Shown: in pieces, positions 1-64,000 of the stretch
Layout of the letters: each line of letters opens with the position of its first letter
Numbering within the stretch: position 1 is the first letter of the stretch
IMG/VR virus record: IMGVR_UViG_3300021093_000007
Length of the DNA: 64,000 nt
From: a virus
Reading direction: 5' to 3' (one strand)
Notes under the pieces: generated by a model
The model's input: the letters and a program-made list of their open reading frames with translations, nothing else
Databases searched by the model: none
Told to the model about the DNA's origin: nothing
Made by a program: the position numbers and the translations under genes

Positions 1-28
1 TATGGTTACCCCTAGGAGGAGTTGACTA

Positions 29-619
29 ATGGGAAAACCAAAACTCCATAACCCAGTAGAACTGGGCAGTAATTACGGACATTTAAAATTGGGTCATGTT
101 AATCTTAATAATACTTATGCAGGGGTTTTATTAAGAAATGGTCCACATGGAATGCCATGTGAACAATATTTGATGTTTGGATCTTCTGGTAAAATGAAGG
201 GCAGTACGATTAATCGTTGTCCAGGCGTTTATCAGATACATTGTGGAATGAAACCCGTAGATAATATGGGATTTATGTTAAGATCTTCCGATGGTGACAT
301 TTCAATATCTGCCCCTTTGGGCAGAATTAGATTAGAGGCAAAAATGATTGACATTCTTGCCAATGGAAGTGGTAATAAAACAGGATATGTCAACATTGAG
401 GGTAATGAAAAAATTAAGTTGACAACAAAGAATTTTGAAGCAAATGTTGATTCTGTTGCCAAATTTTTATGCTCTGGGATACTTGAATTAGTAGGAAACG
501 GATCTCTTAATTTTTATGGTGGACTAATTGATTGTGCTGATTCTTGTACAACCTTGAAACCATCTAAAGGGACTTCAAAATTTGAATCACAACAAAAAAC
601 TGGAGGAATTTTAGGATGA
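29..619 (+). CDS. Hypothetical virion/baseplate-hub-associated protein
   Basis: 196-aa ORF, GGAG SD upstream, beta-strand-repeat-like C-half, late structural context. Confidence 0.5.
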   Translation: MGKPKLHNPVELGSNYGHLKLGHVNLNNTYAGVLLRNGPHGMPCEQYLMFGSSGKMKGSTINRCPGVYQIHCGMKPVDNMGFMLRSSDGDISISAPLGRIRLEAKMIDILANGSGNKTGYVNIEGNEKIKLTTKNFEANVDSVAKFLCSGILELVGNGSLNFYGGLIDCADSCTTLKPSKGTSKFESQQKTGGILG

Positions 620-1389
620 AGGTTCCTGATTTAGAGGTAAAAAAGACTTTTTATTGTGGTATTGGTGATCCTAGTTTAGTTTTGGGTAAAGGACCCTTGC
701 AAACTAGAGGTGGATTTTATTGTGAAGGACCAGGAATTTTTGGTTCAATTCCACCATTTCTTACTGCCACATTGATGGTTGGTCCACTTGAGAACTCAGA
801 TGTAATAATTCCTCCTTTAATTCCTGGAGCATTATGCACTGGAATCAATAATCCTTATTCAATAGCTGTTGATGGACCATCAGCATTTTTGGGAGTTATT
901 GATACAAATAATAATGTAAATGTTGGTGGTAATCTAATTACTCAAGGTGAAGTCATGTCCCGTTGTGGTGGACATATCCTTTCCGCTAAAAAGAATTTTG
1001 ATATTCCTCACCCAACAAAAGATGGTTGGAGATTACGTCATACTTGCCCAGAAGGGCCATCTAATGATGTATACATAAGGGGTAAATTACAAAATAAAAG
1101 CATAATTGAACTTCCAGAATACTGGAGAGAGTTGGTAGATTCTAATAGTATTACAGTCTCAATTACTCCAGTAGGAACGCATCAAAATATTATTGTTAGA
1201 GAAATCTCAGATAATAAAGTATACCTTCATGCATCTACACCGATAAATTGTCATTATCATGTTTTTGGTGAGCGTAAAGACGGAGAAAAGTTGATTCCAG
1301 AATATGAAGGGTCAACACCAGCAGATTATCCTGGCAATAATGATGAATATTCTGTATCTGGATTTCATTATGATACCAAGAGGATTTAA
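616..1389 (+). CDS. Cyanophage structural-region protein (KKxFDIxHPTK...EGP domain), paralog 1
   Basis: C-terminal domain shared with next ORF; ATGA overlap with upstream gene. Confidence 0.6.
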   Translation: MKVPDLEVKKTFYCGIGDPSLVLGKGPLQTRGGFYCEGPGIFGSIPPFLTATLMVGPLENSDVIIPPLIPGALCTGINNPYSIAVDGPSAFLGVIDTNNNVNVGGNLITQGEVMSRCGGHILSAKKNFDIPHPTKDGWRLRHTCPEGPSNDVYIRGKLQNKSIIELPEYWRELVDSNSITVSITPVGTHQNIIVREISDNKVYLHASTPINCHYHVFGERKDGEKLIPEYEGSTPADYPGNNDEYSVSGFHYDTKRI

Positions 1390-1391
1390 TT

Positions 1392-2042
1392 ATGGCAGAT
1401 ATTTTTGTAGCAGATTTTACTAATAAAAGTACCTGTCTTGATGAGGGTATTACTGGACCTTTTTCTGCTAAGTTTGATTATATTTTAAAATCAACTACAG
1501 GAGATCCTGATTATCCAGCAGAAGCATGTACTCCTTGGATTCACTATAATGTTAAGGTTGGTAATCTTAAGGCAGATGCACTTGTTCAAGCACAAGATGT
1601 TAAAACCGCTGTGGTTGGATCTTTGAATGCAAAATCTGCTATTTGGGATGCCAAAAAGTCATTTGATATTCAGCATCCCACTAAAAAAGACCATCGTCTT
1701 AGATATATTTGTTTAGAAGGACCAACTGCAGATGTGTATCTAAAGGGTAAATTGGTAGAGCAGTCCTATATTCAACTTCCAGATTATTGGAAAGACTTTG
1801 TTGATATGGAGACTCTTGTTATCAATCTCACTCCAAATGGACATTGGCAAGAATTATTTGTAGATCGTATTGAATGGGGTGATAAAATTTACGTTAAGAA
1901 TAATGCGGGAACTGCTATTAACTGCGATTATGTGGTTTATGGTGAACGTATTGATACCTCAAAGAATATTTCTGAATATCAGGGCTTGACACCAGCAGAC
2001 TATCCAGGAGATAATAGGGAATATAATATCAACGGTAAGTGA
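1392..2042 (+). CDS. Cyanophage structural-region protein, paralog 2
   Basis: KKSFDIQHPTK...CLEGP...TPADYPGDN matches 616..1389. Confidence 0.6.
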   Translation: MADIFVADFTNKSTCLDEGITGPFSAKFDYILKSTTGDPDYPAEACTPWIHYNVKVGNLKADALVQAQDVKTAVVGSLNAKSAIWDAKKSFDIQHPTKKDHRLRYICLEGPTADVYLKGKLVEQSYIQLPDYWKDFVDMETLVINLTPNGHWQELFVDRIEWGDKIYVKNNAGTAINCDYVVYGERIDTSKNISEYQGLTPADYPGDNREYNINGK

Positions 2043-2716
2043 TGCACCGAGTACATGAAGCGTTCCCTCTGATTGTTTACCAGGGGATGGTGGAGTGTCA
2101 TGAACAAATCAAAAATCATCTTGATGAACTTCGTGACTATTGGTTTGATGGGTATCAGAACGAGAGTCCAGAATATTCTGGAAGAATTTTTGCACACCAA
2201 AAAGAGTCATGCAAACCATTCTTTCAAGAACTTCGGACTCATGTTGATAATTACTTTGATTATTTGAGTGTTGATCACTCAAAATTAGATTATCATATCA
2301 TTAAATCCTGGGTTGGTTATCACAAAGATGATGAAACCCCATCAGTAAAACCGCACAATCATAACGCTTCAGATCTGAGTTTTGTTTATTATGTAAGTAC
2401 AGGTGAGACATCCGATAAGTTTTGTATTGCCCAAGAAAAAAATCCCAATGAATGTGTTGGTGATATGTTTACTGAAGCAATTCAAAAGAATTTAATTACT
2501 GGGTATAACCGATATAATTGTAATGTTTATAGTATTACTCCTATTGAGGGTAGTGTTTTAATTTTTCCGAGTAAAACTGGACATTTTACTCAAAAGTTTG
2601 CTGAAAGAAAAGAAGAAAGACTGGTTATTCCTGGAGACATTAGAGTTACTTTAAATCCATTTAATCCAGACTACCATCAAGGATCTACTCACCCTTCTCA
2701 GTGGTTACAACTTTAA
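2039..2716 (+). CDS. Putative 2OG-Fe(II) oxygenase (TIGR02466-like)
   Basis: SW...PHNH..SDLSFVYYV...EGSVLIFPSKTGH..R motif. Confidence 0.7.
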   Translation: MMHRVHEAFPLIVYQGMVECHEQIKNHLDELRDYWFDGYQNESPEYSGRIFAHQKESCKPFFQELRTHVDNYFDYLSVDHSKLDYHIIKSWVGYHKDDETPSVKPHNHNASDLSFVYYVSTGETSDKFCIAQEKNPNECVGDMFTEAIQKNLITGYNRYNCNVYSITPIEGSVLIFPSKTGHFTQKFAERKEERLVIPGDIRVTLNPFNPDYHQGSTHPSQWLQL

Positions 2717-3425
2717 TAGGATCATATTTTTTATAAATGCTTTGAACCTCAGACATCCAAGGTTCATCTCTCATTTTCCAATCCATATCATAATCTAATG
2801 TGATATGTTCGGAACCAATATACCTATCAATGTATGATTTGATTAGAGTCTCTCCTAGCGAGACATCACCCCAATCATTATCGTGCATCTCTTTTGTTCG
2901 TTCATATAATTTGAGATATTTCTTCATCCAATATCCATTTCCATGTGCAAAATAATCCACATAAGAGTCTTCTGGATTACATGGACCTGGATGAACCTTC
3001 CATACTGGTAAAACCAGATCTTGATCTAATTGTAATTTAAAATTTCTAATTGAAAAATCGGATCTACATTTAATGACAGTATTATAATCTCTAGGATCGA
3101 ATAATCGTAATCCGAGATAATTTGTATACCATTGTCTTAATATTCTGTAAGACCATTCTCTACCACTAATTTCTAATCCATCATCTTTAAAGTTAAATGG
3201 CGGCAATGTCTCTACATCTCTAAAAAGATATTCTTTTGGTTTATATGCCTCTATGACTTTTTTAGTGTCAATTTGTATTATTCCAGAACCCATGTAAAGT
3301 TCTGAGTAACTATATGAACTGATATAAACGTCGGCGTTATATTTTTTTATAATATTTTCCTGGATATTTGAGAAGTGGTCTTCCCAATTCCTCATGTATC
3401 CAGTTAATAATAGAGCAATTTTCAC
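2685..3425 (-). CDS. Putative glycosyltransferase-like protein
   Basis: KIALLLTGYMR...DVYISS...VIKCRSD...DYFAHG pattern; GTG start inferred at 3425. Confidence 0.5.
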   Translation of the reverse strand: MKIALLLTGYMRNWEDHFSNIQENIIKKYNADVYISSYSYSELYMGSGIIQIDTKKVIEAYKPKEYLFRDVETLPPFNFKDDGLEISGREWSYRILRQWYTNYLGLRLFDPRDYNTVIKCRSDFSIRNFKLQLDQDLVLPVWKVHPGPCNPEDSYVDYFAHGNGYWMKKYLKLYERTKEMHDNDWGDVSLGETLIKSYIDRYIGSEHITLDYDMDWKMRDEPWMSEVQSIYKKYDPIKVVTTEKGE

Positions 3426-3455
3426 AATAAATATAAAAAACACATATAATGATTT

Positions 3456-4208
3456 ATGGGAATTGTAATAGATAGGTTGCAAGCAGATCGACAGATGTAT
3501 CTGCTTCAACAACAAAAATTACCACCAAGAATTGCTATAGCTAGTTCTTTGAGGGATTCATTTACTGGTCCTGCTAGGGAAGCGACAAGTCAAACACTTA
3601 CTAGTATAAATTCCGCAAATAGTTTAAAGAGTCAGATTATTGCTATTGGTGGAAATACTGGATTAACAACTACAAGATATGGTGCTAGCACTTCAAATAT
3701 AACCTCTCAATATGGGAGTATAGTATCTGGAGTTGCAACTGCTACTGGAGCAAGTCTTGGAATTTCTGGTTTGGGAACTGTTATTATTGCATATGGGACC
3801 TTAACATCAGATCAGGCAAGAGTGTATGATTATCCCAAAGTATCTGGAGGAGATTATAGTTCAGATTTTCCATTTATTGGAGAAGGATTTGTTGTCCTGA
3901 CAAGCTCCAACCTTGGTGCTGGGGTTAGCACTAGACTGTTCCAATCTAGTGGATCTGAAATTGGTAAAGTATTTGATATTACTGGACCAGCAGTAAATGT
4001 AAGTTCTTTAATCAATCAATATAATTCAACATGGTCTACCGCTGGTAGTCAAGCAACAGCATCAACCGCAGCACAAGAAGTAAAGGGTGATTATGAATTG
4101 CAGGTGTGGGGACTTAACCGACAAAAGCAAGAGAATATTGAAAAACTTGTTGATATTGAAGAAGCAATTGGAATCTCATCAAACCCTGCTTATGGGGGAC
4201 CTTGGTAG
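3456..4208 (+). CDS. Hypothetical Gly/Ser/Thr-rich, likely virion protein
   Basis: 250-aa ORF; late-promoter-like ATAAATA at 3427-3433. Confidence 0.55.
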   Translation: MGIVIDRLQADRQMYLLQQQKLPPRIAIASSLRDSFTGPAREATSQTLTSINSANSLKSQIIAIGGNTGLTTTRYGASTSNITSQYGSIVSGVATATGASLGISGLGTVIIAYGTLTSDQARVYDYPKVSGGDYSSDFPFIGEGFVVLTSSNLGAGVSTRLFQSSGSEIGKVFDITGPAVNVSSLINQYNSTWSTAGSQATASTAAQEVKGDYELQVWGLNRQKQENIEKLVDIEEAIGISSNPAYGGPW

Positions 4209-4216
4209 GGGGGGGG

Positions 4217-4245
4217 TTGACAACCCAGAAGCAACTTCGTATAAT
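4217..4245 (+). promoter_or_regulatory. Consensus sigma70-type promoter for tRNA cluster
   Basis: TTGACA-N17-TATAAT. Confidence 0.85.
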
Positions 4246-4311
4246 ATATGAGTAATCAGTTGAGGGGTCGCCCAAGTCTCAGCCTAGATCTTCTCTCTGA
4301 TTACCCCACAC

Positions 4312-4382
4312 GCGAATGTGGTGTAGCGGTAACATCCCATCCTTCCAAGTTGGTGTCACGGGTTCGATCCCCGTCATTCGCT
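4312..4382 (+). tRNA. tRNA-Gly (TCC)
   Basis: GCGAATG/CATTCGC acceptor stem, TTCGATC T-loop, CT-TCC-AA anticodon loop. Confidence 0.93.
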
Positions 4383-4416
4383 TCCCCTTTACTGGGGATT
4401 TGCAAATTAAATAACC

Positions 4417-4614
4417 ATGATAAAAAAACCTCTTTATTCTGACCTGATTAAAATGCCTGTAAAGACAACTCCAGAGAATGTCAAGGAAGCAAACCAAGGT
4501 CTTTTTAATTGTATGATGACACTTCCTGCCGCAGCAAAACACTGTGGAATGACCCAAAAAGAAATGAAAATGACTTTTAGGGAATATTTGAAGTATCATC
4601 CACCTACTTACTAA
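4417..4614 (+). CDS. Small HTH-like cyanophage protein
   Basis: MTLPAAAKHCGMTQKEMKMTF helix-turn-helix-like segment. Confidence 0.6.
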   Translation: MIKKPLYSDLIKMPVKTTPENVKEANQGLFNCMMTLPAAAKHCGMTQKEMKMTFREYLKYHPPTY

Positions 4615-4628
4615 GAGTAAGTTCTTAT

Positions 4629-4711
4629 GGGGCGGTGGTGGAATCGGTAGACACACCAGACTTAAAATCTGTCGGGCATTGCCTGTGGGGGTTCAAGTCC
4701 CCCTCGCCCTA
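4629..4711 (+). tRNA. tRNA-Leu (TAA)
   Basis: GGTGGAATCGGTAGACAC D-arm, CT-TAA-AA loop, long variable arm, GGGGG-TTCAAGT-CCCCC T-arm. Confidence 0.93.
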
Positions 4712-4785
4712 CTGGAAGGAATAATAAAGGGATTGAGTATAACTCTCCGCCTTCCTTAAACTAAATATAAAAAAAGGTGTAGAGA

Positions 4786-5073
4786 ATGAAGCTTAGACTC
4801 ACCAAAGCTTATTGTTGGCATTCTCCAGAAAAGAGTATAAAAAACGTTGTTGTGATGTACTTCGTTAATTCTATACCGTTTACATGGGATGATTTAACCG
4901 AAGAAGAAGAAGCAGATCCATCTGTTGTTATTGAAGCTAACAATAACCGCATATATACTGCAGAAGACTTATTCAGGTCATCTGCATATTTAATAATGGA
5001 AGAAGCACATCCATGCTTCTTTGAGATGGAGTTAGAAAATCCAGAAGTTTTAGCAGAATTAGACGATTATTAA
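4786..5073 (+). CDS. Conserved cyanophage hypothetical protein
   Basis: 95-aa ORF between tRNAs; CTAAATA late-like motif at 4761. Confidence 0.6.
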   Translation: MKLRLTKAYCWHSPEKSIKNVVVMYFVNSIPFTWDDLTEEEEADPSVVIEANNNRIYTAEDLFRSSAYLIMEEAHPCFFEMELENPEVLAELDDY

Positions 5074-5074
5074 T

Positions 5075-5146
5075 GCCCTTGTAGCTCAGTGGTAGAGCAA
5101 CGGTTTTGTAAACCGTTGGTCGCTGGTTCAAATCCAGTCGGGGGCT
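5075..5146 (+). tRNA. tRNA-Thr (TGT)
   Basis: TAGCTCAGTGGTAGAGC D-arm, TT-TGT-AA loop, GTTCAAATC T-loop. Confidence 0.94.
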
Positions 5147-5162
5147 TAGAGTAAAGATAGAT

Positions 5163-6269
5163 ATGAGTATATTTGATGCTACACATAACCAATATGATAT
5201 GAACAAATATCCTTTTGGGGATATTTTATTGTCTTTAGTTCAAAAGTATTATCCAGAAGTAAAAGAACTTCAATACCTTCATGAACATGTTCCTTCACAT
5301 TCTGTTGGTGAACTAGTAAAACATCTAACTAAAGATCTTGTTGATACTGATTTTTATGTGTTGTTTGATAAAATGGTGGAGGAGTATGTCGTTCCTCAAT
5401 TAGATACAGATATTCTTATACAAAAGTTTGGTAACATCAGAGCAACAATTCCAGACCAAGATAAGAATGGAACAGTTCTCCCATTCCATCAAGGTAGATG
5501 GGTTGGTAATGGACTTGGATTGAGAACTGTTTGGTTGCCTTTTACAGAAACTTTTGATACTAATTCACTTCAGATTATTGGAATTGATAAGAGTAGGGAA
5601 ATTACTCGTAGATCTGAGGAGGAAAAATGGTCTCATGAAAAATTAGAAGAAGTCTGTGCTCAAGAATGTTATCCAGTAAGCATGTCTCCAGGGACATTCT
5701 TACTTTTTACTCAAGAGAATATTCATGGTGGAATTCCAAATAGAACTGGTAAAACCAGAATGAGTATTGACGTTAGGTTGTTATTGAGAGATGGTCAACC
5801 ACATAGAAAATGGCCAGGAGCATATTTTAGACGGTTACATGATACTGATATTCAATCCCGTAAAGTTGAGATTCTTCCACATGAAAATGTTATAACTTAT
5901 GCTGAGTATGAGGGATTTAAAACCAAATATATTGACTTATATTTTCAAACATTAACCGTTAGAGAATATTGCTCTAGAATGGGATATAAGTTCCCACATC
6001 AAACTGGAGATAATGAAGGAAGAAATCACTCATTCTTGGAGTATTCTATAAAGTATACTAATCTGGACCATATCATTTTGTTTAGTATTTTCTCTTTACC
6101 AGATGACAAATTCAGGAGATCCTATATAATGAATCTTGCATTAGAATACAACTGCAAACTTCATTTTGCTAATGAAGAATTTGTTCTTGATAGTCAAGAA
6201 ATGCTAGAAAAAATAGAGTATCTTAGATCTTTTACTAACGATTGGAGTAGTCCTGTAAATGAAAATTAA
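5163..6269 (+). CDS. StrG-like 2OG-Fe(II) oxygenase with C-terminal sporadic-carbohydrate-cluster-like domain
   Basis: PFHQG...TVWLPF...NIHGG.PNRTGKTRMSIDVR; C-terminal QTLTVREYC...FSIFSLP...LHFANE. Confidence 0.6.
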   Translation: MSIFDATHNQYDMNKYPFGDILLSLVQKYYPEVKELQYLHEHVPSHSVGELVKHLTKDLVDTDFYVLFDKMVEEYVVPQLDTDILIQKFGNIRATIPDQDKNGTVLPFHQGRWVGNGLGLRTVWLPFTETFDTNSLQIIGIDKSREITRRSEEEKWSHEKLEEVCAQECYPVSMSPGTFLLFTQENIHGGIPNRTGKTRMSIDVRLLLRDGQPHRKWPGAYFRRLHDTDIQSRKVEILPHENVITYAEYEGFKTKYIDLYFQTLTVREYCSRMGYKFPHQTGDNEGRNHSFLEYSIKYTNLDHIILFSIFSLPDDKFRRSYIMNLALEYNCKLHFANEEFVLDSQEMLEKIEYLRSFTNDWSSPVNEN

Positions 6270-6423
6270 TCTGTGGTATTGTAAAGAAATGCAGCAATGG
6301 AGATGGATATTATGCGATGATTCAAGACCAATTATAAAGCAGGAATCGGGACAAAGACCAGATCTTAGAGATGCTATGAAGGATGTTGCAAATACTGTAG
6401 AATATATTTTGGCAGGAAAATAA
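6259..6423 (+). CDS. Conserved small cyanophage protein (MKINLWYCKEMQQWRW...)
   Basis: 54-aa ORF read manually, below track cut-off. Confidence 0.65.
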   Translation: MKINLWYCKEMQQWRWILCDDSRPIIKQESGQRPDLRDAMKDVANTVEYILAGK

Positions 6424-6449
6424 ACCTCTGATTATGGTTTTTAGTATGA

Positions 6450-6456
6450 ATAAATA
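6450..6456 (+). promoter_or_regulatory. T4-type late promoter
   Basis: ATAAATA about 30 nt upstream of the large fibre gene. Confidence 0.6.
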
Positions 6457-6485
6457 AATCATAATAGCCATCCTAGAGTAATAAA

Positions 6486-9400
6486 ATGGGTCTTAGTCGC
6501 TTAGATAATTTTTTGAAGAATAGTAGAGGCGATATTCTATACGTCGATCCCTCCTGTATAGACTCTACAGATAGTATTGAAAACCAAGGTAACTCATTAG
6601 TTAGACCTTTTAAAACAATTCAAAGGGCGCTGATTGAAGCAGCAAGATTTTCATATCAAAAAGGATTTGATAATGATAGATTTAGTAGAACAACTATCAT
6701 TGTTTATCCTGGTGAACATATCATCGATAATAGACCAGGATGGATACCAATACATAATGCACCAATCTCTGGTAATAACTGGTTAACTAGAGGTGGTGCA
6801 ACTTCTAATGACCTTACAGAATTTACTTTAAATTCTGATTTTGATATTGACTCGCCAGAAAATGATCTTTATAAGATGAACTCTGTCTACGGTGGAGTTA
6901 TCATTCCCCGTGGTACATCAATCGTTGGTATGGATCTTCGTAAAACAAAGATTCGCCCAAGATTTGTTCCAAGTCCTTTAGATAATACTGTTGATTCTAC
7001 TTGTTTATTCCGTGTAACTGGTACTTGTTACTTCTATCAGTTTACCTTCTTTGATGCAGATCCAAACTCAAACGTATATAAAGATTATGGAACATCAAAG
7101 TTTGTTCCTAACTTCTCTCACCATAAGTTAACCTGTTTTGAGTATGCTGATGGCGTTAATCCTGTAAAATTTAACGATACTTATTTAAATTATAATACAA
7201 CCAGAACTGATCTTGATATTTACTATCAAAAAATTGGATTAGTTTATGGTCCTTCTAGTGGAAGAGATATTAGTCCAGACTTTCCAAGTGCTTCTCTTGA
7301 TGTTCAATCAAAGATTGATGAATTTAGAATCGTTGGTTCTAAGGGTCAAAACGTAGGAATTTCCAGTATTAGGGCTGGAGATGGTTCAGTCTCAAGTAAA
7401 AAAATTACTGTTGATATTGTTGAATCTGTTGGTGGACTAGATGTAGATACTCCAATTAGAATTGAGGGTATTCCTAGTGGCGGTTATAATGGATCATTTG
7501 TTATTAAAACGGTAGAAAGTTCAACCAGAATTACTTACGAAGTATCCTCTGCTCCTTCAAATCCCCTTCCTGCAATTGTATCTGGAGCACCAACTCTTAA
7601 TATTGTCGTTGATAGCGTTACTTCTGCTTCTCCATATATCTTCAACTGTTCCCTACGTTCCGTCTACGGAATGTGTGGACTTCATGCTGATGGTAGCAAA
7701 GCTGATGGATTTAAATCCATGGTTGTTGCTCAGTTTACTGGCATTGGTTTACAGAAGGACGATAATGCATTTGTAAAATATAATGCAGTGTCTGGCGTTT
7801 ATGAGGATTCTACTGCTATTGCAAACCTTCATACCAATTCTTCTGCAGTATACAAACCAGCATACGAAAACTTTCACATTAAAGCATCAAACGATGCCTT
7901 CTTGCAGTTGGTATCTGTGTTTGCCATTGGTTATGCAAATCACTTTGTTGCAGAATCTGGTGGAGACCATTCTATTACAAACTCTAACTCAAACTTTGGT
8001 GCAAGGGCACTTGTTTGTAGAGGATTCAGAAATGATGCTTTCCCAAGAGATGATACTGGATATCTTACTCACATCTTACCCCCACAACGAGTTGAAAATA
8101 ATGAGGTAACAATTGAGTTTGCTCCTATCGACGTTGAAAAAACTATTTCGGTAGGTAATACTTCAAGACTTTACTTATATAACGAGTTTAACGGAAATAT
8201 TCCTCCTAAGTCTGTATTAGAAGGTTATCGAATTGGCGCAAAACACCAAGACAAGTTAAAAGTCGTCATCAACATTGGTAACGTTGGTGTGACTAAAGAA
8301 GCAGTCATTGTAATGCCAAATACCCAAGGAACTGGGAATTATGAGGTAACTGCCACCAAATTATCTACAGTAGGTAGAACAGCTATTGGTATTAATAGTA
8401 TTACATCCAATATATTTACCGCAACTGAACCACACCAATTTATTAATGGTGAATCAGTTCGTATTTTGAGTGATGATGGTGAACTTCCTGATGGATTAAG
8501 ACATAATCAAGTTTATTATGCAATCACTTCGGGAATTAATACTGATCAAATTAAATTAGCACAAACCTTTAATGATACTGTAAGTTTGTCTGCCATTACT
8601 GTTAATAGTAAGGGTGGTATTCTTCAAATTGAGTCTAGAGTATCTGATAAAAAGTCTGGAGATGTTGGACACCCCATCCAATATGATAGTACTATTGGTC
8701 AATGGTTTATTACAGTAAGTGCTAGCAATAATTCAATCTACAGCACGATTGTTGGATTGGGAACCGCATCTTTAGGTAGGGCAACTCCAAAAACATTTAT
8801 TACTAGAACTCCTGACAACAGATCTCTTGAGGATAGAATTTATAAAGTCAGATATGTTATTCCAAGAGATTCTACCGTTCTTGGCAGACCTCCAGAGGAT
8901 GCATTTATCATGCAAGAATCTGGCACTACTTCTGGATTCACTAATCCTGAGATTGCTAAATTTAAGAGTATTGCTCCAGTAGTTTTATCAAATACCTCTG
9001 AGTTAAGGAATCCTAGATTTATTTCTAATGCAAATTGGGATGGTAATGTTGGATTAGCATCTTTTACAACTGAAGTCCCACATGAACTGTCAGTTGGATC
9101 TAAGGTTCAAATCTTTAACGTTGTATCGACCGCAAATACTGTTGGTTTAGCTAATACTGGATATAATGGAGTCTATACTGTTGTATCTAGATCTCATAGA
9201 AGAGAATTTACCGTTGGAATGACAACAAACCCAGGTTTGTTTGCCAATAATATTGATCAAAGAAATACAAACCTTCCGAGGTATGAAAGAAAAGAATTTA
9301 ATAATACCTTCTACATTTATAGAAAGGAAACAGTTCAGGAATATGTTCCAAATGCAAAAGATGGTGTTTATCACCTAACACTCCTTGATTCATCATCATC

Positions 9401-12305
9401 ACCACAAGTTGCACCATTCCAAAATCTTAGATTCTCTCAACCAGTCAAAAATCTATATCCACAACTTGATAGAGATAATCCAGATTCTGATCCAGACCAA
9501 ACCAGAACATTTGCTCTTCCATCACCACTGGGTCTGACAGAAATTAATAATCCACAAAATAGTATTACTAAAGAGGTTATTAATAAAAATATTCGTGATT
9601 TTGTTGTTGGATTTGGAATTGTTGAAATTCAATCAAGTTCTGGAACAGCACATACTATTAGAACTCAAAAAGATCATGGTTTAAACTTTATCACAAGAGT
9701 TGGAATTACTAGTGCTGGATCAAATTATGGTGATGGGTCTGGAAGTATTCAAACCCTATACAACGCAAGACTTGTTGGATTTGCTGGATCTACCGCTGGT
9801 AAATATGCAACTGCAAACATCGAAATTGATTCTGCTGGATCAATATCAGCAATTAAAATTGTAGAAGGTGGTTCTGCATTTGGTATTGGTAATACTTTAT
9901 CCGTTGTCGGTGTTGCTACTACTGCTGGGTGGGTCCCAGGATATGTTACCGTACTCAATATTCATAATAGTGTTGGTGACGTAATTAAAATTGATGGTAT
10001 TCGTGATAGTAGATTTACTGATTATAATAATGTTTACAGAATTCAAAGTATTGCAACAGGTGATGATGAAAATATACAAGTATCGTCATCGTCAACCATT
10101 TACGCTAGGTATCAGTATACTGGCATACAAGAAATTACTGGAATTAATACCAATGGTCTTAGCAATGTAAATGCCACTGTTTTATCTGATGTAACTGCTT
10201 ATGTTACTGGAGAGTCTATAGGAATTTCCTCACTTACATATAATAATGTTACTGGTATTGCTAGTGTAATTACAAACAAATCTCATGGATACTTAGTTGG
10301 AAATAGAATTAAATTCGGTGGATTTAATCAAGGAATTTATAATGGTGAATTTACTATTTCGGAAGTTTATAATGTAACAAGTTTTGCAGTAAATGTTGGC
10401 GTAGGTACAACAACAGCAATTGCTTCTGGATCTGGATTAGTTTACCCAATTGGATTTACTGCTCAGAACAGTGCAATAGATTTTGCAGATGAAGCATCAT
10501 CTTCAAGACTTGTTTATCAATATGCTGGTATTACGACAACATTAAATGTTGCTTTAACTGATCCTACCATTAATACCTTAACGGTAACTAATGCAACTCA
10601 CATGGGTTGGGATCTTGGTGATTATTTAATTGTAGATAATGAGATTATGCGTATTAGTGATTCTATCACTTCTAATACTGCAATTGATGTCTTCCGTGGA
10701 TTATTTGGAACTCAGAAGCAAACTCATGTTGTTGGTGCGGTTGTTAGAAAAGTTAGATTCAAACCAGTAGAATTTAGAAGAAACTCTATCATTCGTGCAT
10801 CTGGACATACCTTTGAATATCTTGGTTTTGGACCTGGTAACTACTCAACGGCATTACCAGAAAGACAAGATAGACAATTTAGAAGTGTTGAGAGAATTCT
10901 ATCTCAGTCTGTATCTGATAATGGTGGAACTCCATTCTATAATGGACTCGATGATAAGGGTAATGCTTATACAGTAACCAAGTTTACTAGTGGTGCAACT
11001 GGTCAGGATTTAATTACCAATGCCCCAATTCCAACGGTAAGAGGTGAAGACCTCACCAGTAATAGTGAAGCTATTGGTTTTGATGTTGATTTAACTGAAC
11101 AATTAACTGTTAGCAGAGGTCTTAAAGTTGATGGTGGCAAAGACAATAATATTGTCTCAGAATTTAATGGTCCAGCAGTATTCAATGAAAAAGTAACAAT
11201 TAATGATTCTGTTGAAGCAAACAGTTTGCTTGTCCAAGGTGATCAAATTATTGCTAGAGAATACACAATTGGAATTGCAACACCAGCAATTGCTGGTAAC
11301 GTTGGTAACGTTGTATTTGATGCAGAGCCACCATCTGGTGGAGAACTTGGATGGGTTTATACTAATGATAATGCTTGGAAGAAATTTGGACCTATTCAAT
11401 CTGAACCAGACAACTATTATGTTGGTCTGTGGAGTGGAACATTCCAGGGAGATGGATCTGGTCTATTCAACGTGTCTGACGTTTGGGTATTTGATGGTGT
11501 TGGTATTTCCACAATTACAAATGTGGGTATTGAGACCACTCAAGCAAAAGTTGGATATTCTCTTTATGTTGCTGGTCCAACATTATTTGAGAATAACGTT
11601 GAGTTTAGGGCACAATCATTAACTTGGAACATTACCAATGGATTCCTAGTTAATACTGGTATCAGCACGTTTAACCAACAAGTTAATCTTAATACCTTAA
11701 AGGTAATTGGTATCTCAACATTCCAAAATGATGTTCTGATTACAACTAATGCTGATACAACTGGTGATGTTAATGGTAATTATCTAAGATTCCAGCAAAC
11801 TGACCTTGCTCTCAATGCATCATATTTCTATGGTGGATTGAAGTTTGAGGGTAGAGATGTTGGTAACGATGGAGAGCGTGGATACATCAAGGGTGCATCT
11901 GAAGGAACTTCAGGTCAATTTGCTCTTATCTTTGGTACACAGGGTTCTGGTCCTTCTGCACCACAAGAGAGACTAAGGATCAACAATGCTGGTAATGCTA
12001 CGTTCTCTGGTACAGTTACTGCAAACTCTGATGAGAAACTTAAGGAGAATATTGTTGGTATTAGTAATGCACTTAGCAAAGTGCTTGATCTCAGAGGTGT
12101 ATACTTTAACCGTATTGGTCAAACTGAACGTGAGATTGGGGTTATTGCACAAGAAGTTGAAAAGGTCCTACCAGAACTGGTGCATGAGGGTCCTAATGGC
12201 ACTAAATCTGTTGCATACCAGAATATGGTTGCGGTTCTGATTGAAGCCATTAAGGAGCAGCAGCAGCAAATCAACGAACTCAAAGAACGACTGGACAATC
12301 TTTGA
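6486..12305 (+). CDS. Large tail fibre/structural protein with C-terminal intramolecular chaperone (peptidase S74)
   Basis: N-terminal LSRLDNFLK...RPFKTIQRALIEAARFSY typical of cyanophage fibres; C-terminal SDEKLKENI...GVIAQEVE...LIEAIKE coiled coil. Confidence 0.85.
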   Translation: MGLSRLDNFLKNSRGDILYVDPSCIDSTDSIENQGNSLVRPFKTIQRALIEAARFSYQKGFDNDRFSRTTIIVYPGEHIIDNRPGWIPIHNAPISGNNWLTRGGATSNDLTEFTLNSDFDIDSPENDLYKMNSVYGGVIIPRGTSIVGMDLRKTKIRPRFVPSPLDNTVDSTCLFRVTGTCYFYQFTFFDADPNSNVYKDYGTSKFVPNFSHHKLTCFEYADGVNPVKFNDTYLNYNTTRTDLDIYYQKIGLVYGPSSGRDISPDFPSASLDVQSKIDEFRIVGSKGQNVGISSIRAGDGSVSSKKITVDIVESVGGLDVDTPIRIEGIPSGGYNGSFVIKTVESSTRITYEVSSAPSNPLPAIVSGAPTLNIVVDSVTSASPYIFNCSLRSVYGMCGLHADGSKADGFKSMVVAQFTGIGLQKDDNAFVKYNAVSGVYEDSTAIANLHTNSSAVYKPAYENFHIKASNDAFLQLVSVFAIGYANHFVAESGGDHSITNSNSNFGARALVCRGFRNDAFPRDDTGYLTHILPPQRVENNEVTIEFAPIDVEKTISVGNTSRLYLYNEFNGNIPPKSVLEGYRIGAKHQDKLKVVINIGNVGVTKEAVIVMPNTQGTGNYEVTATKLSTVGRTAIGINSITSNIFTATEPHQFINGESVRILSDDGELPDGLRHNQVYYAITSGINTDQIKLAQTFNDTVSLSAITVNSKGGILQIESRVSDKKSGDVGHPIQYDSTIGQWFITVSASNNSIYSTIVGLGTASLGRATPKTFITRTPDNRSLEDRIYKVRYVIPRDSTVLGRPPEDAFIMQESGTTSGFTNPEIAKFKSIAPVVLSNTSELRNPRFISNANWDGNVGLASFTTEVPHELSVGSKVQIFNVVSTANTVGLANTGYNGVYTVVSRSHRREFTVGMTTNPGLFANNIDQRNTNLPRYERKEFNNTFYIYRKETVQEYVPNAKDGVYHLTLLDSSSSPQVAPFQNLRFSQPVKNLYPQLDRDNPDSDPDQTRTFALPSPLGLTEINNPQNSITKEVINKNIRDFVVGFGIVEIQSSSGTAHTIRTQKDHGLNFITRVGITSAGSNYGDGSGSIQTLYNARLVGFAGSTAGKYATANIEIDSAGSISAIKIVEGGSAFGIGNTLSVVGVATTAGWVPGYVTVLNIHNSVGDVIKIDGIRDSRFTDYNNVYRIQSIATGDDENIQVSSSSTIYARYQYTGIQEITGINTNGLSNVNATVLSDVTAYVTGESIGISSLTYNNVTGIASVITNKSHGYLVGNRIKFGGFNQGIYNGEFTISEVYNVTSFAVNVGVGTTTAIASGSGLVYPIGFTAQNSAIDFADEASSSRLVYQYAGITTTLNVALTDPTINTLTVTNATHMGWDLGDYLIVDNEIMRISDSITSNTAIDVFRGLFGTQKQTHVVGAVVRKVRFKPVEFRRNSIIRASGHTFEYLGFGPGNYSTALPERQDRQFRSVERILSQSVSDNGGTPFYNGLDDKGNAYTVTKFTSGATGQDLITNAPIPTVRGEDLTSNSEAIGFDVDLTEQLTVSRGLKVDGGKDNNIVSEFNGPAVFNEKVTINDSVEANSLLVQGDQIIAREYTIGIATPAIAGNVGNVVFDAEPPSGGELGWVYTNDNAWKKFGPIQSEPDNYYVGLWSGTFQGDGSGLFNVSDVWVFDGVGISTITNVGIETTQAKVGYSLYVAGPTLFENNVEFRAQSLTWNITNGFLVNTGISTFNQQVNLNTLKVIGISTFQNDVLITTNADTTGDVNGNYLRFQQTDLALNASYFYGGLKFEGRDVGNDGERGYIKGASEGTSGQFALIFGTQGSGPSAPQERLRINNAGNATFSGTVTANSDEKLKENIVGISNALSKVLDLRGVYFNRIGQTEREIGVIAQEVEKVLPELVHEGPNGTKSVAYQNMVAVLIEAIKEQQQQINELKERLDNL

Positions 12306-12312
12306 ATTGGAC

Positions 12313-12349
12313 GGGGGGTTGACAACCCCCCTTTTTTATGGTGTATAAT
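12313..12349 (+). terminator. Intrinsic terminator with overlapping promoter
   Basis: GGGGGGTT-GAC-AACCCCCC then T6; TTGACA across the hairpin apex, TATAAT at 12344 (19-nt spacer). Confidence 0.75.
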
Positions 12350-12377
12350 ACTTGAGTAGTTCACAAGCATACTATTC

Positions 12378-15300
12378 ATGGCTCTGGTCAACATTTATAT
12401 TGACACTCTTAAGAGCGGCGTTAATTCATTTAATTGTGGTCAAACTCAATTTAGTTATGAACAACGCCATAAAGACAGTGACTATGGTAAAGCAAAGCAA
12501 ACTCTTGCTCAAACCAAGGATGCATATGTTCAATGTGGATGGTGGGAAAAGGTATCAACACGTAAAGATGGTAAAGACCGTGGTCATGATAAGGTAATCC
12601 ATTCTTTTTTTGATACTCTTCCTGGAATTAAAAGGCTTGGCGGTCCTAATAGTGAGACCTTTGAGTTTGATCCTGAACTTTATACTCTTGATATGATTGT
12701 TCAGATGGTTCAAGAAAAATTCTTCTCTAATAAAGTACAAAAGTATGAAATATTTAACCCATTTCCTTTTCAGAATGAATTTTTGAAAAAAATTTCCAAT
12801 GCATGGAAGCAAAAGAAATATCTAGAGTTTCTTCTTTTTGCTAAATGTCGTGCTGGCAAATCAGTGATGGTTTTAAAGCACATTGTAGATAGTAATTATA
12901 AACTTTCGGTAATTTGTTCGCGTCAAAAGTCTCCTGAGGAATCTTGGAAGAAAGATTCTAAGCGGTTCTTTCCTACAATCAAGTATATTTCTGTTAAAGA
13001 TCTTTCTTGGGAAGTTCAACTTGAATATTGGATGAAGCGCGATGTTAATATTGTTCTTTGGGGAACAGTTCAAAGTATTATTAAGCGTCTTGATAAGATT
13101 TCTAATGTTGATTATCTTGCTTTTGATGAGTGTCATGTTGGTGGAACCGCCTCTCAATTTATAAAGGTTCGTGATACACTTAATACTCGTACTTGTTACA
13201 TCTCTGGTACTGCTCATAAAGTTTCTTGGATGTTCCCTGAAGATGACCAGAAGTTTGTTTATACTTATTTTGATGAACAACTTGATAGTCAAAAAGGAGT
13301 ATTTGAACGTCCACGTCCTAAAATGAATGTTGCTTTTGCAAAATATCAAACTTCTGCATATAAAGAATTGTTTGGTGATGATCCTGATGCGATGAAAAAT
13401 ATCTTTATCATGAAAGATGATAAGTTCCTTTATGAGTCTCTTGTTCGTGAGTTTATTCATAATTATTTTGGTCCTCAACGGGAGATTCGCATTGGAGAAC
13501 GTCTTTTTAAAGGAACCTATCATATGATGGCAATGCCTAATGTTAAAGCATGTCACGCTTTCCAAGAATTGGTAAATTGTTATTACCCCGCTCTGGTTGT
13601 TACATCCGATACTACAAATGGACCAGATGATATCAATCGTTTTTTGAAAGAACATTCTAAAGCATTAATTCTTACACAATCTGCAAATGTTCTTGGTTTA
13701 ACCGCGAAAAAAATTGATACTGTTATTAATTGTCGTGGAGGAGATTCAATTGAGTTCTGGACTCAGTTTGCCTTTCGTGGTGGTTCTGGTGACCATGATT
13801 GGTGGGTAATTGATTTTGATGCTCAACGTTGTCTTCGTGTAATTCATGAGGCTTTTCAACTTGCATGTGACAATAATCCAACGCTTTCACAATATAGCGT
13901 GGTTGATTTTACTAATATTCATGAATGGAACAATGGATTTCAACTGCTTTCCAAAGAGATGCTTCAAGATGCCCTCTCTGCAGACACTGAAGTAACTATT
14001 TCTACTATTACTAGCATCCTGGAATCTTTGGATTTTACTAAACTTAATGATTTTAATTTGAAGATTAAGTCTGCTATTACTACCATGATGAAGGAATCGC
14101 AACTCAATGATCAAGGTGCTAATAACAAGAGTTGTATTGTTCGGGAGATTGAACGGGTAAAAAAGATTGATGATTTTGATGAGTTGAAGAAACAAACCGT
14201 CAAGGCATTACTTGAGTCTATTCCTTTGACTATTTTCTACATTATCCGTAATGGACAAAACGTGTATTCAATTAATGATGTGATTGGTTCTGAAATTTAT
14301 CCTTTTGTTACTGGTGATTATGAAGGTATTTTAGAAGAAGTCGTTCGCCAAAATTCGCATATTGTTCAAACTCTTACTCGTCGTATTGGTGTTGTTTCTA
14401 ATATCATTCAAACAAGTATGAGGGATTCTGTATCTAATACAATTAATGAATTTTCAGTATCTTCACAAACTCAAAAGCATATCCCCACAAATCTTTTGGA
14501 TTCTATGATTGATGACTGTAAGGATTTGTCTCAAACTTATATGTTTGGTGATCCCAGCGGATCTCATACTGCCCGTCTTCTTGAGCGTGGAATTGATTCT
14601 CAGGATCTTACTGTTTGGGAGAGTTGCGATAGTCATCGAAATCGTGTAAAATATATTGATAATCGTGTAAAAGTGGTTGATTCTCATCCGAATATGAAAT
14701 TTACTACTATTCTTGCTAATCCCCCATATAATGATCCTGCCGCTAAGGCAAAGAACAATAAACTCTGGCCTAAAATTGTTAAACAACACCTTGAGTTGCT
14801 TGCTCCTGGTGGAGATCTGTGTGAGGTAACTCCTGCTTCTGTTCTTGGCATCACTGGAGAGTTTAAAAAGTTTCTTAAACTCTTCTCTACGGTTTATAAT
14901 CTTAAACTGATTGATTATACTGCAGATGATTATTTTACTGAAAAAGTATCTATTTGTCGTTGGCATCTTGTCAATGAACCTTATCAAGGTAAAACTACTG
15001 TAATTACTAAAGAAGGTACGTTTGAATGGGATCTTCGTGATGGAGTTCCTATGTTTGGTGATGATGTTCTTAAAAAATCTATTCTTCTAAAAATTGCTAA
15101 TTCAAATCATCCTCGGATTCCTTTGAAGATGGGTCAAGCAATCGCCAAAGAAGACCATACCCCTGACGGAAAATATGAAGTATTTCACACTTCTAAAAAA
15201 ATAGCGAGGACTGATATAGTTCCTACAACTGGGGATATATTGAAATTTATTGTTCCATTCTCCTCCACTTATAAGAAAGGAGGTATTTTTATCTCTAATG

Positions 15301-15545
15301 GACATGTAGGTATGCTTAATTGTTGGTGCCCTATCCCTTCTGAAGAAGAAGGAAATCGTCTAAGCAAAATCTTTGATCTTAAAATCATTCAATTTTATAT
15401 TGATAATTATAAAAAAACCACTGGATTCACTGCTGCCATTAAAAATGGTGAAGTGCCTGAAATTACAGACTATAATAATCTGTCTGAACAGTTTGGGTTT
15501 ACTGGAGAAGAAGTTGATTATCTGAAGCGTATTAATGTCCTCTAA
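12378..15545 (+). CDS. Fused putative nuclease / SF2 helicase / amino-methyltransferase (restriction-modification-like)
   Basis: GIY-YIG/T5orf172-like N-terminus (IYID..GQT..R..DKVIH..ETF), Walker A AKCRAGKS, DECH, ILANPPY motif IV. Confidence 0.75.
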   Translation: MALVNIYIDTLKSGVNSFNCGQTQFSYEQRHKDSDYGKAKQTLAQTKDAYVQCGWWEKVSTRKDGKDRGHDKVIHSFFDTLPGIKRLGGPNSETFEFDPELYTLDMIVQMVQEKFFSNKVQKYEIFNPFPFQNEFLKKISNAWKQKKYLEFLLFAKCRAGKSVMVLKHIVDSNYKLSVICSRQKSPEESWKKDSKRFFPTIKYISVKDLSWEVQLEYWMKRDVNIVLWGTVQSIIKRLDKISNVDYLAFDECHVGGTASQFIKVRDTLNTRTCYISGTAHKVSWMFPEDDQKFVYTYFDEQLDSQKGVFERPRPKMNVAFAKYQTSAYKELFGDDPDAMKNIFIMKDDKFLYESLVREFIHNYFGPQREIRIGERLFKGTYHMMAMPNVKACHAFQELVNCYYPALVVTSDTTNGPDDINRFLKEHSKALILTQSANVLGLTAKKIDTVINCRGGDSIEFWTQFAFRGGSGDHDWWVIDFDAQRCLRVIHEAFQLACDNNPTLSQYSVVDFTNIHEWNNGFQLLSKEMLQDALSADTEVTISTITSILESLDFTKLNDFNLKIKSAITTMMKESQLNDQGANNKSCIVREIERVKKIDDFDELKKQTVKALLESIPLTIFYIIRNGQNVYSINDVIGSEIYPFVTGDYEGILEEVVRQNSHIVQTLTRRIGVVSNIIQTSMRDSVSNTINEFSVSSQTQKHIPTNLLDSMIDDCKDLSQTYMFGDPSGSHTARLLERGIDSQDLTVWESCDSHRNRVKYIDNRVKVVDSHPNMKFTTILANPPYNDPAAKAKNNKLWPKIVKQHLELLAPGGDLCEVTPASVLGITGEFKKFLKLFSTVYNLKLIDYTADDYFTEKVSICRWHLVNEPYQGKTTVITKEGTFEWDLRDGVPMFGDDVLKKSILLKIANSNHPRIPLKMGQAIAKEDHTPDGKYEVFHTSKKIARTDIVPTTGDILKFIVPFSSTYKKGGIFISNGHVGMLNCWCPIPSEEEGNRLSKIFDLKIIQFYIDNYKKTTGFTAAIKNGEVPEITDYNNLSEQFGFTGEEVDYLKRINVL

Positions 15546-15951
15546 AAATAAACACAATAAACTTTATGGATCTAAATTAGATAGATCTGACGAACGGATT
15601 AAGAAGACTCAGGAGGTTTTTACTCCTCCTGAGTTGATTGATAAAATGATTGCTGAGATACCAGAAGAAGTTCTTAGGAATCCAAATTCTACTTTTATTG
15701 ATAACTGTGCTGGAGATGGTAACTTCTTAATTCAACTACTTAAAGCTCTTAGGAAGTATCATTCAGAGCAACATATTGTCGATAATATGTTATATGCTGT
15801 GGAGTTGATGGAAGACAATCATAAAGAGTTGTGTCGTAGACTTGACGTTCCAACAGATCACCCGCATTATGTGTGCTATAATGCCCTTGAGTATCATTAT
15901 CGATTTGATGGTACAATGGGCCCAATCACCATTGACCAATTCTTGAACTGA
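15535..15951 (+). CDS. DNA methyltransferase N-terminal (SAM-binding) half
   Basis: QEVFTPPELIDKM (motif X) and FIDNCAGDGNF (motif I); no NPPY. Confidence 0.75.
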   Translation: MSSKNKHNKLYGSKLDRSDERIKKTQEVFTPPELIDKMIAEIPEEVLRNPNSTFIDNCAGDGNFLIQLLKALRKYHSEQHIVDNMLYAVELMEDNHKELCRRLDVPTDHPHYVCYNALEYHYRFDGTMGPITIDQFLN

Positions 15952-15991
15952 CCACTCATCAGAGGTTGGTCGGTAATTTTTGCTGTATAAT
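15933..15991 (+). promoter_or_regulatory. 22-bp inverted-repeat promoter cassette
   Basis: TGACCAA-N8-CTGACCA then TATAAT at 15986. Confidence 0.6.
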
Positions 15992-16003
15992 ATTCCTATC
16001 GTT

Positions 16004-17242
16004 ATGACACCCATGCAACTCCGTCCTCACCAGTCCGAAGCACTTGCCATCATGGAGCGCATCCTCAAGGGGATGATCGTAATCCCCACTGGCGGTGGTA
16101 AGTCCCTGGTGGCGATCATGGATGCTGTTCGTCAGTTCATGTCTGGCGATAAGACTATCGTGGTCGTTGCACCTAGGTTGATGCTCGCTCGTCAGTTGTC
16201 TGCCGAGTTTGCTGAGCATATTACTAATGCATCGATTATGCATGTTCACTCTAATGCCGATCTTCCCTATTTTACAACGACTAAACCAAATCAAATCTTC
16301 TCCTGGTGCTATCACACCAAAGGTAACAAGTTGATCTTTACTACCTATCAGTCTTTGCATCGCATTCAGGAGGCAAACATTGCTGTAGATACGATTTACT
16401 ATGATGAAGCGCACAATTCAGTCAAAAAAAGTTTTTATCCTTTCGTCAAGTATTTCTCTTCTGCTGCTAACCGCAGTTATTTCTTCACTGCTACTCCTAA
16501 GTATTCTGCCACTGCTTCCAAACCTGGAATGAACGACACTGATGTGTATGGTGGCATTATCTACAATGTTCCTGCTCCACGCCTGGTTAATAACGGTTCC
16601 ATTCTTCCTCCCAAGATCAATGCCATCAACGTTGGCAGCATCCGTCTGAAGGGCGAGGAAGCAGCAGAGAGGGACTGTATGACCCTTCTGGACACTATTT
16701 ACAATGAAGACCACATGGAGAAGGTTCTGATTGCTGCTCCTAACACCAAGGTGATGATCCGTATGCTTGCTGAGACTGACTTCATGAAGGAAGTTCAGTC
16801 CATGGGATATGATCTCCTTTGGATCACCAGCAAGCATGGTGCATTCTTGAATGATCAGAAGATTACTCGTGAGCACTTCTTCCAACTCATCAAAGAGTTT
16901 GGTGCTGACCCTGACAAAAAGTTCATTGTTCTGCACTATTCTATTCTGAGTGAAGGTATCTCTGTCCCTGGTTTGACTTCTCTGGTGCTTATGCGTCAGA
17001 TGAACGTCATTGAGATGTGTCAGTCTGTTGGTCGTGTTATTCGTCTTCATCTTGATGACGTAAAGCGTATTCAACAAGGCACTCTTACTCCTGGTAAACT
17101 CCAGGATTACACTAAGTCCTTTGGTCTTGTCCATGTTCCTGTTTACAGCAACGTGGGTATTGCCACGGTCAAGCGTCTACAAAACGTTGTGGACACCGTG
17201 TTTGTTGAAGGTCAACCTGCTATTGCTACTATTAAACGATGA
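16004..17242 (+). CDS. SF2 DEAD/DEAH-like helicase (Res-type)
   Basis: LRPHQ Q-motif, PTGGGKS, DEAH, TATP, SEGIS, QSVGRVIR. Confidence 0.88.
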   Translation: MTPMQLRPHQSEALAIMERILKGMIVIPTGGGKSLVAIMDAVRQFMSGDKTIVVVAPRLMLARQLSAEFAEHITNASIMHVHSNADLPYFTTTKPNQIFSWCYHTKGNKLIFTTYQSLHRIQEANIAVDTIYYDEAHNSVKKSFYPFVKYFSSAANRSYFFTATPKYSATASKPGMNDTDVYGGIIYNVPAPRLVNNGSILPPKINAINVGSIRLKGEEAAERDCMTLLDTIYNEDHMEKVLIAAPNTKVMIRMLAETDFMKEVQSMGYDLLWITSKHGAFLNDQKITREHFFQLIKEFGADPDKKFIVLHYSILSEGISVPGLTSLVLMRQMNVIEMCQSVGRVIRLHLDDVKRIQQGTLTPGKLQDYTKSFGLVHVPVYSNVGIATVKRLQNVVDTVFVEGQPAIATIKR

Positions 17243-17412
17243 AAGAAGGATTTATTACTGACGATGGATACGCTGCTGTTCCATTTGGCAATCAATTGAT
17301 GATTATTTACAATGGGCAGCAATTGGATGTTTGTAGAACTGTTCAATCTGCACACAATTATATTAAAAAACATCGAACACAACCTCAATCTGGAACGGTA
17401 TTTGTAAAATGA
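17239..17412 (+). CDS. Small hypothetical protein
   Basis: 57-aa ORF read manually; ATGA overlaps at both ends. Confidence 0.6.
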   Translation: MKEGFITDDGYAAVPFGNQLMIIYNGQQLDVCRTVQSAHNYIKKHRTQPQSGTVFVK

Positions 17413-17603
17413 AAACAAAATTTATTTGCTTATCTCCAATCAGTAAGGAAGCAAAATCTCAGTTTACTCTTGATATGCTACGGTTCCATTCTTGCAGAGT
17501 TAAAAATGAAGATGATGATCGCTACTATGTTGAATCTTTGAATAAAACGTGCTATTTTTGGGTAAATAAAGTATCTGATCCAAACTGGAGGATCGAAAAA
17601 TGA
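17409..17603 (+). CDS. Small hypothetical protein (paralog family A)
   Basis: PISKEAK...YFWVN..DPNW shared with 33388 and 53983. Confidence 0.65.
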   Translation: MKTKFICLSPISKEAKSQFTLDMLRFHSCRVKNEDDDRYYVESLNKTCYFWVNKVSDPNWRIEK

Positions 17604-17824
17604 AAATGGAACCAATCTCAGATCCAACTGCTCTGGTTAAAATTACAGTTGACAAAGAAGGACTCAAGACGATGATTCAAGCTGCTATCTGTGCAATCAG
17701 ATATGCTGAAGATTGGAACTTTGGGGATGAATATGATATGGCAGTAACTCCATATCATGATATGAGAGATCGTCTGATTGAAAAATATAAAGAGGTTTAT
17801 GCTGATGAAAATTTCACAATCTGA
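17600..17824 (+). CDS. Hypothetical protein
   Basis: ORF track, GGAGG SD. Confidence 0.55.
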   Translation: MKMEPISDPTALVKITVDKEGLKTMIQAAICAIRYAEDWNFGDEYDMAVTPYHDMRDRLIEKYKEVYADENFTI

Positions 17825-17990
17825 ACTGATACATCTAAAGATTCAAGCAGCAATGCGCGAAAAGTATTTTGATGAAGAACAAATGAAATATTTGGGAGTT
17901 CGTGATGGAGAACATTGGTATCTTGTTGCCAATGAGCACGAGGTTCCAGTATCAGCAATTGAAGAGTTTGATCAAGTTGAAGATGAATGA
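17799..17990 (+). CDS. Hypothetical protein
   Basis: ORF track, GAGG SD before the ATG. Confidence 0.55.
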   Translation: MLMKISQSELIHLKIQAAMREKYFDEEQMKYLGVRDGEHWYLVANEHEVPVSAIEEFDQVEDE

Positions 17991-18465
17991 ATTTTTAGTA
18001 GAGGATGAAGTAAGTAATTACTTTAATCTTCTACTTGAATTTGTTTCTAATTATCCAGAAGTTTTTAGAGATGAGAAGCAGAGTTCTTTGATTGGAAACT
18101 GTTTTTATACTTTAAATCTTTTGAATTATATTGATACGGAAATCTTTTATAACTATATTGATAAACTTCGTTTGTTATGTGAGGATTTTTCAAATAGACA
18201 ATTAAAGTATTTTTACGTTCATATGATTAATTACGAAAATGGTGGTAGAATGCACGTACATAAACATGATCATAATGAAGATTATAGTTTTATACTTTAC
18301 TTGAATTCTTGTAATGATGGAGAAACCATCCTTCATACAACTGAAGGTGAATATAAAGTTACTCCTGAAAGAAATAAAGTATTGCTATTTCCTTCAAACA
18401 TACCACATTCAGCAGCATACTCTAAATCTAAAAGAGTTCTTGTTGGTGGATTAAAAATTAACTAA
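17983..18465 (+). CDS. 2OG-Fe(II) oxygenase
   Basis: HVHKHD..EDYSFILYLN..GET...LLFPSNIPHSA..R. Confidence 0.72.
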   Translation: MNEFLVEDEVSNYFNLLLEFVSNYPEVFRDEKQSSLIGNCFYTLNLLNYIDTEIFYNYIDKLRLLCEDFSNRQLKYFYVHMINYENGGRMHVHKHDHNEDYSFILYLNSCNDGETILHTTEGEYKVTPERNKVLLFPSNIPHSAAYSKSKRVLVGGLKIN

Positions 18466-18471
18466 AAAATT

Positions 18472-18648
18472 ATGGAAAAACAACAAAAAAGACGCGATGC
18501 ATTTAATCTTTTTTATGAAAGCGTCTTAAAACCAGATCATGAGTTGCGTGAAGTTGCTCATGAGCAACAGTGTTATTATGAGTTGATGGATTGGAGACAA
18601 GAAATACTTACATATTTGGATAAACGAAGAATAGAAGAATTTAATTGA
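18472..18648 (+). CDS. Conserved small cyanophage protein
   Basis: 58-aa ORF read manually (FYESVLKPDHELRE). Confidence 0.6.
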   Translation: MEKQQKRRDAFNLFYESVLKPDHELREVAHEQQCYYELMDWRQEILTYLDKRRIEEFN

Positions 18649-18649
18649 T

Positions 18650-19468
18650 ATGTTAAAAGTACCTCACGAGATACAATTACATGTTACTCACTCTTGCAAT
18701 TTAACTTGTGAGGGATGTACACATTATATGAATCAGGGGCACTCTGGATCTATTACTTTAGAGGAAGCTGCAAAGTGGATGAGTAATTGGAATGATAAAA
18801 TTCTTCCGATGAGATTTACTTTAATGGGTGGCGAACCAGCATTACATCCAGATCTGACGGAATTCGTATATCTTGCTAGGGAGATGTGGCCTAACTCTTA
18901 TACAGAAGTTATTTCTAATGGATTTCATTTACATAAACATCCACATTTGTGGAAGGCTTTAAAGAGAACAAATACTATTCTCGGAGTATCTGTTCACTCT
19001 GATGGTGATCTTCAATACAGAGAAAAATTTGAGTCTGTATATGCGTTAATGAAAGAGTGGATTACAAAAGGTGCTCCTGTAGAAATACGACCATCAATTA
19101 TACATTGGATTAGGCAATATAAGGGTTTCGGTGATAAAATGGAACCATTTGAAGACAATGATCCGAAATCCAGTTGGAAGTGCTGTGTCTCTAAATTGTG
19201 TGTTCAATTACATGAGGGAAAACTTTGGAAGTGTCCAGCACTTGCATACTTACCAATGCAGGCACAAAAGTATAATTTGTCTGAAAAATGGGATCCATAT
19301 TTAAAATATGTTCCTTTAGATCATACCTGTAGTAAAGATGAACTAAAGCAATTTTTCACTAAAAAGGAAGAATCTTTTTGTTCAATGTGCCCCGCAAAAG
19401 AAGAATACTTTACTCCTGAGAATCCTCTCCTACCTCTAAGTCATTGGAAAAAGTTGTATGATACCTGA
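18650..19468 (+). CDS. Radical SAM protein, paralog 1
   Basis: CNLTCEGC, GGEP, ISNG, C-terminal Cys motifs (KLWKCP, CSMCP). Confidence 0.88.
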   Translation: MLKVPHEIQLHVTHSCNLTCEGCTHYMNQGHSGSITLEEAAKWMSNWNDKILPMRFTLMGGEPALHPDLTEFVYLAREMWPNSYTEVISNGFHLHKHPHLWKALKRTNTILGVSVHSDGDLQYREKFESVYALMKEWITKGAPVEIRPSIIHWIRQYKGFGDKMEPFEDNDPKSSWKCCVSKLCVQLHEGKLWKCPALAYLPMQAQKYNLSEKWDPYLKYVPLDHTCSKDELKQFFTKKEESFCSMCPAKEEYFTPENPLLPLSHWKKLYDT

Positions 19469-20111
19469 AGAGTTTGTGGAATATCCAGAAGATCCCCGAA
19501 ACGTAGAGCACTTTGATTTCTGTGGCAATACAATTTACAGGGCTTATAATATGCTAAGTAAATATGATCAATCTAATTTATTAAAAGAGATTGATAATGA
19601 ACTTGAAGTATGTGATGATAAGTGGGATTCCAGTGTAGAAGCAACAAATAGACTTCAAGATCGAAAATTATGGTATAAGACTAGTTGGACTAATTTTTTT
19701 AAATTAGTTAAGTCTCATTTGTATAACTATGCGGAGATAACCAACAATCCCAGGATCAAAGAATATCATGTTCAATCATACTGGGCGAAGAGAATGAAGG
19801 GAGTGAGTGAAGAGAATTATACTCACGAGTTATACATCAATTATGGGAATAGTCACAGTCATGAGCACTTTGATTTGGGTATGATATATTATCTTAAGAA
19901 TCCATCCAGAATATATGGAACTTTAATAGAAAACAAGGATAGAGAGATAATTATTCCTGGTGATGAGAATTCTCTTTTGATTCATCATTCTCATATAAAT
20001 CACCAACCAGTGATGCCACCACCAGTGGTTGCACAAAAGTATTATCGTTGTGTTATTGTGGTTGATTTTATGCACCCATCAAAGTTAAAAGCATATGAAC
20101 GCAGCAGATAA
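19458..20111 (+). CDS. Putative 2OG-Fe(II) oxygenase
   Basis: YWAK...HSHEHFDLGMIYYLKN...ENSLLI..SHINH..R. Confidence 0.6.
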   Translation: MIPEEFVEYPEDPRNVEHFDFCGNTIYRAYNMLSKYDQSNLLKEIDNELEVCDDKWDSSVEATNRLQDRKLWYKTSWTNFFKLVKSHLYNYAEITNNPRIKEYHVQSYWAKRMKGVSEENYTHELYINYGNSHSHEHFDLGMIYYLKNPSRIYGTLIENKDREIIIPGDENSLLIHHSHINHQPVMPPPVVAQKYYRCVIVVDFMHPSKLKAYERSR

Positions 20112-20328
20112 AATACAATACGCAAGTATTTTGACTAAAATCAATAAGGGGAAAATATCTGAGTTGACCGAAGATGATTATCTATGGTTAAAACAACATC
20201 CCACAATCATACCCGAAATCAGATGGCAAAGAAAAAAGTCTGAAGTAATGGAAATTAACAAAGATTGTAAGGGAACCATCAACGAGATATTGCATAATTT
20301 AGATTTATCAGATAGAATGATGAGGTGA
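20095..20328 (+). CDS. Hypothetical protein
   Basis: ORF track. Confidence 0.5.
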   Translation: MNAADKIQYASILTKINKGKISELTEDDYLWLKQHPTIIPEIRWQRKKSEVMEINKDCKGTINEILHNLDLSDRMMR

Positions 20329-20348
20329 TATAATTAGTATTGGTTCTG

Positions 20349-20543
20349 ATGCTTTCTATTTTTGATATTATGCACGACGAACGTCGTTATGGTTGGGTTG
20401 TTGATAAACGATATGATTGGATCAATATGCTTCATAAGATGGAAAAGTATAATCCAAAAAGATTTGATGAATTTCAATATTCTAAGGAGACAATTTATCA
20501 TCACTTAGACAGAATACAGCAAGAGCAAAATGTTTATGACTAA
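20349..20543 (+). CDS. Hypothetical protein
   Basis: ORF track; ATG start chosen. Confidence 0.55.
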   Translation: MLSIFDIMHDERRYGWVVDKRYDWINMLHKMEKYNPKRFDEFQYSKETIYHHLDRIQQEQNVYD

Positions 20544-20545
20544 GT

Positions 20546-21025
20546 ATGGAACATTTAAAGATTAAACCAAACCAAACTATTCTTGTTCTCAATTCAAGTT
20601 ATGAACCAATCAATTTTACTAATTGGAAGAGGGCGGTTATTTTAGTTTTAAAGGAAAAGGTTCAAGTCATATCTGAAAGAGTAATTAGATTACTGAGTTA
20701 TATTAAAGTCCCGATTAATTATGCTGCCAGGTGCCGACCATCAAGATCAATGATTTATAAAAGAGATCGTAATACCTGCCAATATTGTGGATCAACGCAT
20801 AGATTAACTATAGATCATGTTCTTCCCCGTAGTAAAGGTGGTGAGGATAATTGGGAAAATTTAGTTGTTGCATGTTCTACATGCAATACTAAAAAGGGGA
20901 ATAGACTATTAGAACATACTAATATGAGATTAGTTCGTCAACCACGAGCACCTTGGAATAAAGTTGCATTTGATTTGGCAAATTGTAACGTGCCTGAATG
21001 GAAAGAATATTCTTACGCTGACTAG
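20546..21025 (+). CDS. HNH endonuclease (McrA-like)
   Basis: LVLNSSYEP, RDRNTCQYCG, LTIDHVLPRSKGG, NLVVACSTCNTKKG. Confidence 0.92.
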   Translation: MEHLKIKPNQTILVLNSSYEPINFTNWKRAVILVLKEKVQVISERVIRLLSYIKVPINYAARCRPSRSMIYKRDRNTCQYCGSTHRLTIDHVLPRSKGGEDNWENLVVACSTCNTKKGNRLLEHTNMRLVRQPRAPWNKVAFDLANCNVPEWKEYSYAD

Positions 21026-21035
21026 GAGATTTTAA

Positions 21036-21587
21036 ATGTTTTTTCGTAAATTAAATAGACAATTTTTTGTAGGTTCCTATCTTAAAACTGGTAAAAAAAT
21101 TGAATATGGAATGGATACTCCATTTGGATTTGCTGGAATTAAATATTCATATATCAACACTAAAGATGAAAGCGGTCTTCTTGAGGTAATTCCAGAATCT
21201 TATAGGGACAACTGCACACTATCTTTGATGGAATTGAATTATAAGATTCCTCCTCATACTGATAGTAACATTGAGGCAATCATCAACTTTTATATTAAGA
21301 CAGATAGATGTGTAACTCAATTTTATTATCCACAAGAGGAAGCGTCCACAACTAAAATTGCAAATCAAACAGATGGTGCAATCTTCCATGAAGGTCATCT
21401 AAAAAAATCTGTAAGATTTATGGCACACCCTGGAGATGCATATCTCCTTGATGTATCTAAACCACACTCGGTCTATCCTATGGAAGCAGGACTCCCTGAT
21501 CGTAAAGCAATTTGTTTACAAATTCTTTATAAGTCTTTTGATGAAGCAGTAGAGATGTTAAAAGAGACAGGATACATTGATGAATAA
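21036..21587 (+). CDS. Cupin/2OG-Fe(II) oxygenase-like protein
   Basis: IPPHTD..IINFY...YLLDVSKPHSV..R. Confidence 0.62.
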   Translation: MFFRKLNRQFFVGSYLKTGKKIEYGMDTPFGFAGIKYSYINTKDESGLLEVIPESYRDNCTLSLMELNYKIPPHTDSNIEAIINFYIKTDRCVTQFYYPQEEASTTKIANQTDGAIFHEGHLKKSVRFMAHPGDAYLLDVSKPHSVYPMEAGLPDRKAICLQILYKSFDEAVEMLKETGYIDE

Positions 21588-22122
21588 TATAGAAGTTATT
21601 GATAATTATCTCCACAAAAGAGAACATCAATTAATTTATGATTACTTTACTGGTGCCTTAGATAAGGGAGATACCGCAAATTCTTGTACATGGACTTTTT
21701 TCCCTGGATGTAGTATGTTGGGTGATGAAGATAATTGGTTTCACTTTACACAATTAATTTTTGCCTCACATACTATTTTAAGTCCATCTTTTGATTTGAT
21801 GCGACCCATTATACAAAAAGAAAACATGTCAGCAATTGCTAGAATTAAGGCAAATTGTATGATAATGACTGAACAACTAAAGGTTTTTACTAATGGATTT
21901 CACTGTGATTTTAGGGGACATTTAACAACAGGAATTTATTATATAAATTCAAATGATGGATATACTTTGTTTGAAAATGGAACAAAAGTTAAAAGTGTTG
22001 CAAATAGATTCTGCAAATTCGATTGTAATTTAAAACACACTGCAACTACGTGTACAAATTCAACCACACGCTTATTAATTAATTTTAATTATCATTCTCA
22101 TCCTAAAGATGAAACAGTTTGA
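21580..22122 (+). CDS. 2OG-Fe(II) oxygenase-like cyanophage protein
   Basis: RIKAN..FHCD..TGIYYINSNDGYT.F..SVANR..H..R..INFNY. Confidence 0.7.
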   Translation: MNNIEVIDNYLHKREHQLIYDYFTGALDKGDTANSCTWTFFPGCSMLGDEDNWFHFTQLIFASHTILSPSFDLMRPIIQKENMSAIARIKANCMIMTEQLKVFTNGFHCDFRGHLTTGIYYINSNDGYTLFENGTKVKSVANRFCKFDCNLKHTATTCTNSTTRLLINFNYHSHPKDETV

Positions 22123-22960
22123 TACCAAACAGATAGAACTGCATGTTACTCATGCATGTAATTTTTCATGTGAGGGATGCTCTCATTACTCTAATCATGG
22201 ACACTCTGGCACACTAAATCTAGAAACTGCAAAAGAATGGCTATATATTTGGGGTCAAAGAGTCAAACCTAAAACATTTGTTATACTTGGTGGAGAACCA
22301 ACTCTTAATAAAGAATTGGTCGATCTTGTATATTTGGTGAGGATGATATATCCAGATCCATATACTCAAATTGATTTAGTTTCAAATGCTAGTTTTTTGC
22401 ACTTACATCCCAAGTTACCAAAAGCTTTGATTGCGACTCAAACTAATCTTGCAATATCAATTCATAGTACAACACATAAGGACTACGTAAAAAAGTTTAA
22501 AACGGGATATAATCTTGCCAAACAGTGGAAGCATGATCTTGGAGTTCATGTTGAATTTTGGGATTATACTAACGAACATTGGACTCCACAATATAAAGGG
22601 TTCGGTTCAAACATGATTCCTTACGAGGATAATAATTCTCGTAAAAGTTGGGAAATTTGTATCTCTAAACATGCTATTCAGTTGCATGAAAATAAACTTT
22701 GGAAGTGCCCAGCATTAGCATATTTGCCAATGCAATCTAAAAAATATAATCTTAGTGCTAAATGGGAACCATATTTAAAATATGCTCCATTAGATGTAAG
22801 TTGCACAGACGATGAATTGGAAGAATTTTTAGGTAGAGAAGATGAATCATATTGTTCAATGTGTCCCGCAAATAAGGTTAAAAATTTTGTAAAAGAAGAT
22901 CCAACACTACCAGTAAGTTATTGGGAGAAAAGATATGATAACATGGGGAATATCATCTAA
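22109..22960 (+). CDS. Radical SAM protein, paralog 2
   Basis: CNFSCEGC, GGEP; long near-identical blocks with 18650..19468. Confidence 0.88.
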   Translation: MKQFDTKQIELHVTHACNFSCEGCSHYSNHGHSGTLNLETAKEWLYIWGQRVKPKTFVILGGEPTLNKELVDLVYLVRMIYPDPYTQIDLVSNASFLHLHPKLPKALIATQTNLAISIHSTTHKDYVKKFKTGYNLAKQWKHDLGVHVEFWDYTNEHWTPQYKGFGSNMIPYEDNNSRKSWEICISKHAIQLHENKLWKCPALAYLPMQSKKYNLSAKWEPYLKYAPLDVSCTDDELEEFLGREDESYCSMCPANKVKNFVKEDPTLPVSYWEKRYDNMGNII

Positions 22961-24359
22961 TAGTCATAATGCTGCTATGTCAGTATTTGTAAAAGACAAA
23001 TTGGTATTCGCCAGTGAGAGTGAACGATTTAGTAAAATTAAAAATGACCCATATATATCGGACTCATTGTTAAATTATGCTTTGAGATATGGAAAACCAG
23101 AATTAATCTGCTGGTATGAGAATCCTCTAAAAAAGAGGATGAGGCAAATTTATGCTGGTCAAGGACCATTTGTTAATAATTTTGAGAGATATTACGAATG
23201 TGAACATAAATTCTTTAACCACCACTATACACATGCATGTGGTGGTTATTTTACCAGTAAATTTAAACATGCTGCTGTTCTTGTTATTGATGCTATTGGT
23301 GAATTCCAAACACTTACAATTTGGGAAGCATCTGGTAAAGACTTAAAGTTAAAATATGAATTAAAATATCCAAATAGTATTGGTTTATTATATTCTGCAA
23401 TGACTCAAAGATGCGGATTAAAACCTAATGAAGAAGAATATATCTTAATGGCATTATCTGCTTTAGGTGATAAGAGCAAGTTAAAAGATGCTATCTTTGA
23501 TGATTTTATAACTGATGATTTTAAATGTAAGGTCAATTTACATCGTGGATGTAAGAATTGGAGACCAGAAGAATCTAAAGAAGATATTGCAGCTGCTACT
23601 CAAGAAGTATATGAAATACTTTTTAATAATGCATTGAGATTGACTAAAAAATTAGTTCATACTAATAATCTTGTATTGATGGGTGGATGTGCTTTAAATT
23701 GTGTTGCTAATCGACATGCATATAACCACTTTAAGAACGTGTGGATAATGCCAGCACCTGGAGATAGTGGTTCTGCGATTGGTGCAGTGTTAGCACATAA
23801 AAAGAAACATATCAAATTTACTCCATATCTTGGATATTATTTGCCACATAAGCATACAAATATTCAAATAGTAAATTATTTGTATGAACATAAAGTTTGT
23901 GGTCTTGCGCGAGGTCGAGCAGAATTTGGACCAAGGGCATTGGGAGCAAGAAGTCTTATTGCAGATCCAACGGATCCAAATATAAAAGATAAGGTTAATA
24001 AGATAAAAAATAGAGAATCTTATAGACCATTCTCTCCAGTTGTTCCAATAGAGTTTGCAAATACTTATTTTGATATGCATCATGATTTAGTGGAGAGTCC
24101 ATTTATGCAACATGCTGTTAGATGTAAGTATCCAGAAAAGTTTCCTGGGATCGTGCATGTTGATGGGACAAGTCGATTGCAGACTGTTAAAAAAAGTGAT
24201 GCTCCTAGACTTTATAATCTTTTATATCAGTGGAAGGAAAAAACTGGACATCCTATGCTATTGAATACTAGTTTAAATATTAAAGGACAACCAATACTAA
24301 ATGATGAAATAGATTGTGATAAGTGGTCTAGACTTTACAATATTCAAATATTTTCATGA
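22935..24359 (+). CDS. Carbamoyltransferase (CmcH/NodU family)
   Basis: HHYTH, DAIGE, GGCALN, EFGPRALGARS, HVDGTSRLQTV, LNTSLN. Confidence 0.92.
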   Translation: MITWGISSNSHNAAMSVFVKDKLVFASESERFSKIKNDPYISDSLLNYALRYGKPELICWYENPLKKRMRQIYAGQGPFVNNFERYYECEHKFFNHHYTHACGGYFTSKFKHAAVLVIDAIGEFQTLTIWEASGKDLKLKYELKYPNSIGLLYSAMTQRCGLKPNEEEYILMALSALGDKSKLKDAIFDDFITDDFKCKVNLHRGCKNWRPEESKEDIAAATQEVYEILFNNALRLTKKLVHTNNLVLMGGCALNCVANRHAYNHFKNVWIMPAPGDSGSAIGAVLAHKKKHIKFTPYLGYYLPHKHTNIQIVNYLYEHKVCGLARGRAEFGPRALGARSLIADPTDPNIKDKVNKIKNRESYRPFSPVVPIEFANTYFDMHHDLVESPFMQHAVRCKYPEKFPGIVHVDGTSRLQTVKKSDAPRLYNLLYQWKEKTGHPMLLNTSLNIKGQPILNDEIDCDKWSRLYNIQIFS

Positions 24360-25138
24360 CAATATTAAAATTAACTGAAAGAATTGATAATAAATTATTA
24401 CTTCCAAATAAAGAATTACTTGTTGGAGTTTGCAAGTGGTTTGATCAAGATAGTGAAGTATTATATCAAAAAAATTTAAAAGAACTTCCAAAAGAGTGGA
24501 GATTTAGGACAAAAACCGTTGAATATAATATTAACAGTGCTGGTTATCGAACAAAAGAATTTGATAAAATTAATTGGGCAAAATCGATTGTAGTTTTTGG
24601 AGATTCTTGCGTTTTTGGTGTTGGGTTGCCTGAGGAAGATACATTATGCTATAAAATACAGAAAGCACTTAATATTCCTGTAGTTAATTTGGGTGCTGCA
24701 GGGTCGTCTTCACTATATACTCTTCATAATGCTGCATTATTAAGTGAATCATATCCAACACCAAGAGCAATTGTAAGTTTGTGGACCTCTCCATATAGAC
24801 TACCATATTACACCAATGATAGAGTTATGAACTGTGGTAATTGGAATTATGATCGATTTAAAATTGGTTATTATTGGAATGAAAACAAGGATAATGCGAT
24901 AATCCAATTAAAATTAAATGCCATAGCATTTAGAGAAATGTGGAAGAATAGGACTAATTATTTTGAACTAAGTTTATTCCCAGATACCGCTCAGATTTTA
25001 CAATGTAATTTTGTAAATCAAATTGATTTTGCCAGAGATATGAGGAAGCAAAAGTCTGGATATTATTCCGCACATCCAGGAGAGAAGACAAATCAATTTG
25101 CCGCAGAAAAGGTAATTGCTGGGTTGCAGATTGGGTGA
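24356..25138 (+). CDS. SGNH/GDSL-like protein, paralog 1
   Basis: INSAGYR, FGDSCVFGVG, NLGAAGSS, DFARD...HPG. Confidence 0.65.
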   Translation: MTILKLTERIDNKLLLPNKELLVGVCKWFDQDSEVLYQKNLKELPKEWRFRTKTVEYNINSAGYRTKEFDKINWAKSIVVFGDSCVFGVGLPEEDTLCYKIQKALNIPVVNLGAAGSSSLYTLHNAALLSESYPTPRAIVSLWTSPYRLPYYTNDRVMNCGNWNYDRFKIGYYWNENKDNAIIQLKLNAIAFREMWKNRTNYFELSLFPDTAQILQCNFVNQIDFARDMRKQKSGYYSAHPGEKTNQFAAEKVIAGLQIG

Positions 25139-25174
25139 TTCTGTGTTATCATAATAAGAGATGCTATAGAGGAC

Positions 25175-25324
25175 ATGGCAATCCGCACATTTTCTGACAA
25201 AAATTCAAATGATTGGAGTTGGGAAGAGACTCCAGAAACAATTGAAGCATTAAAGCAACTTCATAATACTGTAACTCAGGTAAATGAGAATAAAGTTCTG
25301 AAACCAAAGCCTGTAAAGAAATGA
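25175..25324 (+). CDS. Small hypothetical protein
   Basis: 49-aa ORF, GAGGA SD, TTGCAG-N17-TATCAT promoter upstream. Confidence 0.55.
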   Translation: MAIRTFSDKNSNDWSWEETPETIEALKQLHNTVTQVNENKVLKPKPVKK

Positions 25325-25533
25325 CAGAAGATAAGAAGTTGATTGATGATTGCTTTTACGTTGATTCAAAAAAATATGGACTCTGGTATTCAACAGACAA
25401 AGAAGGTAACGGACTTATCACGGCTCTCACTGAAAAGTCATGTATATCAGGAACCCGTTTTTATCTTAAAGGACGGCAGGAAGGTTGGTCTTAGACCAAA
25501 ACCTATGAAGGTAATGTAGATGGAAAACTCTAA
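25321..25533 (+). pseudogene. Small cyanophage gene with in-frame TAG at codon 58
   Basis: ...RFYLKGRQEGWS*TKTYEGNVDGKL*; TAG at 25492-25494. Confidence 0.5.
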
Positions 25534-25687
25534 AGAATATCCATATCATGAATTAGACCCAACAACTCCTTGGTATGAGTGGTTGATGTATTGTGAGATA
25601 TGTCATCAATTAAACGTTGTTGGGCAACCATCTTTAGGTAGATTCGCTGCATATAGACGTTATTTAAAATCGGTAGGTGTTTTATGA
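25520..25687 (+). CDS. Small hypothetical protein
   Basis: 55-aa ORF read manually (PWYEWLMYCEICHQL). Confidence 0.6.
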   Translation: MENSKEYPYHELDPTTPWYEWLMYCEICHQLNVVGQPSLGRFAAYRRYLKSVGVL

Positions 25688-25950
25688 TGATTAAAAGATT
25701 TGTTGACTGGTTCTTTGCATCAGACAAAGAGAAGAAAGTGATTGTAGATTGTGCTGACAACTTTGTTGGAAGTAAGTTTACTTTACTTGACCTTATCCAG
25801 TCTTTGGAAACAAGATTGGAGAGACTTGAACGGGAAAACGTAGAGACAACAAATGCTCTCTATGAGATGGAGAATAGACTTCAAGCACAAATCGATGCTC
25901 ATTGCCCACCAATATATAGTATGAATGATTATTCTTTGGGAGACAAGTAA
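25684..25950 (+). CDS. Coiled-coil hypothetical protein
   Basis: ORF track, ATGA overlap. Confidence 0.55.
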   Translation: MMIKRFVDWFFASDKEKKVIVDCADNFVGSKFTLLDLIQSLETRLERLERENVETTNALYEMENRLQAQIDAHCPPIYSMNDYSLGDK

Positions 25951-26123
25951 TGTACGAACTTGATGATTTTGAAAAAGCACTTGCTCATTTCGGAACTCGT
26001 GTTGATGTTATCATTGCTATGGAAATGGGTGGTAAAATTGATGGTCAATCTGCATATAAAGAAATTAAGGCAGAATTAAAAGAACTTAAAAGAGCAAAAA
26101 AGCAATACGCTAAAGAACAGTGA
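25950..26123 (+). CDS. Conserved small cyanophage protein
   Basis: 57-aa ORF (FEKALAHFGTRVDVIIAMEMGGKI..AYKEIK). Confidence 0.65.
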   Translation: MYELDDFEKALAHFGTRVDVIIAMEMGGKIDGQSAYKEIKAELKELKRAKKQYAKEQ

Positions 26124-26896
26124 AGGTTAATCCCAATATCATAAGATCTATCAATTCTTCTGATTTTATTCCTCTTCCAAACATAACAGTTCAAAATTTT
26201 GAACAATTCAAATGGAAAGGTGATGATATATCTGGATCTTGGGATTTTTTTGGATCAGATGATTATAATAATTATCAAAATAATTTAAAAATACAACCAT
26301 TAAATTGGTATTATCGACGCAATCAAATAAAATATACTCTTAATTCGCATGGGTATAGAGCGAAGGAATTTAAAGATATTAATTGGAAAGATTCTATAGT
26401 TATTTTTGGTTGCTCATATATCTTTGGGACTGGTGTGGATGATTCACATACAATACCTGCAGTCTTAGAAAAACTTTGTAAAACACCTGTAATTAATTTG
26501 GGAATGGGTGGGTCATCTATACAATTTGCCTTACATAATTCTTTAATGCTTTATAAAAAGTATGGTTCTCCAAAATGTGTCATTTATGGGATGCCAGGTA
26601 TTACAAGATATTTGATGTATCAAAGAAATCATGTAGAATTAAAACTTGATTGTGATAATACTAAACTTGTAGATCATTTGGTTCCTTTTAATCTTGTAAA
26701 TGTTGAGTTAATTAGGAATTTATGGGAAAATAAGAGTCAATATTATGAATTTTCATTATTTCCAACAACATCAAAAATATTAGGATGTGATTTGTTTCAT
26801 CCTATACCCGATGATTATGCTAGGGACATGAGTCATCCTGGTATTGAATCCAACAAATTAATCGCACAAAAGATTTACAACACCTTCAGTTTATGA
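26120..26896 (+). CDS. SGNH/GDSL-like protein, paralog 2
   Basis: LNSHGYR, FGCSYIFGTG, NLGMGGSS, DYARDMSHPG. Confidence 0.65.
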   Translation: MKVNPNIIRSINSSDFIPLPNITVQNFEQFKWKGDDISGSWDFFGSDDYNNYQNNLKIQPLNWYYRRNQIKYTLNSHGYRAKEFKDINWKDSIVIFGCSYIFGTGVDDSHTIPAVLEKLCKTPVINLGMGGSSIQFALHNSLMLYKKYGSPKCVIYGMPGITRYLMYQRNHVELKLDCDNTKLVDHLVPFNLVNVELIRNLWENKSQYYEFSLFPTTSKILGCDLFHPIPDDYARDMSHPGIESNKLIAQKIYNTFSL

Positions 26897-27008
26897 TTAA
26901 ATATGTTAAGAAGATATTCAATACATTTGTAGAATATCTTGAAAATCAAAAAAGTAAAAAATTGGCCAAGCAATTAAGTAAAGAAGATCCTTTTATTTAC
27001 AAGTAATC

Positions 27009-27311
27009 ATGACAAAAATTTATGAGTCTCCTGATAAAGGAGAGACTATTAGAGAAAGAGAATTTAATCAGGCATCTGAACCTAAAAAGACCTGGACTTT
27101 AGAAGTTGAGAAGGTTCATGAAGAATATTTTATTAGTCTCCCAGATGATCTGCTTGATGCTGCCAACTTAAAAGAGGGTGACAATGTAGAATGGGTTGAC
27201 AATGGAGATGGTTCATTTATTATGAAAAAACTTCCTCCAATGACTTATGATGATATGATTGCTGAGGGTTGGACAATGACTGCAGATGGATTTTGGATAA
27301 AGGATAAATAA
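27009..27311 (+). CDS. AbrB/MazE/SpoVT-like DNA-binding protein
   Basis: ISLPDDLLDAANLKEGDNVEWVDNGDGSFIMKK. Confidence 0.7.
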   Translation: MTKIYESPDKGETIREREFNQASEPKKTWTLEVEKVHEEYFISLPDDLLDAANLKEGDNVEWVDNGDGSFIMKKLPPMTYDDMIAEGWTMTADGFWIKDK

Positions 27312-27337
27312 GTAAATAAAAGAAATATTATTGTAAG

Positions 27338-27901
27338 ATGGCAGCAACATTAACCGCTACTGGTTTAACCTTTGATGACGGAACTTCATTAAATTCAAAG
27401 TATGGAGTTTTGGCACAAGGAACAGTATCGGTATTTTTTCAATCCTCAGCACCAACTGGATGGACACAAGTTACCACTCATAATGATAAAGCACTGAGAG
27501 TTGTGTCTGGAACTGGTGGTGATTTTGGATTTGGTGGAGTATCTGGTGCTGGTGGATTATCATTTAGTACAGTATTTCCAAGTAGCACTTCTCCAGTTAG
27601 TGTTAATTTTAATGCAAATGTTCCTGTTAGTGGAACTGTTGGAGATACAACATTAACAACTTCACAAATACCGAATCATACTCATAACTCTCTTACTGGT
27701 GGAAGCGCAAATGCTGCTAGTGGAGGATCTAGTTTTTTGGTAAGTGGAACAAATAATACTGGTGGAGTTGTGTCTCCTGGGGGAATTGGAGGATCACATA
27801 ATCACCCATTCAGTGGTAATATAAATTTTACTGCAACTGGTAGTGGAACAATTGACCTGAGACTACAGTATATCGACGTTATTCTCTGCTCTTTTAATTA
27901 A
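27338..27901 (+). CDS. Small tail-fibre-like protein, paralog 1
   Basis: FFQSSAPTGWT..HNDKALRVVSG, TTLTTSQIPNHTH, HNHPF; late motif ATAAATA at 27304. Confidence 0.75.
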   Translation: MAATLTATGLTFDDGTSLNSKYGVLAQGTVSVFFQSSAPTGWTQVTTHNDKALRVVSGTGGDFGFGGVSGAGGLSFSTVFPSSTSPVSVNFNANVPVSGTVGDTTLTTSQIPNHTHNSLTGGSANAASGGSSFLVSGTNNTGGVVSPGGIGGSHNHPFSGNINFTATGSGTIDLRLQYIDVILCSFN

Positions 27902-27902
27902 T

Positions 27903-28478
27903 ATGGCAAGACTAACTTCTACTGGCATTTTGTTTGATATTGCAGATACTGCAAATTCTATTAATAGTTTTTATTGGTTGTATCCTGCTGGTACTGTAAA
28001 AGTCTTTTATCAGTCGGCAGCACCAACGGGATGGACTAAAATTGCTACTCAAAATAATAAAGCATTAAGGGTTGTTTCTGGAACAGGTGGTGGATCTGGA
28101 GGAACAACAAATTTTACAACAGTGTTGTCATCAGCAGCTGGTAATTTATCTGTAAATGTTAATAATACATTTCCAGTTCAAGTTGTCTCTGGACTTGGAC
28201 AAAACGTTGGCGATACAACATTATCTTTATCCCAATTACCAGATCACGTTCACTTTGGACTCACTGGATCACCAGGAGGATCTGGTGCTACACCTTTTAG
28301 TAATACTGGTGGTAGACTTGTTTTTGGTAGTACAGCTACAGGTCAAATGATAGAAAACACTGGTGGTGGTTCTCATACACACCCCTTTAGTGGATCTGCA
28401 ACCATGAATGAGACAAGAACTTTTGGATTGGATTTGTCGGTGCAATACATAGACACCATCATTTGCTCATTAAACTAA
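27903..28478 (+). CDS. Small tail-fibre-like protein, paralog 2
   Basis: FYQSAAPTGWT..NNKALRVVSG, TTLSLSQLPDHVH, HTHPF. Confidence 0.75.
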   Translation: MARLTSTGILFDIADTANSINSFYWLYPAGTVKVFYQSAAPTGWTKIATQNNKALRVVSGTGGGSGGTTNFTTVLSSAAGNLSVNVNNTFPVQVVSGLGQNVGDTTLSLSQLPDHVHFGLTGSPGGSGATPFSNTGGRLVFGSTATGQMIENTGGGSHTHPFSGSATMNETRTFGLDLSVQYIDTIICSLN

Positions 28479-28513
28479 ATATGTTATAATACAATTACTA
28501 TTTTGATTTAATC

Positions 28514-28849
28514 ATGGCTCAAATCAAACCTGGAAACTTTTGTCCTCTTATTCAATCCGATTGTAAAGGTCTTGAATGCTCTTGGTATACCCAAATTAGA
28601 GGAACTAATCCAAATACAGGTGAACCAGTGGATGAATGGGCATGTGCTATTAATTGGTTACCAATGTTAATGATTGAAAATTCTCAACAACAACGTTCGA
28701 CTGGTGCAGCGGTAGAATCGTTTAGAAATGAGATGGTAAAAGCAAATGAAAGTAATATTAATGTTTTGTCCGCTGCTGCTCAAATGCTGCAACATGCAAG
28801 AGAGAATAAAGTTCTAACTGCTAACGTTCAAGAGGTAACAGAAGAATGA
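28514..28849 (+). CDS. Cys-rich fibre-associated conserved phage protein
   Basis: FCPLI..C..C.W...DEWACAI..LP.L.IENSQQQRSTGAAVESFRNEMV. Confidence 0.65.
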   Translation: MAQIKPGNFCPLIQSDCKGLECSWYTQIRGTNPNTGEPVDEWACAINWLPMLMIENSQQQRSTGAAVESFRNEMVKANESNINVLSAAAQMLQHARENKVLTANVQEVTEE

Positions 28850-29646
28850 AAAAATTTACATTAATTGAACAGGATCGATACATTGGTATTGATGGCATAG
28901 GTATTTTCTTCGATGAAAATAATTGGCCATTTGCAGATATAGAACATCTTTGGGCTATTCAATGGAAAGATAATGGGACTGAGGATGGTGATGGATGGAT
29001 TGAATATGATTCTCCTGTTCCAAACACTCCATGCACTCTTGCTGATGTTCAAAAGTATGTAAATCATTTTGATGCTGAATATGAGCGTCAAATGGATACT
29101 AAAAGGAAGAAAGAAGAGGAAGACGCTAGAAAAGCAATTTCATGGCAGGATGCTATGAGAGAACTGGAAGAGCAGATGGAAAAGATGCAACAACGTCATG
29201 AGAAGACGATTGAAACTATCAAAGAAGATCATGATGCTCAGATGCAAAAAGTGCATCAAAGAGTTGCAGAATCTCACGAGAATCTGTTCTATTCCGCTGG
29301 TGTGATGCAGGATAATATTGAGGAAAGTAAGAATGCATTCCAAGTTGAAGCGGGATATGATAATTTAACTATCTTTGATGGTAATGTTGATCCATCGCTG
29401 TTTGATGAGTCTATTGACGAATCATTCTTTGATGATACAACCATATCTGAAGAAATGTTATTGAGCAATCCAGATTTGGGCAATCGAAATGTTATTGAAA
29501 ACTTTAACAACATTGATTTAAGTGTATTGGATAGTGAGTTTAATCTTGAACTGTTGTTTGAGGAAGATCCAACTGAGCAAGTTGTAAATGAAATTGAAGA
29601 ACTGATTGAAGAAGTTGAAAATGAGGAGGATTCCGCTGCTAAATGA
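28846..29646 (+). CDS. Fibre-associated protein with coiled coil and very acidic C-terminus
   Basis: WAIQW..GWIEY N-domain; D/E-rich tail. Confidence 0.55.
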   Translation: MKKFTLIEQDRYIGIDGIGIFFDENNWPFADIEHLWAIQWKDNGTEDGDGWIEYDSPVPNTPCTLADVQKYVNHFDAEYERQMDTKRKKEEEDARKAISWQDAMRELEEQMEKMQQRHEKTIETIKEDHDAQMQKVHQRVAESHENLFYSAGVMQDNIEESKNAFQVEAGYDNLTIFDGNVDPSLFDESIDESFFDDTTISEEMLLSNPDLGNRNVIENFNNIDLSVLDSEFNLELLFEEDPTEQVVNEIEELIEEVENEEDSAAK

Positions 29647-30797
29647 TTTCTAAATTATTTGAAGACAACTATCTGGTTGTTCCTAACTTTATATCATCAG
29701 ACAAAGCAAAGCAATTAGCAGAAGATTTTAAACAATATGCAGATACTTATGATCTAAAAGAAGATCCTCAAGTATCTGATTGTAAAAGTAAGTATGATCA
29801 CATTTCTTTTGTTGAATTGTTGTGTGAAAAAACAACCACAGTATCTCAGTTAATTGGAGAGACTGTGGTTCCAACATATTCTTATGCAAGAATATATCAA
29901 CATGGCAATGAATTAAAGCCTCATGTTGATAAGTGTCAGTGTGAGATATCATTGACTGTTAATTTAGATTGCGATGAACCATGGGCAATATGGATTGAGA
30001 CTCCTAAAAAGATAAAGAAAGAGGTAGTTTTAAATCCAGGTGATGCAATGCTTTACTTGGGTATGGAAGGTCTTCATTGGAGAGAACCATTCAAAGGAAC
30101 ATATTGTAATCAGGTGTTCTTACATTATGTAAGAAGTCGTGGACCTTATTTTGCTAGTTACTTTGATAAAGACCGCAAAATAACCAATGATACTATTAAA
30201 TCAGTTGAGAATAAAGTTACTGTGTCTAAAAGTTTGAATAGAGTTGCAAGTTATATTAAAATCTATGATGATATTCTTACAAAAGAAGAATGTGACTTCA
30301 TCATAGGAGAATATAAGAATGCAGTGGAGTGGAGAACGTCAGAAATTGGTGTGAGTGGTAATCAAAATACTTCAGTCAGAAATTGTGATATTATTAATAT
30401 ATCTCTGGGTCATGTAATTGATGCCAATCAAGATATTAGAAAGAGAATAGATGATATTCTTTTTAATAAATCTGCACTTGCTGCAAAAAAGTATATTGCA
30501 GACTTTCCTGATTGTTTTTTACAGTCTGATAGTGGATATGACCTTTTAAGATATCAAGAGGGTGGGTATTATATTCAGCACACTGATAACTTTAAGACAC
30601 AACCTAGAACGGTGTCTATGTCATTTAATTTGAATGATGATTATATTGGTGGTGAGTTTGCATTCTTTGATAGAGAGATGCAAATTAGAACAAGACCAGG
30701 TTCTGTTGTTGTATTCCCATCCAACTTCATGTATCCTCATGAGGTTATGCCTGTTATTAAAGGAACACGATACTCAATTGTCACCTGGTTCACTTGA
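29643..30797 (+). CDS. Tandem two-domain 2OG-Fe(II) oxygenase (prolyl-4-hydroxylase-like)
   Basis: YSYARIY..LKPHVD..HWREP..QVFLHY; then HTD..GGEF..FPSNFMYPHEV..GTRYSIVTW. Confidence 0.85.
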   Translation: MISKLFEDNYLVVPNFISSDKAKQLAEDFKQYADTYDLKEDPQVSDCKSKYDHISFVELLCEKTTTVSQLIGETVVPTYSYARIYQHGNELKPHVDKCQCEISLTVNLDCDEPWAIWIETPKKIKKEVVLNPGDAMLYLGMEGLHWREPFKGTYCNQVFLHYVRSRGPYFASYFDKDRKITNDTIKSVENKVTVSKSLNRVASYIKIYDDILTKEECDFIIGEYKNAVEWRTSEIGVSGNQNTSVRNCDIINISLGHVIDANQDIRKRIDDILFNKSALAAKKYIADFPDCFLQSDSGYDLLRYQEGGYYIQHTDNFKTQPRTVSMSFNLNDDYIGGEFAFFDREMQIRTRPGSVVVFPSNFMYPHEVMPVIKGTRYSIVTWFT

Positions 30798-30822
30798 CAA
30801 CAATTGCGCTTGCTGGTATATT
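30794..30822 (+). promoter_or_regulatory. Sigma70-type early promoter
   Basis: TTGACA-N17-TATATT. Confidence 0.7.
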
Positions 30823-30845
30823 GTCAATAGTTGTTATTTTATTCG

Positions 30846-31067
30846 ATGGCACTGTCTCAATCTGTTGAAACAAGTCTGAAGGAAGCAGAATCTTCTCTTC
30901 GTAATGCTTTGTCCTATGCTGCTCGTCAGGAACGTCCTGTGGTTTGCAACGCAATCTCAAAGCTGATTTTGGATATTGACCATATCATGAGCTTTGATGG
31001 TCTTTTGGACAAACTGGAACAGAGAGCGGAGGGAGACAAAGGAACTTGGGGTCCGTTTGGTTCGTAA
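30846..31067 (+). CDS. Conserved cyanophage hypothetical protein
   Basis: MALSQSVETSLKEAESSLRNALSYAARQERP. Confidence 0.65.
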   Translation: MALSQSVETSLKEAESSLRNALSYAARQERPVVCNAISKLILDIDHIMSFDGLLDKLEQRAEGDKGTWGPFGS

Positions 31068-31163
31068 AGTTTTGTTACAACACTCTAAAAACAATATTAA
31101 GGAATCACACTTTATGATTAAATAATGTTAGAATATGCTGACAATTCACAGGAGCAATCCATA

Positions 31164-31328
31164 ATGACAATTTCCACCAATTCAAGCAGCAAACTCACTG
31201 ATGATGAATGGCAGGAGATGATCGCCCTTAGGGATGCAATTAACACCAATCCAGCAACAGTTCACCCAGAAAAAATGGAGCAGTTTACTAAGTATCTTGT
31301 TCGTAGTATGAGGGAGATGGGAGCATAA
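31164..31328 (+). CDS. Small hypothetical protein
   Basis: AGGAG SD; ORF track. Confidence 0.6.
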   Translation: MTISTNSSSKLTDDEWQEMIALRDAINTNPATVHPEKMEQFTKYLVRSMREMGA

Positions 31329-31360
31329 GATTATAGATAATATATCTTATCTCAGCTAAA

Positions 31361-31849
31361 ATGGATTCTGATTTACTTGAATTATACAACAAAGGTGTAA
31401 AAACAAAGGAAGATATAGAGTCGGATTATAAGAGCAGACTGGAAGAAAAAGAACGTGTTAAAAGCACGATTCTCCTTAAAACTGGTCTGCTTTGTCTTAG
31501 ATTAACTGAAGACTATTTTAGAGAGACTCGTTATATTTTAAGTAGAAGAGAGTTGGAAGAGGGTGAAACAGTAGAGATTAAGTATAAAAGAAGAGAACTT
31601 GATAATAACTTGGATATTGGTTCTTTTGTTATAGATGATGACAATAGAAAATATTATCGAATCTTACAATTAACTGATACTGATACTCCAAAAACACATT
31701 GTTTTGTTGACATGAAGACTGGTATTGTGTATAAAGCACGTAACTCTACATCTGCAAATAAAAAACTGGCATGGGATATTGATGAATGCATTAGGGTAGC
31801 AGATTGGAGAGGATATTACTTAAATGAGGATCCAAAAATAGGAGAATAA
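31361..31849 (+). CDS. Hypothetical protein, divergent paralog of 39683..40144
   Basis: HCFVDMKTGIVYKA...ADWRGYYL. Confidence 0.6.
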   Translation: MDSDLLELYNKGVKTKEDIESDYKSRLEEKERVKSTILLKTGLLCLRLTEDYFRETRYILSRRELEEGETVEIKYKRRELDNNLDIGSFVIDDDNRKYYRILQLTDTDTPKTHCFVDMKTGIVYKARNSTSANKKLAWDIDECIRVADWRGYYLNEDPKIGE

Positions 31850-31851
31850 TC

Positions 31852-32253
31852 ATGGGAATGTTTGACACAGTTAAAAGTTCTTACGATCTTGGTCCAGGTT
31901 ATCAAAAGGAATTACAAACAAAAGATCTAGATTGTGTAATGCATCATTACTGGATTGATCCAGTTGGTAGATTGTTTTTGATTGATGATTCTCATACTGC
32001 CGACTTTGTAGAAATAAATGAGGGTGATGATGAATATGATCCTAAAAGATTATATTTAAATTATAAATGGGTTCCAAATGGTATTCATGGTAAAGTGAGA
32101 CCAGTTTATCATTATGGTGTTGTGGAGGTTTATCCTGCTATGTGGGATTCCAAATATTCACCTTGGCCTAGTTGTCAATTATATTTTAGATATGGTATTA
32201 TTGAGAAGGTAGTTCAAGAAACAGAACGATTTCAACTAGCAAGAGGTTATTGA
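31852..32253 (+). CDS. Conserved phage hypothetical protein (MGMFD family)
   Basis: MGMFDTV...QTKDLDC. Confidence 0.65.
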   Translation: MGMFDTVKSSYDLGPGYQKELQTKDLDCVMHHYWIDPVGRLFLIDDSHTADFVEINEGDDEYDPKRLYLNYKWVPNGIHGKVRPVYHYGVVEVYPAMWDSKYSPWPSCQLYFRYGIIEKVVQETERFQLARGY

Positions 32254-32646
32254 ATGTTCACCAATAGAGTACTGGGAACAGATAATAAGAGACTCACCCT
32301 GAATTGGTGGGAGTATTGGATTGGACACTGCTGGATGACTGGTTGGCAAAGCATTCGTGGAGCATTCCGCATTTGGAGTGACCTTATGACAGACAACTAT
32401 AAGGATTATACTCTTCTTCATGATGATGATCCTTTTACTGAATGTTATGAATGGTTTTGGGTTACTCTTGGTGAAGATGAGGTTTATCCAAAAGCATTTC
32501 TTGAACATTTGATGCAACTTGCAGATGACGTTGAGACTGGTAAAGAGAAGGTTTATCCACTGGATGAGGACTTTTTTGAACGATTAAAAGAACTTACTGA
32601 TGGTGTTGATGTAAATTTATTTGGAGAAGACGATGAAACTAATTAA
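32254..32646 (+). CDS. Hypothetical protein
   Basis: ORF track. Confidence 0.6.
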   Translation: MFTNRVLGTDNKRLTLNWWEYWIGHCWMTGWQSIRGAFRIWSDLMTDNYKDYTLLHDDDPFTECYEWFWVTLGEDEVYPKAFLEHLMQLADDVETGKEKVYPLDEDFFERLKELTDGVDVNLFGEDDETN

Positions 32647-32932
32647 ATTTAAGCACAGAGTTGACTTTGGACATGACTGGTATGTTCAAATTTTGAATAC
32701 TGGAAGACACTTTCCTAAGTTCATTAAAAACTATTCATTAATCCAATTGTCTGTAAGTTGGAATGATAGTGCTGGATGGCCTTATTTGCAAATTAGTTCT
32801 GGAGCTAATGGTCTTCTTAGTATTCTTTTTTGGGTTTATAAGTTTGGATTTGATATTGATATTCTCTCACGCACTTGGAATTTTGGTTACTTGGAAAAAT
32901 TAGATGAAGAATCTCCCAGAAACCAGTATTGA
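32633..32932 (+). CDS. Hypothetical protein (similar to 36217..36486)
   Basis: MKL...DFGHDWYVQIL. Confidence 0.55.
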   Translation: MKLIKFKHRVDFGHDWYVQILNTGRHFPKFIKNYSLIQLSVSWNDSAGWPYLQISSGANGLLSILFWVYKFGFDIDILSRTWNFGYLEKLDEESPRNQY

Positions 32933-32977
32933 AACTGTCACACCCACCCTTGACTCTGCCCCACCCTGCCCTATAAT
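32920..32977 (+). promoter_or_regulatory. 22-bp inverted-repeat promoter cassette
   Basis: AAACCAG-N8-CTGTCAC, TTGACT, TATAAT at 32972. Confidence 0.7.
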
Positions 32978-32998
32978 ATTCTCATACACAACAAACCA

Positions 32999-33406
32999 AT
33001 GACTTACAAAGCAACTCTCAAGGTTAAGTTTGATACTGAATGGACTTCCACTTCTTATAGTAGTGGATATGATCTTAGTATGCTTCCTGAAGAGCATTAT
33101 ACTTTTCAGGTTCCTGCTGAAGACCTTAATGTTCATCAACTGTTTCGTTTCTTCGCAACTGTTGCCCGTGCAATGGGTCATAATGACATCAACATTATGA
33201 AAGGTGCTTGTAGTGTTGCATTTAGTGAGGAAAGAAGTTACGAAGATATGCGTAAGGTTGCTGATGAGTTTGAACTGACTTTGGGTGAAGACCTAAAAAC
33301 GAAGTTTGATGATATGCAGCAAGCAGAAGAAGAGTGGGAACGACTTAAGAAAGGTCCTATGGGAACTGTCCTGACTGATGAGGAACAATGCGAAGAGTCA
33401 CTGTAA
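32999..33406 (+). CDS. Hypothetical early protein
   Basis: ORF directly after promoter. Confidence 0.65.
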   Translation: MTYKATLKVKFDTEWTSTSYSSGYDLSMLPEEHYTFQVPAEDLNVHQLFRFFATVARAMGHNDINIMKGACSVAFSEERSYEDMRKVADEFELTLGEDLKTKFDDMQQAEEEWERLKKGPMGTVLTDEEQCEESL

Positions 33407-33588
33407 AACCTAAATCTAGCAAGGCAAAGAACCGTCTTGCTAACTCTATGGATGGTAATCCTATCTGTGTTGTTGAGCAAGACAAAGGAGATGGTATGTT
33501 GTTTCTTGCTAGTGAAAACCAGAAATACTTCTTCTGGGTCAATGTAAGTGAAGACTGCCATTGGGAAACTGAATGGGAAGTATTATGA
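33388..33588 (+). CDS. Small hypothetical protein (paralog family A)
   Basis: PKSSKAKNRLANSMDG...FFWVN. Confidence 0.65.
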   Translation: MRRVTVKPKSSKAKNRLANSMDGNPICVVEQDKGDGMLFLASENQKYFFWVNVSEDCHWETEWEVL

Positions 33589-33788
33589 CTAAAGCCCAGC
33601 AGATTATGAAGTCCTATGATAGAAAGTGGGCAAGTATGAGAAACAAAAACTGCTATGATAGGAAATATGCTATCGCACACCTTATTCGTGAGACGGCACA
33701 TCAAATCCTCCCACACAATCCCAGTCACCCATTTACTGCCTGGAAACAGGAAATGCTACAAATTGCTGATGAAATTGAGGCATTATGA
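33585..33788 (+). CDS. Hypothetical protein
   Basis: ATGA-coupled ORF. Confidence 0.55.
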   Translation: MTKAQQIMKSYDRKWASMRNKNCYDRKYAIAHLIRETAHQILPHNPSHPFTAWKQEMLQIADEIEAL

Positions 33789-33967
33789 AACCTAAAATGC
33801 GTGTCATTCTTGAGATGGCGATTGAAGAAGGTGTGCGTCGTGGGTATGCACGAGCACACAAACATGTAGAGAATCCTACTGAAGGTGCTATAATAGAGCA
33901 CATTGAGGAGGCAGTGATGTCTTCTATCTACGAATACTTTACTTTTGACGAGGAGGATTATCAATGA
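33785..33967 (+). CDS. Hypothetical protein
   Basis: ATGA-coupled ORF. Confidence 0.6.
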   Translation: MKPKMRVILEMAIEEGVRRGYARAHKHVENPTEGAIIEHIEEAVMSSIYEYFTFDEEDYQ

Positions 33968-34203
33968 GCTTGATTGATACGCTAGAATACTTCATCGATG
34001 ATACCAGGGCACGTTGTTCTGATATTGAATGGGAGATCCGTGAGGAAGGAAACTATGCTCATGAAGAAGATCACACAGCACGATTTGATTACTTCTGTGA
34101 AGAGTATGATGAAGCAAAAGCACGGTTAGATGATCTGCTACAAATCAAATCCATTATTGAGGCACAACTTCATCAATGGATGGAAACAGGGGACGGCGTA
34201 TGA
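33964..34203 (+). CDS. Hypothetical protein
   Basis: ATGA-coupled ORF. Confidence 0.6.
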   Translation: MSLIDTLEYFIDDTRARCSDIEWEIREEGNYAHEEDHTARFDYFCEEYDEAKARLDDLLQIKSIIEAQLHQWMETGDGV

Positions 34204-34370
34204 CTACTAAACCACAAACATTCAAGCATATCTCCCGTGCGATTGATAAACACGGAGTTCATCATCTTGATGCTCTGGATGAATTTGGACGGCACTGGTA
34301 TGCTACAATGGAACAGAAAGAAGAACCTTGGCTCACTTATGTTCAACACTGGACTTTGAGGACACACTGA
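34200..34370 (+). CDS. Hypothetical protein
   Basis: ATGA-coupled ORF. Confidence 0.55.
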   Translation: MTTKPQTFKHISRAIDKHGVHHLDALDEFGRHWYATMEQKEEPWLTYVQHWTLRTH

Positions 34371-34372
34371 TT

Positions 34373-34558
34373 ATGTTATTTGACGAACCACTACTAAATT
34401 CACTACAAGGAACTATGGCTACGATTGACCCCTATTCAGTAAAGAAAGAAGCAATTGATGAGTATCGTATGGATACTATTGAGGAACGACTTACTCGTAT
34501 TGAAGATAAACTTGATTTACTTATTATGCAACTAAAAATAGAGTTTTACAAAAAATGA
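34373..34558 (+). CDS. Hypothetical protein
   Basis: ORF track; start moved. Confidence 0.5.
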   Translation: MLFDEPLLNSLQGTMATIDPYSVKKEAIDEYRMDTIEERLTRIEDKLDLLIMQLKIEFYKK

Positions 34559-34724
34559 TTGACCTTATCAAAACACTACTCAAATCAGCACTTGCCACCT
34601 CCCGTTGGGGTCCGCTAACAGAGGCAGATGAAGAACTTGTATGGGACTCTTCTTTTGCTAAAATATTCAAAGCATCATCTATCCGCCGAACACCGTCAAC
34701 ACCACGCACTGCAATTACACTTGA

Positions 34725-34955
34725 ATGACTCAACTTATTGATCCTTCTGATCCACGCTATTTCCGTCAAACATCTGACGAACCATATCTCCGTCACGATT
34801 ATAAATTAGTAACAAGCACTGGCGAATCTGTTATCTTTGATAATTATGAAGATGTGCAGCGTAGGTGGTTTGAGCGTGGTGGTAATTTTTTAAGTCACGT
34901 TGAGGTTCTAGATCACAAAGAACCGAAAAAAAGCAAAAAGACAAAGGGTTTCTGA
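34725..34955 (+). CDS. Small hypothetical protein (paralog family B)
   Basis: F.QTSDEPY.RH.Y...LSHVEVLD...KGF shared with 47625. Confidence 0.65.
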   Translation: MTQLIDPSDPRYFRQTSDEPYLRHDYKLVTSTGESVIFDNYEDVQRRWFERGGNFLSHVEVLDHKEPKKSKKTKGF

Positions 34956-34957
34956 TT

Positions 34958-35419
34958 ATGATTGACTGGACAACGAGATTTGAAGCTCTGCCCGATGTAG
35001 AAAAAGATAAGATTGCTCTGTTGCGAGTGATTGAATGTACGAATGGTATTATTCAACACACCTATCGTGCTGGTGAAGATGATACACTGACTGTTGATGA
35101 AGTCAGAGATGCCATGAAGTTCTCTATGGGATGTATGAAGCGTATGGAAATACCTGTAGGAGATAAAGTGGTTACATTTGCACCTGAAACTGCGGAACTC
35201 TTCACTGAAATGAGACGATTGTATATCTCTGGTGCGAAACAAAACAATCAAGAAGATTTTAATGAGTTTCTCAAAGGATCTAAAGCAAATCTACTTGCAA
35301 TAGGTAAAGAACGCATCCTGGAAGCAAGACGACTTGCATTTGAACATATTGACGAATTACCACCTCATACACTAGAATGGGGACTTGAATACATCTTTAG
35401 TTTTGCTGGGTGGGTATGA
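34958..35419 (+). CDS. Hypothetical protein
   Basis: 153-aa ORF. Confidence 0.65.
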   Translation: MIDWTTRFEALPDVEKDKIALLRVIECTNGIIQHTYRAGEDDTLTVDEVRDAMKFSMGCMKRMEIPVGDKVVTFAPETAELFTEMRRLYISGAKQNNQEDFNEFLKGSKANLLAIGKERILEARRLAFEHIDELPPHTLEWGLEYIFSFAGWV

Positions 35420-35721
35420 TGACTGACAAAATTACACTTGAACTCACACTTGAAGAACTCAAACTGATTGATAAGTATGTTGAGTTAAATGATGAGACCC
35501 AGAGTGTATTTGATAAAATCAAGTATGCTTATCCTAAACCAGAAACTCTCTATGATGTTTGTATGACTTGGTGGGGGAGAGTGTTTGATAATAATGATGA
35601 TATGGAAACTTGCATTGATGATTTGGTAGATAATATTGACTATTGGTTGCCGAAAGAACACGACACTAACAGTTATAAATGGAATGAGTGTATCCGAACA
35701 ATTAGGGAGAAACTACGATAA
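35416..35721 (+). CDS. Hypothetical protein
   Basis: ATGA-coupled ORF. Confidence 0.55.
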   Translation: MMTDKITLELTLEELKLIDKYVELNDETQSVFDKIKYAYPKPETLYDVCMTWWGRVFDNNDDMETCIDDLVDNIDYWLPKEHDTNSYKWNECIRTIREKLR

Positions 35722-35915
35722 TGCCTTTTTTTCCTGACTGCTATGATGAGTGGGGATTGTATCAGATCACCTACGATGGAGACCACAAACTATATGAAAT
35801 GTTGTTTGAGGGCACAGAAGAAGAGTGTCGTCAATATGCCTACGATAACTACACTGACAAGGAGCAAACTAACATGTGCTTGATGGATTGGGAAGCTAGG
35901 GAGTGGGATGTATGA
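35721..35915 (+). CDS. Hypothetical protein
   Basis: TAATG-coupled ORF. Confidence 0.55.
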   Translation: MPFFPDCYDEWGLYQITYDGDHKLYEMLFEGTEEECRQYAYDNYTDKEQTNMCLMDWEAREWDV

Positions 35916-36220
35916 CTAACATAATCAACAAACTACTTGCCATTTTTAATCTCAAACTTGTATCCACTAAACCAGATACAAGTTTGGCAAAAGAAACTGT
36001 AAAGTTCTTGGAACGACATAAAGATTATTGGAATGGTGATGTTTTTTTCCCTTCTTATGTTGGAGATATTAACTATGTCCAAGAATGGGTGGAAGGTGAG
36101 TTTCCGCAAGTTTCTGGTGGGATTTATATTTGCGAACGAGTATTAGGAACAGAAGACAAGTATTATGATTATAATGGAGATACTTATACAGCAGAGCAAC
36201 TTCAAGAAAAACTAAAATGA
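35912..36220 (+). CDS. Hypothetical protein
   Basis: ATGA-coupled ORF. Confidence 0.55.
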   Translation: MTNIINKLLAIFNLKLVSTKPDTSLAKETVKFLERHKDYWNGDVFFPSYVGDINYVQEWVEGEFPQVSGGIYICERVLGTEDKYYDYNGDTYTAEQLQEKLK

Positions 36221-36486
36221 AACTTTTTGACTACGAAACTTACGAGGATTATGGTAAGGAATGGTTCTTACAAATCCTTCCGCACGGTAGATATGCCCTA
36301 TTAGATTTTTCACTACAGTGGGATGAATATCATGGTGAGGAATGGTTCCCACGGATTGCTATTCATATTGGTGATACTACTGTGTGTGGATTTTTCATTC
36401 GTTATAGACGATTGTATTTTAGTTGTGATATAATTTGTATCAAACGTGATTTTAGCTGGTATAGAAATAGGAGTAGTTATGTCTGA
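36217..36486 (+). CDS. Hypothetical protein (similar to 32633..32932)
   Basis: MKLF...DYGKEWFLQIL. Confidence 0.55.
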   Translation: MKLFDYETYEDYGKEWFLQILPHGRYALLDFSLQWDEYHGEEWFPRIAIHIGDTTVCGFFIRYRRLYFSCDIICIKRDFSWYRNRSSYV

Positions 36487-36823
36487 ACCATACCCTGATG
36501 AAATGTTTGAGGAAGCAGCACGAAGAGAAAAAGAAAACAAAGTCCTAGACATCGCAAAGAACCTTATGGAAGAACATAAGGAAGCATTCCAACATCTTGC
36601 TGCGATTGAAAGAAAAGAACTTGCCGAAAAAGGATTTGAAGAACTCACCACAAATGAGAAAATTCAACTTGCCCTTGAAGAGATTGATTGGATTGTGATT
36701 GGTGGTCAAGATGGTGAAGAGTTTTATGGTTCTATTCAGTTTCTTCGTAAGGTGTTGAGGAGCCTTGTGATACCTGAACAACCGTCACAAGGACACACCA
36801 GAACCGACCTGGATGCCCTATAA
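36479..36823 (+). CDS. Hypothetical protein
   Basis: AGGAG SD before ATG 36479. Confidence 0.55.
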   Translation: MSEPYPDEMFEEAARREKENKVLDIAKNLMEEHKEAFQHLAAIERKELAEKGFEELTTNEKIQLALEEIDWIVIGGQDGEEFYGSIQFLRKVLRSLVIPEQPSQGHTRTDLDAL

Positions 36824-36824
36824 T
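36767..36824 (+). promoter_or_regulatory. 22-bp inverted-repeat promoter cassette
   Basis: GTGATAC-N8-CCGTCAC, TATAAT at 36819. Confidence 0.7.
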
Positions 36825-36847
36825 ACACTTGTACACACAGAACTCTA

Positions 36848-37087
36848 ATGTCTAACTTCTACACTTTACTTCCTGGAACTGATGTGCTCCGCAGTAAGAT
36901 TGATGTCTTTACTTGGACTAATCCCGAAAATGAAAATGAAACTGAACGAGTAGAACTCACAGTAGATAATGCTGGTATTTTCATTACTTCTTGTTCTGGT
37001 GGTGCTCGTGAAGATATGAGTATTTCACAGAAGGATTTGGCGATTGCTCTTGCTCGTGGAATTCTTGAAGCATATGGAGTTGGTTGA
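36848..37087 (+). CDS. Hypothetical early protein
   Basis: ORF after promoter. Confidence 0.6.
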   Translation: MSNFYTLLPGTDVLRSKIDVFTWTNPENENETERVELTVDNAGIFITSCSGGAREDMSISQKDLAIALARGILEAYGVG

Positions 37088-37411
37088 ATGACTGACATTT
37101 CTAAACTTTCTTATAAAGAACTCCAAAAACTTGCAAAACAAATTGATGAACGCAAAGAGGTATTGCGTAAGTCAAAAGACTGTGTTGAAGGTTATAAAAT
37201 CACCTTCTGTGTAAAGTTCAATCCTGCTGAACACCAATTTGATGAATTGAAAAGTCCAGAAGATTTTGGTGATTATTTGGCAAATGATGTGGCAAATATG
37301 ATTATCAAAGATTTGGGTCTTCTGCAATCTGATGTAAGTGCTTTTATCATTGAAGAAATGACTGATGAAGATAAGGTAGAATGGAAGAACTTCTGGGAGG
37401 ATGATGAATGA
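37088..37411 (+). CDS. Hypothetical protein
   Basis: ORF track. Confidence 0.6.
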   Translation: MTDISKLSYKELQKLAKQIDERKEVLRKSKDCVEGYKITFCVKFNPAEHQFDELKSPEDFGDYLANDVANMIIKDLGLLQSDVSAFIIEEMTDEDKVEWKNFWEDDE

Positions 37412-37707
37412 CTTACAAACTTGATCCAGAAGCAAAAGCATTCTCATACACTCGTGAAGAGTTGTTTGAGTGCATCAAAAAGATTGTAGCACACCCACAC
37501 ACTGCGATCACGAAGCACGACCAATCCCGTGCTCTTGCGATTATGATGGTGTTTGATGATTACTTCACCAATTACACTGAAAGTGATAACAATGGTGGGC
37601 ATTATGTTTATGAACAAGATGCAATTGACTTTATTTCTTTTGTAAGATTTAAACTTGGTATTGCTGGATTACCTGATGGTATTGATGTTGATGAGGTGTT
37701 GAAGTGA
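37408..37707 (+). CDS. Hypothetical protein
   Basis: ATGA-coupled, GGAGG SD. Confidence 0.6.
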   Translation: MTYKLDPEAKAFSYTREELFECIKKIVAHPHTAITKHDQSRALAIMMVFDDYFTNYTESDNNGGHYVYEQDAIDFISFVRFKLGIAGLPDGIDVDEVLK

Positions 37708-37892
37708 GCAGATTTACTGAAAATCCTGATGAGATTGTGCTTCAAGACATTCAGATGTTTCATCTGGAAAGTATGAATGAGAGGACACTCTGGATTGGTG
37801 TCTATACAGAGAGTGATAAAATCTATCACTTGAATATTTCTGCTGTTGGTGATAAACTGAGCTATTGGTGGAGTGATGAAACCTGTGACTGA
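37704..37892 (+). CDS. Hypothetical protein
   Basis: GTGA-coupled ORF. Confidence 0.55.
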   Translation: MSRFTENPDEIVLQDIQMFHLESMNERTLWIGVYTESDKIYHLNISAVGDKLSYWWSDETCD

Positions 37893-38091
37893 CGAACAAA
37901 AACTTACATTTCTACTTAAAGAACTTAAAATTTTAGCAAGAGAAACTCATTGTTATGATGGTAAAGGTGGTGGAGATTATTATGAATATCCACCACATGA
38001 TTATGATGTATTTGCTGATGGTGAAAAGTATGGACTGGTTTCCTTCGCTCGCAGTATTTTAGAGAGTATGGGTGAGAGTTGTGAGATTTGA
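37876..38091 (+). CDS. Hypothetical protein
   Basis: ORF track. Confidence 0.5.
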   Translation: MKPVTDEQKLTFLLKELKILARETHCYDGKGGGDYYEYPPHDYDVFADGEKYGLVSFARSILESMGESCEI

Positions 38092-38437
38092 AGAACCTAC
38101 AAAATGGGAACTCTTCCTTGATGGATTCCATAACTTCTGGAACTGTCTGGATTGTTATAATGATGGTGATACTTGGGGTTATGATGAGTTCTGGGAAGGA
38201 CTATCTCTGGGATGGTATATGGAATACATCTATCCTTATGATGACCCATATAATATCACCATTTCCCCTGAGCGTAAGTTGAGAATTGACCAAAGACCAC
38301 CAGTAATTTATGTTTCAGAAGAGGCATATGATAGACTGGTAGAGGCAATCAATTCACCACCAGACCCAGAATCTGTAGAGAAACTTCGTAAACTGTTAGA
38401 ACGTAAAGCACCATGGGATGACGATTATGGCAATTGA
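38072..38437 (+). CDS. Hypothetical protein with DUF1778/TacA-like C-terminal segment
   Basis: VSEEAYDRLVEAINSPPDP...LRKLLERKAPW. Confidence 0.55.
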   Translation: MRVVRFEEPTKWELFLDGFHNFWNCLDCYNDGDTWGYDEFWEGLSLGWYMEYIYPYDDPYNITISPERKLRIDQRPPVIYVSEEAYDRLVEAINSPPDPESVEKLRKLLERKAPWDDDYGN

Positions 38438-38675
38438 TGTAAAAGAAGAACAAGACGGATCATTTACTATTTCATGGGATGAGAATGATCCAGAGGAGTC
38501 TATGTTTAACACATGGACAGAACAAGACTTTGTAGATGCTATTCTTGAGCATTGCAATAGGGTCTTGGGACAGTATGAAGAGTGTCCACCAGAGGCAGAG
38601 GATTCCCTGGATTTGGCAGTAGACTTACAGAGTCCTTCAGAAGACAACCATGAAACCCTACCCCCTGGGTCTTGA
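38427..38675 (+). CDS. Acidic hypothetical protein
   Basis: EEQDGSFTISWDENDP. Confidence 0.55.
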   Translation: MAIDVKEEQDGSFTISWDENDPEESMFNTWTEQDFVDAILEHCNRVLGQYEECPPEAEDSLDLAVDLQSPSEDNHETLPPGS

Positions 38676-38826
38676 CAATCCTTACGTTATCCGTGGTATC
38701 CATGGCAGCACACGTTGGGGATTGTATCATCGTGACACCTATCAGAAGATAGCAGAGTTTGCTTCTCAGACTCAAGCTTATGATGCTCGTCGTGCTATCC
38801 TAAAGGTTCAGGGGTATGATGCATGA
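38650..38826 (+). CDS. Small hypothetical protein
   Basis: 58-aa ORF read manually (MKPYPLGLDNPY). Confidence 0.5.
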   Translation: MKPYPLGLDNPYVIRGIHGSTRWGLYHRDTYQKIAEFASQTQAYDARRAILKVQGYDA

Positions 38827-38887
38827 AGGTATTCAAGTTCATGTTTTACGTTATTCTTGGAATGCTAGTTTACTCTCTTTTTAAAAA

Positions 38888-39079
38888 ATGAAAACTTCTA
38901 CTGCTCTTGGTGTTGCTTTTGGTGCTCTTGTTTTTGCCACTGCTATTCTATTATTTGAAGCGTGGTTAGTTGGGATGATTTTGTCTTGGTTTGGAGTAAC
39001 CTTGTCATTCTGGCAGAACTTTGTTATGATTGTACTTGCTAATATGATTTTCAAACCCTCTGGAGTTTCTTCTAAATGA
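38888..39079 (+). CDS. Small membrane protein
   Basis: Two hydrophobic segments. Confidence 0.6.
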   Translation: MKTSTALGVAFGALVFATAILLFEAWLVGMILSWFGVTLSFWQNFVMIVLANMIFKPSGVSSK

Positions 39080-39194
39080 TTACCACAATTATGGCAGGAT
39101 TTGCCTTTGGTTATTGTGTGATGGATATTATCCAAAACTATCGTGCTCGACGCACTATGGATGAACTGCTCAAATCTACTATCGAAGGTGACAA

Positions 39195-39602
39195 ATGAAC
39201 AAACAAAACGGATTTATTGACCCTGCAGTTGCTGCTATTGCTGTAGGTGTGGTAGTGATTGGTGGTCTCATCTTTATTGGTGGTCCCCAATACAATGTGT
39301 GGCAACAATCTCTTGCTGGTAAAGCAGAACTGCAAAAAGCAGAATATACCCGCCAGGTAGCAGTTCTGGAAGCACAAGCAAAAAAAGATAGTGCTCAACA
39401 ACTTGCTGATGCTGAAATCATTCGTGCCACTGGTGTTGCTAAGGCAAACCAAATCATCGGTGATTCGCTGAAAGATAACCGTGAGTATCTTCAGTATCTG
39501 TATATCACTGGTATCGAAGATGGTTCTAAGAATGGTAATGTAACCATCTATGTGCCCACTGAAGGTGGTATGCCTGTTCCTACTCTTCAGATGAACAAGT
39601 GA
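39195..39602 (+). CDS. Membrane-anchored SPFH/band-7 coiled-coil-like protein
   Basis: N-terminal TM, PQYNVWQQSLAGKAEL..AE..RA.GVA.AN.IIG.SL...YVPTEGGMP. Confidence 0.65.
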   Translation: MNKQNGFIDPAVAAIAVGVVVIGGLIFIGGPQYNVWQQSLAGKAELQKAEYTRQVAVLEAQAKKDSAQQLADAEIIRATGVAKANQIIGDSLKDNREYLQYLYITGIEDGSKNGNVTIYVPTEGGMPVPTLQMNK

Positions 39603-39656
39603 CACTTTGAAGACTGTCCACACCACCCCTTCTGGGGTGGTTTTTTGCTTTATACT
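39599..39656 (+). promoter_or_regulatory. 22-bp inverted-repeat promoter cassette containing a terminator
   Basis: GTGACAC-N8-CTGTCCA; CCACCCC-TTCT-GGGGTGG-T6; TATACT at 39651. Confidence 0.75.
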
Positions 39657-39682
39657 GACTTCAGTTCAAACAAACACCTCTC

Positions 39683-40144
39683 ATGACTGCTTCCACCTTT
39701 GACCAGTATGTTGCTGAGCAGGATGCCCGCAACACAATCCAACTCAATGTGACCAAGTGGACTTGGTTGTTGTGTGATGCTCTGCGTCAAAACTTTATTG
39801 ATTACAGTATTCGTGGTCATTACAAGTCTCTTCAACGTGGGGAAGATACTAACTATCACGAAGCATGTATTGTTGACTTGAAGAATGGTCATTGTGGTTA
39901 TGACTTTACTTTTGAGAGTGGTAAAAAATATCACAAAGTTATCATGAGCATTGACAATGGTGGCAAACTGCCCAACTCTCGTAGTGTGCATTGCTTCATT
40001 GACAAGAAGACTGGTGAAGTCTACAAGTCTGCATCTTGGAAGTCTCCTGCCAAAGGTGTTCGCTACGATCTGCGTATTCTCAATCAGCGTGAATGGTTAC
40101 TTGCCAACGCTGATTGGGCAGGTCATTATCTCTACGCTCGATGA
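39683..40144 (+). CDS. Conserved phage hypothetical protein
   Basis: GKKYHKV...SVHCFIDKKTGEVYKSASWKSPAKGVRYDL. Confidence 0.7.
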   Translation: MTASTFDQYVAEQDARNTIQLNVTKWTWLLCDALRQNFIDYSIRGHYKSLQRGEDTNYHEACIVDLKNGHCGYDFTFESGKKYHKVIMSIDNGGKLPNSRSVHCFIDKKTGEVYKSASWKSPAKGVRYDLRILNQREWLLANADWAGHYLYAR

Positions 40145-40316
40145 TCTATGCACTGATCATCCTAGCAGGATTTGCATGGGGAGGATTTGTCCTATTCTCC
40201 CCCTTCTTTAATTACCTTGATGAACAAAAACATGACAAAGACTGATAAACTTATCTTTGTGGGGTCATTCATTTGGTTCTTGCACTGGGGAACACGTCTT
40301 ACACAGGTGGTTTTTG

Positions 40317-40754
40317 ATGTTTTACTATGAAATCAATGGGTATGGTGCCCATAAAAAGCTTTGCGAGGACATTTTGATTTGGTTTATCACCAAATTCTAT
40401 CCTCGTCACAAGATTGATATTACTGTGAGTCATCGCGGTATGAAGAGAGAGGGTGCATATGGATATTGTGATATTATGGGTGGAGAACGCTATCCACGCA
40501 CCTTTTTGATTGAAATGCAGTCTAATATGAATAAAAGACTGTATGCATCAACTTTGCTGCATGAATTGATTCATGTAAAGCAGTGGATTGATGGAACAAT
40601 GAAACTCAATAAAGGGAAAAGGATTTATAAGGGAATTAATGTGGAGGAGTTGGATTATTCTGACCAACCACATGAGGTGGAAGCACATGAGAATGAGGAG
40701 AAGTATCTACTCACATTCATGTGTGATAGTGGTAGAGTGTGGACAGGTCTCTAG
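40317..40754 (+). CDS. Zincin-like metallopeptidase
   Basis: TLLHELIHVKQW (HExxH) and YSDQPHEVEA. Confidence 0.7.
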   Translation: MFYYEINGYGAHKKLCEDILIWFITKFYPRHKIDITVSHRGMKREGAYGYCDIMGGERYPRTFLIEMQSNMNKRLYASTLLHELIHVKQWIDGTMKLNKGKRIYKGINVEELDYSDQPHEVEAHENEEKYLLTFMCDSGRVWTGL

Positions 40755-40799
40755 CTGGCACACTACCACCCCACGTAGGGGTGGTTCTACCCCTATAAT
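40740..40799 (+). promoter_or_regulatory. 22-bp inverted-repeat promoter cassette
   Basis: TGGACAG-N8-CTGGCAC; ACCACCCC/GGGGTGGT hairpin; TATAAT at 40794. Confidence 0.75.
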
Positions 40800-40824
40800 G
40801 AGTATGTTCCAAACAGGTTCAACC

Positions 40825-41010
40825 ATGACTTCCATTCAAGACCACTTCAAACTCTACGCTTCTGGTCTGTGGGCATGTCCTAGGACTGGTATGCTGCTGA
40901 CTCTGGATCAGGCACCTCTCTGCTGGGAGGAGGTTGATGCCATGGAGCATGACTGCTTTGACTCTTACAATGAGTGGAGTGAGCACTGCTCCAATCTGTT
41001 TGCTGCTTGA
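40825..41010 (+). CDS. Small early hypothetical protein
   Basis: Start moved downstream of promoter. Confidence 0.55.
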   Translation: MTSIQDHFKLYASGLWACPRTGMLLTLDQAPLCWEEVDAMEHDCFDSYNEWSEHCSNLFAA

Positions 41011-41035
41011 CACACTGATTCTTTTCTTCTACAAT
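41007..41035 (+). promoter_or_regulatory. Sigma70-type early promoter
   Basis: TTGACA-N17-TACAAT. Confidence 0.7.
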
Positions 41036-41058
41036 TGAGGAGTTCTTTACTTACAACA

Positions 41059-41301
41059 ATGGCACAAAAGTATTTTTACATCGTTGATCACTATGTTCCC
41101 TTCCCCTCATCTGAGTATGGTGGACTGTGGAATGTAATTGCAGAGAGTGATGATGAATGTTTTGACCTCATCGCTGCTGAGGATGATGGTAATTTTTATG
41201 AGCATCACTACAGTAACCTGCGAGAAAACATTATGAATGCTCGTGTGTATGCCATCGCAGAAGATGTTGGTTCCTGTGTAGTGGAGCAATTTACCACATG
41301 A
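41059..41301 (+). CDS. Conserved cyanophage hypothetical protein
   Basis: YIVDHYVPFPSSEYGGLWNVIA. Confidence 0.65.
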   Translation: MAQKYFYIVDHYVPFPSSEYGGLWNVIAESDDECFDLIAAEDDGNFYEHHYSNLRENIMNARVYAIAEDVGSCVVEQFTT

Positions 41302-41412
41302 TCGCAATCAAAGACCCAGACTTTATCGCTGCTCAACAGCACAGGTTGACATATCTGGAATCCCAACTAGAATGCATCCTGAAGGAAATGACCCAAATTC
41401 AGGAGTTTTTAA

Positions 41413-41601
41413 ATGAGTATCAAGTCAGACCTGATGCATGAGAGATGCATCACTCACTGTGAGGAATTCTTCATGGATCGTGTAAGTCAACTTGTTGATA
41501 GTTACAATCTTGATGATGCAGATGCTCTTCACAGTGAATTTGTTGTTGATGGTGAGGAACCAGATGATTGGTTGTTTATCAATGATTTGACCGATGTATG
41601 A
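41413..41601 (+). CDS. Acidic hypothetical protein
   Basis: AGGAG SD. Confidence 0.55.
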   Translation: MSIKSDLMHERCITHCEEFFMDRVSQLVDSYNLDDADALHSEFVVDGEEPDDWLFINDLTDV

Positions 41602-41869
41602 ACCAGAAGTCAACGATTATGTTGAATGGACAAAGGGTGTAGAGGGATGGGTTTATTTTAAGGACAGAGAGTATATCACAATTGAGGTATCTGTCCGCCC
41701 CAAAGATCGCACCAATTATAAGGCATGTAGTCTTCATAGAAATGATAGACTACTTGTTTTATGTTATGTTGATCAATGGAAGGAACTTAAATACATTACA
41801 ACAAGAGAGTCCATTTATGAAGATTTGGAGACTTTGGGCAAAGGCGCTGGGGGAGAAAGCAACCAGTGA
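41594..41869 (+). CDS. Conserved cyanophage hypothetical protein
   Basis: MYEPEVNDYVEW..EGWVYFK..YITIE. Confidence 0.6.
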   Translation: MYEPEVNDYVEWTKGVEGWVYFKDREYITIEVSVRPKDRTNYKACSLHRNDRLLVLCYVDQWKELKYITTRESIYEDLETLGKGAGGESNQ

Positions 41870-42062
41870 TGACAAAGAATCAGACCACATTGCTTGTTTA
41901 CGCACTTTTATATTCATCACTTATCTCATTACTAATATTTGCATTGTCGCGGGGGTCATAAGACACTGGAACGACAAAACAGAGGTTTATGTTGAGATAA
42001 TGATGGAGGAACCAGTTGTGCCAAATATTTTAATTAAAAATCAAAGAGGAGAGTTTGAATGA
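41817..42062 (+). CDS. Small membrane protein
   Basis: WRLWAKALGEKA..D.ESD.IA..RT...IVAGVIRHW. Confidence 0.6.
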   Translation: MKIWRLWAKALGEKATSDDKESDHIACLRTFIFITYLITNICIVAGVIRHWNDKTEVYVEIMMEEPVVPNILIKNQRGEFE

Positions 42063-42847
42063 TAACTGCAGGATACCTAGATGTATTGGATCAACAAGGA
42101 ATTGATGCCACATTAGAACGAATTAATTTATTGGATGATTGGTGGATTCCAAGAGGAATTTACTGTGCAAACACTGGGTTCTCTCCTGATGATGAGAATC
42201 CAGTGGATTTCTATACTCTAGGTCCTGCAACATATATTGATTGTATGGTTAACACTCAGGTGTATACCATGATGACTATGCAGACAAATCCATTACTCAA
42301 AGACTATTTTGATTGGTTATATGATACTGTGATTTATCATTTGTATTATGAGATTGGTCCTTGTCGTCTAAATGAATCCTTAGCATACCCTGGATTTCAT
42401 ATATTTGGATGTAAACCTGGACAAGAACCAAAGCCAGCAACAAAAGAATATATGGAACGTCCAAGTGCAACTATTCATGTGGATCTTCAACAAGAGAGGC
42501 ATGGTACAGTATGGAATCAATATAATGAGGTAGACCTTGAGAATTGCCTGTCATTTACTCTTTGTTTAGAGGTTCCTAAAACTGGTGCTGGTCTCAACAC
42601 ATGGAATGAAGAATCTATTAAATGCTATGAGGCAAATGATGACTATGCAAAAGCAATCAAATCGCTTGAGTATGGTGCATATGGAACACCAACTGTGATT
42701 CCTTATATTCCTGGTAAAATGTTTTATTTTATTGGTCCATTACAACACCAGATCGCTCCTGCATATAATTTGGCATTAAATGATCGTAGGATCACACTAC
42801 AGGGTCATGGTGTCAAATGTGATGGGGTTTGGGAGATATATTTCTAA
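42059..42847 (+). CDS. 2OG-Fe(II) oxygenase-like protein
   Basis: PGFHIF..IHVD..SFTL.L..P..GAGL...HQIA..RITLQGHG. Confidence 0.65.
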   Translation: MITAGYLDVLDQQGIDATLERINLLDDWWIPRGIYCANTGFSPDDENPVDFYTLGPATYIDCMVNTQVYTMMTMQTNPLLKDYFDWLYDTVIYHLYYEIGPCRLNESLAYPGFHIFGCKPGQEPKPATKEYMERPSATIHVDLQQERHGTVWNQYNEVDLENCLSFTLCLEVPKTGAGLNTWNEESIKCYEANDDYAKAIKSLEYGAYGTPTVIPYIPGKMFYFIGPLQHQIAPAYNLALNDRRITLQGHGVKCDGVWEIYF

Positions 42848-42874
42848 ATAATAACACTGGATAATTTGCGCGAC

Positions 42875-44005
42875 ATGATTAAATTTCATCAAGATTTTGC
42901 TGCTACTGGAACTGGATTAGGATATCAAATATCTTCATATATGTTAATGCGTTCCATTGCAAATAGAACGGGGTATAGTTATACTATCAATACAAATGGA
43001 TTAAAAGCACTTAGAAATACATTTACCAATTTACAATTTAACAGCATTAAAGATGAACTTGATGCGGATTTAAAACCAATTGAGTTTTTGGATGATAACT
43101 CTTTTGAAGAAGTTGTTGCAATGGTGGAGGATAATTGTGAATTATATGGTTATCCCACTGTTAAGAGTATGGTTGATCCTGCTAATTTTGAATCTGTTAA
43201 AAAAGAACTGCACTTTAGACCAGAGATTGTTGAGAAGTGCCAAAAGTTTATGTCCCAATTTGATGGGCAAGAAGTAGTATCAATGCATCTACGTAGAGGT
43301 GACTTTGAAGATCTTCAATCTGGAATGTTTTTAATTGATGATGATTACTATAAAGAAGCATTAGAGTTGCTACCAAAAGATATTCCTGTTCTTATTTTTT
43401 GTAATGTAAAAGATTATATTTTAACTCATCCTATTCTAACTGCAAGTGATCCAGAGAGATTTACTTTTGTTCTTGATATATTCAATGATAATGAATTTAT
43501 TAATTGTGATGTAGGGCAAGAGTTGGATAGATTGGTTGATGCTTCTGGAGAGTGTAGATTTGATTATAAAGCAGCATTAGCTAAACACGCTTATGATAAT
43601 CTAATACCATCCACCCCGACTCAAGAGGAGTTAAATCAAGAGATGGTGAGACTTGCAAAAGAATTACATCCATTATATAAAAAGAAGATTGCAAATAATC
43701 TTTATAATTATTCATTTGAACTTTGTTTAATGTCAATGTGTGATTATCATATTATGGCAAATAGTTCATTTGGTATGTGGGGCGTTCAATTGTCAAATAC
43801 TAAGAAAGTAATATATCCTAAGTATTGGATGCAAGGTCATGATGAAGAGACAAGGAATGCTTTTGCAGAAATTGGTTTAGGTGCGATTAAAATAGATCTT
43901 GGTGGTTATGATCAAACCAGAGACCTTGCAGAATATATTATTGATAAACCACACTACATAGGATTAGAGAATCCAGATCAACGTTCATTTACAATTGTTA
44001 GTTAA
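42875..44005 (+). CDS. Alpha-1,2-fucosyltransferase-like glycosyltransferase (GT11)
   Basis: GLGYQ, SMHLRRGD, YYKEAL, LMSMCDYHIMANSSFGMWG; CTAAATA upstream. Confidence 0.8.
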   Translation: MIKFHQDFAATGTGLGYQISSYMLMRSIANRTGYSYTINTNGLKALRNTFTNLQFNSIKDELDADLKPIEFLDDNSFEEVVAMVEDNCELYGYPTVKSMVDPANFESVKKELHFRPEIVEKCQKFMSQFDGQEVVSMHLRRGDFEDLQSGMFLIDDDYYKEALELLPKDIPVLIFCNVKDYILTHPILTASDPERFTFVLDIFNDNEFINCDVGQELDRLVDASGECRFDYKAALAKHAYDNLIPSTPTQEELNQEMVRLAKELHPLYKKKIANNLYNYSFELCLMSMCDYHIMANSSFGMWGVQLSNTKKVIYPKYWMQGHDEETRNAFAEIGLGAIKIDLGGYDQTRDLAEYIIDKPHYIGLENPDQRSFTIVS

Positions 44006-44006
44006 G

Positions 44007-44210
44007 ATGTCAACCAGAGCAAAAAGATTAGAACAAGAGTATTTGAGAACCATGAATATTCTGCTCAAAACTACTCATGATAAAAAAGATAAAATTGGCA
44101 CAAAGGCATTGGCAGGATTTGTCAGAACGTTAATTGATGAATGTCCACAGATGAATCTTAAGACTGCTCAGGAAATGTTCAAAATAGCAGAAGAACTGGA
44201 GAATCTATAG
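44007..44210 (+). CDS. Hypothetical protein
   Basis: ORF track; start moved. Confidence 0.5.
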   Translation: MSTRAKRLEQEYLRTMNILLKTTHDKKDKIGTKALAGFVRTLIDECPQMNLKTAQEMFKIAEELENL

Positions 44211-44268
44211 TAGACAGCAAAACAAGTGGCACACAGGGGCACGGGGACGCCTCTGGTGAAGTTATAAT
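44211..44268 (+). promoter_or_regulatory. 22-bp inverted-repeat promoter cassette
   Basis: TAGACAG-N8-GTGGCAC; TATAAT at 44263. Confidence 0.7.
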
Positions 44269-44290
44269 GATTATGCGTTATTCACCAATC

Positions 44291-44599
44291 ATGTCAATCA
44301 TTGCTGGTCTCGCTTGTGGGATTGCCACTTTCTATGGTATAGGAGATGGATTTCATGGACAAATTACGGCAAATGGTGAGCGGTTTGATGCTTATCGTTG
44401 GACTGCAGCTCATCCTTATCTACCTATGGGTACACGCATACGGGTAACCAACCAAGATAATGGTAAACAGGTAATTGTAAGAGTAAATGATCGTGGACCT
44501 TATTCACATGCTGATTTGGATTTGAGTTACGCTGCATTCTCTCACATCGAATCTGCCAAAAAAGGCAATGCTACCGTTTGTTGGAGAGTTGTGGTATAA
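44291..44599 (+). CDS. rlpA: RlpA-like double-psi beta-barrel (lytic transglycosylase) protein
   Basis: ATFYG..FHG..TANGERFD..TAAHP.LP.GT..RVTN..VRVNDRGPY..LDLS. Confidence 0.85.
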   Translation: MSIIAGLACGIATFYGIGDGFHGQITANGERFDAYRWTAAHPYLPMGTRIRVTNQDNGKQVIVRVNDRGPYSHADLDLSYAAFSHIESAKKGNATVCWRVVV

Positions 44600-44799
44600 T
44601 GTACTCTGCACTATTCACTCTGTTACAGTTATGTGTAAATGAGATTTACATCTGTGAGAGAGATTATCCTAAACCAGCTCAGGTTTATTATGAACCAGAG
44701 AAGTCTTGTTATCGAGATGGTGTATTCTATCCCAGATGTAAAGACCTAGAAAACCCAGAAGTATTACACTATCACAACTTATTCAAAAAAGATTCATGA
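44599..44799 (+). CDS. Hypothetical protein
   Basis: TAATG-coupled ORF. Confidence 0.5.
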   Translation: MYSALFTLLQLCVNEIYICERDYPKPAQVYYEPEKSCYRDGVFYPRCKDLENPEVLHYHNLFKKDS

Positions 44800-45182
44800 T
44801 TAAGCAACTTCTTGCAATTTCTACCATTCTAATTGCTGCACCTGTATTTGCACAGACTGCACCACCAAAACCAAAAACTTATCGTCCATTTGCATATGAG
44901 AGTCCATGTGTATTGGAGGCAGGACTTCAAACCTATCATGATACATGTAAGGTAGTAGAAACTCGTGAGACTGGTGGTGCTCTTCGCACTCGTAACATCT
45001 TCTCTAATAAGTTTGGTCTGACTATCAAAGGTCGATTTGATAAAGAGAAGGGTTATATGACTTGGGATAGTCATAACAAATATGAATATAAGTGGCAGTA
45101 TAAGATTGGTGGTATTCAAGAATTTGGTGCATGGACATATGTAATGCCTGGATTCTTACTTCAAAATGTTTCTTGGGATTGA
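44796..45182 (+). CDS. Hypothetical protein with signal peptide
   Basis: MIKQLLAISTILIAAPVFA. Confidence 0.6.
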   Translation: MIKQLLAISTILIAAPVFAQTAPPKPKTYRPFAYESPCVLEAGLQTYHDTCKVVETRETGGALRTRNIFSNKFGLTIKGRFDKEKGYMTWDSHNKYEYKWQYKIGGIQEFGAWTYVMPGFLLQNVSWD

Positions 45183-45185
45183 ATT

Positions 45186-45410
45186 ATGATTATGAAGGAT
45201 TATGTGTTGTATCCAAGTTTTATCCTAACAGCGGTGCTTGGATTTATTACTGGTGGTGCATTTTATGCCCAATCGTCTTTTGACGATGCACTTAAACTAT
45301 GCAATCAAAAACCATTAGAGTGTAAGTTTAAGTATGATATTATCAATTATCATGAGACTGGCAAGGTTCCCTATACTGCATCAGTAGCAAAACCAAAACC
45401 TCAACCTTGA
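45186..45410 (+). CDS. Small membrane-anchored protein
   Basis: N-terminal hydrophobic segment. Confidence 0.55.
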   Translation: MIMKDYVLYPSFILTAVLGFITGGAFYAQSSFDDALKLCNQKPLECKFKYDIINYHETGKVPYTASVAKPKPQP

Positions 45411-45646
45411 GATTGACGTTCTAATCTATCTAATCTCTGTTGTTTTATCTGTGCCGCCTTCTCTTTGGCGGCATTTTGTCTATCTAATGCTTTTTGTTTA
45501 AATTCTGCTTCTCTGTCTGCACTTGATGTACTTGCTGCTTGTCTTCTTGCAGTCATTCTGTTTTTTGGTGCTGATTGGCGATCAAGAGTTTGCAAGTCTC
45601 TTCTTAGTTGGTTTAGATCTTCATTAAACTCTTGAAAGGTCTTCAT
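45401..45646 (-). CDS. Candidate internal head protein
   Basis: MKTFQEFNED N-terminus; minus-strand CTAAATA at 45668-45674. Confidence 0.6.
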   Translation of the reverse strand: MKTFQEFNEDLNQLRRDLQTLDRQSAPKNRMTARRQAASTSSADREAEFKQKALDRQNAAKEKAAQIKQQRLDRLERQSQG

Positions 45647-45653
45647 TGTATGC

Positions 45654-45682
45654 TTGACATTTTTGAATATTTAGATTATAGT
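45654..45682 (+). promoter_or_regulatory. Sigma70-type promoter with nested antisense late promoter
   Basis: TTGACA-N17-TATAGT; TATTTAG in the spacer. Confidence 0.65.
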
Positions 45683-45729
45683 TATGTCTGAGTTTAATAC
45701 ACTCACACATCACACACAGGAGTAACACA

Positions 45730-45927
45730 ATGACACCTTACGAACTTCGATTCCAAATCTTCCAACAAGCGAATGGTTTGGCACAAGATGAATACCATGC
45801 TAATTTTGCATTAGTTGAACAGTGGAACAAAGAACATTCAGTTAAAATGGATTATCCTCAGTTCCCCTCATATACTGACATCGAAAGTCTTGCAGATAAA
45901 ATCAACGCATTTGTAAGTTCTAAGTGA
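45730..45927 (+). CDS. Conserved phage hypothetical protein
   Basis: MTPYELRFQIFQQA...P.FPS...LADKINAFVS; AGGAG SD. Confidence 0.7.
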   Translation: MTPYELRFQIFQQANGLAQDEYHANFALVEQWNKEHSVKMDYPQFPSYTDIESLADKINAFVSSK

Positions 45928-45982
45928 CACTTCAATAGCTGGCACACTGGGCACTCTGGTTCGCTGGAGTGCCCTTTATACT
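45924..45982 (+). promoter_or_regulatory. 22-bp inverted-repeat promoter cassette
   Basis: GTGACAC-N8-CTGGCAC; GGGCACTC/GAGTGCCC hairpin; TATACT at 45977. Confidence 0.75.
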
Positions 45983-46006
45983 ATGAGGGTAGTCAACAAA
46001 CACTGC

Positions 46007-46456
46007 ATGTCCAACTCCGCTGCGATTGCCTTCTACGAGGACAATCTCACCTATGTCAAAGCATTTGGTCTGTCCAATCTTGACCGTGAGGATCGTCTTC
46101 TGTTCCGTCAGGGTAAAAAACTGATTGAAGATGCCATTCAGGCAGAACAGAAGCAGAATGAGCGTATTCCGTTCATTGAAGAGGAGATTCTTCCTGTTTT
46201 GCAGGAGTATCTGGCATCCTATGGTGAAGATGGTCAAATCAAAGTATTTGATCGTCATGTTGCTGCTGAAGGTATGCAACCGTTCCGTAAGAATCCGATT
46301 GCATCTGCAATGGGATTGCATGGTCAAATTGTCTTCCTTGACATGAAGAACAATACGATTGTAAAATCGTTTGACCGCACTGGTAAAACTCTTAAAGAGT
46401 TGCTCAAGAGTTACAATGACTCTATTGGTTACACCCGATTCAACATTGAGGACTGA
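46007..46456 (+). CDS. Hypothetical early protein
   Basis: ORF after promoter; start moved. Confidence 0.65.
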   Translation: MSNSAAIAFYEDNLTYVKAFGLSNLDREDRLLFRQGKKLIEDAIQAEQKQNERIPFIEEEILPVLQEYLASYGEDGQIKVFDRHVAAEGMQPFRKNPIASAMGLHGQIVFLDMKNNTIVKSFDRTGKTLKELLKSYNDSIGYTRFNIED

Positions 46457-46463
46457 ACTTACC

Positions 46464-46589
46464 ATGGATTACGATTACAACGAGTATCAACTGCGCTCTG
46501 TGCTGGACACTGACATGGAACTGGATTCACTCCTGGATGAGGAGTGGCCAATTGAAGAACTGCCACACGAACTCCTGCGTGAGTTCTGA
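46464..46589 (+). CDS. Small acidic protein
   Basis: GAGGA SD; MDYDYNEY. Confidence 0.5.
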   Translation: MDYDYNEYQLRSVLDTDMELDSLLDEEWPIEELPHELLREF

Positions 46590-46602
46590 GGCACTCTATA
46601 AT
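46545..46602 (+). promoter_or_regulatory. 22-bp inverted-repeat promoter cassette
   Basis: TGGCCAA-N8-CTGCCAC; GAACTC/GAGTTC hairpin; TATAAT at 46597. Confidence 0.7.
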
Positions 46603-46627
46603 TACAAGGTAATCAAGGGAACACCGT

Positions 46628-46819
46628 ATGGCACTCTCCTTCCAATCCAAAGCACATCACCTTGCTGCTCTGTATGATGCCTGTGCTCTGATTGTAGACA
46701 CCTACAAAGAGACTGATGTGTTCAAGGTCTACAGTGATGAAGGTCTTGAGGATCACATCGACTTTGCTGCCACTGCTCGTGAGGTGATGGGTCTGATTGC
46801 TGAAGGTGACATCAAGTGA
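46628..46819 (+). CDS. Small hypothetical protein
   Basis: ORF after promoter. Confidence 0.6.
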   Translation: MALSFQSKAHHLAALYDACALIVDTYKETDVFKVYSDEGLEDHIDFAATAREVMGLIAEGDIK

Positions 46820-47163
46820 GGTATCGTATTACGATTGAAACACTTGATGGTCAACGGTTTGTAGACTACGCTCGCTCACGCTGTAACTCTGATACACTGT
46901 GCGAGCGTATCTTCAATCAGACACCAAATGTTCGTCGCGTTGAGGTTAATCTTTGCGATGATGATTTTAACCCTGTTTATTGTTAATGATGACTAGCAAA
47001 CAAATCACCTACATCTTCCTTGCCGTCATTGGTATTCTGATGTGGAATGTATTTCTAATTCAACGTGACAACAAAATGTTTGACGGTTATAAGAATCGTC
47101 AGCAACAAATCTGTGAACAACTTAAAACCTTTCACCCTGACTGTCATATCGAATAAGTAAACT

Positions 47164-47346
47164 ATGATTGAATCCGAAATGAATCTCTGCGTTGATGCAG
47201 AGGAACACGAGATGATTAACATTGCATTGAATCATCTTCTTGATGCTTCGATGGAATTGAGTATTGATGACAATGAGCGTACACTGTTGTTAAAGCGTGT
47301 GCGTGATAAATCCTACAACCTCTGGGCACAACGATTCTCTAAATGA
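47164..47346 (+). CDS. Small hypothetical protein
   Basis: ORF track. Confidence 0.55.
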   Translation: MIESEMNLCVDAEEHEMINIALNHLLDASMELSIDDNERTLLLKRVRDKSYNLWAQRFSK

Positions 47347-47427
47347 CATTCCTAACTTATTACGGTATTCTGGTTATTCTGTCTGTGATTGTCAATTACT
47401 TTATTCAAGGACCACAAAGAATTGTAG

Positions 47428-47628
47428 ATGAAGAAGATTAAAGAGTCACCGATTAAGATTACAAAGTCACGGGATGAGGAATTGTTCCCGTGGCAATCTT
47501 TTTTATGGAGAATTGATAATTTAGATGAGAAGCGAACATGTTGGTTTGAATGCCAAGAACATGCAGAGAAGTATATTCGCCGTTATAATCCAAAATACAA
47601 ATTCACTCATTATATGGGCAAAAAATGA
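47428..47628 (+). CDS. Conserved cyanophage hypothetical protein
   Basis: FPWQSF.WR...CWFECQEHAEKYI.RY. Confidence 0.6.
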   Translation: MKKIKESPIKITKSRDEELFPWQSFLWRIDNLDEKRTCWFECQEHAEKYIRRYNPKYKFTHYMGKK

Positions 47629-47828
47629 ATCTTAAAACTTTTACTCGCACATCAGATGCACCGTATGACAAACATCGTTATGCCGTTGTATCCAATCGTG
47701 GTGAGCGTTTGATTCTTGATGATTATATGGAAGTATATCAGGTATGGGCACAATCTGATGAGTTGTCACATGTGGAAGTTCTTGATAGAATAGAGAAGAA
47801 GAAACCAGTCAAGGGATTTGGAGGTTAG
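47625..47828 (+). CDS. Small hypothetical protein (paralog family B)
   Basis: FTRTSDAPYDKH.Y...LSHVEVLD...KGF. Confidence 0.65.
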   Translation: MNLKTFTRTSDAPYDKHRYAVVSNRGERLILDDYMEVYQVWAQSDELSHVEVLDRIEKKKPVKGFGG

Positions 47829-47834
47829 TACAGT

Positions 47835-49013
47835 ATGGTGAATCCTGCGTATGTTGTTGGTTATGGGATGATTGATGCACTGGGAAATACTCCTGGTGAT
47901 TGCTTTTTGAATTTGATGAATGATTATAATCCCATTCAAAAGCTAGATTTTATGGGAGATCATAAGATTCAGTATGGTATTCCATGTTTGCATGATATTC
48001 TACTTCCCGAGGCGTTTACGCCGAAAATAACCGCTAACATGACGCGGGCACAACAGATGGCACTTCATGCAACTGAACAGGCACTGAAGATGGCAAATCT
48101 ACCACACTCATCAAATGTTGCTGTAATTGTATCAAGTGTATCAAATGATGTGGAGTTTCTTGATGGTAACTTCCAACGATTCAAAGAGAATAAGAGGGTA
48201 AATCCATTTAAGATTGTGAATCGTATTCCCGATATGATTGTAGGACAGATTACGAGTCATTATAAGTTTCACGGGGCATCACTGGCAATCTATGCAAGTT
48301 GTGCGACTGGAATGTATTCAATTGATTATGCGATGAGGATACTGGATGAGTATGATTATGTGATTGTAGGTGGAGCAGATGCTGGAGTCTTTGAGATGGC
48401 ATTAAAATACTTCGCTGGCATTGGCGCACTGGGTAATCATAATTCTCCATTTGATGAGAATCGTGAAGGATTTGTGATGGGAGAAGGCGCGGGTATTTTA
48501 ATTTTACAGTCAAAGGATAAAGTACAACACTATAAGTCAACTGTTCATGCAAAGTTATATCCAGTTGGTTGTGCAAGTGATGCAATGGATTTAACAAGTC
48601 CTGCCACTGATGGACGTGGTGCAAGATTAGCACTGGATAAAGCATTGGATGGTATTGAACCTGATACGATTGATGTGATCTCTGCACATGCTACAAGTAC
48701 ACCGATTGGTGATGAAGTAGAATATGATGTATTGCGTGAGTATTTGCCTGATATTCCAATCTATGCACCTAAATCAAAGATTGGTCATACACTTGCTGCT
48801 GCATCTGTATTGGAATGTATTTACGGTATTCTGAGTATGAAGAATGGTGTGATGCCATATTGTTATAATCTGAAGAATGCAGAGTATGATGTATCAAGGC
48901 AACTTATAAGGACTCCACGTAGCTTCAAGACATCAAAAGTTCTGCGTACAGTGAATAATAGTTTTGGTTTTGGTGGTAAGTGTGCATCACAAGTGATTGA
49001 GGTAAAACTGTGA
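47835..49013 (+). CDS. fabF: Beta-ketoacyl-ACP synthase (FabF/FabB-like)
   Basis: ASCATG (Cys), PFDENREGFVMGEGAG, SAHATST (His), KSKIGHT (His), NSFGFGG. Confidence 0.88.
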   Translation: MVNPAYVVGYGMIDALGNTPGDCFLNLMNDYNPIQKLDFMGDHKIQYGIPCLHDILLPEAFTPKITANMTRAQQMALHATEQALKMANLPHSSNVAVIVSSVSNDVEFLDGNFQRFKENKRVNPFKIVNRIPDMIVGQITSHYKFHGASLAIYASCATGMYSIDYAMRILDEYDYVIVGGADAGVFEMALKYFAGIGALGNHNSPFDENREGFVMGEGAGILILQSKDKVQHYKSTVHAKLYPVGCASDAMDLTSPATDGRGARLALDKALDGIEPDTIDVISAHATSTPIGDEVEYDVLREYLPDIPIYAPKSKIGHTLAAASVLECIYGILSMKNGVMPYCYNLKNAEYDVSRQLIRTPRSFKTSKVLRTVNNSFGFGGKCASQVIEVKL

Positions 49014-49282
49014 GTTATTATGTGGTTGTGAATCTGAATACAGGAGAGAATATATGTCAATGTGCATTGCTCAGTGATGCACAAATGATGGTAGCATTGA
49101 ATCCTGCGAATCGAGCATATCGTAAAGTTACACCGTTGAATGATCAGGTGATTGATATCACTGTAAATGATACAAAGGAACTTCCTGGTCAATTAGGACT
49201 ACCACCAGGGAGTTATAAACTTGAAGGTCAAAAGATTTATAAATTAACTGAGAATCAGCAAGTGGCATTTAATGGACTTTGA
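49010..49282 (+). CDS. Hypothetical protein
   Basis: GTGA-coupled ORF. Confidence 0.55.
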   Translation: MSYYVVVNLNTGENICQCALLSDAQMMVALNPANRAYRKVTPLNDQVIDITVNDTKELPGQLGLPPGSYKLEGQKIYKLTENQQVAFNGL

Positions 49283-50270
49283 TCAGAATTATAGTGAAAG
49301 AATGCAGTCTCTCAATAAAGAGATAGACTCTCAATATAATGGTATTGCACTGATTAATGAATCAATGCGATTAAGTTATTATGATCAAATTCTAAAAGAA
49401 TGTAAAGGTAAACGTTGTATTGATGTTGGTTCAGGTAGTGGTGTTCTAGCATTCCTAGCATTAAAGCATAAAGCAAAGCATGTAACCTGTTTTGAACAAA
49501 ATCCAAAGTCTGCTGCTCATATTCAAAATGTAGCAAAAAAAATGGGTTTATCTAAAAAGATTCATGTGATTAATAATGAATTCATTGCATCTAAATTTGA
49601 TTCATATAATGTTAAAGATGTTGATATTCTCTTTCATGAATTGGTAGGATCTTTTATCTGGAATGATATGATGGGTAGTGCATTTAATGTCCCATTACCC
49701 TTTAAAATACTACCATCTGAATATATCATTCATTTTAGTATTATACGTTTAACTATTCAAGATTATAGTCATTTGATTAATATTGAGAATAATCCAGGTA
49801 TCTCAAGAGGAGTAACATTAGACCTGGGTTTATCTCCTAAATTTGCTGAATATTATAATAATGTTATTCACTCAGCAGATCATTATTATCATCATGTTCA
49901 TCTTGTGGATAAAAATAGCACTTTTGTAGGTGTTCGCAATCTATTGCAAGACATCTATCAAACACATGAATTTGAACATATTGGCACTCATGTGTTTGAT
50001 ATTAATAATCCAGAACACTATCAGTCAAATCGTATCATACAGTTTAAGTTACCAGAGATTGATGAACCTTATTTACTTGTGATTCGTCCAATGTTAAAGT
50101 GTGGAGATTCTGTATTAGACTTTAAACATTGTTATACTGCATTCACTGGATATTATACTCCTGTTATTATTCCACCTCATAGTTCTTGTAATGCATTCCG
50201 TTATAAAATCTTTGAAAATGATATGAAAATTGACAAAATAACATTAAAAAAAGGTTTTTCTATTAATTAA
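49272..50270 (+). CDS. Class I SAM-dependent methyltransferase, PRMT-like
   Basis: LIN...R..YY, IDVGSGSGVLA, HVTCFE, VDILFHELVG. Confidence 0.75.
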   Translation: MDFDQNYSERMQSLNKEIDSQYNGIALINESMRLSYYDQILKECKGKRCIDVGSGSGVLAFLALKHKAKHVTCFEQNPKSAAHIQNVAKKMGLSKKIHVINNEFIASKFDSYNVKDVDILFHELVGSFIWNDMMGSAFNVPLPFKILPSEYIIHFSIIRLTIQDYSHLINIENNPGISRGVTLDLGLSPKFAEYYNNVIHSADHYYHHVHLVDKNSTFVGVRNLLQDIYQTHEFEHIGTHVFDINNPEHYQSNRIIQFKLPEIDEPYLLVIRPMLKCGDSVLDFKHCYTAFTGYYTPVIIPPHSSCNAFRYKIFENDMKIDKITLKKGFSIN

Positions 50271-50400
50271 ATGTATTTTTAAATATAAAAGTGTGTTTTT
50301 GTTCTTGATTCTCATTTGCAAATACTTATTGAGAATACAGTGGTTTATGCTCTTATAATCCCTCTGAATCCCTCTGAATCCTTGTGATCTTAGGCAGCGT

Positions 50401-50429
50401 ATTATAGCACAACCGCAAAAAAACGTCAA
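50401..50429 (-). promoter_or_regulatory. Antisense sigma70-type promoter in non-coding region
   Basis: Minus strand TTGACG-N17-TATAAT with TGn extension. Confidence 0.7.
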
Positions 50430-50464
50430 GACCCGCGAAGAAAAATATAAGGATTCGCACAAAA

Positions 50465-50600
50465 TCTCGACGAGACGGGCACTTGACAATCTCGACGAGA
50501 TGTGCATCAAGACTCATAAGATCATCATAAAATCTCGACGAGACCTGCGCGGTTATTCTCAATAACAAATCCTTATTGAGAATCATAAATCTCGACGAGA
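50465..50600. repeat. Four copies of TCTCGACGAGA
   Basis: Exact copies at 50465, 50490, 50533, 50590. Confidence 0.9.
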
Positions 50601-50684
50601 TGTGGGCGAATCCACATATGGTATCATATAAGTTCTCGTTGTGTCATATATAATGCATCGTTATCAATACATTCTTATAAGGTA

Positions 50685-50713
50685 TTGACACAACGGTAAG
50701 TGTGGAGTAAGAT
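50685..50713 (+). promoter_or_regulatory. Sigma70-type early promoter
   Basis: TTGACA-N17-TAAGAT. Confidence 0.65.
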
Positions 50714-50737
50714 TACTACAGTTCGCACAAAGTTCTC

Positions 50738-50908
50738 ATGACAACTATCTACGATCAAGCCCGTAAGCATCGTTATCGCGTCACACTGGAACTCGACGTT
50801 CTTGGTGACTTTGATCCTCACAATATTAATTGGGAGAAGATGTTTAAACTTGAATCTGGTGAGAAGTGCGATGCTTATATTGAGGATCTGGATTCTGATA
50901 TCTGGTGA
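50738..50908 (+). CDS. Conserved small cyanophage protein
   Basis: 56-aa ORF read manually (RYRVTLELDVLGDFDPHNINWEKMF). Confidence 0.65.
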   Translation: MTTIYDQARKHRYRVTLELDVLGDFDPHNINWEKMFKLESGEKCDAYIEDLDSDIW

Positions 50909-50935
50909 GGCGTAACTCCTCAATATAACATAAAG

Positions 50936-50974
50936 GGCCTTATGTGTCAAGGTGGGGGCACATAAGGTCTTTTT
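50936..50974. terminator. Probably bidirectional intrinsic terminator
   Basis: GGCCTTATGTGTC/GGCACATAAGGTC stem, T5 after and A-run before. Confidence 0.65.
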
Positions 50975-51114
50975 ATGTTTTTGTATACTTTTTATAAAAA
51001 AGTTTGCAGGTTCGGTGTCGATGTGTTGATCAGGCAGATACCCCTCTGCCGTTCCCCTAAGGGCGCTGGTTGTCCTTATAAAATAGCACAGAAGATCGGA
51101 AAAGATCCGATGAT

Positions 51115-51173
51115 GTGCCAGTTTTTGAGCAGTCCACTGGTTGGTTGCATGGTGGGTTTGCAGCGGTTATATT
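51115..51173 (+). promoter_or_regulatory. 22-bp inverted-repeat promoter cassette
   Basis: GTGCCAG-N8-CAGTCCA; TATATT at 51168. Confidence 0.7.
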
Positions 51174-51199
51174 GGCGGAGTCCAACACACCTCAACCCA

Positions 51200-51664
51200 A
51201 TGGGCACTCGTTCTCGCATCGGTTACGAACTTCCTGATCATTCTGTGGTTAGTGTTTACTGCCACTGGGATGGTTATGTTGAACACAATGGTAAGATTCT
51301 GGTAGAGCATTATCAGAACCGCGATGATGTTCAGGACCTGATTAATGGTGGTTCGATGTCATGTCTTCGTACAAATCGTACCTGGGATAGTGCTGCTCTT
51401 CGTGATAAGGAGGGCAATATTATAGAGGATGATGCTGGCATTTGGTCTTATTCTCACACTCGTGAACCACAACCTTTGTATCATACAGAGCGTGGTGAAG
51501 AGTTAGATGTTGATCATACTGATTTTGATCAATTTGTCTCTGGTAAAATGTGCGGTGAAGAGTATGCATACCTGTTCGATTTGAACGGTAACTGGAAAGC
51601 ATACAAGATCGGTTGGGGACCTGTTGAGCGGGTCAATATTCCCAACTATGTGACAGCAGCGTAA
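51200..51664 (+). CDS. Conserved phage protein (MGTRSRIG...VYCHWDGY family)
   Basis: Family-typical N-terminus and EEYAYLF C-terminus; start moved from 50975. Confidence 0.75.
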   Translation: MGTRSRIGYELPDHSVVSVYCHWDGYVEHNGKILVEHYQNRDDVQDLINGGSMSCLRTNRTWDSAALRDKEGNIIEDDAGIWSYSHTREPQPLYHTERGEELDVDHTDFDQFVSGKMCGEEYAYLFDLNGNWKAYKIGWGPVERVNIPNYVTAA

Positions 51665-51708
51665 CTGTCCACCTCGGGGTGCTCCGCACCCCTTCCACCC
51701 CTTATACT
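51650..51708 (+). promoter_or_regulatory. 22-bp inverted-repeat promoter cassette
   Basis: GTGACAG-N8-CTGTCCA; GGGGTGC/GCACCCC hairpin; TATACT at 51703. Confidence 0.75.
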
Positions 51709-51730
51709 GACATCAGTTCACACCACCCCA

Positions 51731-51880
51731 ATGAACTTCACCATCTCTGAACTCTCTGCTCTTGCTGATCTGATTGCATTCCATGATGATTGGGATGAGT
51801 GCAGCGAAATCGTTGGTTGCGATGTTGCTGTACTTCATGAAAAGATCATGGATCTGATGACTGCTGCAGGAGAAGGTTGA
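51731..51880 (+). CDS. Small acidic protein
   Basis: 49-aa ORF read manually after promoter. Confidence 0.55.
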   Translation: MNFTISELSALADLIAFHDDWDECSEIVGCDVAVLHEKIMDLMTAAGEG

Positions 51881-52095
51881 TGGCACTTTCCAACACATCA
51901 ATCAAAAAAATCGCTGCAGCACTTGCTGAAGATGTTGCAGCAGATTTGATTCATGATGACGATTGGTTAGACTTCCTTCATACTGCGATTGGAAATCTGA
52001 TTGTCAACAAACTGGGTCAAATCGATGATGAGGTTCTTGCAGAACTCATTATGATGATCTCTGAAAACTTGTACGTAAAGTCTTATGAATTCTGA
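51880..52095 (+). CDS. Small acidic protein
   Basis: TGATG-coupled ORF. Confidence 0.6.
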   Translation: MALSNTSIKKIAAALAEDVAADLIHDDDWLDFLHTAIGNLIVNKLGQIDDEVLAELIMMISENLYVKSYEF

Positions 52096-52204
52096 AATTC
52101 AAGAAGTGATGTCAATTGATGAGGCATTCACTGCTGCAATTGAAGAAGAAGCAGCAAAGCTGGAAGTCACTGTAGATTATTATCTGGAGGAATTCTTCCT
52201 CTAG

Positions 52205-52261
52205 TGGACAGTCTGTGAACTGTCCATAAAATCTCGACGAGACGCGCACCCGCGTTATTAT
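52205..52261 (+). promoter_or_regulatory. 22-bp inverted-repeat cassette carrying TCTCGACGAGA at the -35 position
   Basis: TGGACAG-N8-CTGTCCA; TCTCGACGAGA at 52232; TATTAT at 52256. Confidence 0.7.
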
Positions 52262-52282
52262 TCATTTGTTCACTTCTGAATC

Positions 52283-52516
52283 ATGAAGTATCAAATCACT
52301 TCCATTGAGTTTGATTGTTCACTTGACGAGGATGACTGGTCAGAATCAGACCAAATCATGACTGAAGAACGCCTCAATGAGGTTTATGTTGGTCAGATTT
52401 GGGATGCTGATGATGAGGAAGATCTCATAGATGAGATTAGCACTGCATCTGGTTGGTGCATCAAATCCATTGATTATCGCCACGTTCTCAAAACCAACAA
52501 CTTTGGAGACAACTGA
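52283..52516 (+). CDS. Small acidic cyanophage protein
   Basis: IEFD...WDADDEEDLIDEISTASGWCIKSIDY. Confidence 0.65.
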   Translation: MKYQITSIEFDCSLDEDDWSESDQIMTEERLNEVYVGQIWDADDEEDLIDEISTASGWCIKSIDYRHVLKTNNFGDN

Positions 52517-52785
52517 TGTATCGAACTCTTGCTGAACTTCGTGACTCTATCAACCAAATGATTGAGAGTCAAGGTGAGAACGCAGGTTGTGCTGCGTTTG
52601 TATTCACTCAACACGATGTCTTTGAGTATAACGAAGAAGACAATCAAGACCAGTATTTTCCTACTGTCTTCACTCAAGATGTGCTCTGTGATGTAGGAGG
52701 TTCTTCCTACATTTACGAACAGGTTGGTGAGATGATTGATGATGCAATCCGTCTCCGCAAAAAACTTCCCCTCTACGCTAACTGA
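52516..52785 (+). CDS. Small acidic protein
   Basis: TGATG-coupled ORF. Confidence 0.6.
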   Translation: MYRTLAELRDSINQMIESQGENAGCAAFVFTQHDVFEYNEEDNQDQYFPTVFTQDVLCDVGGSSYIYEQVGEMIDDAIRLRKKLPLYAN

Positions 52786-52786
52786 C

Positions 52787-52960
52787 ATGAACCGTCAAGA
52801 ACTTCTGGATGCCTACATTGATCGCATCCTTGACAACATGAGCACCAAAGATTTGATGCGTTTGGTAGGCGATCAGATCGAAGAAAACCTCTCTGGTTAT
52901 AGCGACGAAGAACTGATTGCAGAGGTTGAAGAATACTATCCTGAACTGCTGGAAGGATAA
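52787..52960 (+). CDS. Small acidic protein
   Basis: MNRQELLDAYI...EVEEYYPELLE. Confidence 0.6.
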   Translation: MNRQELLDAYIDRILDNMSTKDLMRLVGDQIEENLSGYSDEELIAEVEEYYPELLEG

Positions 52961-53035
52961 GAAACTTTAATGGGTCAGGGGGTTGCAATTCTCGCGGATG
53001 GGTGCCATGATGACATCAGTTCACGGGAACACCCC

Positions 53036-53167
53036 ATGACCCTCGTCTCCGCCTCTGACATCCAAACCCGCAAACTGGTCTGGATCAAGAACAGCACCGC
53101 CACTGGTGTGCCAGCTGCAGCACCGTCCTATGTGTGGGCAGAACTGGGTCGCCGTGGTATGATTTGA
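53036..53167 (+). CDS. Small hypothetical protein
   Basis: After TTGCAA-N17-CATGAT promoter; start moved. Confidence 0.5.
   Translation: MTLVSASDIQTRKLVWIKNSTATGVPAAAPSYVWAELGRRGMI
53108..53163 (+). promoter_or_regulatory. 22-bp inverted-repeat promoter cassette (degenerate)
   Basis: GTGCCAG-N8-CCGTCCT; TATGAT at 53158. Confidence 0.55.
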
Positions 53168-53420
53168 TCGTTCACCACTGAACTCCAATGCCTGAAATCA
53201 CCTGGATTGATGATCTTCCGATGCCCGCAATGTCGGAAGATGAGTATCAAGAATCCGAACATTATGAGGATTCTGATTGGTGGAATGACCCCAATTGTGT
53301 AATGTCCCGTCATCATTATTGATCATGATTGAATCACTCTTGGCTGCTTACATTGTCGGTCAGGTTATCACTGGACCGAATCAAATCACAACAGATTATC
53401 TCAACGAAGATAATCAGATT

Positions 53421-53477
53421 GTGACAGTTATCGAACCGATCCAAGAGGTTGACACCAACTATTGGTGATGCTATCAT
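53421..53477 (+). promoter_or_regulatory. 22-bp inverted-repeat cassette plus full sigma70 promoter
   Basis: GTGACAG-N8-CCGATCC; TTGACA(53449)-N17-TATCAT. Confidence 0.7.
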
Positions 53478-53547
53478 AGGTTCACAAGCGGGGGTGAAGC
53501 ATCCCGCTCAAAACACTTCACTCAAACCCTTACTTTTTTAATTTATT

Positions 53548-53763
53548 ATGTTTAACTTCACTTCTTCTGCCATCGAAAGCATCTCTGATGTGACTGATGG
53601 TAAAGTGACCGTCACCTTCGTTGGTGGTCGTGAGTACACCTACGCTGTGCCCAATGTTGATCAATTCGTTAGCGAACTGACCAGCACTATCAACGCACGA
53701 GGTAGCGTGGGTCGCTTTGTCAACACTGCGATCAAGAGCGAGCAACTGGTTGCTTCCCTCTGA
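53548..53763 (+). CDS. KTSC-domain-like protein
   Basis: SSAIESI...VTF..GREYTY.V...SVGRFVNTAIK. Confidence 0.6.
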   Translation: MFNFTSSAIESISDVTDGKVTVTFVGGREYTYAVPNVDQFVSELTSTINARGSVGRFVNTAIKSEQLVASL

Positions 53764-53773
53764 TAGTAACAGA

Positions 53774-53840
53774 TCTCGTCGAGATTATCACATTTAATCT
53801 CGACGAGTTTATCACACTTACAAATCTCGACTAGGTATCA
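53774..53840. repeat. Three ~25-bp units of TCTCG(A/T)CGAG plus TATCAC
   Basis: Copies at 53774 (inverted), 53798 and 53825 (degenerate), each followed by TATCAC. Confidence 0.8.
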
Positions 53841-53846
53841 CGTATC

Positions 53847-53978
53847 ATGGAAAACACTTCGATTCTGATTTCAATGCTTCGTCAGGGTAGCAATGGTGAA
53901 GAAATCCTTCAGATTCTTGACACCATCACCGCTTCTGATGATACAATGAAACCGACCAGTGAACCAATCGATTTCTGA
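53847..53978 (+). CDS. Small hypothetical protein
   Basis: 43-aa ORF read manually (LISMLRQGSNGEEILQILDTI). Confidence 0.5.
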   Translation: MENTSILISMLRQGSNGEEILQILDTITASDDTMKPTSEPIDF

Positions 53979-53982
53979 TACA

Positions 53983-54171
53983 ATGGACACCGCATTCGTC
54001 ACGCCTGTATCTAAAAAAGCAAAAAACAGATTTGCTAATTTAATGGACGGAATTGATGAGTGTATTGTAGAACAACACAAAGAGGATAAAGTATTCCTCA
54101 CCAGTCACAACGGTAGAAACCATTTCTGGGTTAATCTAAACAAAGATCCTGACTGGATTGTAGAGTTCTAA
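53983..54171 (+). CDS. Small hypothetical protein (paralog family A)
   Basis: PVSKKAKNRFANLMDG...HFWVN..DPDW. Confidence 0.65.
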   Translation: MDTAFVTPVSKKAKNRFANLMDGIDECIVEQHKEDKVFLTSHNGRNHFWVNLNKDPDWIVEF

Positions 54172-54179
54172 TCTAACAC

Positions 54180-54208
54180 AAAACCACGCCAGAGGGCGTG
54201 GTTTTTTT
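54180..54208. terminator. Bidirectional intrinsic terminator
   Basis: AAAACCACGCC-AGAG-GGCGTGGTTTTTTT. Confidence 0.8.
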
Positions 54209-54380
54209 ATACCTGTATGCTTCCCACCCCTCCCGCCCTCTAGCGTAGGGGCGCTGCCCCCTAGAAGTCAACCCCTGGGCCATAAGAATTTTTGATGTCG
54301 CCCATAAGATTTCCTGATCAGAAAACCCGTTGCGCTGTGCCCGTGATGCTGTAGGATTCTGGCAACGCCAACCCACCCCC

Positions 54381-54998
54381 ATGGCACACACCGATTCGAT
54401 CATCGCAACCTATTTCCAGAGCAACATTCTGGACAGGCAGACAGGTGCCGAATGGTATCACAACGCCTACGAAGTTTGTGTTACTTTGGGCGAAAAGTAT
54501 GGTTTCAATCCTAACACTGTGGCAGGTGTTATCGCTGCACTTTCTCCTAACAACAAATGGGATAGAAATGTGGAGGATGCTGAAACAATGCTCCGCGCCT
54601 ATTGTTATGATCTCCCCTGGGATTCTGTGAAAGTTTGCTCCTACAGTGCAAACAAAGATAAAGCAATTTCTATCATCGAACTGATGCTAGATTCTGATGA
54701 TCTCATCACGAAAGTTCTACGGGGAAACAAAACAATCGCCTTTTATCATTGCATTGCAAAGGATGGAAATTCTGACACTCCCTGCATTGATGGTCACGCC
54801 TACAATGTGTGGAATGGCAGTGTAACTAACCTGAAAGAAGTTCCTGCTATGTCAGACAAAACTTTCGCCATGATTCAAGATGCTTACCGTGACGCTGCTA
54901 AGTTAATCTCAAGCGTGACCGAAAAGTATTATTCAGCGGCGCAGATTCAAGCGATCACCTGGGTAGCGTATCGCAGGATACACAAAAACCTAGTGTGA
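54381..54998 (+). CDS. Conserved phage protein, possible HhH-superfamily (glycosylase-like) fold
   Basis: G..WY...VAGVIAALSP..W..N...GNKT..F...CIDGHA...QIQAITWV. Confidence 0.6.
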   Translation: MAHTDSIIATYFQSNILDRQTGAEWYHNAYEVCVTLGEKYGFNPNTVAGVIAALSPNNKWDRNVEDAETMLRAYCYDLPWDSVKVCSYSANKDKAISIIELMLDSDDLITKVLRGNKTIAFYHCIAKDGNSDTPCIDGHAYNVWNGSVTNLKEVPAMSDKTFAMIQDAYRDAAKLISSVTEKYYSAAQIQAITWVAYRRIHKNLV

Positions 54999-55032
54999 CG
55001 GATTGTTACAAAGGGTGCCCATCGGGCACCCC

Positions 55033-55076
55033 ACCCTCTAGGATACATTCAAGCGAGGCAAACGGACCTCGCGCAA
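55033..55076 (+). repeat. 44-bp direct repeat copy 1 (-10 box plus 5' hairpin)
   Basis: ACCCTCTAGGATACATTCAAGCGAGGCAAACGGACCTCGCGCAA. Confidence 0.9.
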
Positions 55077-55088
55077 TTCTTTAACATC

Positions 55089-55265
55089 ATGTGGGCAATT
55101 TCTTCTGAATTCAAGTTCAATGAAGCGGTCGCAGAATTCTATGATGATTTCGATCATGCAAAGGATTGTGCATTTAATTGGAGTGTAGAAATGCACGGTC
55201 AAATTGTCTACATCTTCCGAATGACAACAGGCAAACCTATTCGCTGGATGGCAGTTTTCGCCTGA
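55089..55265 (+). CDS. Small hypothetical protein
   Basis: 58-aa ORF read manually after repeat. Confidence 0.55.
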   Translation: MWAISSEFKFNEAVAEFYDDFDHAKDCAFNWSVEMHGQIVYIFRMTTGKPIRWMAVFA

Positions 55266-55327
55266 TTCTTAACACTCAAGGGGGTGAAATTCCCCCTCCA
55301 TTTTTTACACTTTCCTACCTTAACATC

Positions 55328-55489
55328 ATGGCATTAGGTGTAACGATTCGCTACCAAACTCCCTACAATTCTTGTGAGTGGAGAGAGCAAACGTTTGCTA
55401 CATTTGAGGAGGCAGATCGCATGGCAGCGTTCTATCGTTCCTGCGGATCTCCCGCCGAAATTGTAACTGTAAAGGTGCCACAAAAATGA
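55328..55489 (+). CDS. Conserved small cyanophage protein
   Basis: IRYQTPYNSCEWR.Q.F.T.EEA.RM..FYRSCGSPA. Confidence 0.6.
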   Translation: MALGVTIRYQTPYNSCEWREQTFATFEEADRMAAFYRSCGSPAEIVTVKVPQK

Positions 55490-55756
55490 GAACTTTCACC
55501 ATCATTTTTGTGGTGATGTTTCTAATGTCTCCTACAGTTAGAAACAGCACCGCCAACATTCTGCACACTACAGCAAACCTAATTTCAACACAGTGACACA
55601 CTATCCCTCCCGCCTTCGGTATAAACTTCCCGCTGAAAGAATCGCTGAGCTTGTAGAAAAGAATTGCACCACCCTAAGTGATGATGAATGGATGCAATTT
55701 TTTGAGCAAGTCAACATTATTTCAGATTGTGACAAACCCGCTCCCGTGAGCGCCTG

Positions 55757-55800
55757 ACCCTCTAGGATACATTCAAGCGAGGCAAACGGACCTCGCGCAA
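55757..55800 (+). repeat. 44-bp direct repeat copy 2
   Basis: Identical to 55033..55076. Confidence 0.9.
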
Positions 55801-55813
55801 CCCCATCAGACTG

Positions 55814-56068
55814 ATGATCAAAACCATCATCCGCACCGCCATCCGCTCCCGCCTGATCAACGACGGACCCCTGACCTGCAGCGACCTTGTGCGCTCGTTT
55901 GGTCTTGACCCCCGCCGCCATAAGGGCACTATTCACGCCCTTATGGTCGATCTGGAAACGGATGGCGTTCTGAGTGCAACCCGTGCCGATAATGGCAAGC
56001 GGGATCTGTGGTTTGTTAACTTTGAGCAGATCCGCAAGCGTGACAGAATCGCCGCCGCCATGATGTGA
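55814..56068 (+). CDS. Winged-helix-like DNA-binding protein
   Basis: L..DGPLTCSDLVRSFGL...TIHALMVDLETDGVL...RDLW. Confidence 0.55.
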   Translation: MIKTIIRTAIRSRLINDGPLTCSDLVRSFGLDPRRHKGTIHALMVDLETDGVLSATRADNGKRDLWFVNFEQIRKRDRIAAAMM

Positions 56069-56125
56069 ATGATACAATCGGGGGGGACACAATCCCCCCT
56101 CTACGTTCACACTATCATCACCACA

Positions 56126-56296
56126 ATGAAATTCGCAACTTCTCTCTCAATCGCTGAATTCTTCTACCTCGGCGTTGATACTCAAGCGGGGAAAGATGAT
56201 GAGCAGTTTGGGTTATCAATCGGCAGATTCTACGTTGGTTTGTATAACAATGTCCTAAGCATTGGTATACTTGACGACAAAGGTTGCCTGCCCTGA
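56126..56296 (+). CDS. Small hypothetical protein
   Basis: Start moved; ends just before terminator. Confidence 0.5.
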   Translation: MKFATSLSIAEFFYLGVDTQAGKDDEQFGLSIGRFYVGLYNNVLSIGILDDKGCLP

Positions 56297-56307
56297 TTAA
56301 CACTTTG

Positions 56308-56333
56308 CCCCCTCATTCGTGAGGGGGTTTTTT
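56308..56333 (+). terminator. Intrinsic terminator with UUCG loop
   Basis: CCCCCTCA-TTCG-TGAGGGGG-T6. Confidence 0.85.
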
Positions 56334-56519
56334 ATACTTTCGTGCGGACACATCCATTCATCAGATCTCGTTATGACAGTTAATTCGTTCCATAAGTTAT
56401 ACTAATGCCGCGCCCTGCGCCGTATATAAAATCGTTAACTACCCTAACCTACAGAGGTGACAAATCGAGTGAGTGATTTCACTTTCATCTGAAAAATTTT
56501 TCAGAAAAAAATTTCCCAC

Positions 56520-57212
56520 TCAGGGTCCAACGATTCTCGGAGATGTCCAAGGGACATTATGAGGTTTATCAAGAATACAAAATTCAAAACGAATTACGAT
56601 TTTTTCTTCATCGTCTTTATATGGAATGTATTCACCAAACTTAGAATCTCTAAAGATAAACAGAGAGTTCTCTGCACCATCACTTTTATAATACTGAGAT
56701 TTATTATATTTTACAACGGTTCCGTTACCAATACTTGTATTCTTTAAATAATAAATTGCGGTGATAAATGTATCTTCGGGCCATAGGGAGTCTACACTTC
56801 TTTCTAAGTCACATATAGGTCTTCTTCTTTTATCTGCTAAAATTTTAATCGCCCAACAAGAATGTGGGAAGACTTGATATCCTGTAGATAAAATACTTTT
56901 ATGTTTCCATTTTGGTTTCAATAATTCTGGATAAACTAGTAAGAGATATTCTTTTACTTTTTCACATACTGTTTTACAAAAAGTATTCCAATATGGTTGA
57001 CAATAAGGATAGATGAGACTATCTGTTAAATGCAATCCATGACAATCCATGATACAGTTTGTGATTTGATATAGATCTGTTGCTTTGGCATTTGAATTAG
57101 AATTGAATTTAAAATGTTTATCACAACTCTCTAATAAGTCATCAATAGTTTTTGAGTCAAATACATCATAGCACTGATAGTATTTGTGATTAATGACTTT
57201 ATTTTTATACAT
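56520..57212 (-). CDS. Degenerate 2OG-Fe(II) oxygenase-like protein
   Basis: CWAIK...TAIYYLKN..GT...ENSLFIF as in 19458..20111 but His ligands absent. Confidence 0.55.
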   Translation of the reverse strand: MYKNKVINHKYYQCYDVFDSKTIDDLLESCDKHFKFNSNSNAKATDLYQITNCIMDCHGLHLTDSLIYPYCQPYWNTFCKTVCEKVKEYLLLVYPELLKPKWKHKSILSTGYQVFPHSCWAIKILADKRRRPICDLERSVDSLWPEDTFITAIYYLKNTSIGNGTVVKYNKSQYYKSDGAENSLFIFRDSKFGEYIPYKDDEEKIVIRFEFCILDKPHNVPWTSPRIVGP

Positions 57213-57274
57213 GCTATAATCACAAAGGTATTACTAGTTATGCCATAAATACTTGGGAGTCAAGAGGATTTAAT

Positions 57275-57436
57275 ATGGACAAAGTTTATCACATCTACGA
57301 CAAAGATAACCATTGTATTGATGCTGTTCTCTCTGAAGATGAATTCATAGAGAAATGGAAAGAACTCAAAGGGAAGGAATTTGACTATGAGGAAGTCGAA
57401 GTAAATCGACAACTTATGGTAGAGTGTTCCTATTGA
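57275..57436 (+). CDS. Small conserved cyanophage protein
   Basis: 53-aa ORF read manually; GAGGA SD. Confidence 0.55.
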   Translation: MDKVYHIYDKDNHCIDAVLSEDEFIEKWKELKGKEFDYEEVEVNRQLMVECSY

Positions 57437-57461
57437 CAAACTAAAGACTAAACGTTAGAAT
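57433..57461 (+). promoter_or_regulatory. Sigma70-type promoter
   Basis: TTGACA-N17-TAGAAT. Confidence 0.7.
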
Positions 57462-57484
57462 TGACCTGATAAAACTTTTAAGAT

Positions 57485-58270
57485 ATGGCAAAAGGATTCA
57501 CTGTAAAAGCCACTGCTCCTACGCAACCTAAGGAGGATTGGGACTATGATGCAATTAGAGAGAGGATGCGAGGCAAGAGTATTGTCTTTTGTCTTCCAGG
57601 ACGTGGTTGTTCCTATCAATTTTTAAAATCATTTGTACAACTCTGTTTTGACCTTGTGCAGAATGGAATGAGTATTCAGATCTCTCAAGACTATTCTTCC
57701 ATGGTTAACTTTGCACGTTGCAAATGTCTTGGTGCAAACGTTCTTCGTGGACCAAAGCAAATTCCTTGGGATGGTAAACTGCAATATGATTACCAACTTT
57801 GGATTGATAATGACATTGTGTTCAACACAGAAAAATTCTGGCAATTGTGCGATCTCGCAGTACCTGGACCAGATAAAGACGGTATTCCTCAAGAAGAAAA
57901 AGAGATCGTTGCTGGATGGTATGCCACTGAAGATGGGGTAACAACCTCAGTTGCTCACTGGTTGGATGAGGATGACTTCCGTAAGAACGGTGGTGTTATG
58001 AATCATGAGACCACTGAATCTATGGCAAAGAGACGTAAACCATTCACCGTGGATTACACAGGTTTTGGTTGGGTTATGATTCGTAACGGTGTCTTTGAGC
58101 GTCTTGAGTATCCTTGGTTTGCTCCTAAGATGCAAGTCTTTGAATCTGGCGCAGTTCAGGATATGTGTGGAGAGGACGTATCGTTCTGTCTGGATGCCAA
58201 AGAGGCAGGCATTGAAACCTGGTGCGATCCACGGATTCGTGTTGGTCACGAGAAGACTCGTGTGATTTGA
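57485..58270 (+). CDS. GT-A/GT2-like glycosyltransferase conserved in cyanophages
   Basis: YDYQLWIDND, VDYTGFGW, GEDVSFC, RVGHEK. Confidence 0.7.
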   Translation: MAKGFTVKATAPTQPKEDWDYDAIRERMRGKSIVFCLPGRGCSYQFLKSFVQLCFDLVQNGMSIQISQDYSSMVNFARCKCLGANVLRGPKQIPWDGKLQYDYQLWIDNDIVFNTEKFWQLCDLAVPGPDKDGIPQEEKEIVAGWYATEDGVTTSVAHWLDEDDFRKNGGVMNHETTESMAKRRKPFTVDYTGFGWVMIRNGVFERLEYPWFAPKMQVFESGAVQDMCGEDVSFCLDAKEAGIETWCDPRIRVGHEKTRVI

Positions 58271-58271
58271 T

Positions 58272-58442
58272 ATGAGTACCTCTGAGAAACTTTATAACGT
58301 GTGTTATAATGGTAGAGCATTATATAAGGATATGACTCTTGAAGACTGTACTGATATTCTTCAAGAGTTCTCTGAACGCTTTTTCTCGGGGGAAGATATC
58401 GACCCTAATTTAATTTCACTTGAACCATTATTTGAATCTTAA
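58272..58442 (+). CDS. Small conserved cyanophage protein
   Basis: 56-aa ORF read manually. Confidence 0.55.
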   Translation: MSTSEKLYNVCYNGRALYKDMTLEDCTDILQEFSERFFSGEDIDPNLISLEPLFES

Positions 58443-58444
58443 CT

Positions 58445-58585
58445 ATGGCAAAAAGACCTTCACTGACTAATAAAATTGTTATTGAATCAAAACCCAAAAA
58501 AACTCGTCAAGGGACAGGTAAACATACTAAGTACGCCGCAACGTCTCGTAACGGGGCACGGAAGAGGTATAGAGGACAAGGTTAA
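58445..58585 (+). CDS. Small basic protein (PKKTRQG...KRYRGQG)
   Basis: 46-aa ORF read manually; motif typical upstream of gp25 in T4-like cyanophages. Confidence 0.65.
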   Translation: MAKRPSLTNKIVIESKPKKTRQGTGKHTKYAATSRNGARKRYRGQG

Positions 58586-58591
58586 TATCTT

Positions 58592-58624
58592 AGAGTGCTT
58601 AAATAGTAATAAGCACTCTTTTTT
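58592..58624 (+). terminator. Intrinsic terminator
   Basis: AGAGTGCTTA/TAAGCACTCT stem plus T-run. Confidence 0.75.
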
Positions 58625-58626
58625 AT

Positions 58627-59088
58627 ATGTTTTCAGATAAAGAGATATATATTTTAAATTGGATTAAAGAGGTATCTAAACTTAAACCAGAATTAAATGG
58701 TTTTGCAGTGTGTCCATTTGCATCTAATTCCAAATTTAAAATTATAGAGTGTCCAGCGGAGGAAGTATATCCAATTGATGGGTATCATGTTATCATTTTT
58801 ATTGTAGAAGACTACTTTAATTTGGATGCAGTTCAATTTTGGGTGGATCACCATAACTCAAAACATCCAAAATGGAAGTTTTTTGAAGACTGTGGTAATT
58901 ATAAGACGTATATAAAAGGAATTCAGACCAACAATGGTAAATATAACTTAATTTTAGCGCAACCAAAGGAAAAATTACAGGATTTTCGTAAAAAATTAGC
59001 AAGAACCTCTTATTATGACATGTGGAATGATGCATACTTGAGAGAAATTCTTGGTGATGACTACGAAATGGTCAAAAATTCGGGATAG
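58627..59088 (+). CDS. Hypothetical protein (DUF1415-like CPFA motif)
   Basis: WI...LNGFAVCPFA...LILAQ..KL...L..TSYY..W. Confidence 0.55.
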   Translation: MFSDKEIYILNWIKEVSKLKPELNGFAVCPFASNSKFKIIECPAEEVYPIDGYHVIIFIVEDYFNLDAVQFWVDHHNSKHPKWKFFEDCGNYKTYIKGIQTNNGKYNLILAQPKEKLQDFRKKLARTSYYDMWNDAYLREILGDDYEMVKNSG

Positions 59089-59132
59089 CAACCCCGTAAA
59101 AAGTTCTGATTTAACAAATCAGGAGCAAACAA

Positions 59133-59384
59133 ATGGGAAAACCAGCGGATCGTGATGTTAACTACATGTACAGCATGTGGGGAACAACTAGTTTAGTATC
59201 AGATTACAAATTATCTGAGGAAACTAAAGAAAAGAAGATGTTGCGAGAGATCGCAAATGATGATAAGACCCCTAAAAAACATGATTTTGAGGTTCAAAAT
59301 GAACTTCACGAAAAAATTCGCAATGACGAAGACTATGATGATTGGTCTTATGGCACTGAGCCAAATTGGGGGCACAAGTGGTAA
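59133..59384 (+). CDS. Conserved cyanophage hypothetical protein
   Basis: YMYSMWGTTSLVSDY...DYDDWSYGTEP. Confidence 0.65.
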   Translation: MGKPADRDVNYMYSMWGTTSLVSDYKLSEETKEKKMLREIANDDKTPKKHDFEVQNELHEKIRNDEDYDDWSYGTEPNWGHKW

Positions 59385-59391
59385 AAACCAC

Positions 59392-59399
59392 TATAAATA
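59392..59399 (+). promoter_or_regulatory. T4-type late promoter
   Basis: TATAAATA upstream of gp25. Confidence 0.8.
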
Positions 59400-59421
59400 A
59401 ATCATAATAATATTCAAAATA

Positions 59422-59823
59422 ATGCCGTTAGAGCGTATTAGTGTTGGATTTAGGGATATTAGTCTCTCGTTAAAGATCAATCCTTTAACGAGAGACTTAG
59501 CTGTTTTAAAGAATGAACAAGCTATCGCTCGATCAGTTCAAAATTTAGTTTTAACAATACGGGGAGAAAAGTTTTTTGAACCTTCTATAGGAACTGATGT
59601 AAATAAATTATTATTTGAAACTATTGATCTATTTACTGCTAGACGAATAGAAACCCAAATAACAGAAGTAATCAATCGGTTTGAACCAAGAGTAGAGTTA
59701 ATAGAAACGGTTATTACTCCAAACTATGATGAGGGGGCGATGGATGTTAAAATTACATATTTAATAGTTGGAATTGATGCCCTACCACAACGATTAGAAT
59801 TTGTATTATTACCAACTAGATAA
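59422..59823 (+). CDS. gp25: Baseplate wedge subunit gp25
   Basis: FRDISLS..NP.T.DL..LKNE.AI.RSV.NLV.T..GE..F.P..G..FEPRV. Confidence 0.9.
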   Translation: MPLERISVGFRDISLSLKINPLTRDLAVLKNEQAIARSVQNLVLTIRGEKFFEPSIGTDVNKLLFETIDLFTARRIETQITEVINRFEPRVELIETVITPNYDEGAMDVKITYLIVGIDALPQRLEFVLLPTR

Positions 59824-61728
59824 ATGCCAATAGTTAACGTATCAGCACTAGATTTTAACGATATAAGAGAATCTATCAAAAGCTTTTTGAGAGCTGATGG
59901 TAGGTACACAGATTATGACTTTGATGGGTCTAATTTTAGTGTATTGCTAGACACTCTAGCATACAACACTTATATTACATCATATAATGCAAATATGTTG
60001 ACTAATGAAGTGTTTTTGGATGGAGCAACACTAAGAGAGAACGTAGTATCTCTTGCTAGAAATTTAGGTTATCTTCCAAGATCAGTTAGATCATCTAGAT
60101 CTAAAATATCTTTTTTTGTTGATATATCTGCATTTGCCTCCAACCCAATCACAATTACCTTAAAAAAAGGTATTGTTGCTACTTCAAACGTATCATTCTC
60201 AAATATAAATTATATTTACTCTATACCAGACGATGTTACAGTTCCTGTATCTGGTGGAATTGCAGAATTCCCGAATGTTGATATTTTTGAAGGATCATAT
60301 ATTGAAGATAGTTTTATTGTTGACAGTTTAAATAAAAACCAAAGATTTATTTTAAACAATGATAATATTGATACTAGCTTGATAAGAGTGATTATTAGAG
60401 AAAGTAAAAATAGTAATATTTCAAGAGTTTATAAATTTGCAGATAATTTAACTGCAGTTAAACCAACAGATGATGTATTTTTTCTAAATGAAATTGAGGA
60501 TCAAAGGTATGAATTAATCTTTGGTGATGGAACTTTTGGAAGTAAACTAAAAAATAATAATTTTATCATGGTTAGTTATGTAACTACAAATGGTTCAATT
60601 GCAAATGGTGTCCGAAATTTTTCTTTTGCTGGTAGATTAGCAGATAATAATGGAAGTCCTGTTACTGTTGATGAACCACTCTTAACAACACTTGAAGTAG
60701 CGGGATATGGAGCTGATATTGAATCTATCGCTTCTATTAAAAAATTAGCACCAAGAGTATACGCTTCTCAGAATAGAGCTGTCACAGCATCTGATTATGA
60801 ATCATTGATACCCCTAATTTATCCAGAAACTGAATCAGTATCTGTATTTGGTGGTGAAGAATTGAATCCACCAAAATTTGGAAAGGTTTATATTACGGTT
60901 AAACCAAAAAATGGTTCTTATTTACCAACTGCAATTAAAGATAATTTAAAAATCACTCTCAGAAAATACGCAGTCGCTGGAATTGTTCCTGAATTTATAG
61001 ATTTAAAATATCTTTACATTGAATATAATGCAAAAGTATATTATAACAGCAATCAAGGAACTCCAGAGTATTTAAAAAATCAAGTACAACAAACTTTAGA
61101 AAAGTTTGCTGCGTCTGATGAATTAAATGTATATGGATCTAGATTTAAATATAGTAAATTTTTAAAGTTAATAGATGACTCTGCGGTTGCAATTACCTCA
61201 AATATCACAACAATCCAAATGAGGAGAGATCTTAAAGTTAGATTAAGGCAATTTACGGAGTATGAAATTTGTTTTGGTAATGAATTTCATATAAAAAATC
61301 GTAGTGGATATAATTTTAAAACTTCTGGATTTACTGTAGATGGTATTACTGGAACCGTGTATCTGTCAGATCTTCCACATAATGAGGGATTTGGATCAGT
61401 ATTTCTCTTTAAATTGGATGCAAGTAATCAACCAGTCGTTGTTAGAAAGAATGTTGGGTCTATTGATTATAATAGAGGAGAAATAAAATTAAATGCTTTA
61501 AATATTTTAAATACAACTAAAAAATCTTTTGGTGATGATATTATTGAATTTTCTGCAATACCAAAATCCAATGATGTGATTGGAAAGCAAGATCTTTATT
61601 TACAACTAGATAATTCAAAATCAAATATTAATATAATTAATGATGTAATTTCTTCTGGAATTGACATCTCAGGATCACAATACATAGTATCATCTAGCTA
61701 CTTAAACGGCGAGTTTATAAGACTATAA
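59824..61728 (+). CDS. gp6: Baseplate wedge subunit gp6
   Basis: LDF..I...DYDFDGS..SVLLDTLAYNTY...ATLRENVVSLA..LGY; SQNRAVTASDY. Confidence 0.92.
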   Translation: MPIVNVSALDFNDIRESIKSFLRADGRYTDYDFDGSNFSVLLDTLAYNTYITSYNANMLTNEVFLDGATLRENVVSLARNLGYLPRSVRSSRSKISFFVDISAFASNPITITLKKGIVATSNVSFSNINYIYSIPDDVTVPVSGGIAEFPNVDIFEGSYIEDSFIVDSLNKNQRFILNNDNIDTSLIRVIIRESKNSNISRVYKFADNLTAVKPTDDVFFLNEIEDQRYELIFGDGTFGSKLKNNNFIMVSYVTTNGSIANGVRNFSFAGRLADNNGSPVTVDEPLLTTLEVAGYGADIESIASIKKLAPRVYASQNRAVTASDYESLIPLIYPETESVSVFGGEELNPPKFGKVYITVKPKNGSYLPTAIKDNLKITLRKYAVAGIVPEFIDLKYLYIEYNAKVYYNSNQGTPEYLKNQVQQTLEKFAASDELNVYGSRFKYSKFLKLIDDSAVAITSNITTIQMRRDLKVRLRQFTEYEICFGNEFHIKNRSGYNFKTSGFTVDGITGTVYLSDLPHNEGFGSVFLFKLDASNQPVVVRKNVGSIDYNRGEIKLNALNILNTTKKSFGDDIIEFSAIPKSNDVIGKQDLYLQLDNSKSNINIINDVISSGIDISGSQYIVSSSYLNGEFIRL

Positions 61729-61733
61729 AAAAT

Positions 61734-64000
61734 ATGAAGAACAGAGTTAATATCAAAAATTTAGTTTCTGATCAACTTCCTACTTTTGTCAGGGATGGAT
61801 ATCCAGAATTTGTAGAATTTTTAAAGGAATATTATGATTCTTTAGAGTTTCCTGGTGGTCCAGTAGACATCCTGAATAATATTGATCAATACACACAATT
61901 AAACAATATTACAGAATTAACATATTATACAAATCTAACAGAAGATACTGGTTACACTACTAACACAATTAAAGTTGAAAGTACGGATGGATTTCCACCC
62001 AATAATGGTCTTTTACAAATTAATGATGAGATTATTCTTTATGAATCTAAAACAATTGATACTTTTATCAATTGTAAGAGAGGATTTAGTGGAATTACTA
62101 CTTACAGAACTGCAAACTCAGATGCTTTAGAATTTGAAAAGACTCTTCGTTCACCACATACGTCTAATCAAATTGTATATAATTTACATGCGTTATTTTT
62201 AGTTGAACTTTATAAGAAATTTAAATACCAATATACTCCAGGTTTTGAAGATGTTCAGTTTTATGAAGATTTAAATGAAAAGGTATTAGTATCAAAATTA
62301 AAAGATTTTTATTCATCAAAAGGTGCCAATAGTTCTTTTGATATATTATTTAAATCTATTTGGGGTTCACCCGTACAAATTATTAAGCCTAGAGATTTTT
62401 TAATTCAACCATCTGATGCAGATTTTAGAATTACTAGGGATCTTGTAATTAAAAGACTATCTGGAAATCCAGAAGATTTGATCAATAGAACGTTATATCA
62501 GGATGAAACGAATACAATTCTAAAAGCGGTTGGATCTATTACCAACGTTGAAAAAATATTTAAAGATGGTGAAGAATATTTTAGATTAAGTTTGGATTAT
62601 AATCCAGAATTAGAAACTTTTAATTTTACTGTACACCCAAAAACAAAAATTACTAATCCTGTTGGATTAGGACAGACTTATCTTGATGTTGATTCAACAT
62701 TAAGTTTTACAGACTCTGGAACTCTTGTTGTATTTGACAATACCGTAGAATATAAATTTACTTACAACGGTAAAAGTTCAACACAATTTTTTGGTGTATC
62801 TTCTCCAGTTGCAATAGACTTAAACACAGATATAACAACTCCAGATTATGCTTATGCACTTACAAGTTCTAATGAGCAAATTAAAGTTAAAATTACTGGG
62901 GTACTTGGAGACCTAGAGTTTGATAGAGATTCATCTTATTACTATGAAATTGACGACCAGGTTGAGATTGTTTCTTTAGGAGCAGATAGTGAAGATCAAG
63001 TAAGAACGACGTGGATTAATAATGTAACACCAGAATATGAAATTGAACAAATTACTCAAGTTGCTTTAAAATTAAATGGAGCTGCTCAATATAGAATAAG
63101 AACTTTTGACCCTAATATATTTACTTTAGGTGATATTGGTACAATAAAAGGAAGTGATGGTAATCAATACAATATATTTGTTATAGCAGTGTCAAACAAA
63201 TATGAATTTGACGTTAATTTAACAACTAGAATTGATACAACTAATGTAAAATATTCAATTAGAAAGGGAATTTCAAAAACAAATAGTAATAATCAACCAG
63301 AAATTAATATTATTTCGGCAGACATACAAAATGTTTATACCGATGACGAAGATACTTATGTTGTATGCTCTTCGTTACCAAATTATTATAATACTCCTAT
63401 TATTGTTGAGGACTTATCTGTAATATTTACAGGGCAATATGATGGATTTGATCTTAACATTGGTTCAAACTCATTTATTAGTGGAGAAGCTGTATATTAT
63501 TCACGAAATAATAATATTGGTTTGAATATTGCAGAGGGGCCATATTTTGTATATAAAGTCAATTCTAGTACAATACGATTAGCTACAAGTAGATCAAATA
63601 TTAGAAGTGGTCAGTTTGTCTATGTTTTTGGTACAGTATTTAATAATAAACTTTCATTGTTAAAATATAATGATAGAAGATTACAAGCACAGGATTTAAT
63701 TAGAAAATTTTCTCCAAGTGTTGATGATGATATTGTTGAAAATAGAATTACAAAACCAGGAACACTAGGATTATTTTTAAATGGTGTAGAATTATTAAAT
63801 TATAAATCATCAGACACAATTTACTCTGGTCCTATTGAAGAAATTGTGGTTTCTTCAAATGGAGATTCAAATTATGATGTAATTGACCCCCCAATAATGC
63901 TCATATCCGATAATGTTGGTGCTGGTAACACTATTTTTGGTTCTGGTGCTGAGGGTATATGTAATGTGACTGGATCTTTGTCTAGAATTAATATTTTGGA
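61734..64000 (+). CDS. gp7: Baseplate wedge initiator (gp7-like), truncated by window end
   Basis: MKNRV.I..LV..QLP.FV...YPEFVEFLKEYY..LE; follows gp6; absent from track, consistent with no stop before 64000. Confidence 0.8.
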   Translation, partial: MKNRVNIKNLVSDQLPTFVRDGYPEFVEFLKEYYDSLEFPGGPVDILNNIDQYTQLNNITELTYYTNLTEDTGYTTNTIKVESTDGFPPNNGLLQINDEIILYESKTIDTFINCKRGFSGITTYRTANSDALEFEKTLRSPHTSNQIVYNLHALFLVELYKKFKYQYTPGFEDVQFYEDLNEKVLVSKLKDFYSSKGANSSFDILFKSIWGSPVQIIKPRDFLIQPSDADFRITRDLVIKRLSGNPEDLINRTLYQDETNTILKAVGSITNVEKIFKDGEEYFRLSLDYNPELETFNFTVHPKTKITNPVGLGQTYLDVDSTLSFTDSGTLVVFDNTVEYKFTYNGKSSTQFFGVSSPVAIDLNTDITTPDYAYALTSSNEQIKVKITGVLGDLEFDRDSSYYYEIDDQVEIVSLGADSEDQVRTTWINNVTPEYEIEQITQVALKLNGAAQYRIRTFDPNIFTLGDIGTIKGSDGNQYNIFVIAVSNKYEFDVNLTTRIDTTNVKYSIRKGISKTNSNNQPEINIISADIQNVYTDDEDTYVVCSSLPNYYNTPIIVEDLSVIFTGQYDGFDLNIGSNSFISGEAVYYSRNNNIGLNIAEGPYFVYKVNSSTIRLATSRSNIRSGQFVYVFGTVFNNKLSLLKYNDRRLQAQDLIRKFSPSVDDDIVENRITKPGTLGLFLNGVELLNYKSSDTIYSGPIEEIVVSSNGDSNYDVIDPPIMLISDNVGAGNTIFGSGAEGICNVTGSLSRINIL

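What the first reader, a model, noticed from the sequence alone, without database searches (positions are those of the whole stretch)
17983..26896. Biosynthetic-like enzyme cluster: duplicated radical SAM, four oxygenase-like genes, carbamoyltransferase, duplicated SGNH-like proteins
Seen: two closely related radical SAM genes with extra C-terminal Cys motifs, each flanked by 2OG-Fe(II)-type genes. Genes 21036-25138 overlap in a continuous chain ending in a carbamoyltransferase and an SGNH-like gene. A small-fibre module and a tandem oxygenase follow. Established: CmcH/NodU enzymes O-carbamoylate hydroxyls, and some phage homologs act on 5-hydroxymethylcytosine; SGNH folds include acyltransferases and esterases. 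No dCMP hydroxymethylase or TET/JBP gene is visible in this window. Inference: a hydroxylate-then-decorate pathway whose substrate (virion fibres, glycans, host surface or DNA) is unknown.
Basis: partly seen in the sequence, partly recalled or inferred. Interest (0 to 1): 0.72.

Follow-up and report, generated by a model that had tools for sequence, protein, structure and literature searches.

The report
Cyanophage sugar-tailoring enzyme island
A T4-like marine cyanophage carries a tightly packed, conserved block of enzymes (two SpeY-like radical SAM enzymes, a carbamoyltransferase, two SGNH esterase-like proteins and several small oxygenases) that most likely remodels a sugar or glycan inside the infected cell. 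The enzyme types are known, but this pathway and its target have never been studied.

Summary
Window 17983-26896 is one dense run of + strand genes. It has two paralogous radical SAM genes (52% identical), a two-domain NodU/TobZ-type carbamoyltransferase, two paralogous SGNH-fold proteins (34% identical), an HNH homing endonuclease and small ORFs. Two oxygenases are supported; two more are oxygenase-like by motif only.

The radical SAM enzymes are twitch-domain enzymes. Their model matches SpeY, a sugar-alcohol dehydrogenase of spectinomycin synthesis, far better than anything else (Z 21.8; next 13.3).

Gene order is kept across about 57 metagenomic cyanophage loci. The radical SAM, carbamoyltransferase and SGNH genes also recur in rearranged form in distant phages, there among nucleotide-sugar enzymes and glycosyltransferases. 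Bacterial homologues of the radical SAM gene sit in O-antigen-like clusters.

A complete related genome has no thymidylate-synthase or TET homologue, so DNA carbamoylation is unlikely.

Best reading (about 0.55): a cytoplasmic carbohydrate-tailoring module that oxidises or epimerises, carbamoylates and (de)acylates a sugar. The target glycan is unknown. The main rival is peptide or protein modification, as in crocagin synthesis.

First readers of this scan noted what looks like the same cluster in four other genomes; none was followed up.

The parts
17983..18465 (+). 2OG-Fe(II) oxygenase 'a' (160 aa from the ATG at 17983; the longest ORF starts at a GTG at 17902)
   Evidence: Pfam 2OG-FeII_Oxy_3 E 6e-7, over the cut-off; PHROGs 274, 61 and 81. 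Present in nearly all related loci.
18472..18648 (+). Conserved 58-aa protein that always follows oxygenase 'a'
   Evidence: 27 distinct orthologues. Invariant E16, S17, K20, D22, L25, R26, A29, H30, Q32, C34 along the whole length. Function unknown. It does not look like a leader/core precursor peptide.
18650..19468 (+). Radical SAM A (272 aa), twitch type
   Evidence: Pfam Radical_SAM 5.9e-11. 52% identical to radical SAM B. Same conserved Cys set. Own clade with 97/95 support. Missing in some relatives.
19458..20111 (+). 217-aa oxygenase-like protein, unconfirmed
   Evidence: Invariant HxH...H...R pattern. 20 of 30 language-model neighbour clusters fall in a set in which PF13759 is carried by part of the members (36% in the best one). 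No Pfam hit in any of 19 members, and hhalign against PF13759-positive neighbours is not significant. Present in nearly all relatives.
20095..20543 (+). Two small ORFs (77 and 67 aa)
   Evidence: The 77-aa ORF is conserved at 32-88% identity in many loci. The 67-aa ORF is found in fewer. Function unknown.
20546..21025 (+). HNH homing endonuclease; a mobile insert, not part of the pathway
   Evidence: Pfam HNH 1.9e-16, PHROG 16726 1e-56. Absent from loci L036-L051, which keep the flanking genes.
21036..21587 (+). 183-aa oxygenase-like protein, motif only
   Evidence: H74 is invariant; D76, H144 and R156 are nearly invariant in 26 homologues. D76 and H144 are lost together in the same two sequences. 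No Pfam, PDB or hhalign support. 127 homologues with E <= 0.01; none of the 120 listed has a Pfam family.
21577..22122 (+). 2OG-Fe(II) oxygenase 'b' (181 aa)
   Evidence: PHROG 274 E 6e-36. That family is also hit by the two Pfam-positive 2OG proteins of the window. H109, D111, H154 and R165 are invariant in 19 homologues. One or two tandem copies in relatives.
22109..22960 (+). Radical SAM B (283 aa), SpeY-like twitch enzyme; core of the module
   Evidence: Pfam. Cys17/21/24 plus Cys184/200/249/252, and Cys232. AF2 pLDDT 90.9. SpeY: Foldseek E 4e-11, TM 0.68; VIA Z 21.8, rmsd 2.9, 247 residues aligned, next best 13.3. PDB profile hit to SpeY 3.8e-12.
22935..24359 (+). O-carbamoyltransferase of the NodU/CmcH/TobZ type (474 aa)
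   Evidence: Pfam Carbam_trans_N and Carbam_trans_C. PHROG 1601 5e-99. PDB relatives include NovN, GdmN and TobZ, E 1e-33 to 1e-43, with conserved motifs in both domains. Absent from L041-L051.
24356..25138 (+). SGNH-fold protein A (260 aa); always directly follows the carbamoyltransferase, or radical SAM B where that is missing
   Evidence: Invariant S84, G88, G90, N111, G113, S118, N125, R227, D228, H240. Model pLDDT 83. All top Foldseek hits are SGNH/GDSL enzymes. VIA: CgnD Z 14.5, other esterases Z 12-13.8. Family has 5835 representatives and no Pfam model.
25175..26123 (+). Run of small ORFs; the 88-aa and 57-aa ones are conserved
   Evidence: 25684-25950 and 25950-26123 have orthologues in many loci. 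Function unknown.
26120..26896 (+). SGNH-fold protein B (258 aa), a paralogue found only in a subset of relatives
   Evidence: 34% identical to protein A. Keeps Ser (as GCS), the N-x-G block and D-x-x-H. Found only in L009-L016, L035 and L052-L057.
27338..28478 (+). Two paralogous Gly/Thr-rich 187- and 191-aa proteins; putative late structural (fibre-like) genes next to the island
   Evidence: Late-promoter motif ATAAATA at 27304. Always downstream of the island in relatives. Only a weak tail-fibre similarity, E 0.33. No Pfam hit.

Best explanation
The island is a cytoplasmic carbohydrate-tailoring module of a lineage of T4-like cyanophages. It has a conserved core and optional parts.

Shown:
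- The enzyme classes.
- Intact catalytic motifs.
- Conserved gene order and overlapping genes.
- No predicted membrane segment or signal peptide in any of the proteins.

Inferred mechanism:
1. Radical SAM B uses a 5'-deoxyadenosyl radical to remove the hydrogen from a sugar carbinol carbon. Its auxiliary (twitch) cluster takes the electron. The product is a keto-sugar, as with SpeY and BtrN. If a hydrogen is returned from the other face, the product is an epimer, as with HygY. The nearly invariant fifth Cys, C232, is a candidate hydrogen donor.
2. The small Fe(II)/2-oxoglutarate oxygenases encoded next to each radical SAM gene oxidise or hydroxylate further positions.
3. The carbamoyltransferase makes carbamoyl-adenylate from carbamoyl phosphate and ATP in its YrdC-like domain. 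Its Kae1-like domain then O-carbamoylates a sugar hydroxyl, as in TobZ.
4. The SGNH protein is always the next gene. It removes or transfers an O-acyl group on the same residue, for example freeing the acceptor hydroxyl.
5. Radical SAM A and its oxygenase partners carry out a parallel or earlier step.

The substrate is probably a nucleotide-, lipid- or protein-linked sugar. It would belong either to a glycan built by the phage's own GDP-sugar and glycosyltransferase genes or to a host surface polysaccharide precursor. The position between tail-fibre genes suggests a role in adsorption or superinfection, but this is speculation.
For: Radical SAM enzymes:
- SpeY, a twitch dehydrogenase acting on a sugar secondary alcohol according to the PDB title, is by far the closest solved structure.
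- The four auxiliary-cluster Cys are invariant.

Contexts of radical SAM homologues:
- Bacterial, 44% identical: GT25/GT4/GT2/Wzy/PhyH/methyltransferase/YdjC cluster.
- Bacterial, 49% identical: directly after a GT2, near GT87, GH15 and a polysaccharide pyruvyl transferase.
- Phage S-SCSM2R: among five annotated glycosyltransferases and an amidinotransferase.
- Phage L083: with DegT.
- Phage L114: GT47, epimerases, DegT and a UDP-sugar dehydrogenase. It also has a carbamoyltransferase 62% identical to the window's with an adjacent SGNH-like gene.
- Phage L077: GDP-mannose 4,6-dehydratase, a SPASM radical SAM, the twitch radical SAM, carbamoyltransferase, SGNH-like gene and a GT25.
- L089: two SGNH-like genes, an epimerase/dehydratase and a carbamoyltransferase.

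Other evidence:
- The carbamoyltransferase's closest solved relatives act on sugars and natural products.
- The SGNH model matches carbohydrate esterases at Z 12-13.
- Gene order is conserved in about 57 loci.
- A complete relative and an 87%-identical relative encode two tandem epimerase/dehydratase genes plus GT11 and GT25.
- The window itself has a 'sporadic carbohydrate cluster' oxygenase/LIC12192 fusion and a GT11-like gene.
- There is no TS or TET homologue in the complete relative.
- All proteins are predicted soluble.
- Sullivan et al. 2010 (PMC3037559) already reported LPS-type gene clusters near tRNA genes in large cyanomyoviruses.
Against: - The island itself has no glycosyltransferase or nucleotide-sugar gene; the case rests on fold and on neighbouring genes in other genomes.
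- SpeY shares only about 19% identity. Twitch and SPASM enzymes that act on peptides (SuiB, SkfB) are the next-best matches.
- The best structural match of the SGNH protein is CgnD, a leader-peptide hydrolase. CgnD belongs to a RiPP pathway that also uses a 2OG dioxygenase and a carbamoyltransferase.
- Two bacterial contexts of the radical SAM gene are uninformative.
- In Ralstonia phage RsoM2USA, the closest carbamoyltransferase from a cultured phage sits with a radical SAM gene beside DNA ligase, DHFR and a helicase.
- Two of the four 'oxygenases' have no family support.
- The window's own whole genome could not be searched.
Confidence: 0.55

Rival explanations
1. The island modifies a peptide or protein. 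The target could be a small ribosomal peptide or the neighbouring fibre-like virion proteins. Oxygenases would hydroxylate side chains, the carbamoyltransferase would O-carbamoylate the new hydroxyl, the radical SAM enzymes would epimerise or cross-link, and the SGNH protein would act as a peptidase, as in crocagin biosynthesis.
For: CgnD is the top structural match of the SGNH model and the only one that also covers its N-terminal extension (Z 14.5, 193 residues aligned). The crocagin pathway combines a 2OG dioxygenase, the CgnD hydrolase and the carbamoyltransferase CgnI (PMC10070186). Twitch and SPASM radical SAM enzymes often act on peptides (SuiB, SkfB and EpeE at Z 11-13). Conserved small ORFs lie in the island. 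Two fibre-like late genes always lie downstream.
Against: SpeY scores Z 21.8 against 13 or less for peptide-modifying enzymes. CgnD's Z is within 1 of ordinary esterases. The 58-aa ORF is conserved along its whole length and shows no leader/core pattern. Homologues of the three enzymes lie among nucleotide-sugar genes, not RiPP genes.
Confidence: 0.15
2. The island hypermodifies phage DNA. An example would be carbamoylation of 5-hydroxymethylcytosine to 5-carbamoyloxymethylcytosine, with the oxygenases and radical SAM enzymes creating or elaborating the base.
For: A phage carbamoyltransferase makes 5cmC from 5hmC (PMC8670742). The island lies next to a methyltransferase/helicase module and contains an HNH gene. 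In RsoM2USA the closest cultured-phage carbamoyltransferase lies with a radical SAM gene beside DNA ligase, DHFR and a helicase.
Against: DNA-type carbamoyltransferases co-occur with thymidylate-synthase homologues, while the others sit with glycosyltransferases. No Thymidylat_synt match was found in a complete 246.5-kb relative carrying the cluster, nor in four partial relatives; the control search found the family in 10 of 14 named genomes. No Tet_JBP match was found either, but that control was blind. The HNH gene is an optional insert. The TS homologues of RsoM2USA are more than 100 kb from its carbamoyltransferase.
Confidence: 0.07
3. The island makes or alters a diffusible small molecule, such as an aminocyclitol- or aminoglycoside-like compound or another metabolite, rather than a polymer-bound glycan.
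For: SpeY, BtrN and TobZ all belong to aminoglycoside pathways. S-SCSM2R carries an annotated inosamine amidinotransferase next to its radical SAM homologue. The island has no glycosyltransferase.
Against: No scaffold-forming enzyme (cyclitol synthase, NRPS or PKS) is in the island. Bacterial homologues sit in O-antigen-type polymer clusters with Wzy and glycosyltransferases.
Confidence: 0.1
4. There is no common pathway. The genes are independent auxiliary genes that merely accumulate in a hypervariable region. The oxygenases might simply draw down 2-oxoglutarate, as proposed for cyanophages.
For: Several members come and go among relatives: radical SAM A, the PF13759 oxygenase, the carbamoyltransferase, SGNH B and the HNH gene. 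Sullivan et al. 2010 proposed a 2OG-level role for the many phage oxygenases.
Against: The core genes overlap. The radical SAM, carbamoyltransferase and SGNH genes recur together in rearranged, distant loci. SGNH A always directly follows the carbamoyltransferase or radical SAM B.
Confidence: 0.08

Closest known systems
SpeY (PDB 7WZV/7WZX/7X0B), twitch radical SAM dehydrogenase of spectinomycin biosynthesis. Its relatives HygY (epimerase) and BtrN are known to me from memory and from titles cited in PMC10991966.
   Same: Same size class, a radical SAM core followed by a twitch domain, and a full-length structural match (Z 21.8, rmsd 2.9, 247 of 283 residues). Two auxiliary-cluster Cys and the G-x4-C-P segment align in sequence.
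   Different: About 19% identity. Phage-encoded, two paralogues, and no aminoglycoside pathway around them. Substrate and outcome (ketone or epimer) are unknown.
TobZ / NodU / CmcH / NovN / GdmN O-carbamoyltransferases
   Same: Kae1-like N domain plus YrdC-like C domain. Conserved motifs in both domains: HHxxH and a GD-containing loop in the N domain; EFGPRALG and HVD-x-TSR-x-Q in the C domain.
   Different: 474 aa against 570-700 aa, with a shortened and divergent N domain. Far below the NCBIfam NodU cut-off (144 against 1000 bits). At most 42% identical to any carbamoyltransferase from a cultured phage.
SGNH/GDSL hydrolases: carbohydrate esterases (CE2/CE3, Est24), the O-acetyltransferases PatB/OatA, and CgnD
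   Same: SGNH fold with conserved Ser, Gly/Asn and Asp-His blocks.
   Different: No Pfam model hits it. It has an extra N-terminal region of about 75 aa and forms a large unnamed family (5835 representatives) found mostly in phage-like contigs in the three contexts sampled.
LPS/glycan gene clusters of large cyanomyoviruses (Sullivan et al. 2010, PMC3037559; S-SCSM2R annotation)
   Same: A T4-like cyanophage, a hypervariable region near tRNA and tail-fibre genes, and many 2OG oxygenases with a carbamoyltransferase.
   Different: This island has no glycosyltransferase. It centres on a radical SAM / carbamoyltransferase / SGNH core that has not been described.
5hmC carbamoyltransferase pathway (Yang et al. 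2021, PMC8670742)
   Same: A phage-encoded carbamoyltransferase of the same superfamily.
   Different: Its defining partner, a thymidylate-synthase-type dCMP hydroxymethylase, is absent from a complete relative.
Crocagin RiPP pathway (CgnC dioxygenase, CgnD hydrolase, CgnI carbamoyltransferase; PMC10070186)
   Same: The same three enzyme classes, and CgnD is the top structural match of the SGNH protein.
   Different: No CgnB/CgnE-type peptide-binding proteins and no recognisable precursor were seen by Pfam or by eye; they were not searched for specifically. Radical SAM enzymes are added, and homologues have carbohydrate gene contexts.

Membership tests
Radical SAM superfamily | CX3CX2C motif binding the SAM-cleaving [4Fe-4S] cluster, within a partial TIM barrel | tested here: met
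   Pfam PF04055 over the cut-off for both genes. C17/C21/C24 conserved. The model matches radical SAM structures.
Twitch-domain radical SAM enzymes (SpeY/BtrN/HygY type) | A short C-terminal domain with Cys ligands for one auxiliary [4Fe-4S] cluster | tested here: met
   C184, C200, C249 and C252 are invariant in 23 homologues. The full-length match to SpeY includes the C-terminal domain. Actual cluster binding cannot be tested here.
SpeY orthologue (tetrahydrospectinomycin dehydrogenase) | Same substrate and reaction, within a spectinomycin pathway | tested here: not met
   About 19% identity. No spectinomycin genes nearby. It is likely to work like SpeY but is not a member of that pathway.
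NodU/CmcH/TobZ O-carbamoyltransferases | Two-domain architecture (Carbam_trans_N + Carbam_trans_C) with conserved catalytic motifs | tested here: met
   Both Pfam domains are far over their cut-offs. Motifs align with solved members.
NodU equivalog (NCBIfam NF041651) | Score over the curated cut-off of 1000 bits | tested here: not met
   143.8 bits.
5hmC carbamoyltransferase system | Co-occurrence with a thymidylate-synthase-type dCMP hydroxymethylase | tested here: not met
   No PF00303 match in the complete relative G001 or in four partial relatives, with a working control. The window's own full genome is not held. The diagnostic residues from the paper were not compared.
SGNH/GDSL hydrolase superfamily | SGNH fold with Ser (block I), Gly/Asn (blocks II/III) and Asp-x-x-His (block V) | tested here: met
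   Fold matches at Z 12-14.5. S84, N111/G113, N125, D228 and H240 are invariant. In protein A an insertion separates Asp and His. No Pfam model reaches significance.
Fe(II)/2-oxoglutarate oxygenases: 17983-18465 and 21577-22122 | HxD/E...H iron triad plus a basic residue binding 2OG, on a double-stranded beta-helix | tested here: met
   Pfam PF13640 for the first gene. PHROG 274 and invariant H109/D111/H154/R165 for the second. The folds were not modelled.
Fe(II)/2-oxoglutarate oxygenases: 19458-20111 and 21036-21587 | The same triad and fold | tested here: inconclusive
   Conserved His/Asp/His/Arg patterns and language-model neighbours. No Pfam, PDB-profile or hhalign support.
RiPP biosynthetic cluster | A precursor peptide gene with leader and core, plus recognition elements | tested here: inconclusive
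   Small conserved ORFs exist. The 58-aa one is conserved throughout and shows no leader/core split. No RiPP recognition domain was seen by Pfam.

The most novel reading that the evidence does not exclude
Marine phages carry a widespread, so far unnamed glycan-editing toolkit: a twitch radical SAM enzyme, an O-carbamoyltransferase and a Pfam-less SGNH family, with DUF6071 as a possible distant relative of that family. It would install an oxidised or epimerised, carbamoylated sugar on the virion's adsorption apparatus or on host envelope precursors, and so affect host range or superinfection. This would be the first carbohydrate radical SAM chemistry assigned to a virus. Oxygen-sensitive radical SAM enzymes and oxygen-dependent 2OG oxygenases would then work side by side in an oxygen-producing host. 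Because radical SAM A and the PF13759 oxygenase can each be lost, they may be partly interchangeable routes to the same step.
Probability: 0.3. Interest if true: 0.75.

Novelty: new variant of a known kind. Interest (0 to 1): 0.56.

Why it matters
Cyanomyoviruses are among the most abundant viruses in the ocean. Their many 2OG oxygenases and carbamoyltransferases have had no assigned function since 2005-2010.

This work ties them to a conserved core: a SpeY-like radical SAM enzyme, a carbamoyltransferase and an SGNH protein. It gives a concrete, testable chemistry, namely a keto or epimerised, carbamoylated and (de)acylated sugar.

It points to a large SGNH-like family that has no Pfam model (5835 cluster representatives). 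It also largely removes the DNA-modification reading for this lineage.

If the target is a virion or host-surface glycan, the island bears on adsorption, host range and superinfection exclusion in Prochlorococcus and Synechococcus phages.

Tried and rejected
- Nucleotide search of the island against 50,697 phage records found no match. SGNH protein A found nothing by tblastn against cultured phages.
- The window's own genome is not held, so whole-genome questions were asked of relatives instead.
- Assigning the 183-aa and 217-aa proteins to the 2OG oxygenases all failed to reach significance. Tried: Pfam on every family member, PDB profile searches, and hhalign against the two supported oxygenase families and the PF13759 neighbours.
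- hhalign of the SGNH family against one DUF6071 protein gave only E 0.025 over 47 columns. This is a lead, not a result.
- The Tet_JBP search found nothing, but its control rang in none of the 14 named genomes, so it carries little weight.
- A GT2 search in relatives was negative. GT11, GT25 and epimerase searches were positive.
- Bacterial contexts in Mesorhizobium and one other contig were uninformative.
- Papers on SpeY and HygY are not in the library. What I say about their reactions rests on PDB titles, a reference title and memory.
- The sigma-70 promoter scan gave barely more sites than shuffled sequence (87 against 72.5, sd 7.8) and was not used, apart from noting candidates.

Full report
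**What the window is.**
All credible genes around the finding lie on the + strand, and G+C is about 33-36%. Three tRNA genes are present. A 1939-aa tail-fibre gene carries an S74 chaperone domain. Short nucleotide matches to tail-fibre and tRNA regions of Synechococcus and Prochlorococcus myoviruses, and a gp6 baseplate gene, identify a T4-like cyanomyovirus with no close cultured relative. The island itself has no nucleotide match among 50,697 phage records.

**Checking the observation.**
From 17983 to 26896 the genes are packed with gaps of at most 36 nt. Genes 21036-25138 overlap by 11, 14, 26 and 4 nt.
- Pfam confirms Radical_SAM for 18650-19468 and 22109-22960.
- Pfam confirms both carbamoyltransferase domains for 22935-24359.
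- Pfam confirms 2OG-FeII_Oxy_3 for the gene starting at 17983.
- The two radical SAM proteins are 52% identical.
- The two SGNH-like proteins are 34% identical.

Of the four 'oxygenase-like' genes, two are supported:
- 17983-18465 is supported by Pfam.
- 21577-22122 hits PHROG 274 at 6e-36. The window's Pfam-positive 2OG proteins also hit that family, and it has invariant H109, D111, H154 and R165.

The other two remain unconfirmed:
- 19458-20111 has an invariant HxH...H...R pattern. Its language-model neighbours fall mostly in clusters where part of the members carry PF13759.
- 21036-21587 has a nearly invariant HxD...H...R pattern. The Asp and the distal His are lost together in the same two homologues.
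- Neither protein gets any Pfam, PDB-profile or profile-profile support.

**The radical SAM enzymes.**
A search of 5.8 billion proteins found 398 homologues. They are mostly from marine phage contigs, but some are bacterial at 44-49% identity. In 23 diverse members the CX3CX2C motif is conserved. Four further Cys (184, 200, 249, 252) are invariant and a fifth (232) is nearly so. This is the pattern of a single auxiliary cluster, a twitch domain.

A profile of the family hits one solved protein best, 7WZV, at 3.8e-12. The AlphaFold model (pLDDT 90.9) matches the same entries. They are titled 'Twitch Radical SAM Dehydrogenase SpeY'.
- Foldseek: E 4e-11, TM 0.68 over 284 columns.
- VIA-align: Z 21.8, rmsd 2.9 Å, 247 residues aligned. 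The next matches are SuiB, BtrN, SkfB and viperins at Z 13.3 or below.

SpeY, HygY and BtrN act on secondary alcohols of sugars or cyclitols in aminoglycoside pathways. This rests on PDB titles, a reference title seen, and my memory.

A maximum-likelihood tree puts radical SAM A and B in separate, well-supported clades. A third phage clade and a bacterial clade also appear. The duplication is therefore old.

**The carbamoyltransferase.**
It is a compact (474 aa) member of the NodU/CmcH/TobZ family. The conserved motifs of both domains align with NovN, GdmN and TobZ. It is far below the NodU equivalog cut-off. It is at most 42% identical to any carbamoyltransferase from a cultured phage.

**The SGNH proteins.**
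No Pfam model hits them. In the family alignment the block I Ser, the N-x-G block, a further Asn and an Asp...His pair are invariant. The model (pLDDT 83) matches only SGNH/GDSL enzymes.

In the second look, CgnD scores Z 14.5 with 193 residues aligned, including the N-terminal extension. Ordinary esterases and carbohydrate esterases score Z 12-13.8 over the core only.

An exhaustive HMM search shows a large unnamed family: 5835 cluster representatives at E <= 0.001.

I fetched 74 IMG/VR loci encoding radical SAM homologues and searched them with all the window's island proteins. In about 57 loci, with radical SAM B at 95% down to 66% identity, the gene order is kept:
- oxygenase a
- the 58-aa protein
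- [PF13759 oxygenase]
- [radical SAM A]
- the 217-aa protein
- [HNH]
- the 183-aa protein
- oxygenase b (one or two copies)
- radical SAM B
- [carbamoyltransferase]
- SGNH A
- [SGNH B]
- the two fibre-like genes
- a 111-aa gene, a 266-aa gene and a 384-aa 2OG protein

Bracketed genes come and go.
- The carbamoyltransferase is missing in L041-L051, where SGNH A directly follows radical SAM B.
- Radical SAM A is missing in several sub-lineages.
- The PF13759 oxygenase is present in most relatives, including a 95%-identical one (L009:3263-3811). It is absent from this window.

The genes also associate in architectures that are not simply inherited:
- L077 has GDP-mannose 4,6-dehydratase, a SPASM radical SAM and the twitch radical SAM. 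The carbamoyltransferase (61% identical) and an SGNH-like gene follow on the opposite strand, and a GT25 lies nearby.
- L089 has two SGNH-like genes, an epimerase/dehydratase and a carbamoyltransferase.
- L114 has an S74 fibre chaperone, GT47, a 2OG protein, an epimerase, the radical SAM, DegT, a UDP-sugar dehydrogenase and an epimerase/dehydratase. It also has a carbamoyltransferase (62% identical) with an adjacent SGNH-like gene.
- In marine virus AG-345-D19 a carbamoyltransferase is directly followed by a radical SAM homologue.
- L088 and L090 have the SGNH-like gene beside SPASM radical SAM genes.

Random assortment is therefore refuted.

**What the contexts say about the substrate.**
- A bacterial radical SAM homologue sits in an O-antigen-type cluster with GT25, GT4, GT2, Wzy, PhyH, methyltransferases and YdjC.
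- Another bacterial homologue sits directly after a GT2, near GT87, GH15 and a polysaccharide pyruvyl transferase.
- In cultured phage S-SCSM2R the homologue lies among five annotated glycosyltransferases and an amidinotransferase.
- A complete related genome (246.5 kb, terminal repeats) and an 87%-identical relative both encode two tandem epimerase/dehydratase-family genes followed by a GT11. They also encode GT25 genes elsewhere in the genome.
- The window itself has a fusion of the 'sporadic carbohydrate cluster' oxygenase with an LIC12192-type protein, and a GT11-like gene.
- Sullivan et al. 2010 described LPS-type clusters near tRNA genes in large cyanomyoviruses. They listed carbamoyltransferases and many 2OG oxygenases as unexplained cyanophage genes.
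- No island protein has a hydrophobic segment typical of a signal peptide or membrane helix. The chemistry also needs SAM, a reductant, ATP and carbamoyl phosphate. The pathway should therefore act in the cytoplasm, on activated or carrier-bound sugars or on assembling proteins. It should not act on mature surface LPS (inference).

**Rivals.**
- *DNA modification.* The known 5hmC carbamoyltransferases co-occur with thymidylate-synthase homologues, whereas carbamoyltransferases on unmodified contigs sit with glycosyltransferases (PMC8670742). All known pyrimidine hypermodifications start from such a homologue or from TET. The complete relative has no Thymidylat_synt match, with a working control. 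It has no Tet_JBP match either, but that control was blind. A caution: in Ralstonia phage RsoM2USA the closest cultured-phage carbamoyltransferase lies with a radical SAM gene and three DUF6071 genes beside DNA ligase, DHFR and a helicase. Its TS homologues are more than 100 kb away.
- *Peptide or protein modification.* Crocagin biosynthesis uses a 2OG dioxygenase, the SGNH-like hydrolase CgnD and a carbamoyltransferase (PMC10070186), and CgnD is the best match of the SGNH model. However, its lead over ordinary esterases is within 1 Z unit. The 58-aa ORF does not look like a precursor. SpeY outscores all peptide-modifying radical SAM enzymes by 8 Z units.
- *Small-molecule product, or no common pathway.* Both remain possible at low probability.

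**Expression.**
The T4-type late-promoter core ATAAATA is strongly depleted in the window: 5 sites against 27 expected. All five lie on the + strand within about 240 nt upstream of an ORF start. One is at 6450, before the tail-fibre gene, and one at 27304, before the fibre-like pair. None lies inside the island. The island is therefore not an obvious late transcription unit, though read-through from 6450 cannot be excluded.

**Verdict.**
The finding is real and coherent. Its parts belong to known enzyme superfamilies, but the conserved phage core of a SpeY-like twitch radical SAM enzyme, a carbamoyltransferase and an SGNH protein has not been described. It is a new variant of phage-encoded glycan tailoring.

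The most likely function is oxidation or epimerisation, carbamoylation and (de)acylation of a sugar (about 0.55). The target glycan is unknown.

First-stage readers of this scan noted what looks like the same cluster in four other genomes; none of those notes had been followed up.

Noticed in passing
window 3427, 6450, 27304, 57245, 59393: ATAAATA (the T4-type late-promoter core) occurs only 5 times against about 27 expected. All five are on the + strand within about 240 nt upstream of an ORF start, including the 1939-aa tail-fibre gene and the fibre-like pair. They look like genuine late promoters under strong counter-selection elsewhere.
   Followed up: partly
window 18648-18650, compared with L009:3263-3811: A PF13759 (2OG-FeII_Oxy_5) gene lies between the 58-aa gene and radical SAM A in most relatives, including a 95%-identical one. 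It is missing here. Other relatives keep it but lack radical SAM A. Each can be lost, which hints at partly redundant oxygen-dependent and oxygen-independent steps.
   Followed up: partly
window 5163-6269: One 368-aa protein joins the NCBIfam 'sporadic carbohydrate cluster 2OG-Fe(II) oxygenase' (TIGR04324, 2e-22) to the LIC12192-family partner (TIGR04323, 3e-14). It lies just after the tRNA genes. Both scores are below the curated cut-offs.
   Followed up: partly
window 47835-49013: A 392-aa beta-ketoacyl synthase (Pfam ketoacyl-synt N and C domains, 8e-26 and 5e-21) lies in the early region of a cyanophage. This is an unusual auxiliary gene.
   Followed up: no
window 42866-44005 and 2039-2716: A GT11-like (fucosyltransferase family) gene, E 1.6e-8, and a further PF13759 oxygenase, E 2.5e-11. 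Relatives carry a stronger GT11 directly after two epimerase/dehydratase genes, a likely GDP-6-deoxyhexose pathway.
   Followed up: partly
L109 (Ralstonia phage RsoM2USA, MG752970.1 123-129 kb); L090: DUF6071 proteins (three copies) flank a 460-aa radical SAM gene and a carbamoyltransferase in a soil jumbo phage. DUF6071 also sits beside the SGNH-like family and radical SAM genes in a marine contig. DUF6071 may be a distant SGNH-like relative (hhalign E 0.025 only).
   Followed up: partly
window 20546-21025: An HNH homing endonuclease is inserted in the middle of the island. It is present in some relatives and absent in others with the same flanking genes.
   Followed up: yes
window 27009-27311: A 100-aa protein with a MazE/AbrB-type (SpoVT) domain, E 2.7e-7, lies directly upstream of the fibre-like late genes. 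A strong sigma-70-like site (TTGACA-16-TATTAT) lies inside it at 27196-27223.
   Followed up: no
L087 12735-15361; L077 1966-3171; L088 7990-9240: Many related phage loci carry further radical SAM genes of a different type (SPASM domain, about 400 aa) close to the twitch enzymes.
   Followed up: no

What the first reader, a model, noticed from the sequence alone, without database searches (positions are those of the whole stretch)
50450..53840. Eight copies of quasi-palindrome AATCTCGACGAGA in two gene-free clusters and one promoter
Seen: exact TCTCGACGAGA at 50465, 50490, 50533, 50590 and 52232; inverted at 53774; variants at 53798 and 53825. I saw none outside 50.4-53.9 kb. The first cluster is bracketed by an imperfect inverted repeat (GGATTCGCAC at 50451 / GGGCGAATCC at 50604). 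One copy directly follows a TTGACA and one sits at the -35 position of a promoter cassette. The second cluster is a ~25-bp tandem with TATCAC. Inference: iteron- or operator-like sites for one phage protein, marking an origin, a packaging/terminus signal or a looped repression domain. No listed gene explains them.
Basis: partly seen in the sequence, partly recalled or inferred. Interest (0 to 1): 0.76.

Follow-up and report, generated by a model that had tools for sequence, protein, structure and literature searches.

The report
Operator-like palindrome arrays in cyanophage
A 13-base two-fold symmetric DNA word is packed into three gene-free stretches ahead of small early-type genes of an uncultured T4-like cyanophage and recurs at the same genomic place in well over a hundred related phage contigs, including P-SSM2. 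It is most likely the docking site of a still unproven small regulator that controls a few early promoters.

Summary
Eight copies of A-TCTCG-W-CGAGA-T lie in three gene-free gaps at 50.46-53.84 kb and nowhere else in the 64 kb (chance expectation 0.39).

The window is part of IMG/VR contig 3300010370_000034, a divergent T4-like cyanomyovirus. Arrays also occur in isolates P-SSM2, S-SRM01, S-T4 and S-SKS1, but not in 14 other cyanophage isolates. Five picocyanobacterial genomes show no excess over a reversed-word control.

In two larger contigs of the window's own clade, all 8 and all 9 sites sit within 0.26 and 3.7 kb. Sites are dyad-symmetric, helically phased across the family, and often lie in the spacer, the -35 position or the start site of promoters.

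Best reading (0.6): operators for a dimeric, probably phage-encoded, DNA-binding protein that controls a few early-type promoters.

Best binder candidate (about 0.3): small AbrB/MazE-fold proteins of phrog_661. These sit about 60 bp upstream of the T4-GC102 gene in 38 of 43 array loci. This window lacks that copy and has only a divergent paralogue at 27009-27311.

I found no support for an origin or packaging reading. An earlier agent of this scan reported the same motif on another phage genome. I found no published description.

The parts
50465..50475 (.). site 1, TCTCGACGAGA (flanks A...C)
50490..50500 (.). site 2, full 13-bp dyad ATCTCGACGAGAT; TTGACA (50483-50488) abuts it, as in the P-SSM2 promoter, but no -10 follows at 16-18 bp here
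50533..50543 (.). site 3
50590..50600 (.). site 4, full 13-bp dyad
50451..50613 (.). array 1 as a whole, bracketed by the 10-bp inverted repeat GGATTCGCAC / GGGCGAATCC (9 of 10); also holds an 11-bp perfect hairpin, ATTCTCAATAA-N7-TTATTGAGAAT, at 50555-50583
   Evidence: array conserved upstream of the orthologous small gene in 13 loci
50685..50713 (+). sigma-70-like promoter TTGACA-17-TAAGAT, 85 bp downstream of array 1; it is followed by the leader AGTTCGCAC and the 56-aa ORF
   Evidence: promoter and leader conserved in L055, L057, L050, L093, L109
50738..50908 (+). 56-aa ORF (phrog_12516), the commonest gene family downstream of arrays; followed by a strong terminator at 50932-50973
   Evidence: family also present in S-SM2 and P-TIM68, which lack the motif
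50401..50429 (-). leftward sigma-70-like promoter TTGACG-17-TATAAT (11 of 12), 35 bp left of site 1; possible divergent partner
   Evidence: -10 conserved in L050; function untested
52232..52242 (.). site 5, embedded in an early-type promoter cassette
   Evidence: same arrangement in L055 and L050
52205..52261 (+). promoter cassette: palindrome TGGACAGT-N6-ACTGTCCA (52205-52226), site 5 (13 nt upstream of the -10), -10-like TATTAT (52256-52261); drives ORF 52283-52516
53774..53784 (.). site 6, ATCTCGTCGAGAT (central T)
53798..53808 (.). site 7, TCTCGACGAGT (1 mismatch)
53825..53835 (.). site 8, TCTCGACTAGG (1 mismatch to TCTMGWCKAGA)
   Evidence: three sites also present at this junction in relative L057
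27009..27311 (+). 100-aa AbrB/MazE-domain protein (P0001), the only phrog_661 member on the contig; candidate binder, unproven
   Evidence: Pfam MazE_antitoxin 30.9 bits against a cut-off of 24.7; phrog_661 E 3.8e-9; hhalign to the f102 family E 3.7e-4

Best explanation
The 11-13 bp dyads (A)TCTCG-W-CGAGA(T) are operator sites for one dimeric sequence-specific DNA-binding protein, most probably phage-encoded. Several dyads set close together, mostly on one face of the helix, would be bound cooperatively. Where a dyad lies in the spacer, at the -35 position or on the start site of a promoter, the bound protein would exclude RNA polymerase. In this way a small, fixed set of early-type promoters would be turned down once the protein has accumulated. 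In this window that set is the control region ahead of the 56-aa gene at 50738, the cassette promoter of the 52283 gene group, and the junction before 53847. What is shown: the sites, their symmetry, their confinement to gene-free DNA, their overlap with promoter-like elements, their phasing across the family, their conservation at the syntenic place, and their absence from host genomes. What is inferred: protein binding, the sign of regulation, and the identity of the protein. The best candidate is a small AbrB/MazE-fold protein of phrog_661; my estimate that it is the binder is about 0.3.
For: The motif is strongly non-random and local. The paired motif is in at least 120 IMG/VR contigs that are relatives of this phage. 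Arrays are conserved upstream of the same small gene in 13 loci despite turnover of individual sites. The flanks extend the dyad: A at -1 in 73% and T at +11 in 52% of copies. Spacings peak at 22-24, 31-33, 42 and 53 bp; the 10.5-bp periodicity amplitude is 0.45 against a null maximum of 0.20 in 5000 trials. In P-SSM2 a site fills the spacer of a consensus promoter, TTGACA-a-site-5 nt-TATAAT, and the same holds in L120, L036, L112, L046, L045, L039 and L064. Strong -10 hexamers pile up 5-7 nt after the site end: 36 of 232 contexts, against 1-7 per other offset. In 18 loci a cassette promoter carries one site 14 nt upstream of its -10 and a second on the start site. Only 7 of 81 oriented arrays lie inside a long ORF. 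Five host-type genomes show no excess over the reversed word. For the candidate binder: the f102 family (PSSM2_102) is present in all four array-bearing isolates and absent from six array-free isolates that I scanned in full. It sits about 60 bp upstream of T4-GC102 in 38 of 43 array loci. All 54 sites found near 80 independently fetched f102 genes lie upstream of the gene, none downstream. Its model (pLDDT 78) has beta-beta-alpha-beta-beta topology, and its top Foldseek hits are the AbrB N-domain, MazE, SpoVT, Abh and VapB.
Against: No binding or transcript data exist for any of these phages. About 65% of sites overlap no recognisable core promoter element. In this window the TTGACA next to site 2 has no -10 partner, array 1 lies 85-250 bp upstream of the only good rightward promoter, and the window's own spacings (25, 43, 57; 24, 27) are only loosely phased. 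Against the binder candidate: this window and its clade (L050, L010, L032, L093, L109) lack f102 at the syntenic slot, which holds an unrelated 54-aa protein. G007 (102 kb, 52% complete) has arrays but no phrog_661 hit. Genomes with f102 or with P0001-type genes can lack arrays: Sf-CH8, IMG/VR G002 (90% complete), DSL-LC03, S-B68, S-SSM4 and S-CAM9. The isolates are related to one another and were partly chosen by gene content, so the co-occurrence is suggestive only.
Confidence: 0.6

Rival explanations
1. The dyad is an activator site rather than a repressor site. A phage protein bound at about -32 would replace the missing -35 contact, in the manner of the MotA box of T4 middle promoters, and switch on a delayed-early set of genes.
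For: In the cassette promoters (window 52205-52261; 18 loci) the site lies 13-14 nt upstream of the -10, where no -35 hexamer is present. That geometry is close to the T4 MotA box centred at -30 (established knowledge). T4-like cyanophages lack MotA and AsiA (PMC5780444, citing Doron 2016 and Thompson 2016).
Against: The commonest fixed geometry is 5-7 nt before the -10, inside the spacer of promoters that already have a consensus TTGACA. Further sites sit on start sites. Both positions are typical of occlusion, not recruitment. Most sites have no -10 at any fixed distance.
Confidence: 0.15
2. The dyads are bound by a host transcription factor that the phage borrows to couple a few early promoters to host physiology.
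For: Other early-promoter palindromes of cyanophages have been proposed in earlier notes of this scan to copy host sites (unverified). No single phage gene is present in all array-bearing sequences that I examined.
Against: Two Prochlorococcus and three Synechococcus genomes carry 0-4 copies each, no more than the reversed control, which gives 0-4. A scan of bacterial genomes for the paired motif showed no cyanobacterium among the 80 rows listed. Phages of the same hosts, such as WH7803 and NATL2A, differ in having or lacking arrays.
Confidence: 0.12
3. The main array is a replication origin or a transcription-primed origin (as in T4 oriF and oriG), with the dyads as initiator sites.
For: Complete or near-complete genomes have essentially one main array, in an unusually long gene-free stretch: P-SSM2 66.0-66.2 kb, S-SRM01 90.9 kb, G016 82.3-82.5 kb. 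A strong promoter is part of it in P-SSM2.
Against: The sites are palindromic with variable spacing, not directional iterons. There is no AT-rich unwinding tract: local AT equals the genome mean, and the 200-bp maxima do not exceed the 99th percentile in the four isolate genomes. There is no GC-skew turn. The window and G007 have three separate clusters, each tied to a gene start. No initiator gene is adjacent.
Confidence: 0.07
4. The sites are a packaging or terminus signal, a mobile-element end, or a homing-endonuclease target.
For: Array 1 is bracketed by a 10-bp inverted repeat. GIY-YIG endonuclease genes lie 230-400 bp from arrays in 5 loci. In the S-T4 record the array falls in the terminal duplication.
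Against: T4-like phages package by headful without a fixed site (established knowledge). The array keeps its syntenic position across phages that share as little as 35-45% protein identity in the downstream small gene. The bracket repeat is only partly conserved. Most arrays have no endonuclease nearby.
Confidence: 0.04

Closest known systems
Operator arrays inside early promoters of phages (lambda OR/OL with CI and Cro; P22 Arc/Mnt; phi29 p4/p6)
   Same: Several short dyad-symmetric sites are set side by side. They overlap the -35, spacer or start-site positions, with spacing that puts them on one helical face. They are confined to one control region of the genome.
   Different: The phage here is strictly lytic and T4-like. 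The site sequence is unrelated. There are up to 8-9 sites per genome with fast turnover in number and spacing. No cognate regulator gene is adjacent, and none has been shown.
Early-gene regulatory element of T4-like cyanophages (Doron et al. 2016, ISME J 10:1437; the paper was not readable here)
   Same: It is a cis-element of small early-type genes of cyanomyoviruses. In this window one dyad is built into such a cassette (upstream palindrome plus -10, 52205-52261).
   Different: Syn9, the phage in which that element was defined, has no copy of TCTCGWCGAGA. Most early-type promoters of this window lack the dyad. It is therefore a second, separate element with a patchy distribution.
AbrB/MazE/SpoVT swapped-hairpin DNA-binding proteins (AbrB, Abh, MazE, VapB; archaeal virus and plasmid proteins C68 and C56)
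   Same: The candidate binder family (phrog_661) has the same small beta-beta-alpha-beta-beta domain by model and, for the window's member, by Pfam. Such domains act as dimers on promoter DNA.
   Different: The proteins are single-domain and about 57 aa, with no toxin partner or C-terminal domain. Binding to the dyad is untested. Some members occur in phages without arrays.
T4 MotA box of middle promoters
   Same: In the cassette promoters the site takes the place of a -35 element, 13-14 nt upstream of the -10.
   Different: The site is palindromic and occurs in arrays. It is more often in the spacer of complete promoters. I did not look for MotA or AsiA here; published genome comparisons report them absent from cyanophages.

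Membership tests
Phage operator array (repressor sites in early promoters) | Dyad-symmetric site of about 11-21 bp | tested here: met
   5-1-5 palindrome, extended to 6-1-6 by A at -1 (73%) and T at +11 (52%) in 421 copies
Phage operator array (repressor sites in early promoters) | Sites overlap core promoter elements | tested here: inconclusive
   82 of 232 contexts overlap a predicted spacer, -35 position or start site, and -10 hexamers peak 5-7 nt after the site. There are clear cases in P-SSM2 and several loci. The promoters are predicted, not mapped, and 65% of sites overlap none.
Phage operator array (repressor sites in early promoters) | Cooperative spacing on one helical face | tested here: met
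   Periodicity amplitude at 10.5 bp is 0.45 against a null maximum of 0.20. The window's own spacings fit only loosely.
Phage operator array (repressor sites in early promoters) | A cognate DNA-binding protein that binds the sites | not testable with these tools
   Only a candidate by co-occurrence and fold, with counter-examples.
Iterons of a replication origin | Directly repeated, directional 17-22 bp units next to an AT-rich unwinding element and an initiator gene | tested here: not met
   Units are palindromic, 11-13 bp, with variable spacing. AT content equals the mean and there is no skew turn. No initiator-like gene is adjacent.
Cyanophage early-gene element of Doron et al. 2016 | Present upstream of the early genes of Syn9 | tested here: not met
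   The Syn9 genome has no exact copy and only 3 scattered one-mismatch hits, equal to the control. I could not read the published motif itself.
SpoVT/AbrB (MazE) domain, for the candidate binder | Sequence match to PF04014 | tested here: met
   Window protein 27009-27311 scores 30.9 bits against a cut-off of 24.7. The f102 members themselves give no Pfam hit but share phrog_661 with it.
SpoVT/AbrB (MazE) domain, for the candidate binder | Swapped-hairpin beta-beta-alpha-beta-beta fold | tested here: inconclusive
   The f102 model has pLDDT 78 and the right topology. Its top Foldseek hits are AbrB-N, MazE, SpoVT, Abh and VapB, at TM 0.5-0.6 with rmsd 2.1-2.9 over 46-48 residues, but all E-values are above 0.05, as expected for 60 aa.

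The most novel reading that the evidence does not exclude
A subset of T4-like cyanophages, including P-SSM2, S-T4, S-SRM01, S-SKS1 and this uncultured lineage, carries a self-contained and so far undescribed control circuit. A roughly 57-aa AbrB-fold phage protein would bind phased arrays of the TCTCGWCGAGA dyad and shut off (or time) a handful of immediate-early promoters. This would be a Cro-like switch in a strictly lytic phage group that lacks MotA and AsiA.
Probability: 0.3. Interest if true: 0.7.

Novelty: new variant of a known kind. Interest (0 to 1): 0.58.

Why it matters
How T4-like cyanophages order their early transcription without the T4 regulators MotA and AsiA is only partly understood. 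This dyad is a sharply defined, easily searchable cis-element. It is present in cultured model phages (P-SSM2, S-T4, S-SRM01, S-SKS1), it marks a specific small set of promoters, and it comes with a concrete candidate protein. That makes a bench test straightforward. If confirmed, it would add a phage-encoded repressor layer to the cyanophage infection programme and give a marker for one lineage-spanning regulatory module in metagenomes.

Tried and rejected
1. The 56-aa gene downstream of array 1 as the autoregulating binder. I rejected this because homologues in S-SM2 and P-TIM68 sit behind ordinary promoters in genomes without a single site.

2. PSSM2_095 family (53 aa, 0.7-2.3 kb upstream of arrays in 48 loci). 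S-SSM7 has it without arrays, S-T4 and S-SKS1 have arrays without it, and it is not in the window.

3. The window's 55814 protein (84 aa). It matches no Pfam or PHROG family, is in only 10 array loci, and is absent from the four array-bearing isolates.

4. The 54-aa protein that replaces f102 upstream of T4-GC102 in the window's clade (57275-57436), as a diverged AbrB. hhalign probability is 0.4%, and its model (pLDDT 75) has no coherent fold match.

5. Alternative palindromes in f102-bearing contigs that lack arrays, as a test of co-evolving specificity. I found none.

6. Four other P-SSM2 ORFs with the same phyletic pattern as f102 (113, 75, 673 and 451 aa). None has a Pfam match. The two I searched for (113 and 75 aa) are absent from the window-clade contigs, and one has a weak hit in the array-free S-SM2.

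7. A sense-strand function. The central base is A in 147 and T in 85 oriented sites, a modest bias, and no fixed flanking signal appears. The stem would leave a 1-nt loop, so an RNA hairpin is not feasible.

8. Rfam on the whole window found only three tRNAs.

9. Host clue from the FabF-like gene: no close relative in the bacterial genome collection.

10. Literature: the word occurs in 7 unrelated eukaryotic papers only. The Doron 2016 paper is not held.


Full report
**The sequence.** The region 50.3-54.0 kb holds exact TCTCGACGAGA at 50465, 50490, 50533, 50590 and 52232. The central-T form is at 53774, and one-mismatch variants are at 53798 and 53825. With up to one mismatch there is no other copy in 64 kb; dinucleotide-preserving shuffles give 0.39 on average and never more than 2. 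A looser search adds only a chance-level hit at 3842. All copies lie in gaps between ORFs: 50271-50737, 52205-52282 and 53764-53846.
- The bracket repeat GGATTCGCAC / GGGCGAATCC is 9 of 10 complementary.
- A TTGACA abuts copy 2.
- Copy 5 sits at the -35 position of a promoter cassette.
- Cluster 2 is a 24/27-bp repeat of site plus TATCAC.

**What the window is.** gp6-like and other baseplate genes and a best tblastn identity of 54% to gp6 of Synechococcus phage S-SM2 place it among T4-like cyanomyoviruses, far from any isolate. An exact 42-mer identifies the source as IMG/VR contig 3300010370_000034, which is 69.8 kb long with an estimated completeness of 32%. No whole genome is held.

**The motif elsewhere.**
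- These contigs are relatives of the window phage and share many of its small genes and baseplate genes.
- The 1.1 Mb of fetched flanks hold 424 exact copies. The flanks extend the dyad to A-TCTCG-W-CGAGA-T.
- Allowing the variants TCTMGWCKAGA gives 546 sites. That consensus was reported by an earlier agent of this scan on another phage.
- Whole-genome scans show arrays in P-SSM2 (four sites at 66030-66169), S-SRM01 (four at 90907-91006 plus singles), S-T4 (four, inside the terminal duplication of the record) and S-SKS1 (two, 97 bp apart).
- Fourteen other isolates have none, or only scattered single sites: Syn9, S-SM2, P-TIM68, S-WAM1, S-CRM01, S-PM2, P-HM2, P-RSM6, S-SSM7, DSL-LC03, S-B68, S-SSM4, S-CAM9 and Sf-CH8.
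- In two larger contigs of the window's own clade all sites are local. In G016 (172 kb, 81% complete) eight sites lie within 260 bp. In G007 (102 kb) nine sites lie in three clusters within 3.7 kb. The reversed control gives zero in both.
- The distribution is therefore the opposite of 'evenly scattered'.

**Anatomy and link to promoters.**
- Upstream of the orthologue of the 56-aa ORF (50738-50908), 13 loci carry an array. In the closest relatives it is followed by a sigma-70-like promoter and a conserved leader. The number and spacing of sites differ between loci, so the array is kept while single sites turn over.
- Across 276 non-redundant neighbouring pairs the spacings peak at 22-24, 31-33, 42 and 53 bp. 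The 10.5-bp periodicity amplitude is 0.45, against at most 0.20 in 5000 random draws. The window's own spacings (25, 43, 57; 24, 27) fit only loosely.
- In P-SSM2 one site fills the spacer of a consensus promoter, TTGACA-a-site-tctgg-TATAAT, and another lies about 20 nt downstream. The same spacer placement recurs in several loci.
- Over 232 oriented, non-redundant contexts, strong -10 hexamers pile up 5-7 nt after the site (36 cases, against 1-7 at other offsets). In all, 82 sites overlap a predicted spacer, -35 position or start site.
- In 18 loci the gene homologous to window 53959-54171 is preceded by a cassette with four parts. These are an upstream GTGCCA-N10-TGGCAC palindrome, one site 14 nt upstream of the -10, the -10 itself, and a second site on the predicted start.
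- The window's copy 5 has the first of these geometries.
- Only 7 of 81 oriented arrays fall inside a long ORF.
- The central base shows a modest sense-strand bias, A 147 to T 85, and no other directional signal appears.

**Rival functions.**
- Origin: the array regions are not AT-rich, and cumulative GC skew runs monotonically through them in the window and in four complete genomes. The units are palindromic and tied to several separate gene starts.
- Host factor: two Prochlorococcus and three Synechococcus genomes carry no more copies than the reversed word. A scan of bacterial genomes for the pair mostly returned high-GC bacteria, with no cyanobacterium among the 80 rows shown.
- Packaging: T4-like phages package by headful (established knowledge), and nothing here argues otherwise.
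- RNA-level function: the stem would leave a one-base loop, and Rfam finds nothing.

**Which protein might bind.**
- I screened P-SSM2 ORFs for presence near arrays and absence from six array-free genomes. The 63-aa PSSM2_102 family ('f102') stood out, alongside two other small families (PSSM2_095 and PSSM2_107) that were later set aside. f102 is in 40 of 120 array loci, always 1.5-9 kb downstream of the arrays on the same strand.
- Among isolates f102 occurs in P-SSM2 and P-SSM5, S-SRM01 (annotated as a DNA-binding domain protein), S-T4, S-SKS1, Sf-CH5 and Sf-CH8, and one single-cell virus record, with a weak hit in P-RSM6.
- All four array-bearing isolates have it. In an unbiased screen it is one of five real ORFs present in all of them and in none of six array-free genomes.
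- Of 43 array loci that reach the T4-GC102 gene (window 57485-58270), 38 have f102 about 60 bp upstream of it.
- Around 80 independently fetched f102 genes, all 54 sites lie upstream and none downstream.
- The f102 model (pLDDT 78) is beta-beta-alpha-beta-beta. Its best structural matches are the AbrB N-domain, MazE, SpoVT, Abh and VapB.

**Limits of that candidate.**
- The window, and the five array loci whose T4-GC102 is most like the window's, lack f102 at that slot. They carry instead an unrelated 54-aa protein with no fold match.
- The window does encode one member of the same PHROG family, phrog_661, at 27009-27311. It scores above threshold on Pfam MazE_antitoxin and aligns to f102 with hhalign E 3.7e-4. 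G016 also has one member, but G007 shows none in 102 kb.
- Phages that have only this paralogue type (DSL-LC03, S-B68, S-SSM4, S-CAM9) have no arrays. Some f102-bearing genomes (Sf-CH8; IMG/VR G002, 90% complete) have none either.
- The family is thus close to necessary but clearly not sufficient. The isolates are related and were partly picked by gene content. I rate it at about 0.3 as the binder.
- Other local candidates failed simple phyletic checks: the 56-aa gene, PSSM2_095 and the 55814 protein.

**Comparison with what is known.**
- The arrangement works like classical phage operator arrays, but in a lytic T4-like phage and with an unrelated site.
- It is not the early-gene element described for Syn9, because Syn9 has no copy. 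I could not read that paper.
- The window also contains cassettes with an upstream palindrome, a -10 box and an AGTTCAC-type leader. Earlier notes of this scan ascribe these to the Syn9-type element. Only one of them carries the dyad.
- A full-text search found the word only in unrelated eukaryotic papers. Searches on cyanophage early promoters and AbrB found nothing relevant.
- An earlier agent of this scan reported the same motif on another phage genome, including its presence in P-SSM2 and its phasing. I re-tested both here, and both hold.

**Verdict.** This is a real, conserved, sharply localised cis-element. It is most likely an operator for a dimeric, probably phage-encoded regulator of a few early-type promoters (0.6). 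The binder is unproven, and in this lineage it is unresolved. I class it as a new variant of a known kind. It is moderately interesting because it can be tested directly in cultured phages.

Noticed in passing
window 51660-51735, 52205-52282, 52990-53040, 53449-53547: Several small gene groups are each headed by an early-type cassette: upstream palindrome or ACTGTCCAC/TGGCAC-type box, GC-rich hairpin, -10 box and an (A)GTTCAC leader. These look like the cyanophage early-promoter type noted in earlier findings of this scan. Only the 52205 cassette carries the TCTCGACGAGA dyad.
   Followed up: partly
window 50308-50336 and 50555-50583: A second recurring element. The inverted repeat ATTCTCA...TGAGAAT occurs twice, once as a perfect 11-bp stem (ATTCTCAATAA-N7-TTATTGAGAAT) between sites 3 and 4, and once just after the methyltransferase gene. 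Its function is unknown.
   Followed up: no
window 50360-50381 and 50401-50429 (- strand): A leftward consensus-like promoter (TTGACG-17-TATAAT) 35 bp from site 1 points into a conserved gene-free stretch that holds the direct repeat CCCTCTGAAT x2. This may be a small divergent transcript. The -10 and a similar repeat are kept in relative L050.
   Followed up: partly
L249:6125-6280 (P-SSM2 PSSM2_098) and loci L004, L009, L028, L044, L112, L036, L046: The annotated small acidic ORF 'MY(D/Y)..DLD..DLDE...LAY(K/R)HYA' downstream of arrays is largely spelled by degenerate copies of the dyad (GATCTCGACGAG reads D-L-D-E). Its conserved end coincides with a TTGCAT-17-TATAAT promoter. It may be regulatory DNA rather than a gene.
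   Followed up: partly
window 57275-57436 and 56520-57212 (-): In the window's clade the slot just upstream of T4-GC102 holds a 53-55 aa protein (phrog_2626) instead of the AbrB-like f102. In the window a 230-aa minus-strand gene is inserted next to it. By eye this protein, PSSM2_095 and PSSM2_107 share a 'K-x-Y-x-I' start followed by an acidic helix; I ran no comparison among them.
   Followed up: partly
window 42866-44005, 47835-49013, 49272-50270: Accessory genes lie just upstream of the arrays: a GT11-type fucosyltransferase-like protein, a FabF-like beta-ketoacyl synthase, and a 332-aa methyltransferase with an RsmD/N6-type N-terminal domain. The methyltransferase has no tblastn match in the phage collection, and the ketoacyl synthase has no close relative in the bacterial genome collection.
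   Followed up: partly
S-SKS1 record NC_020851, 144748-151221: S-SKS1, classified outside Kyanoviridae (Llyrvirus), carries the same module: two dyads, an f102 gene and a T4-GC102 gene. This suggests the module is exchanged between cyanophage groups.
   Followed up: no
loci L005, L018, L070, L110: GIY-YIG homing-endonuclease-like genes lie 230-400 bp downstream of arrays in several relatives. The long gene-free array regions may be favoured insertion points.
   Followed up: no
window 4312-5146: Three tRNA genes (Gly-TCC, Leu-TAA, Thr-TGT).
   Followed up: no
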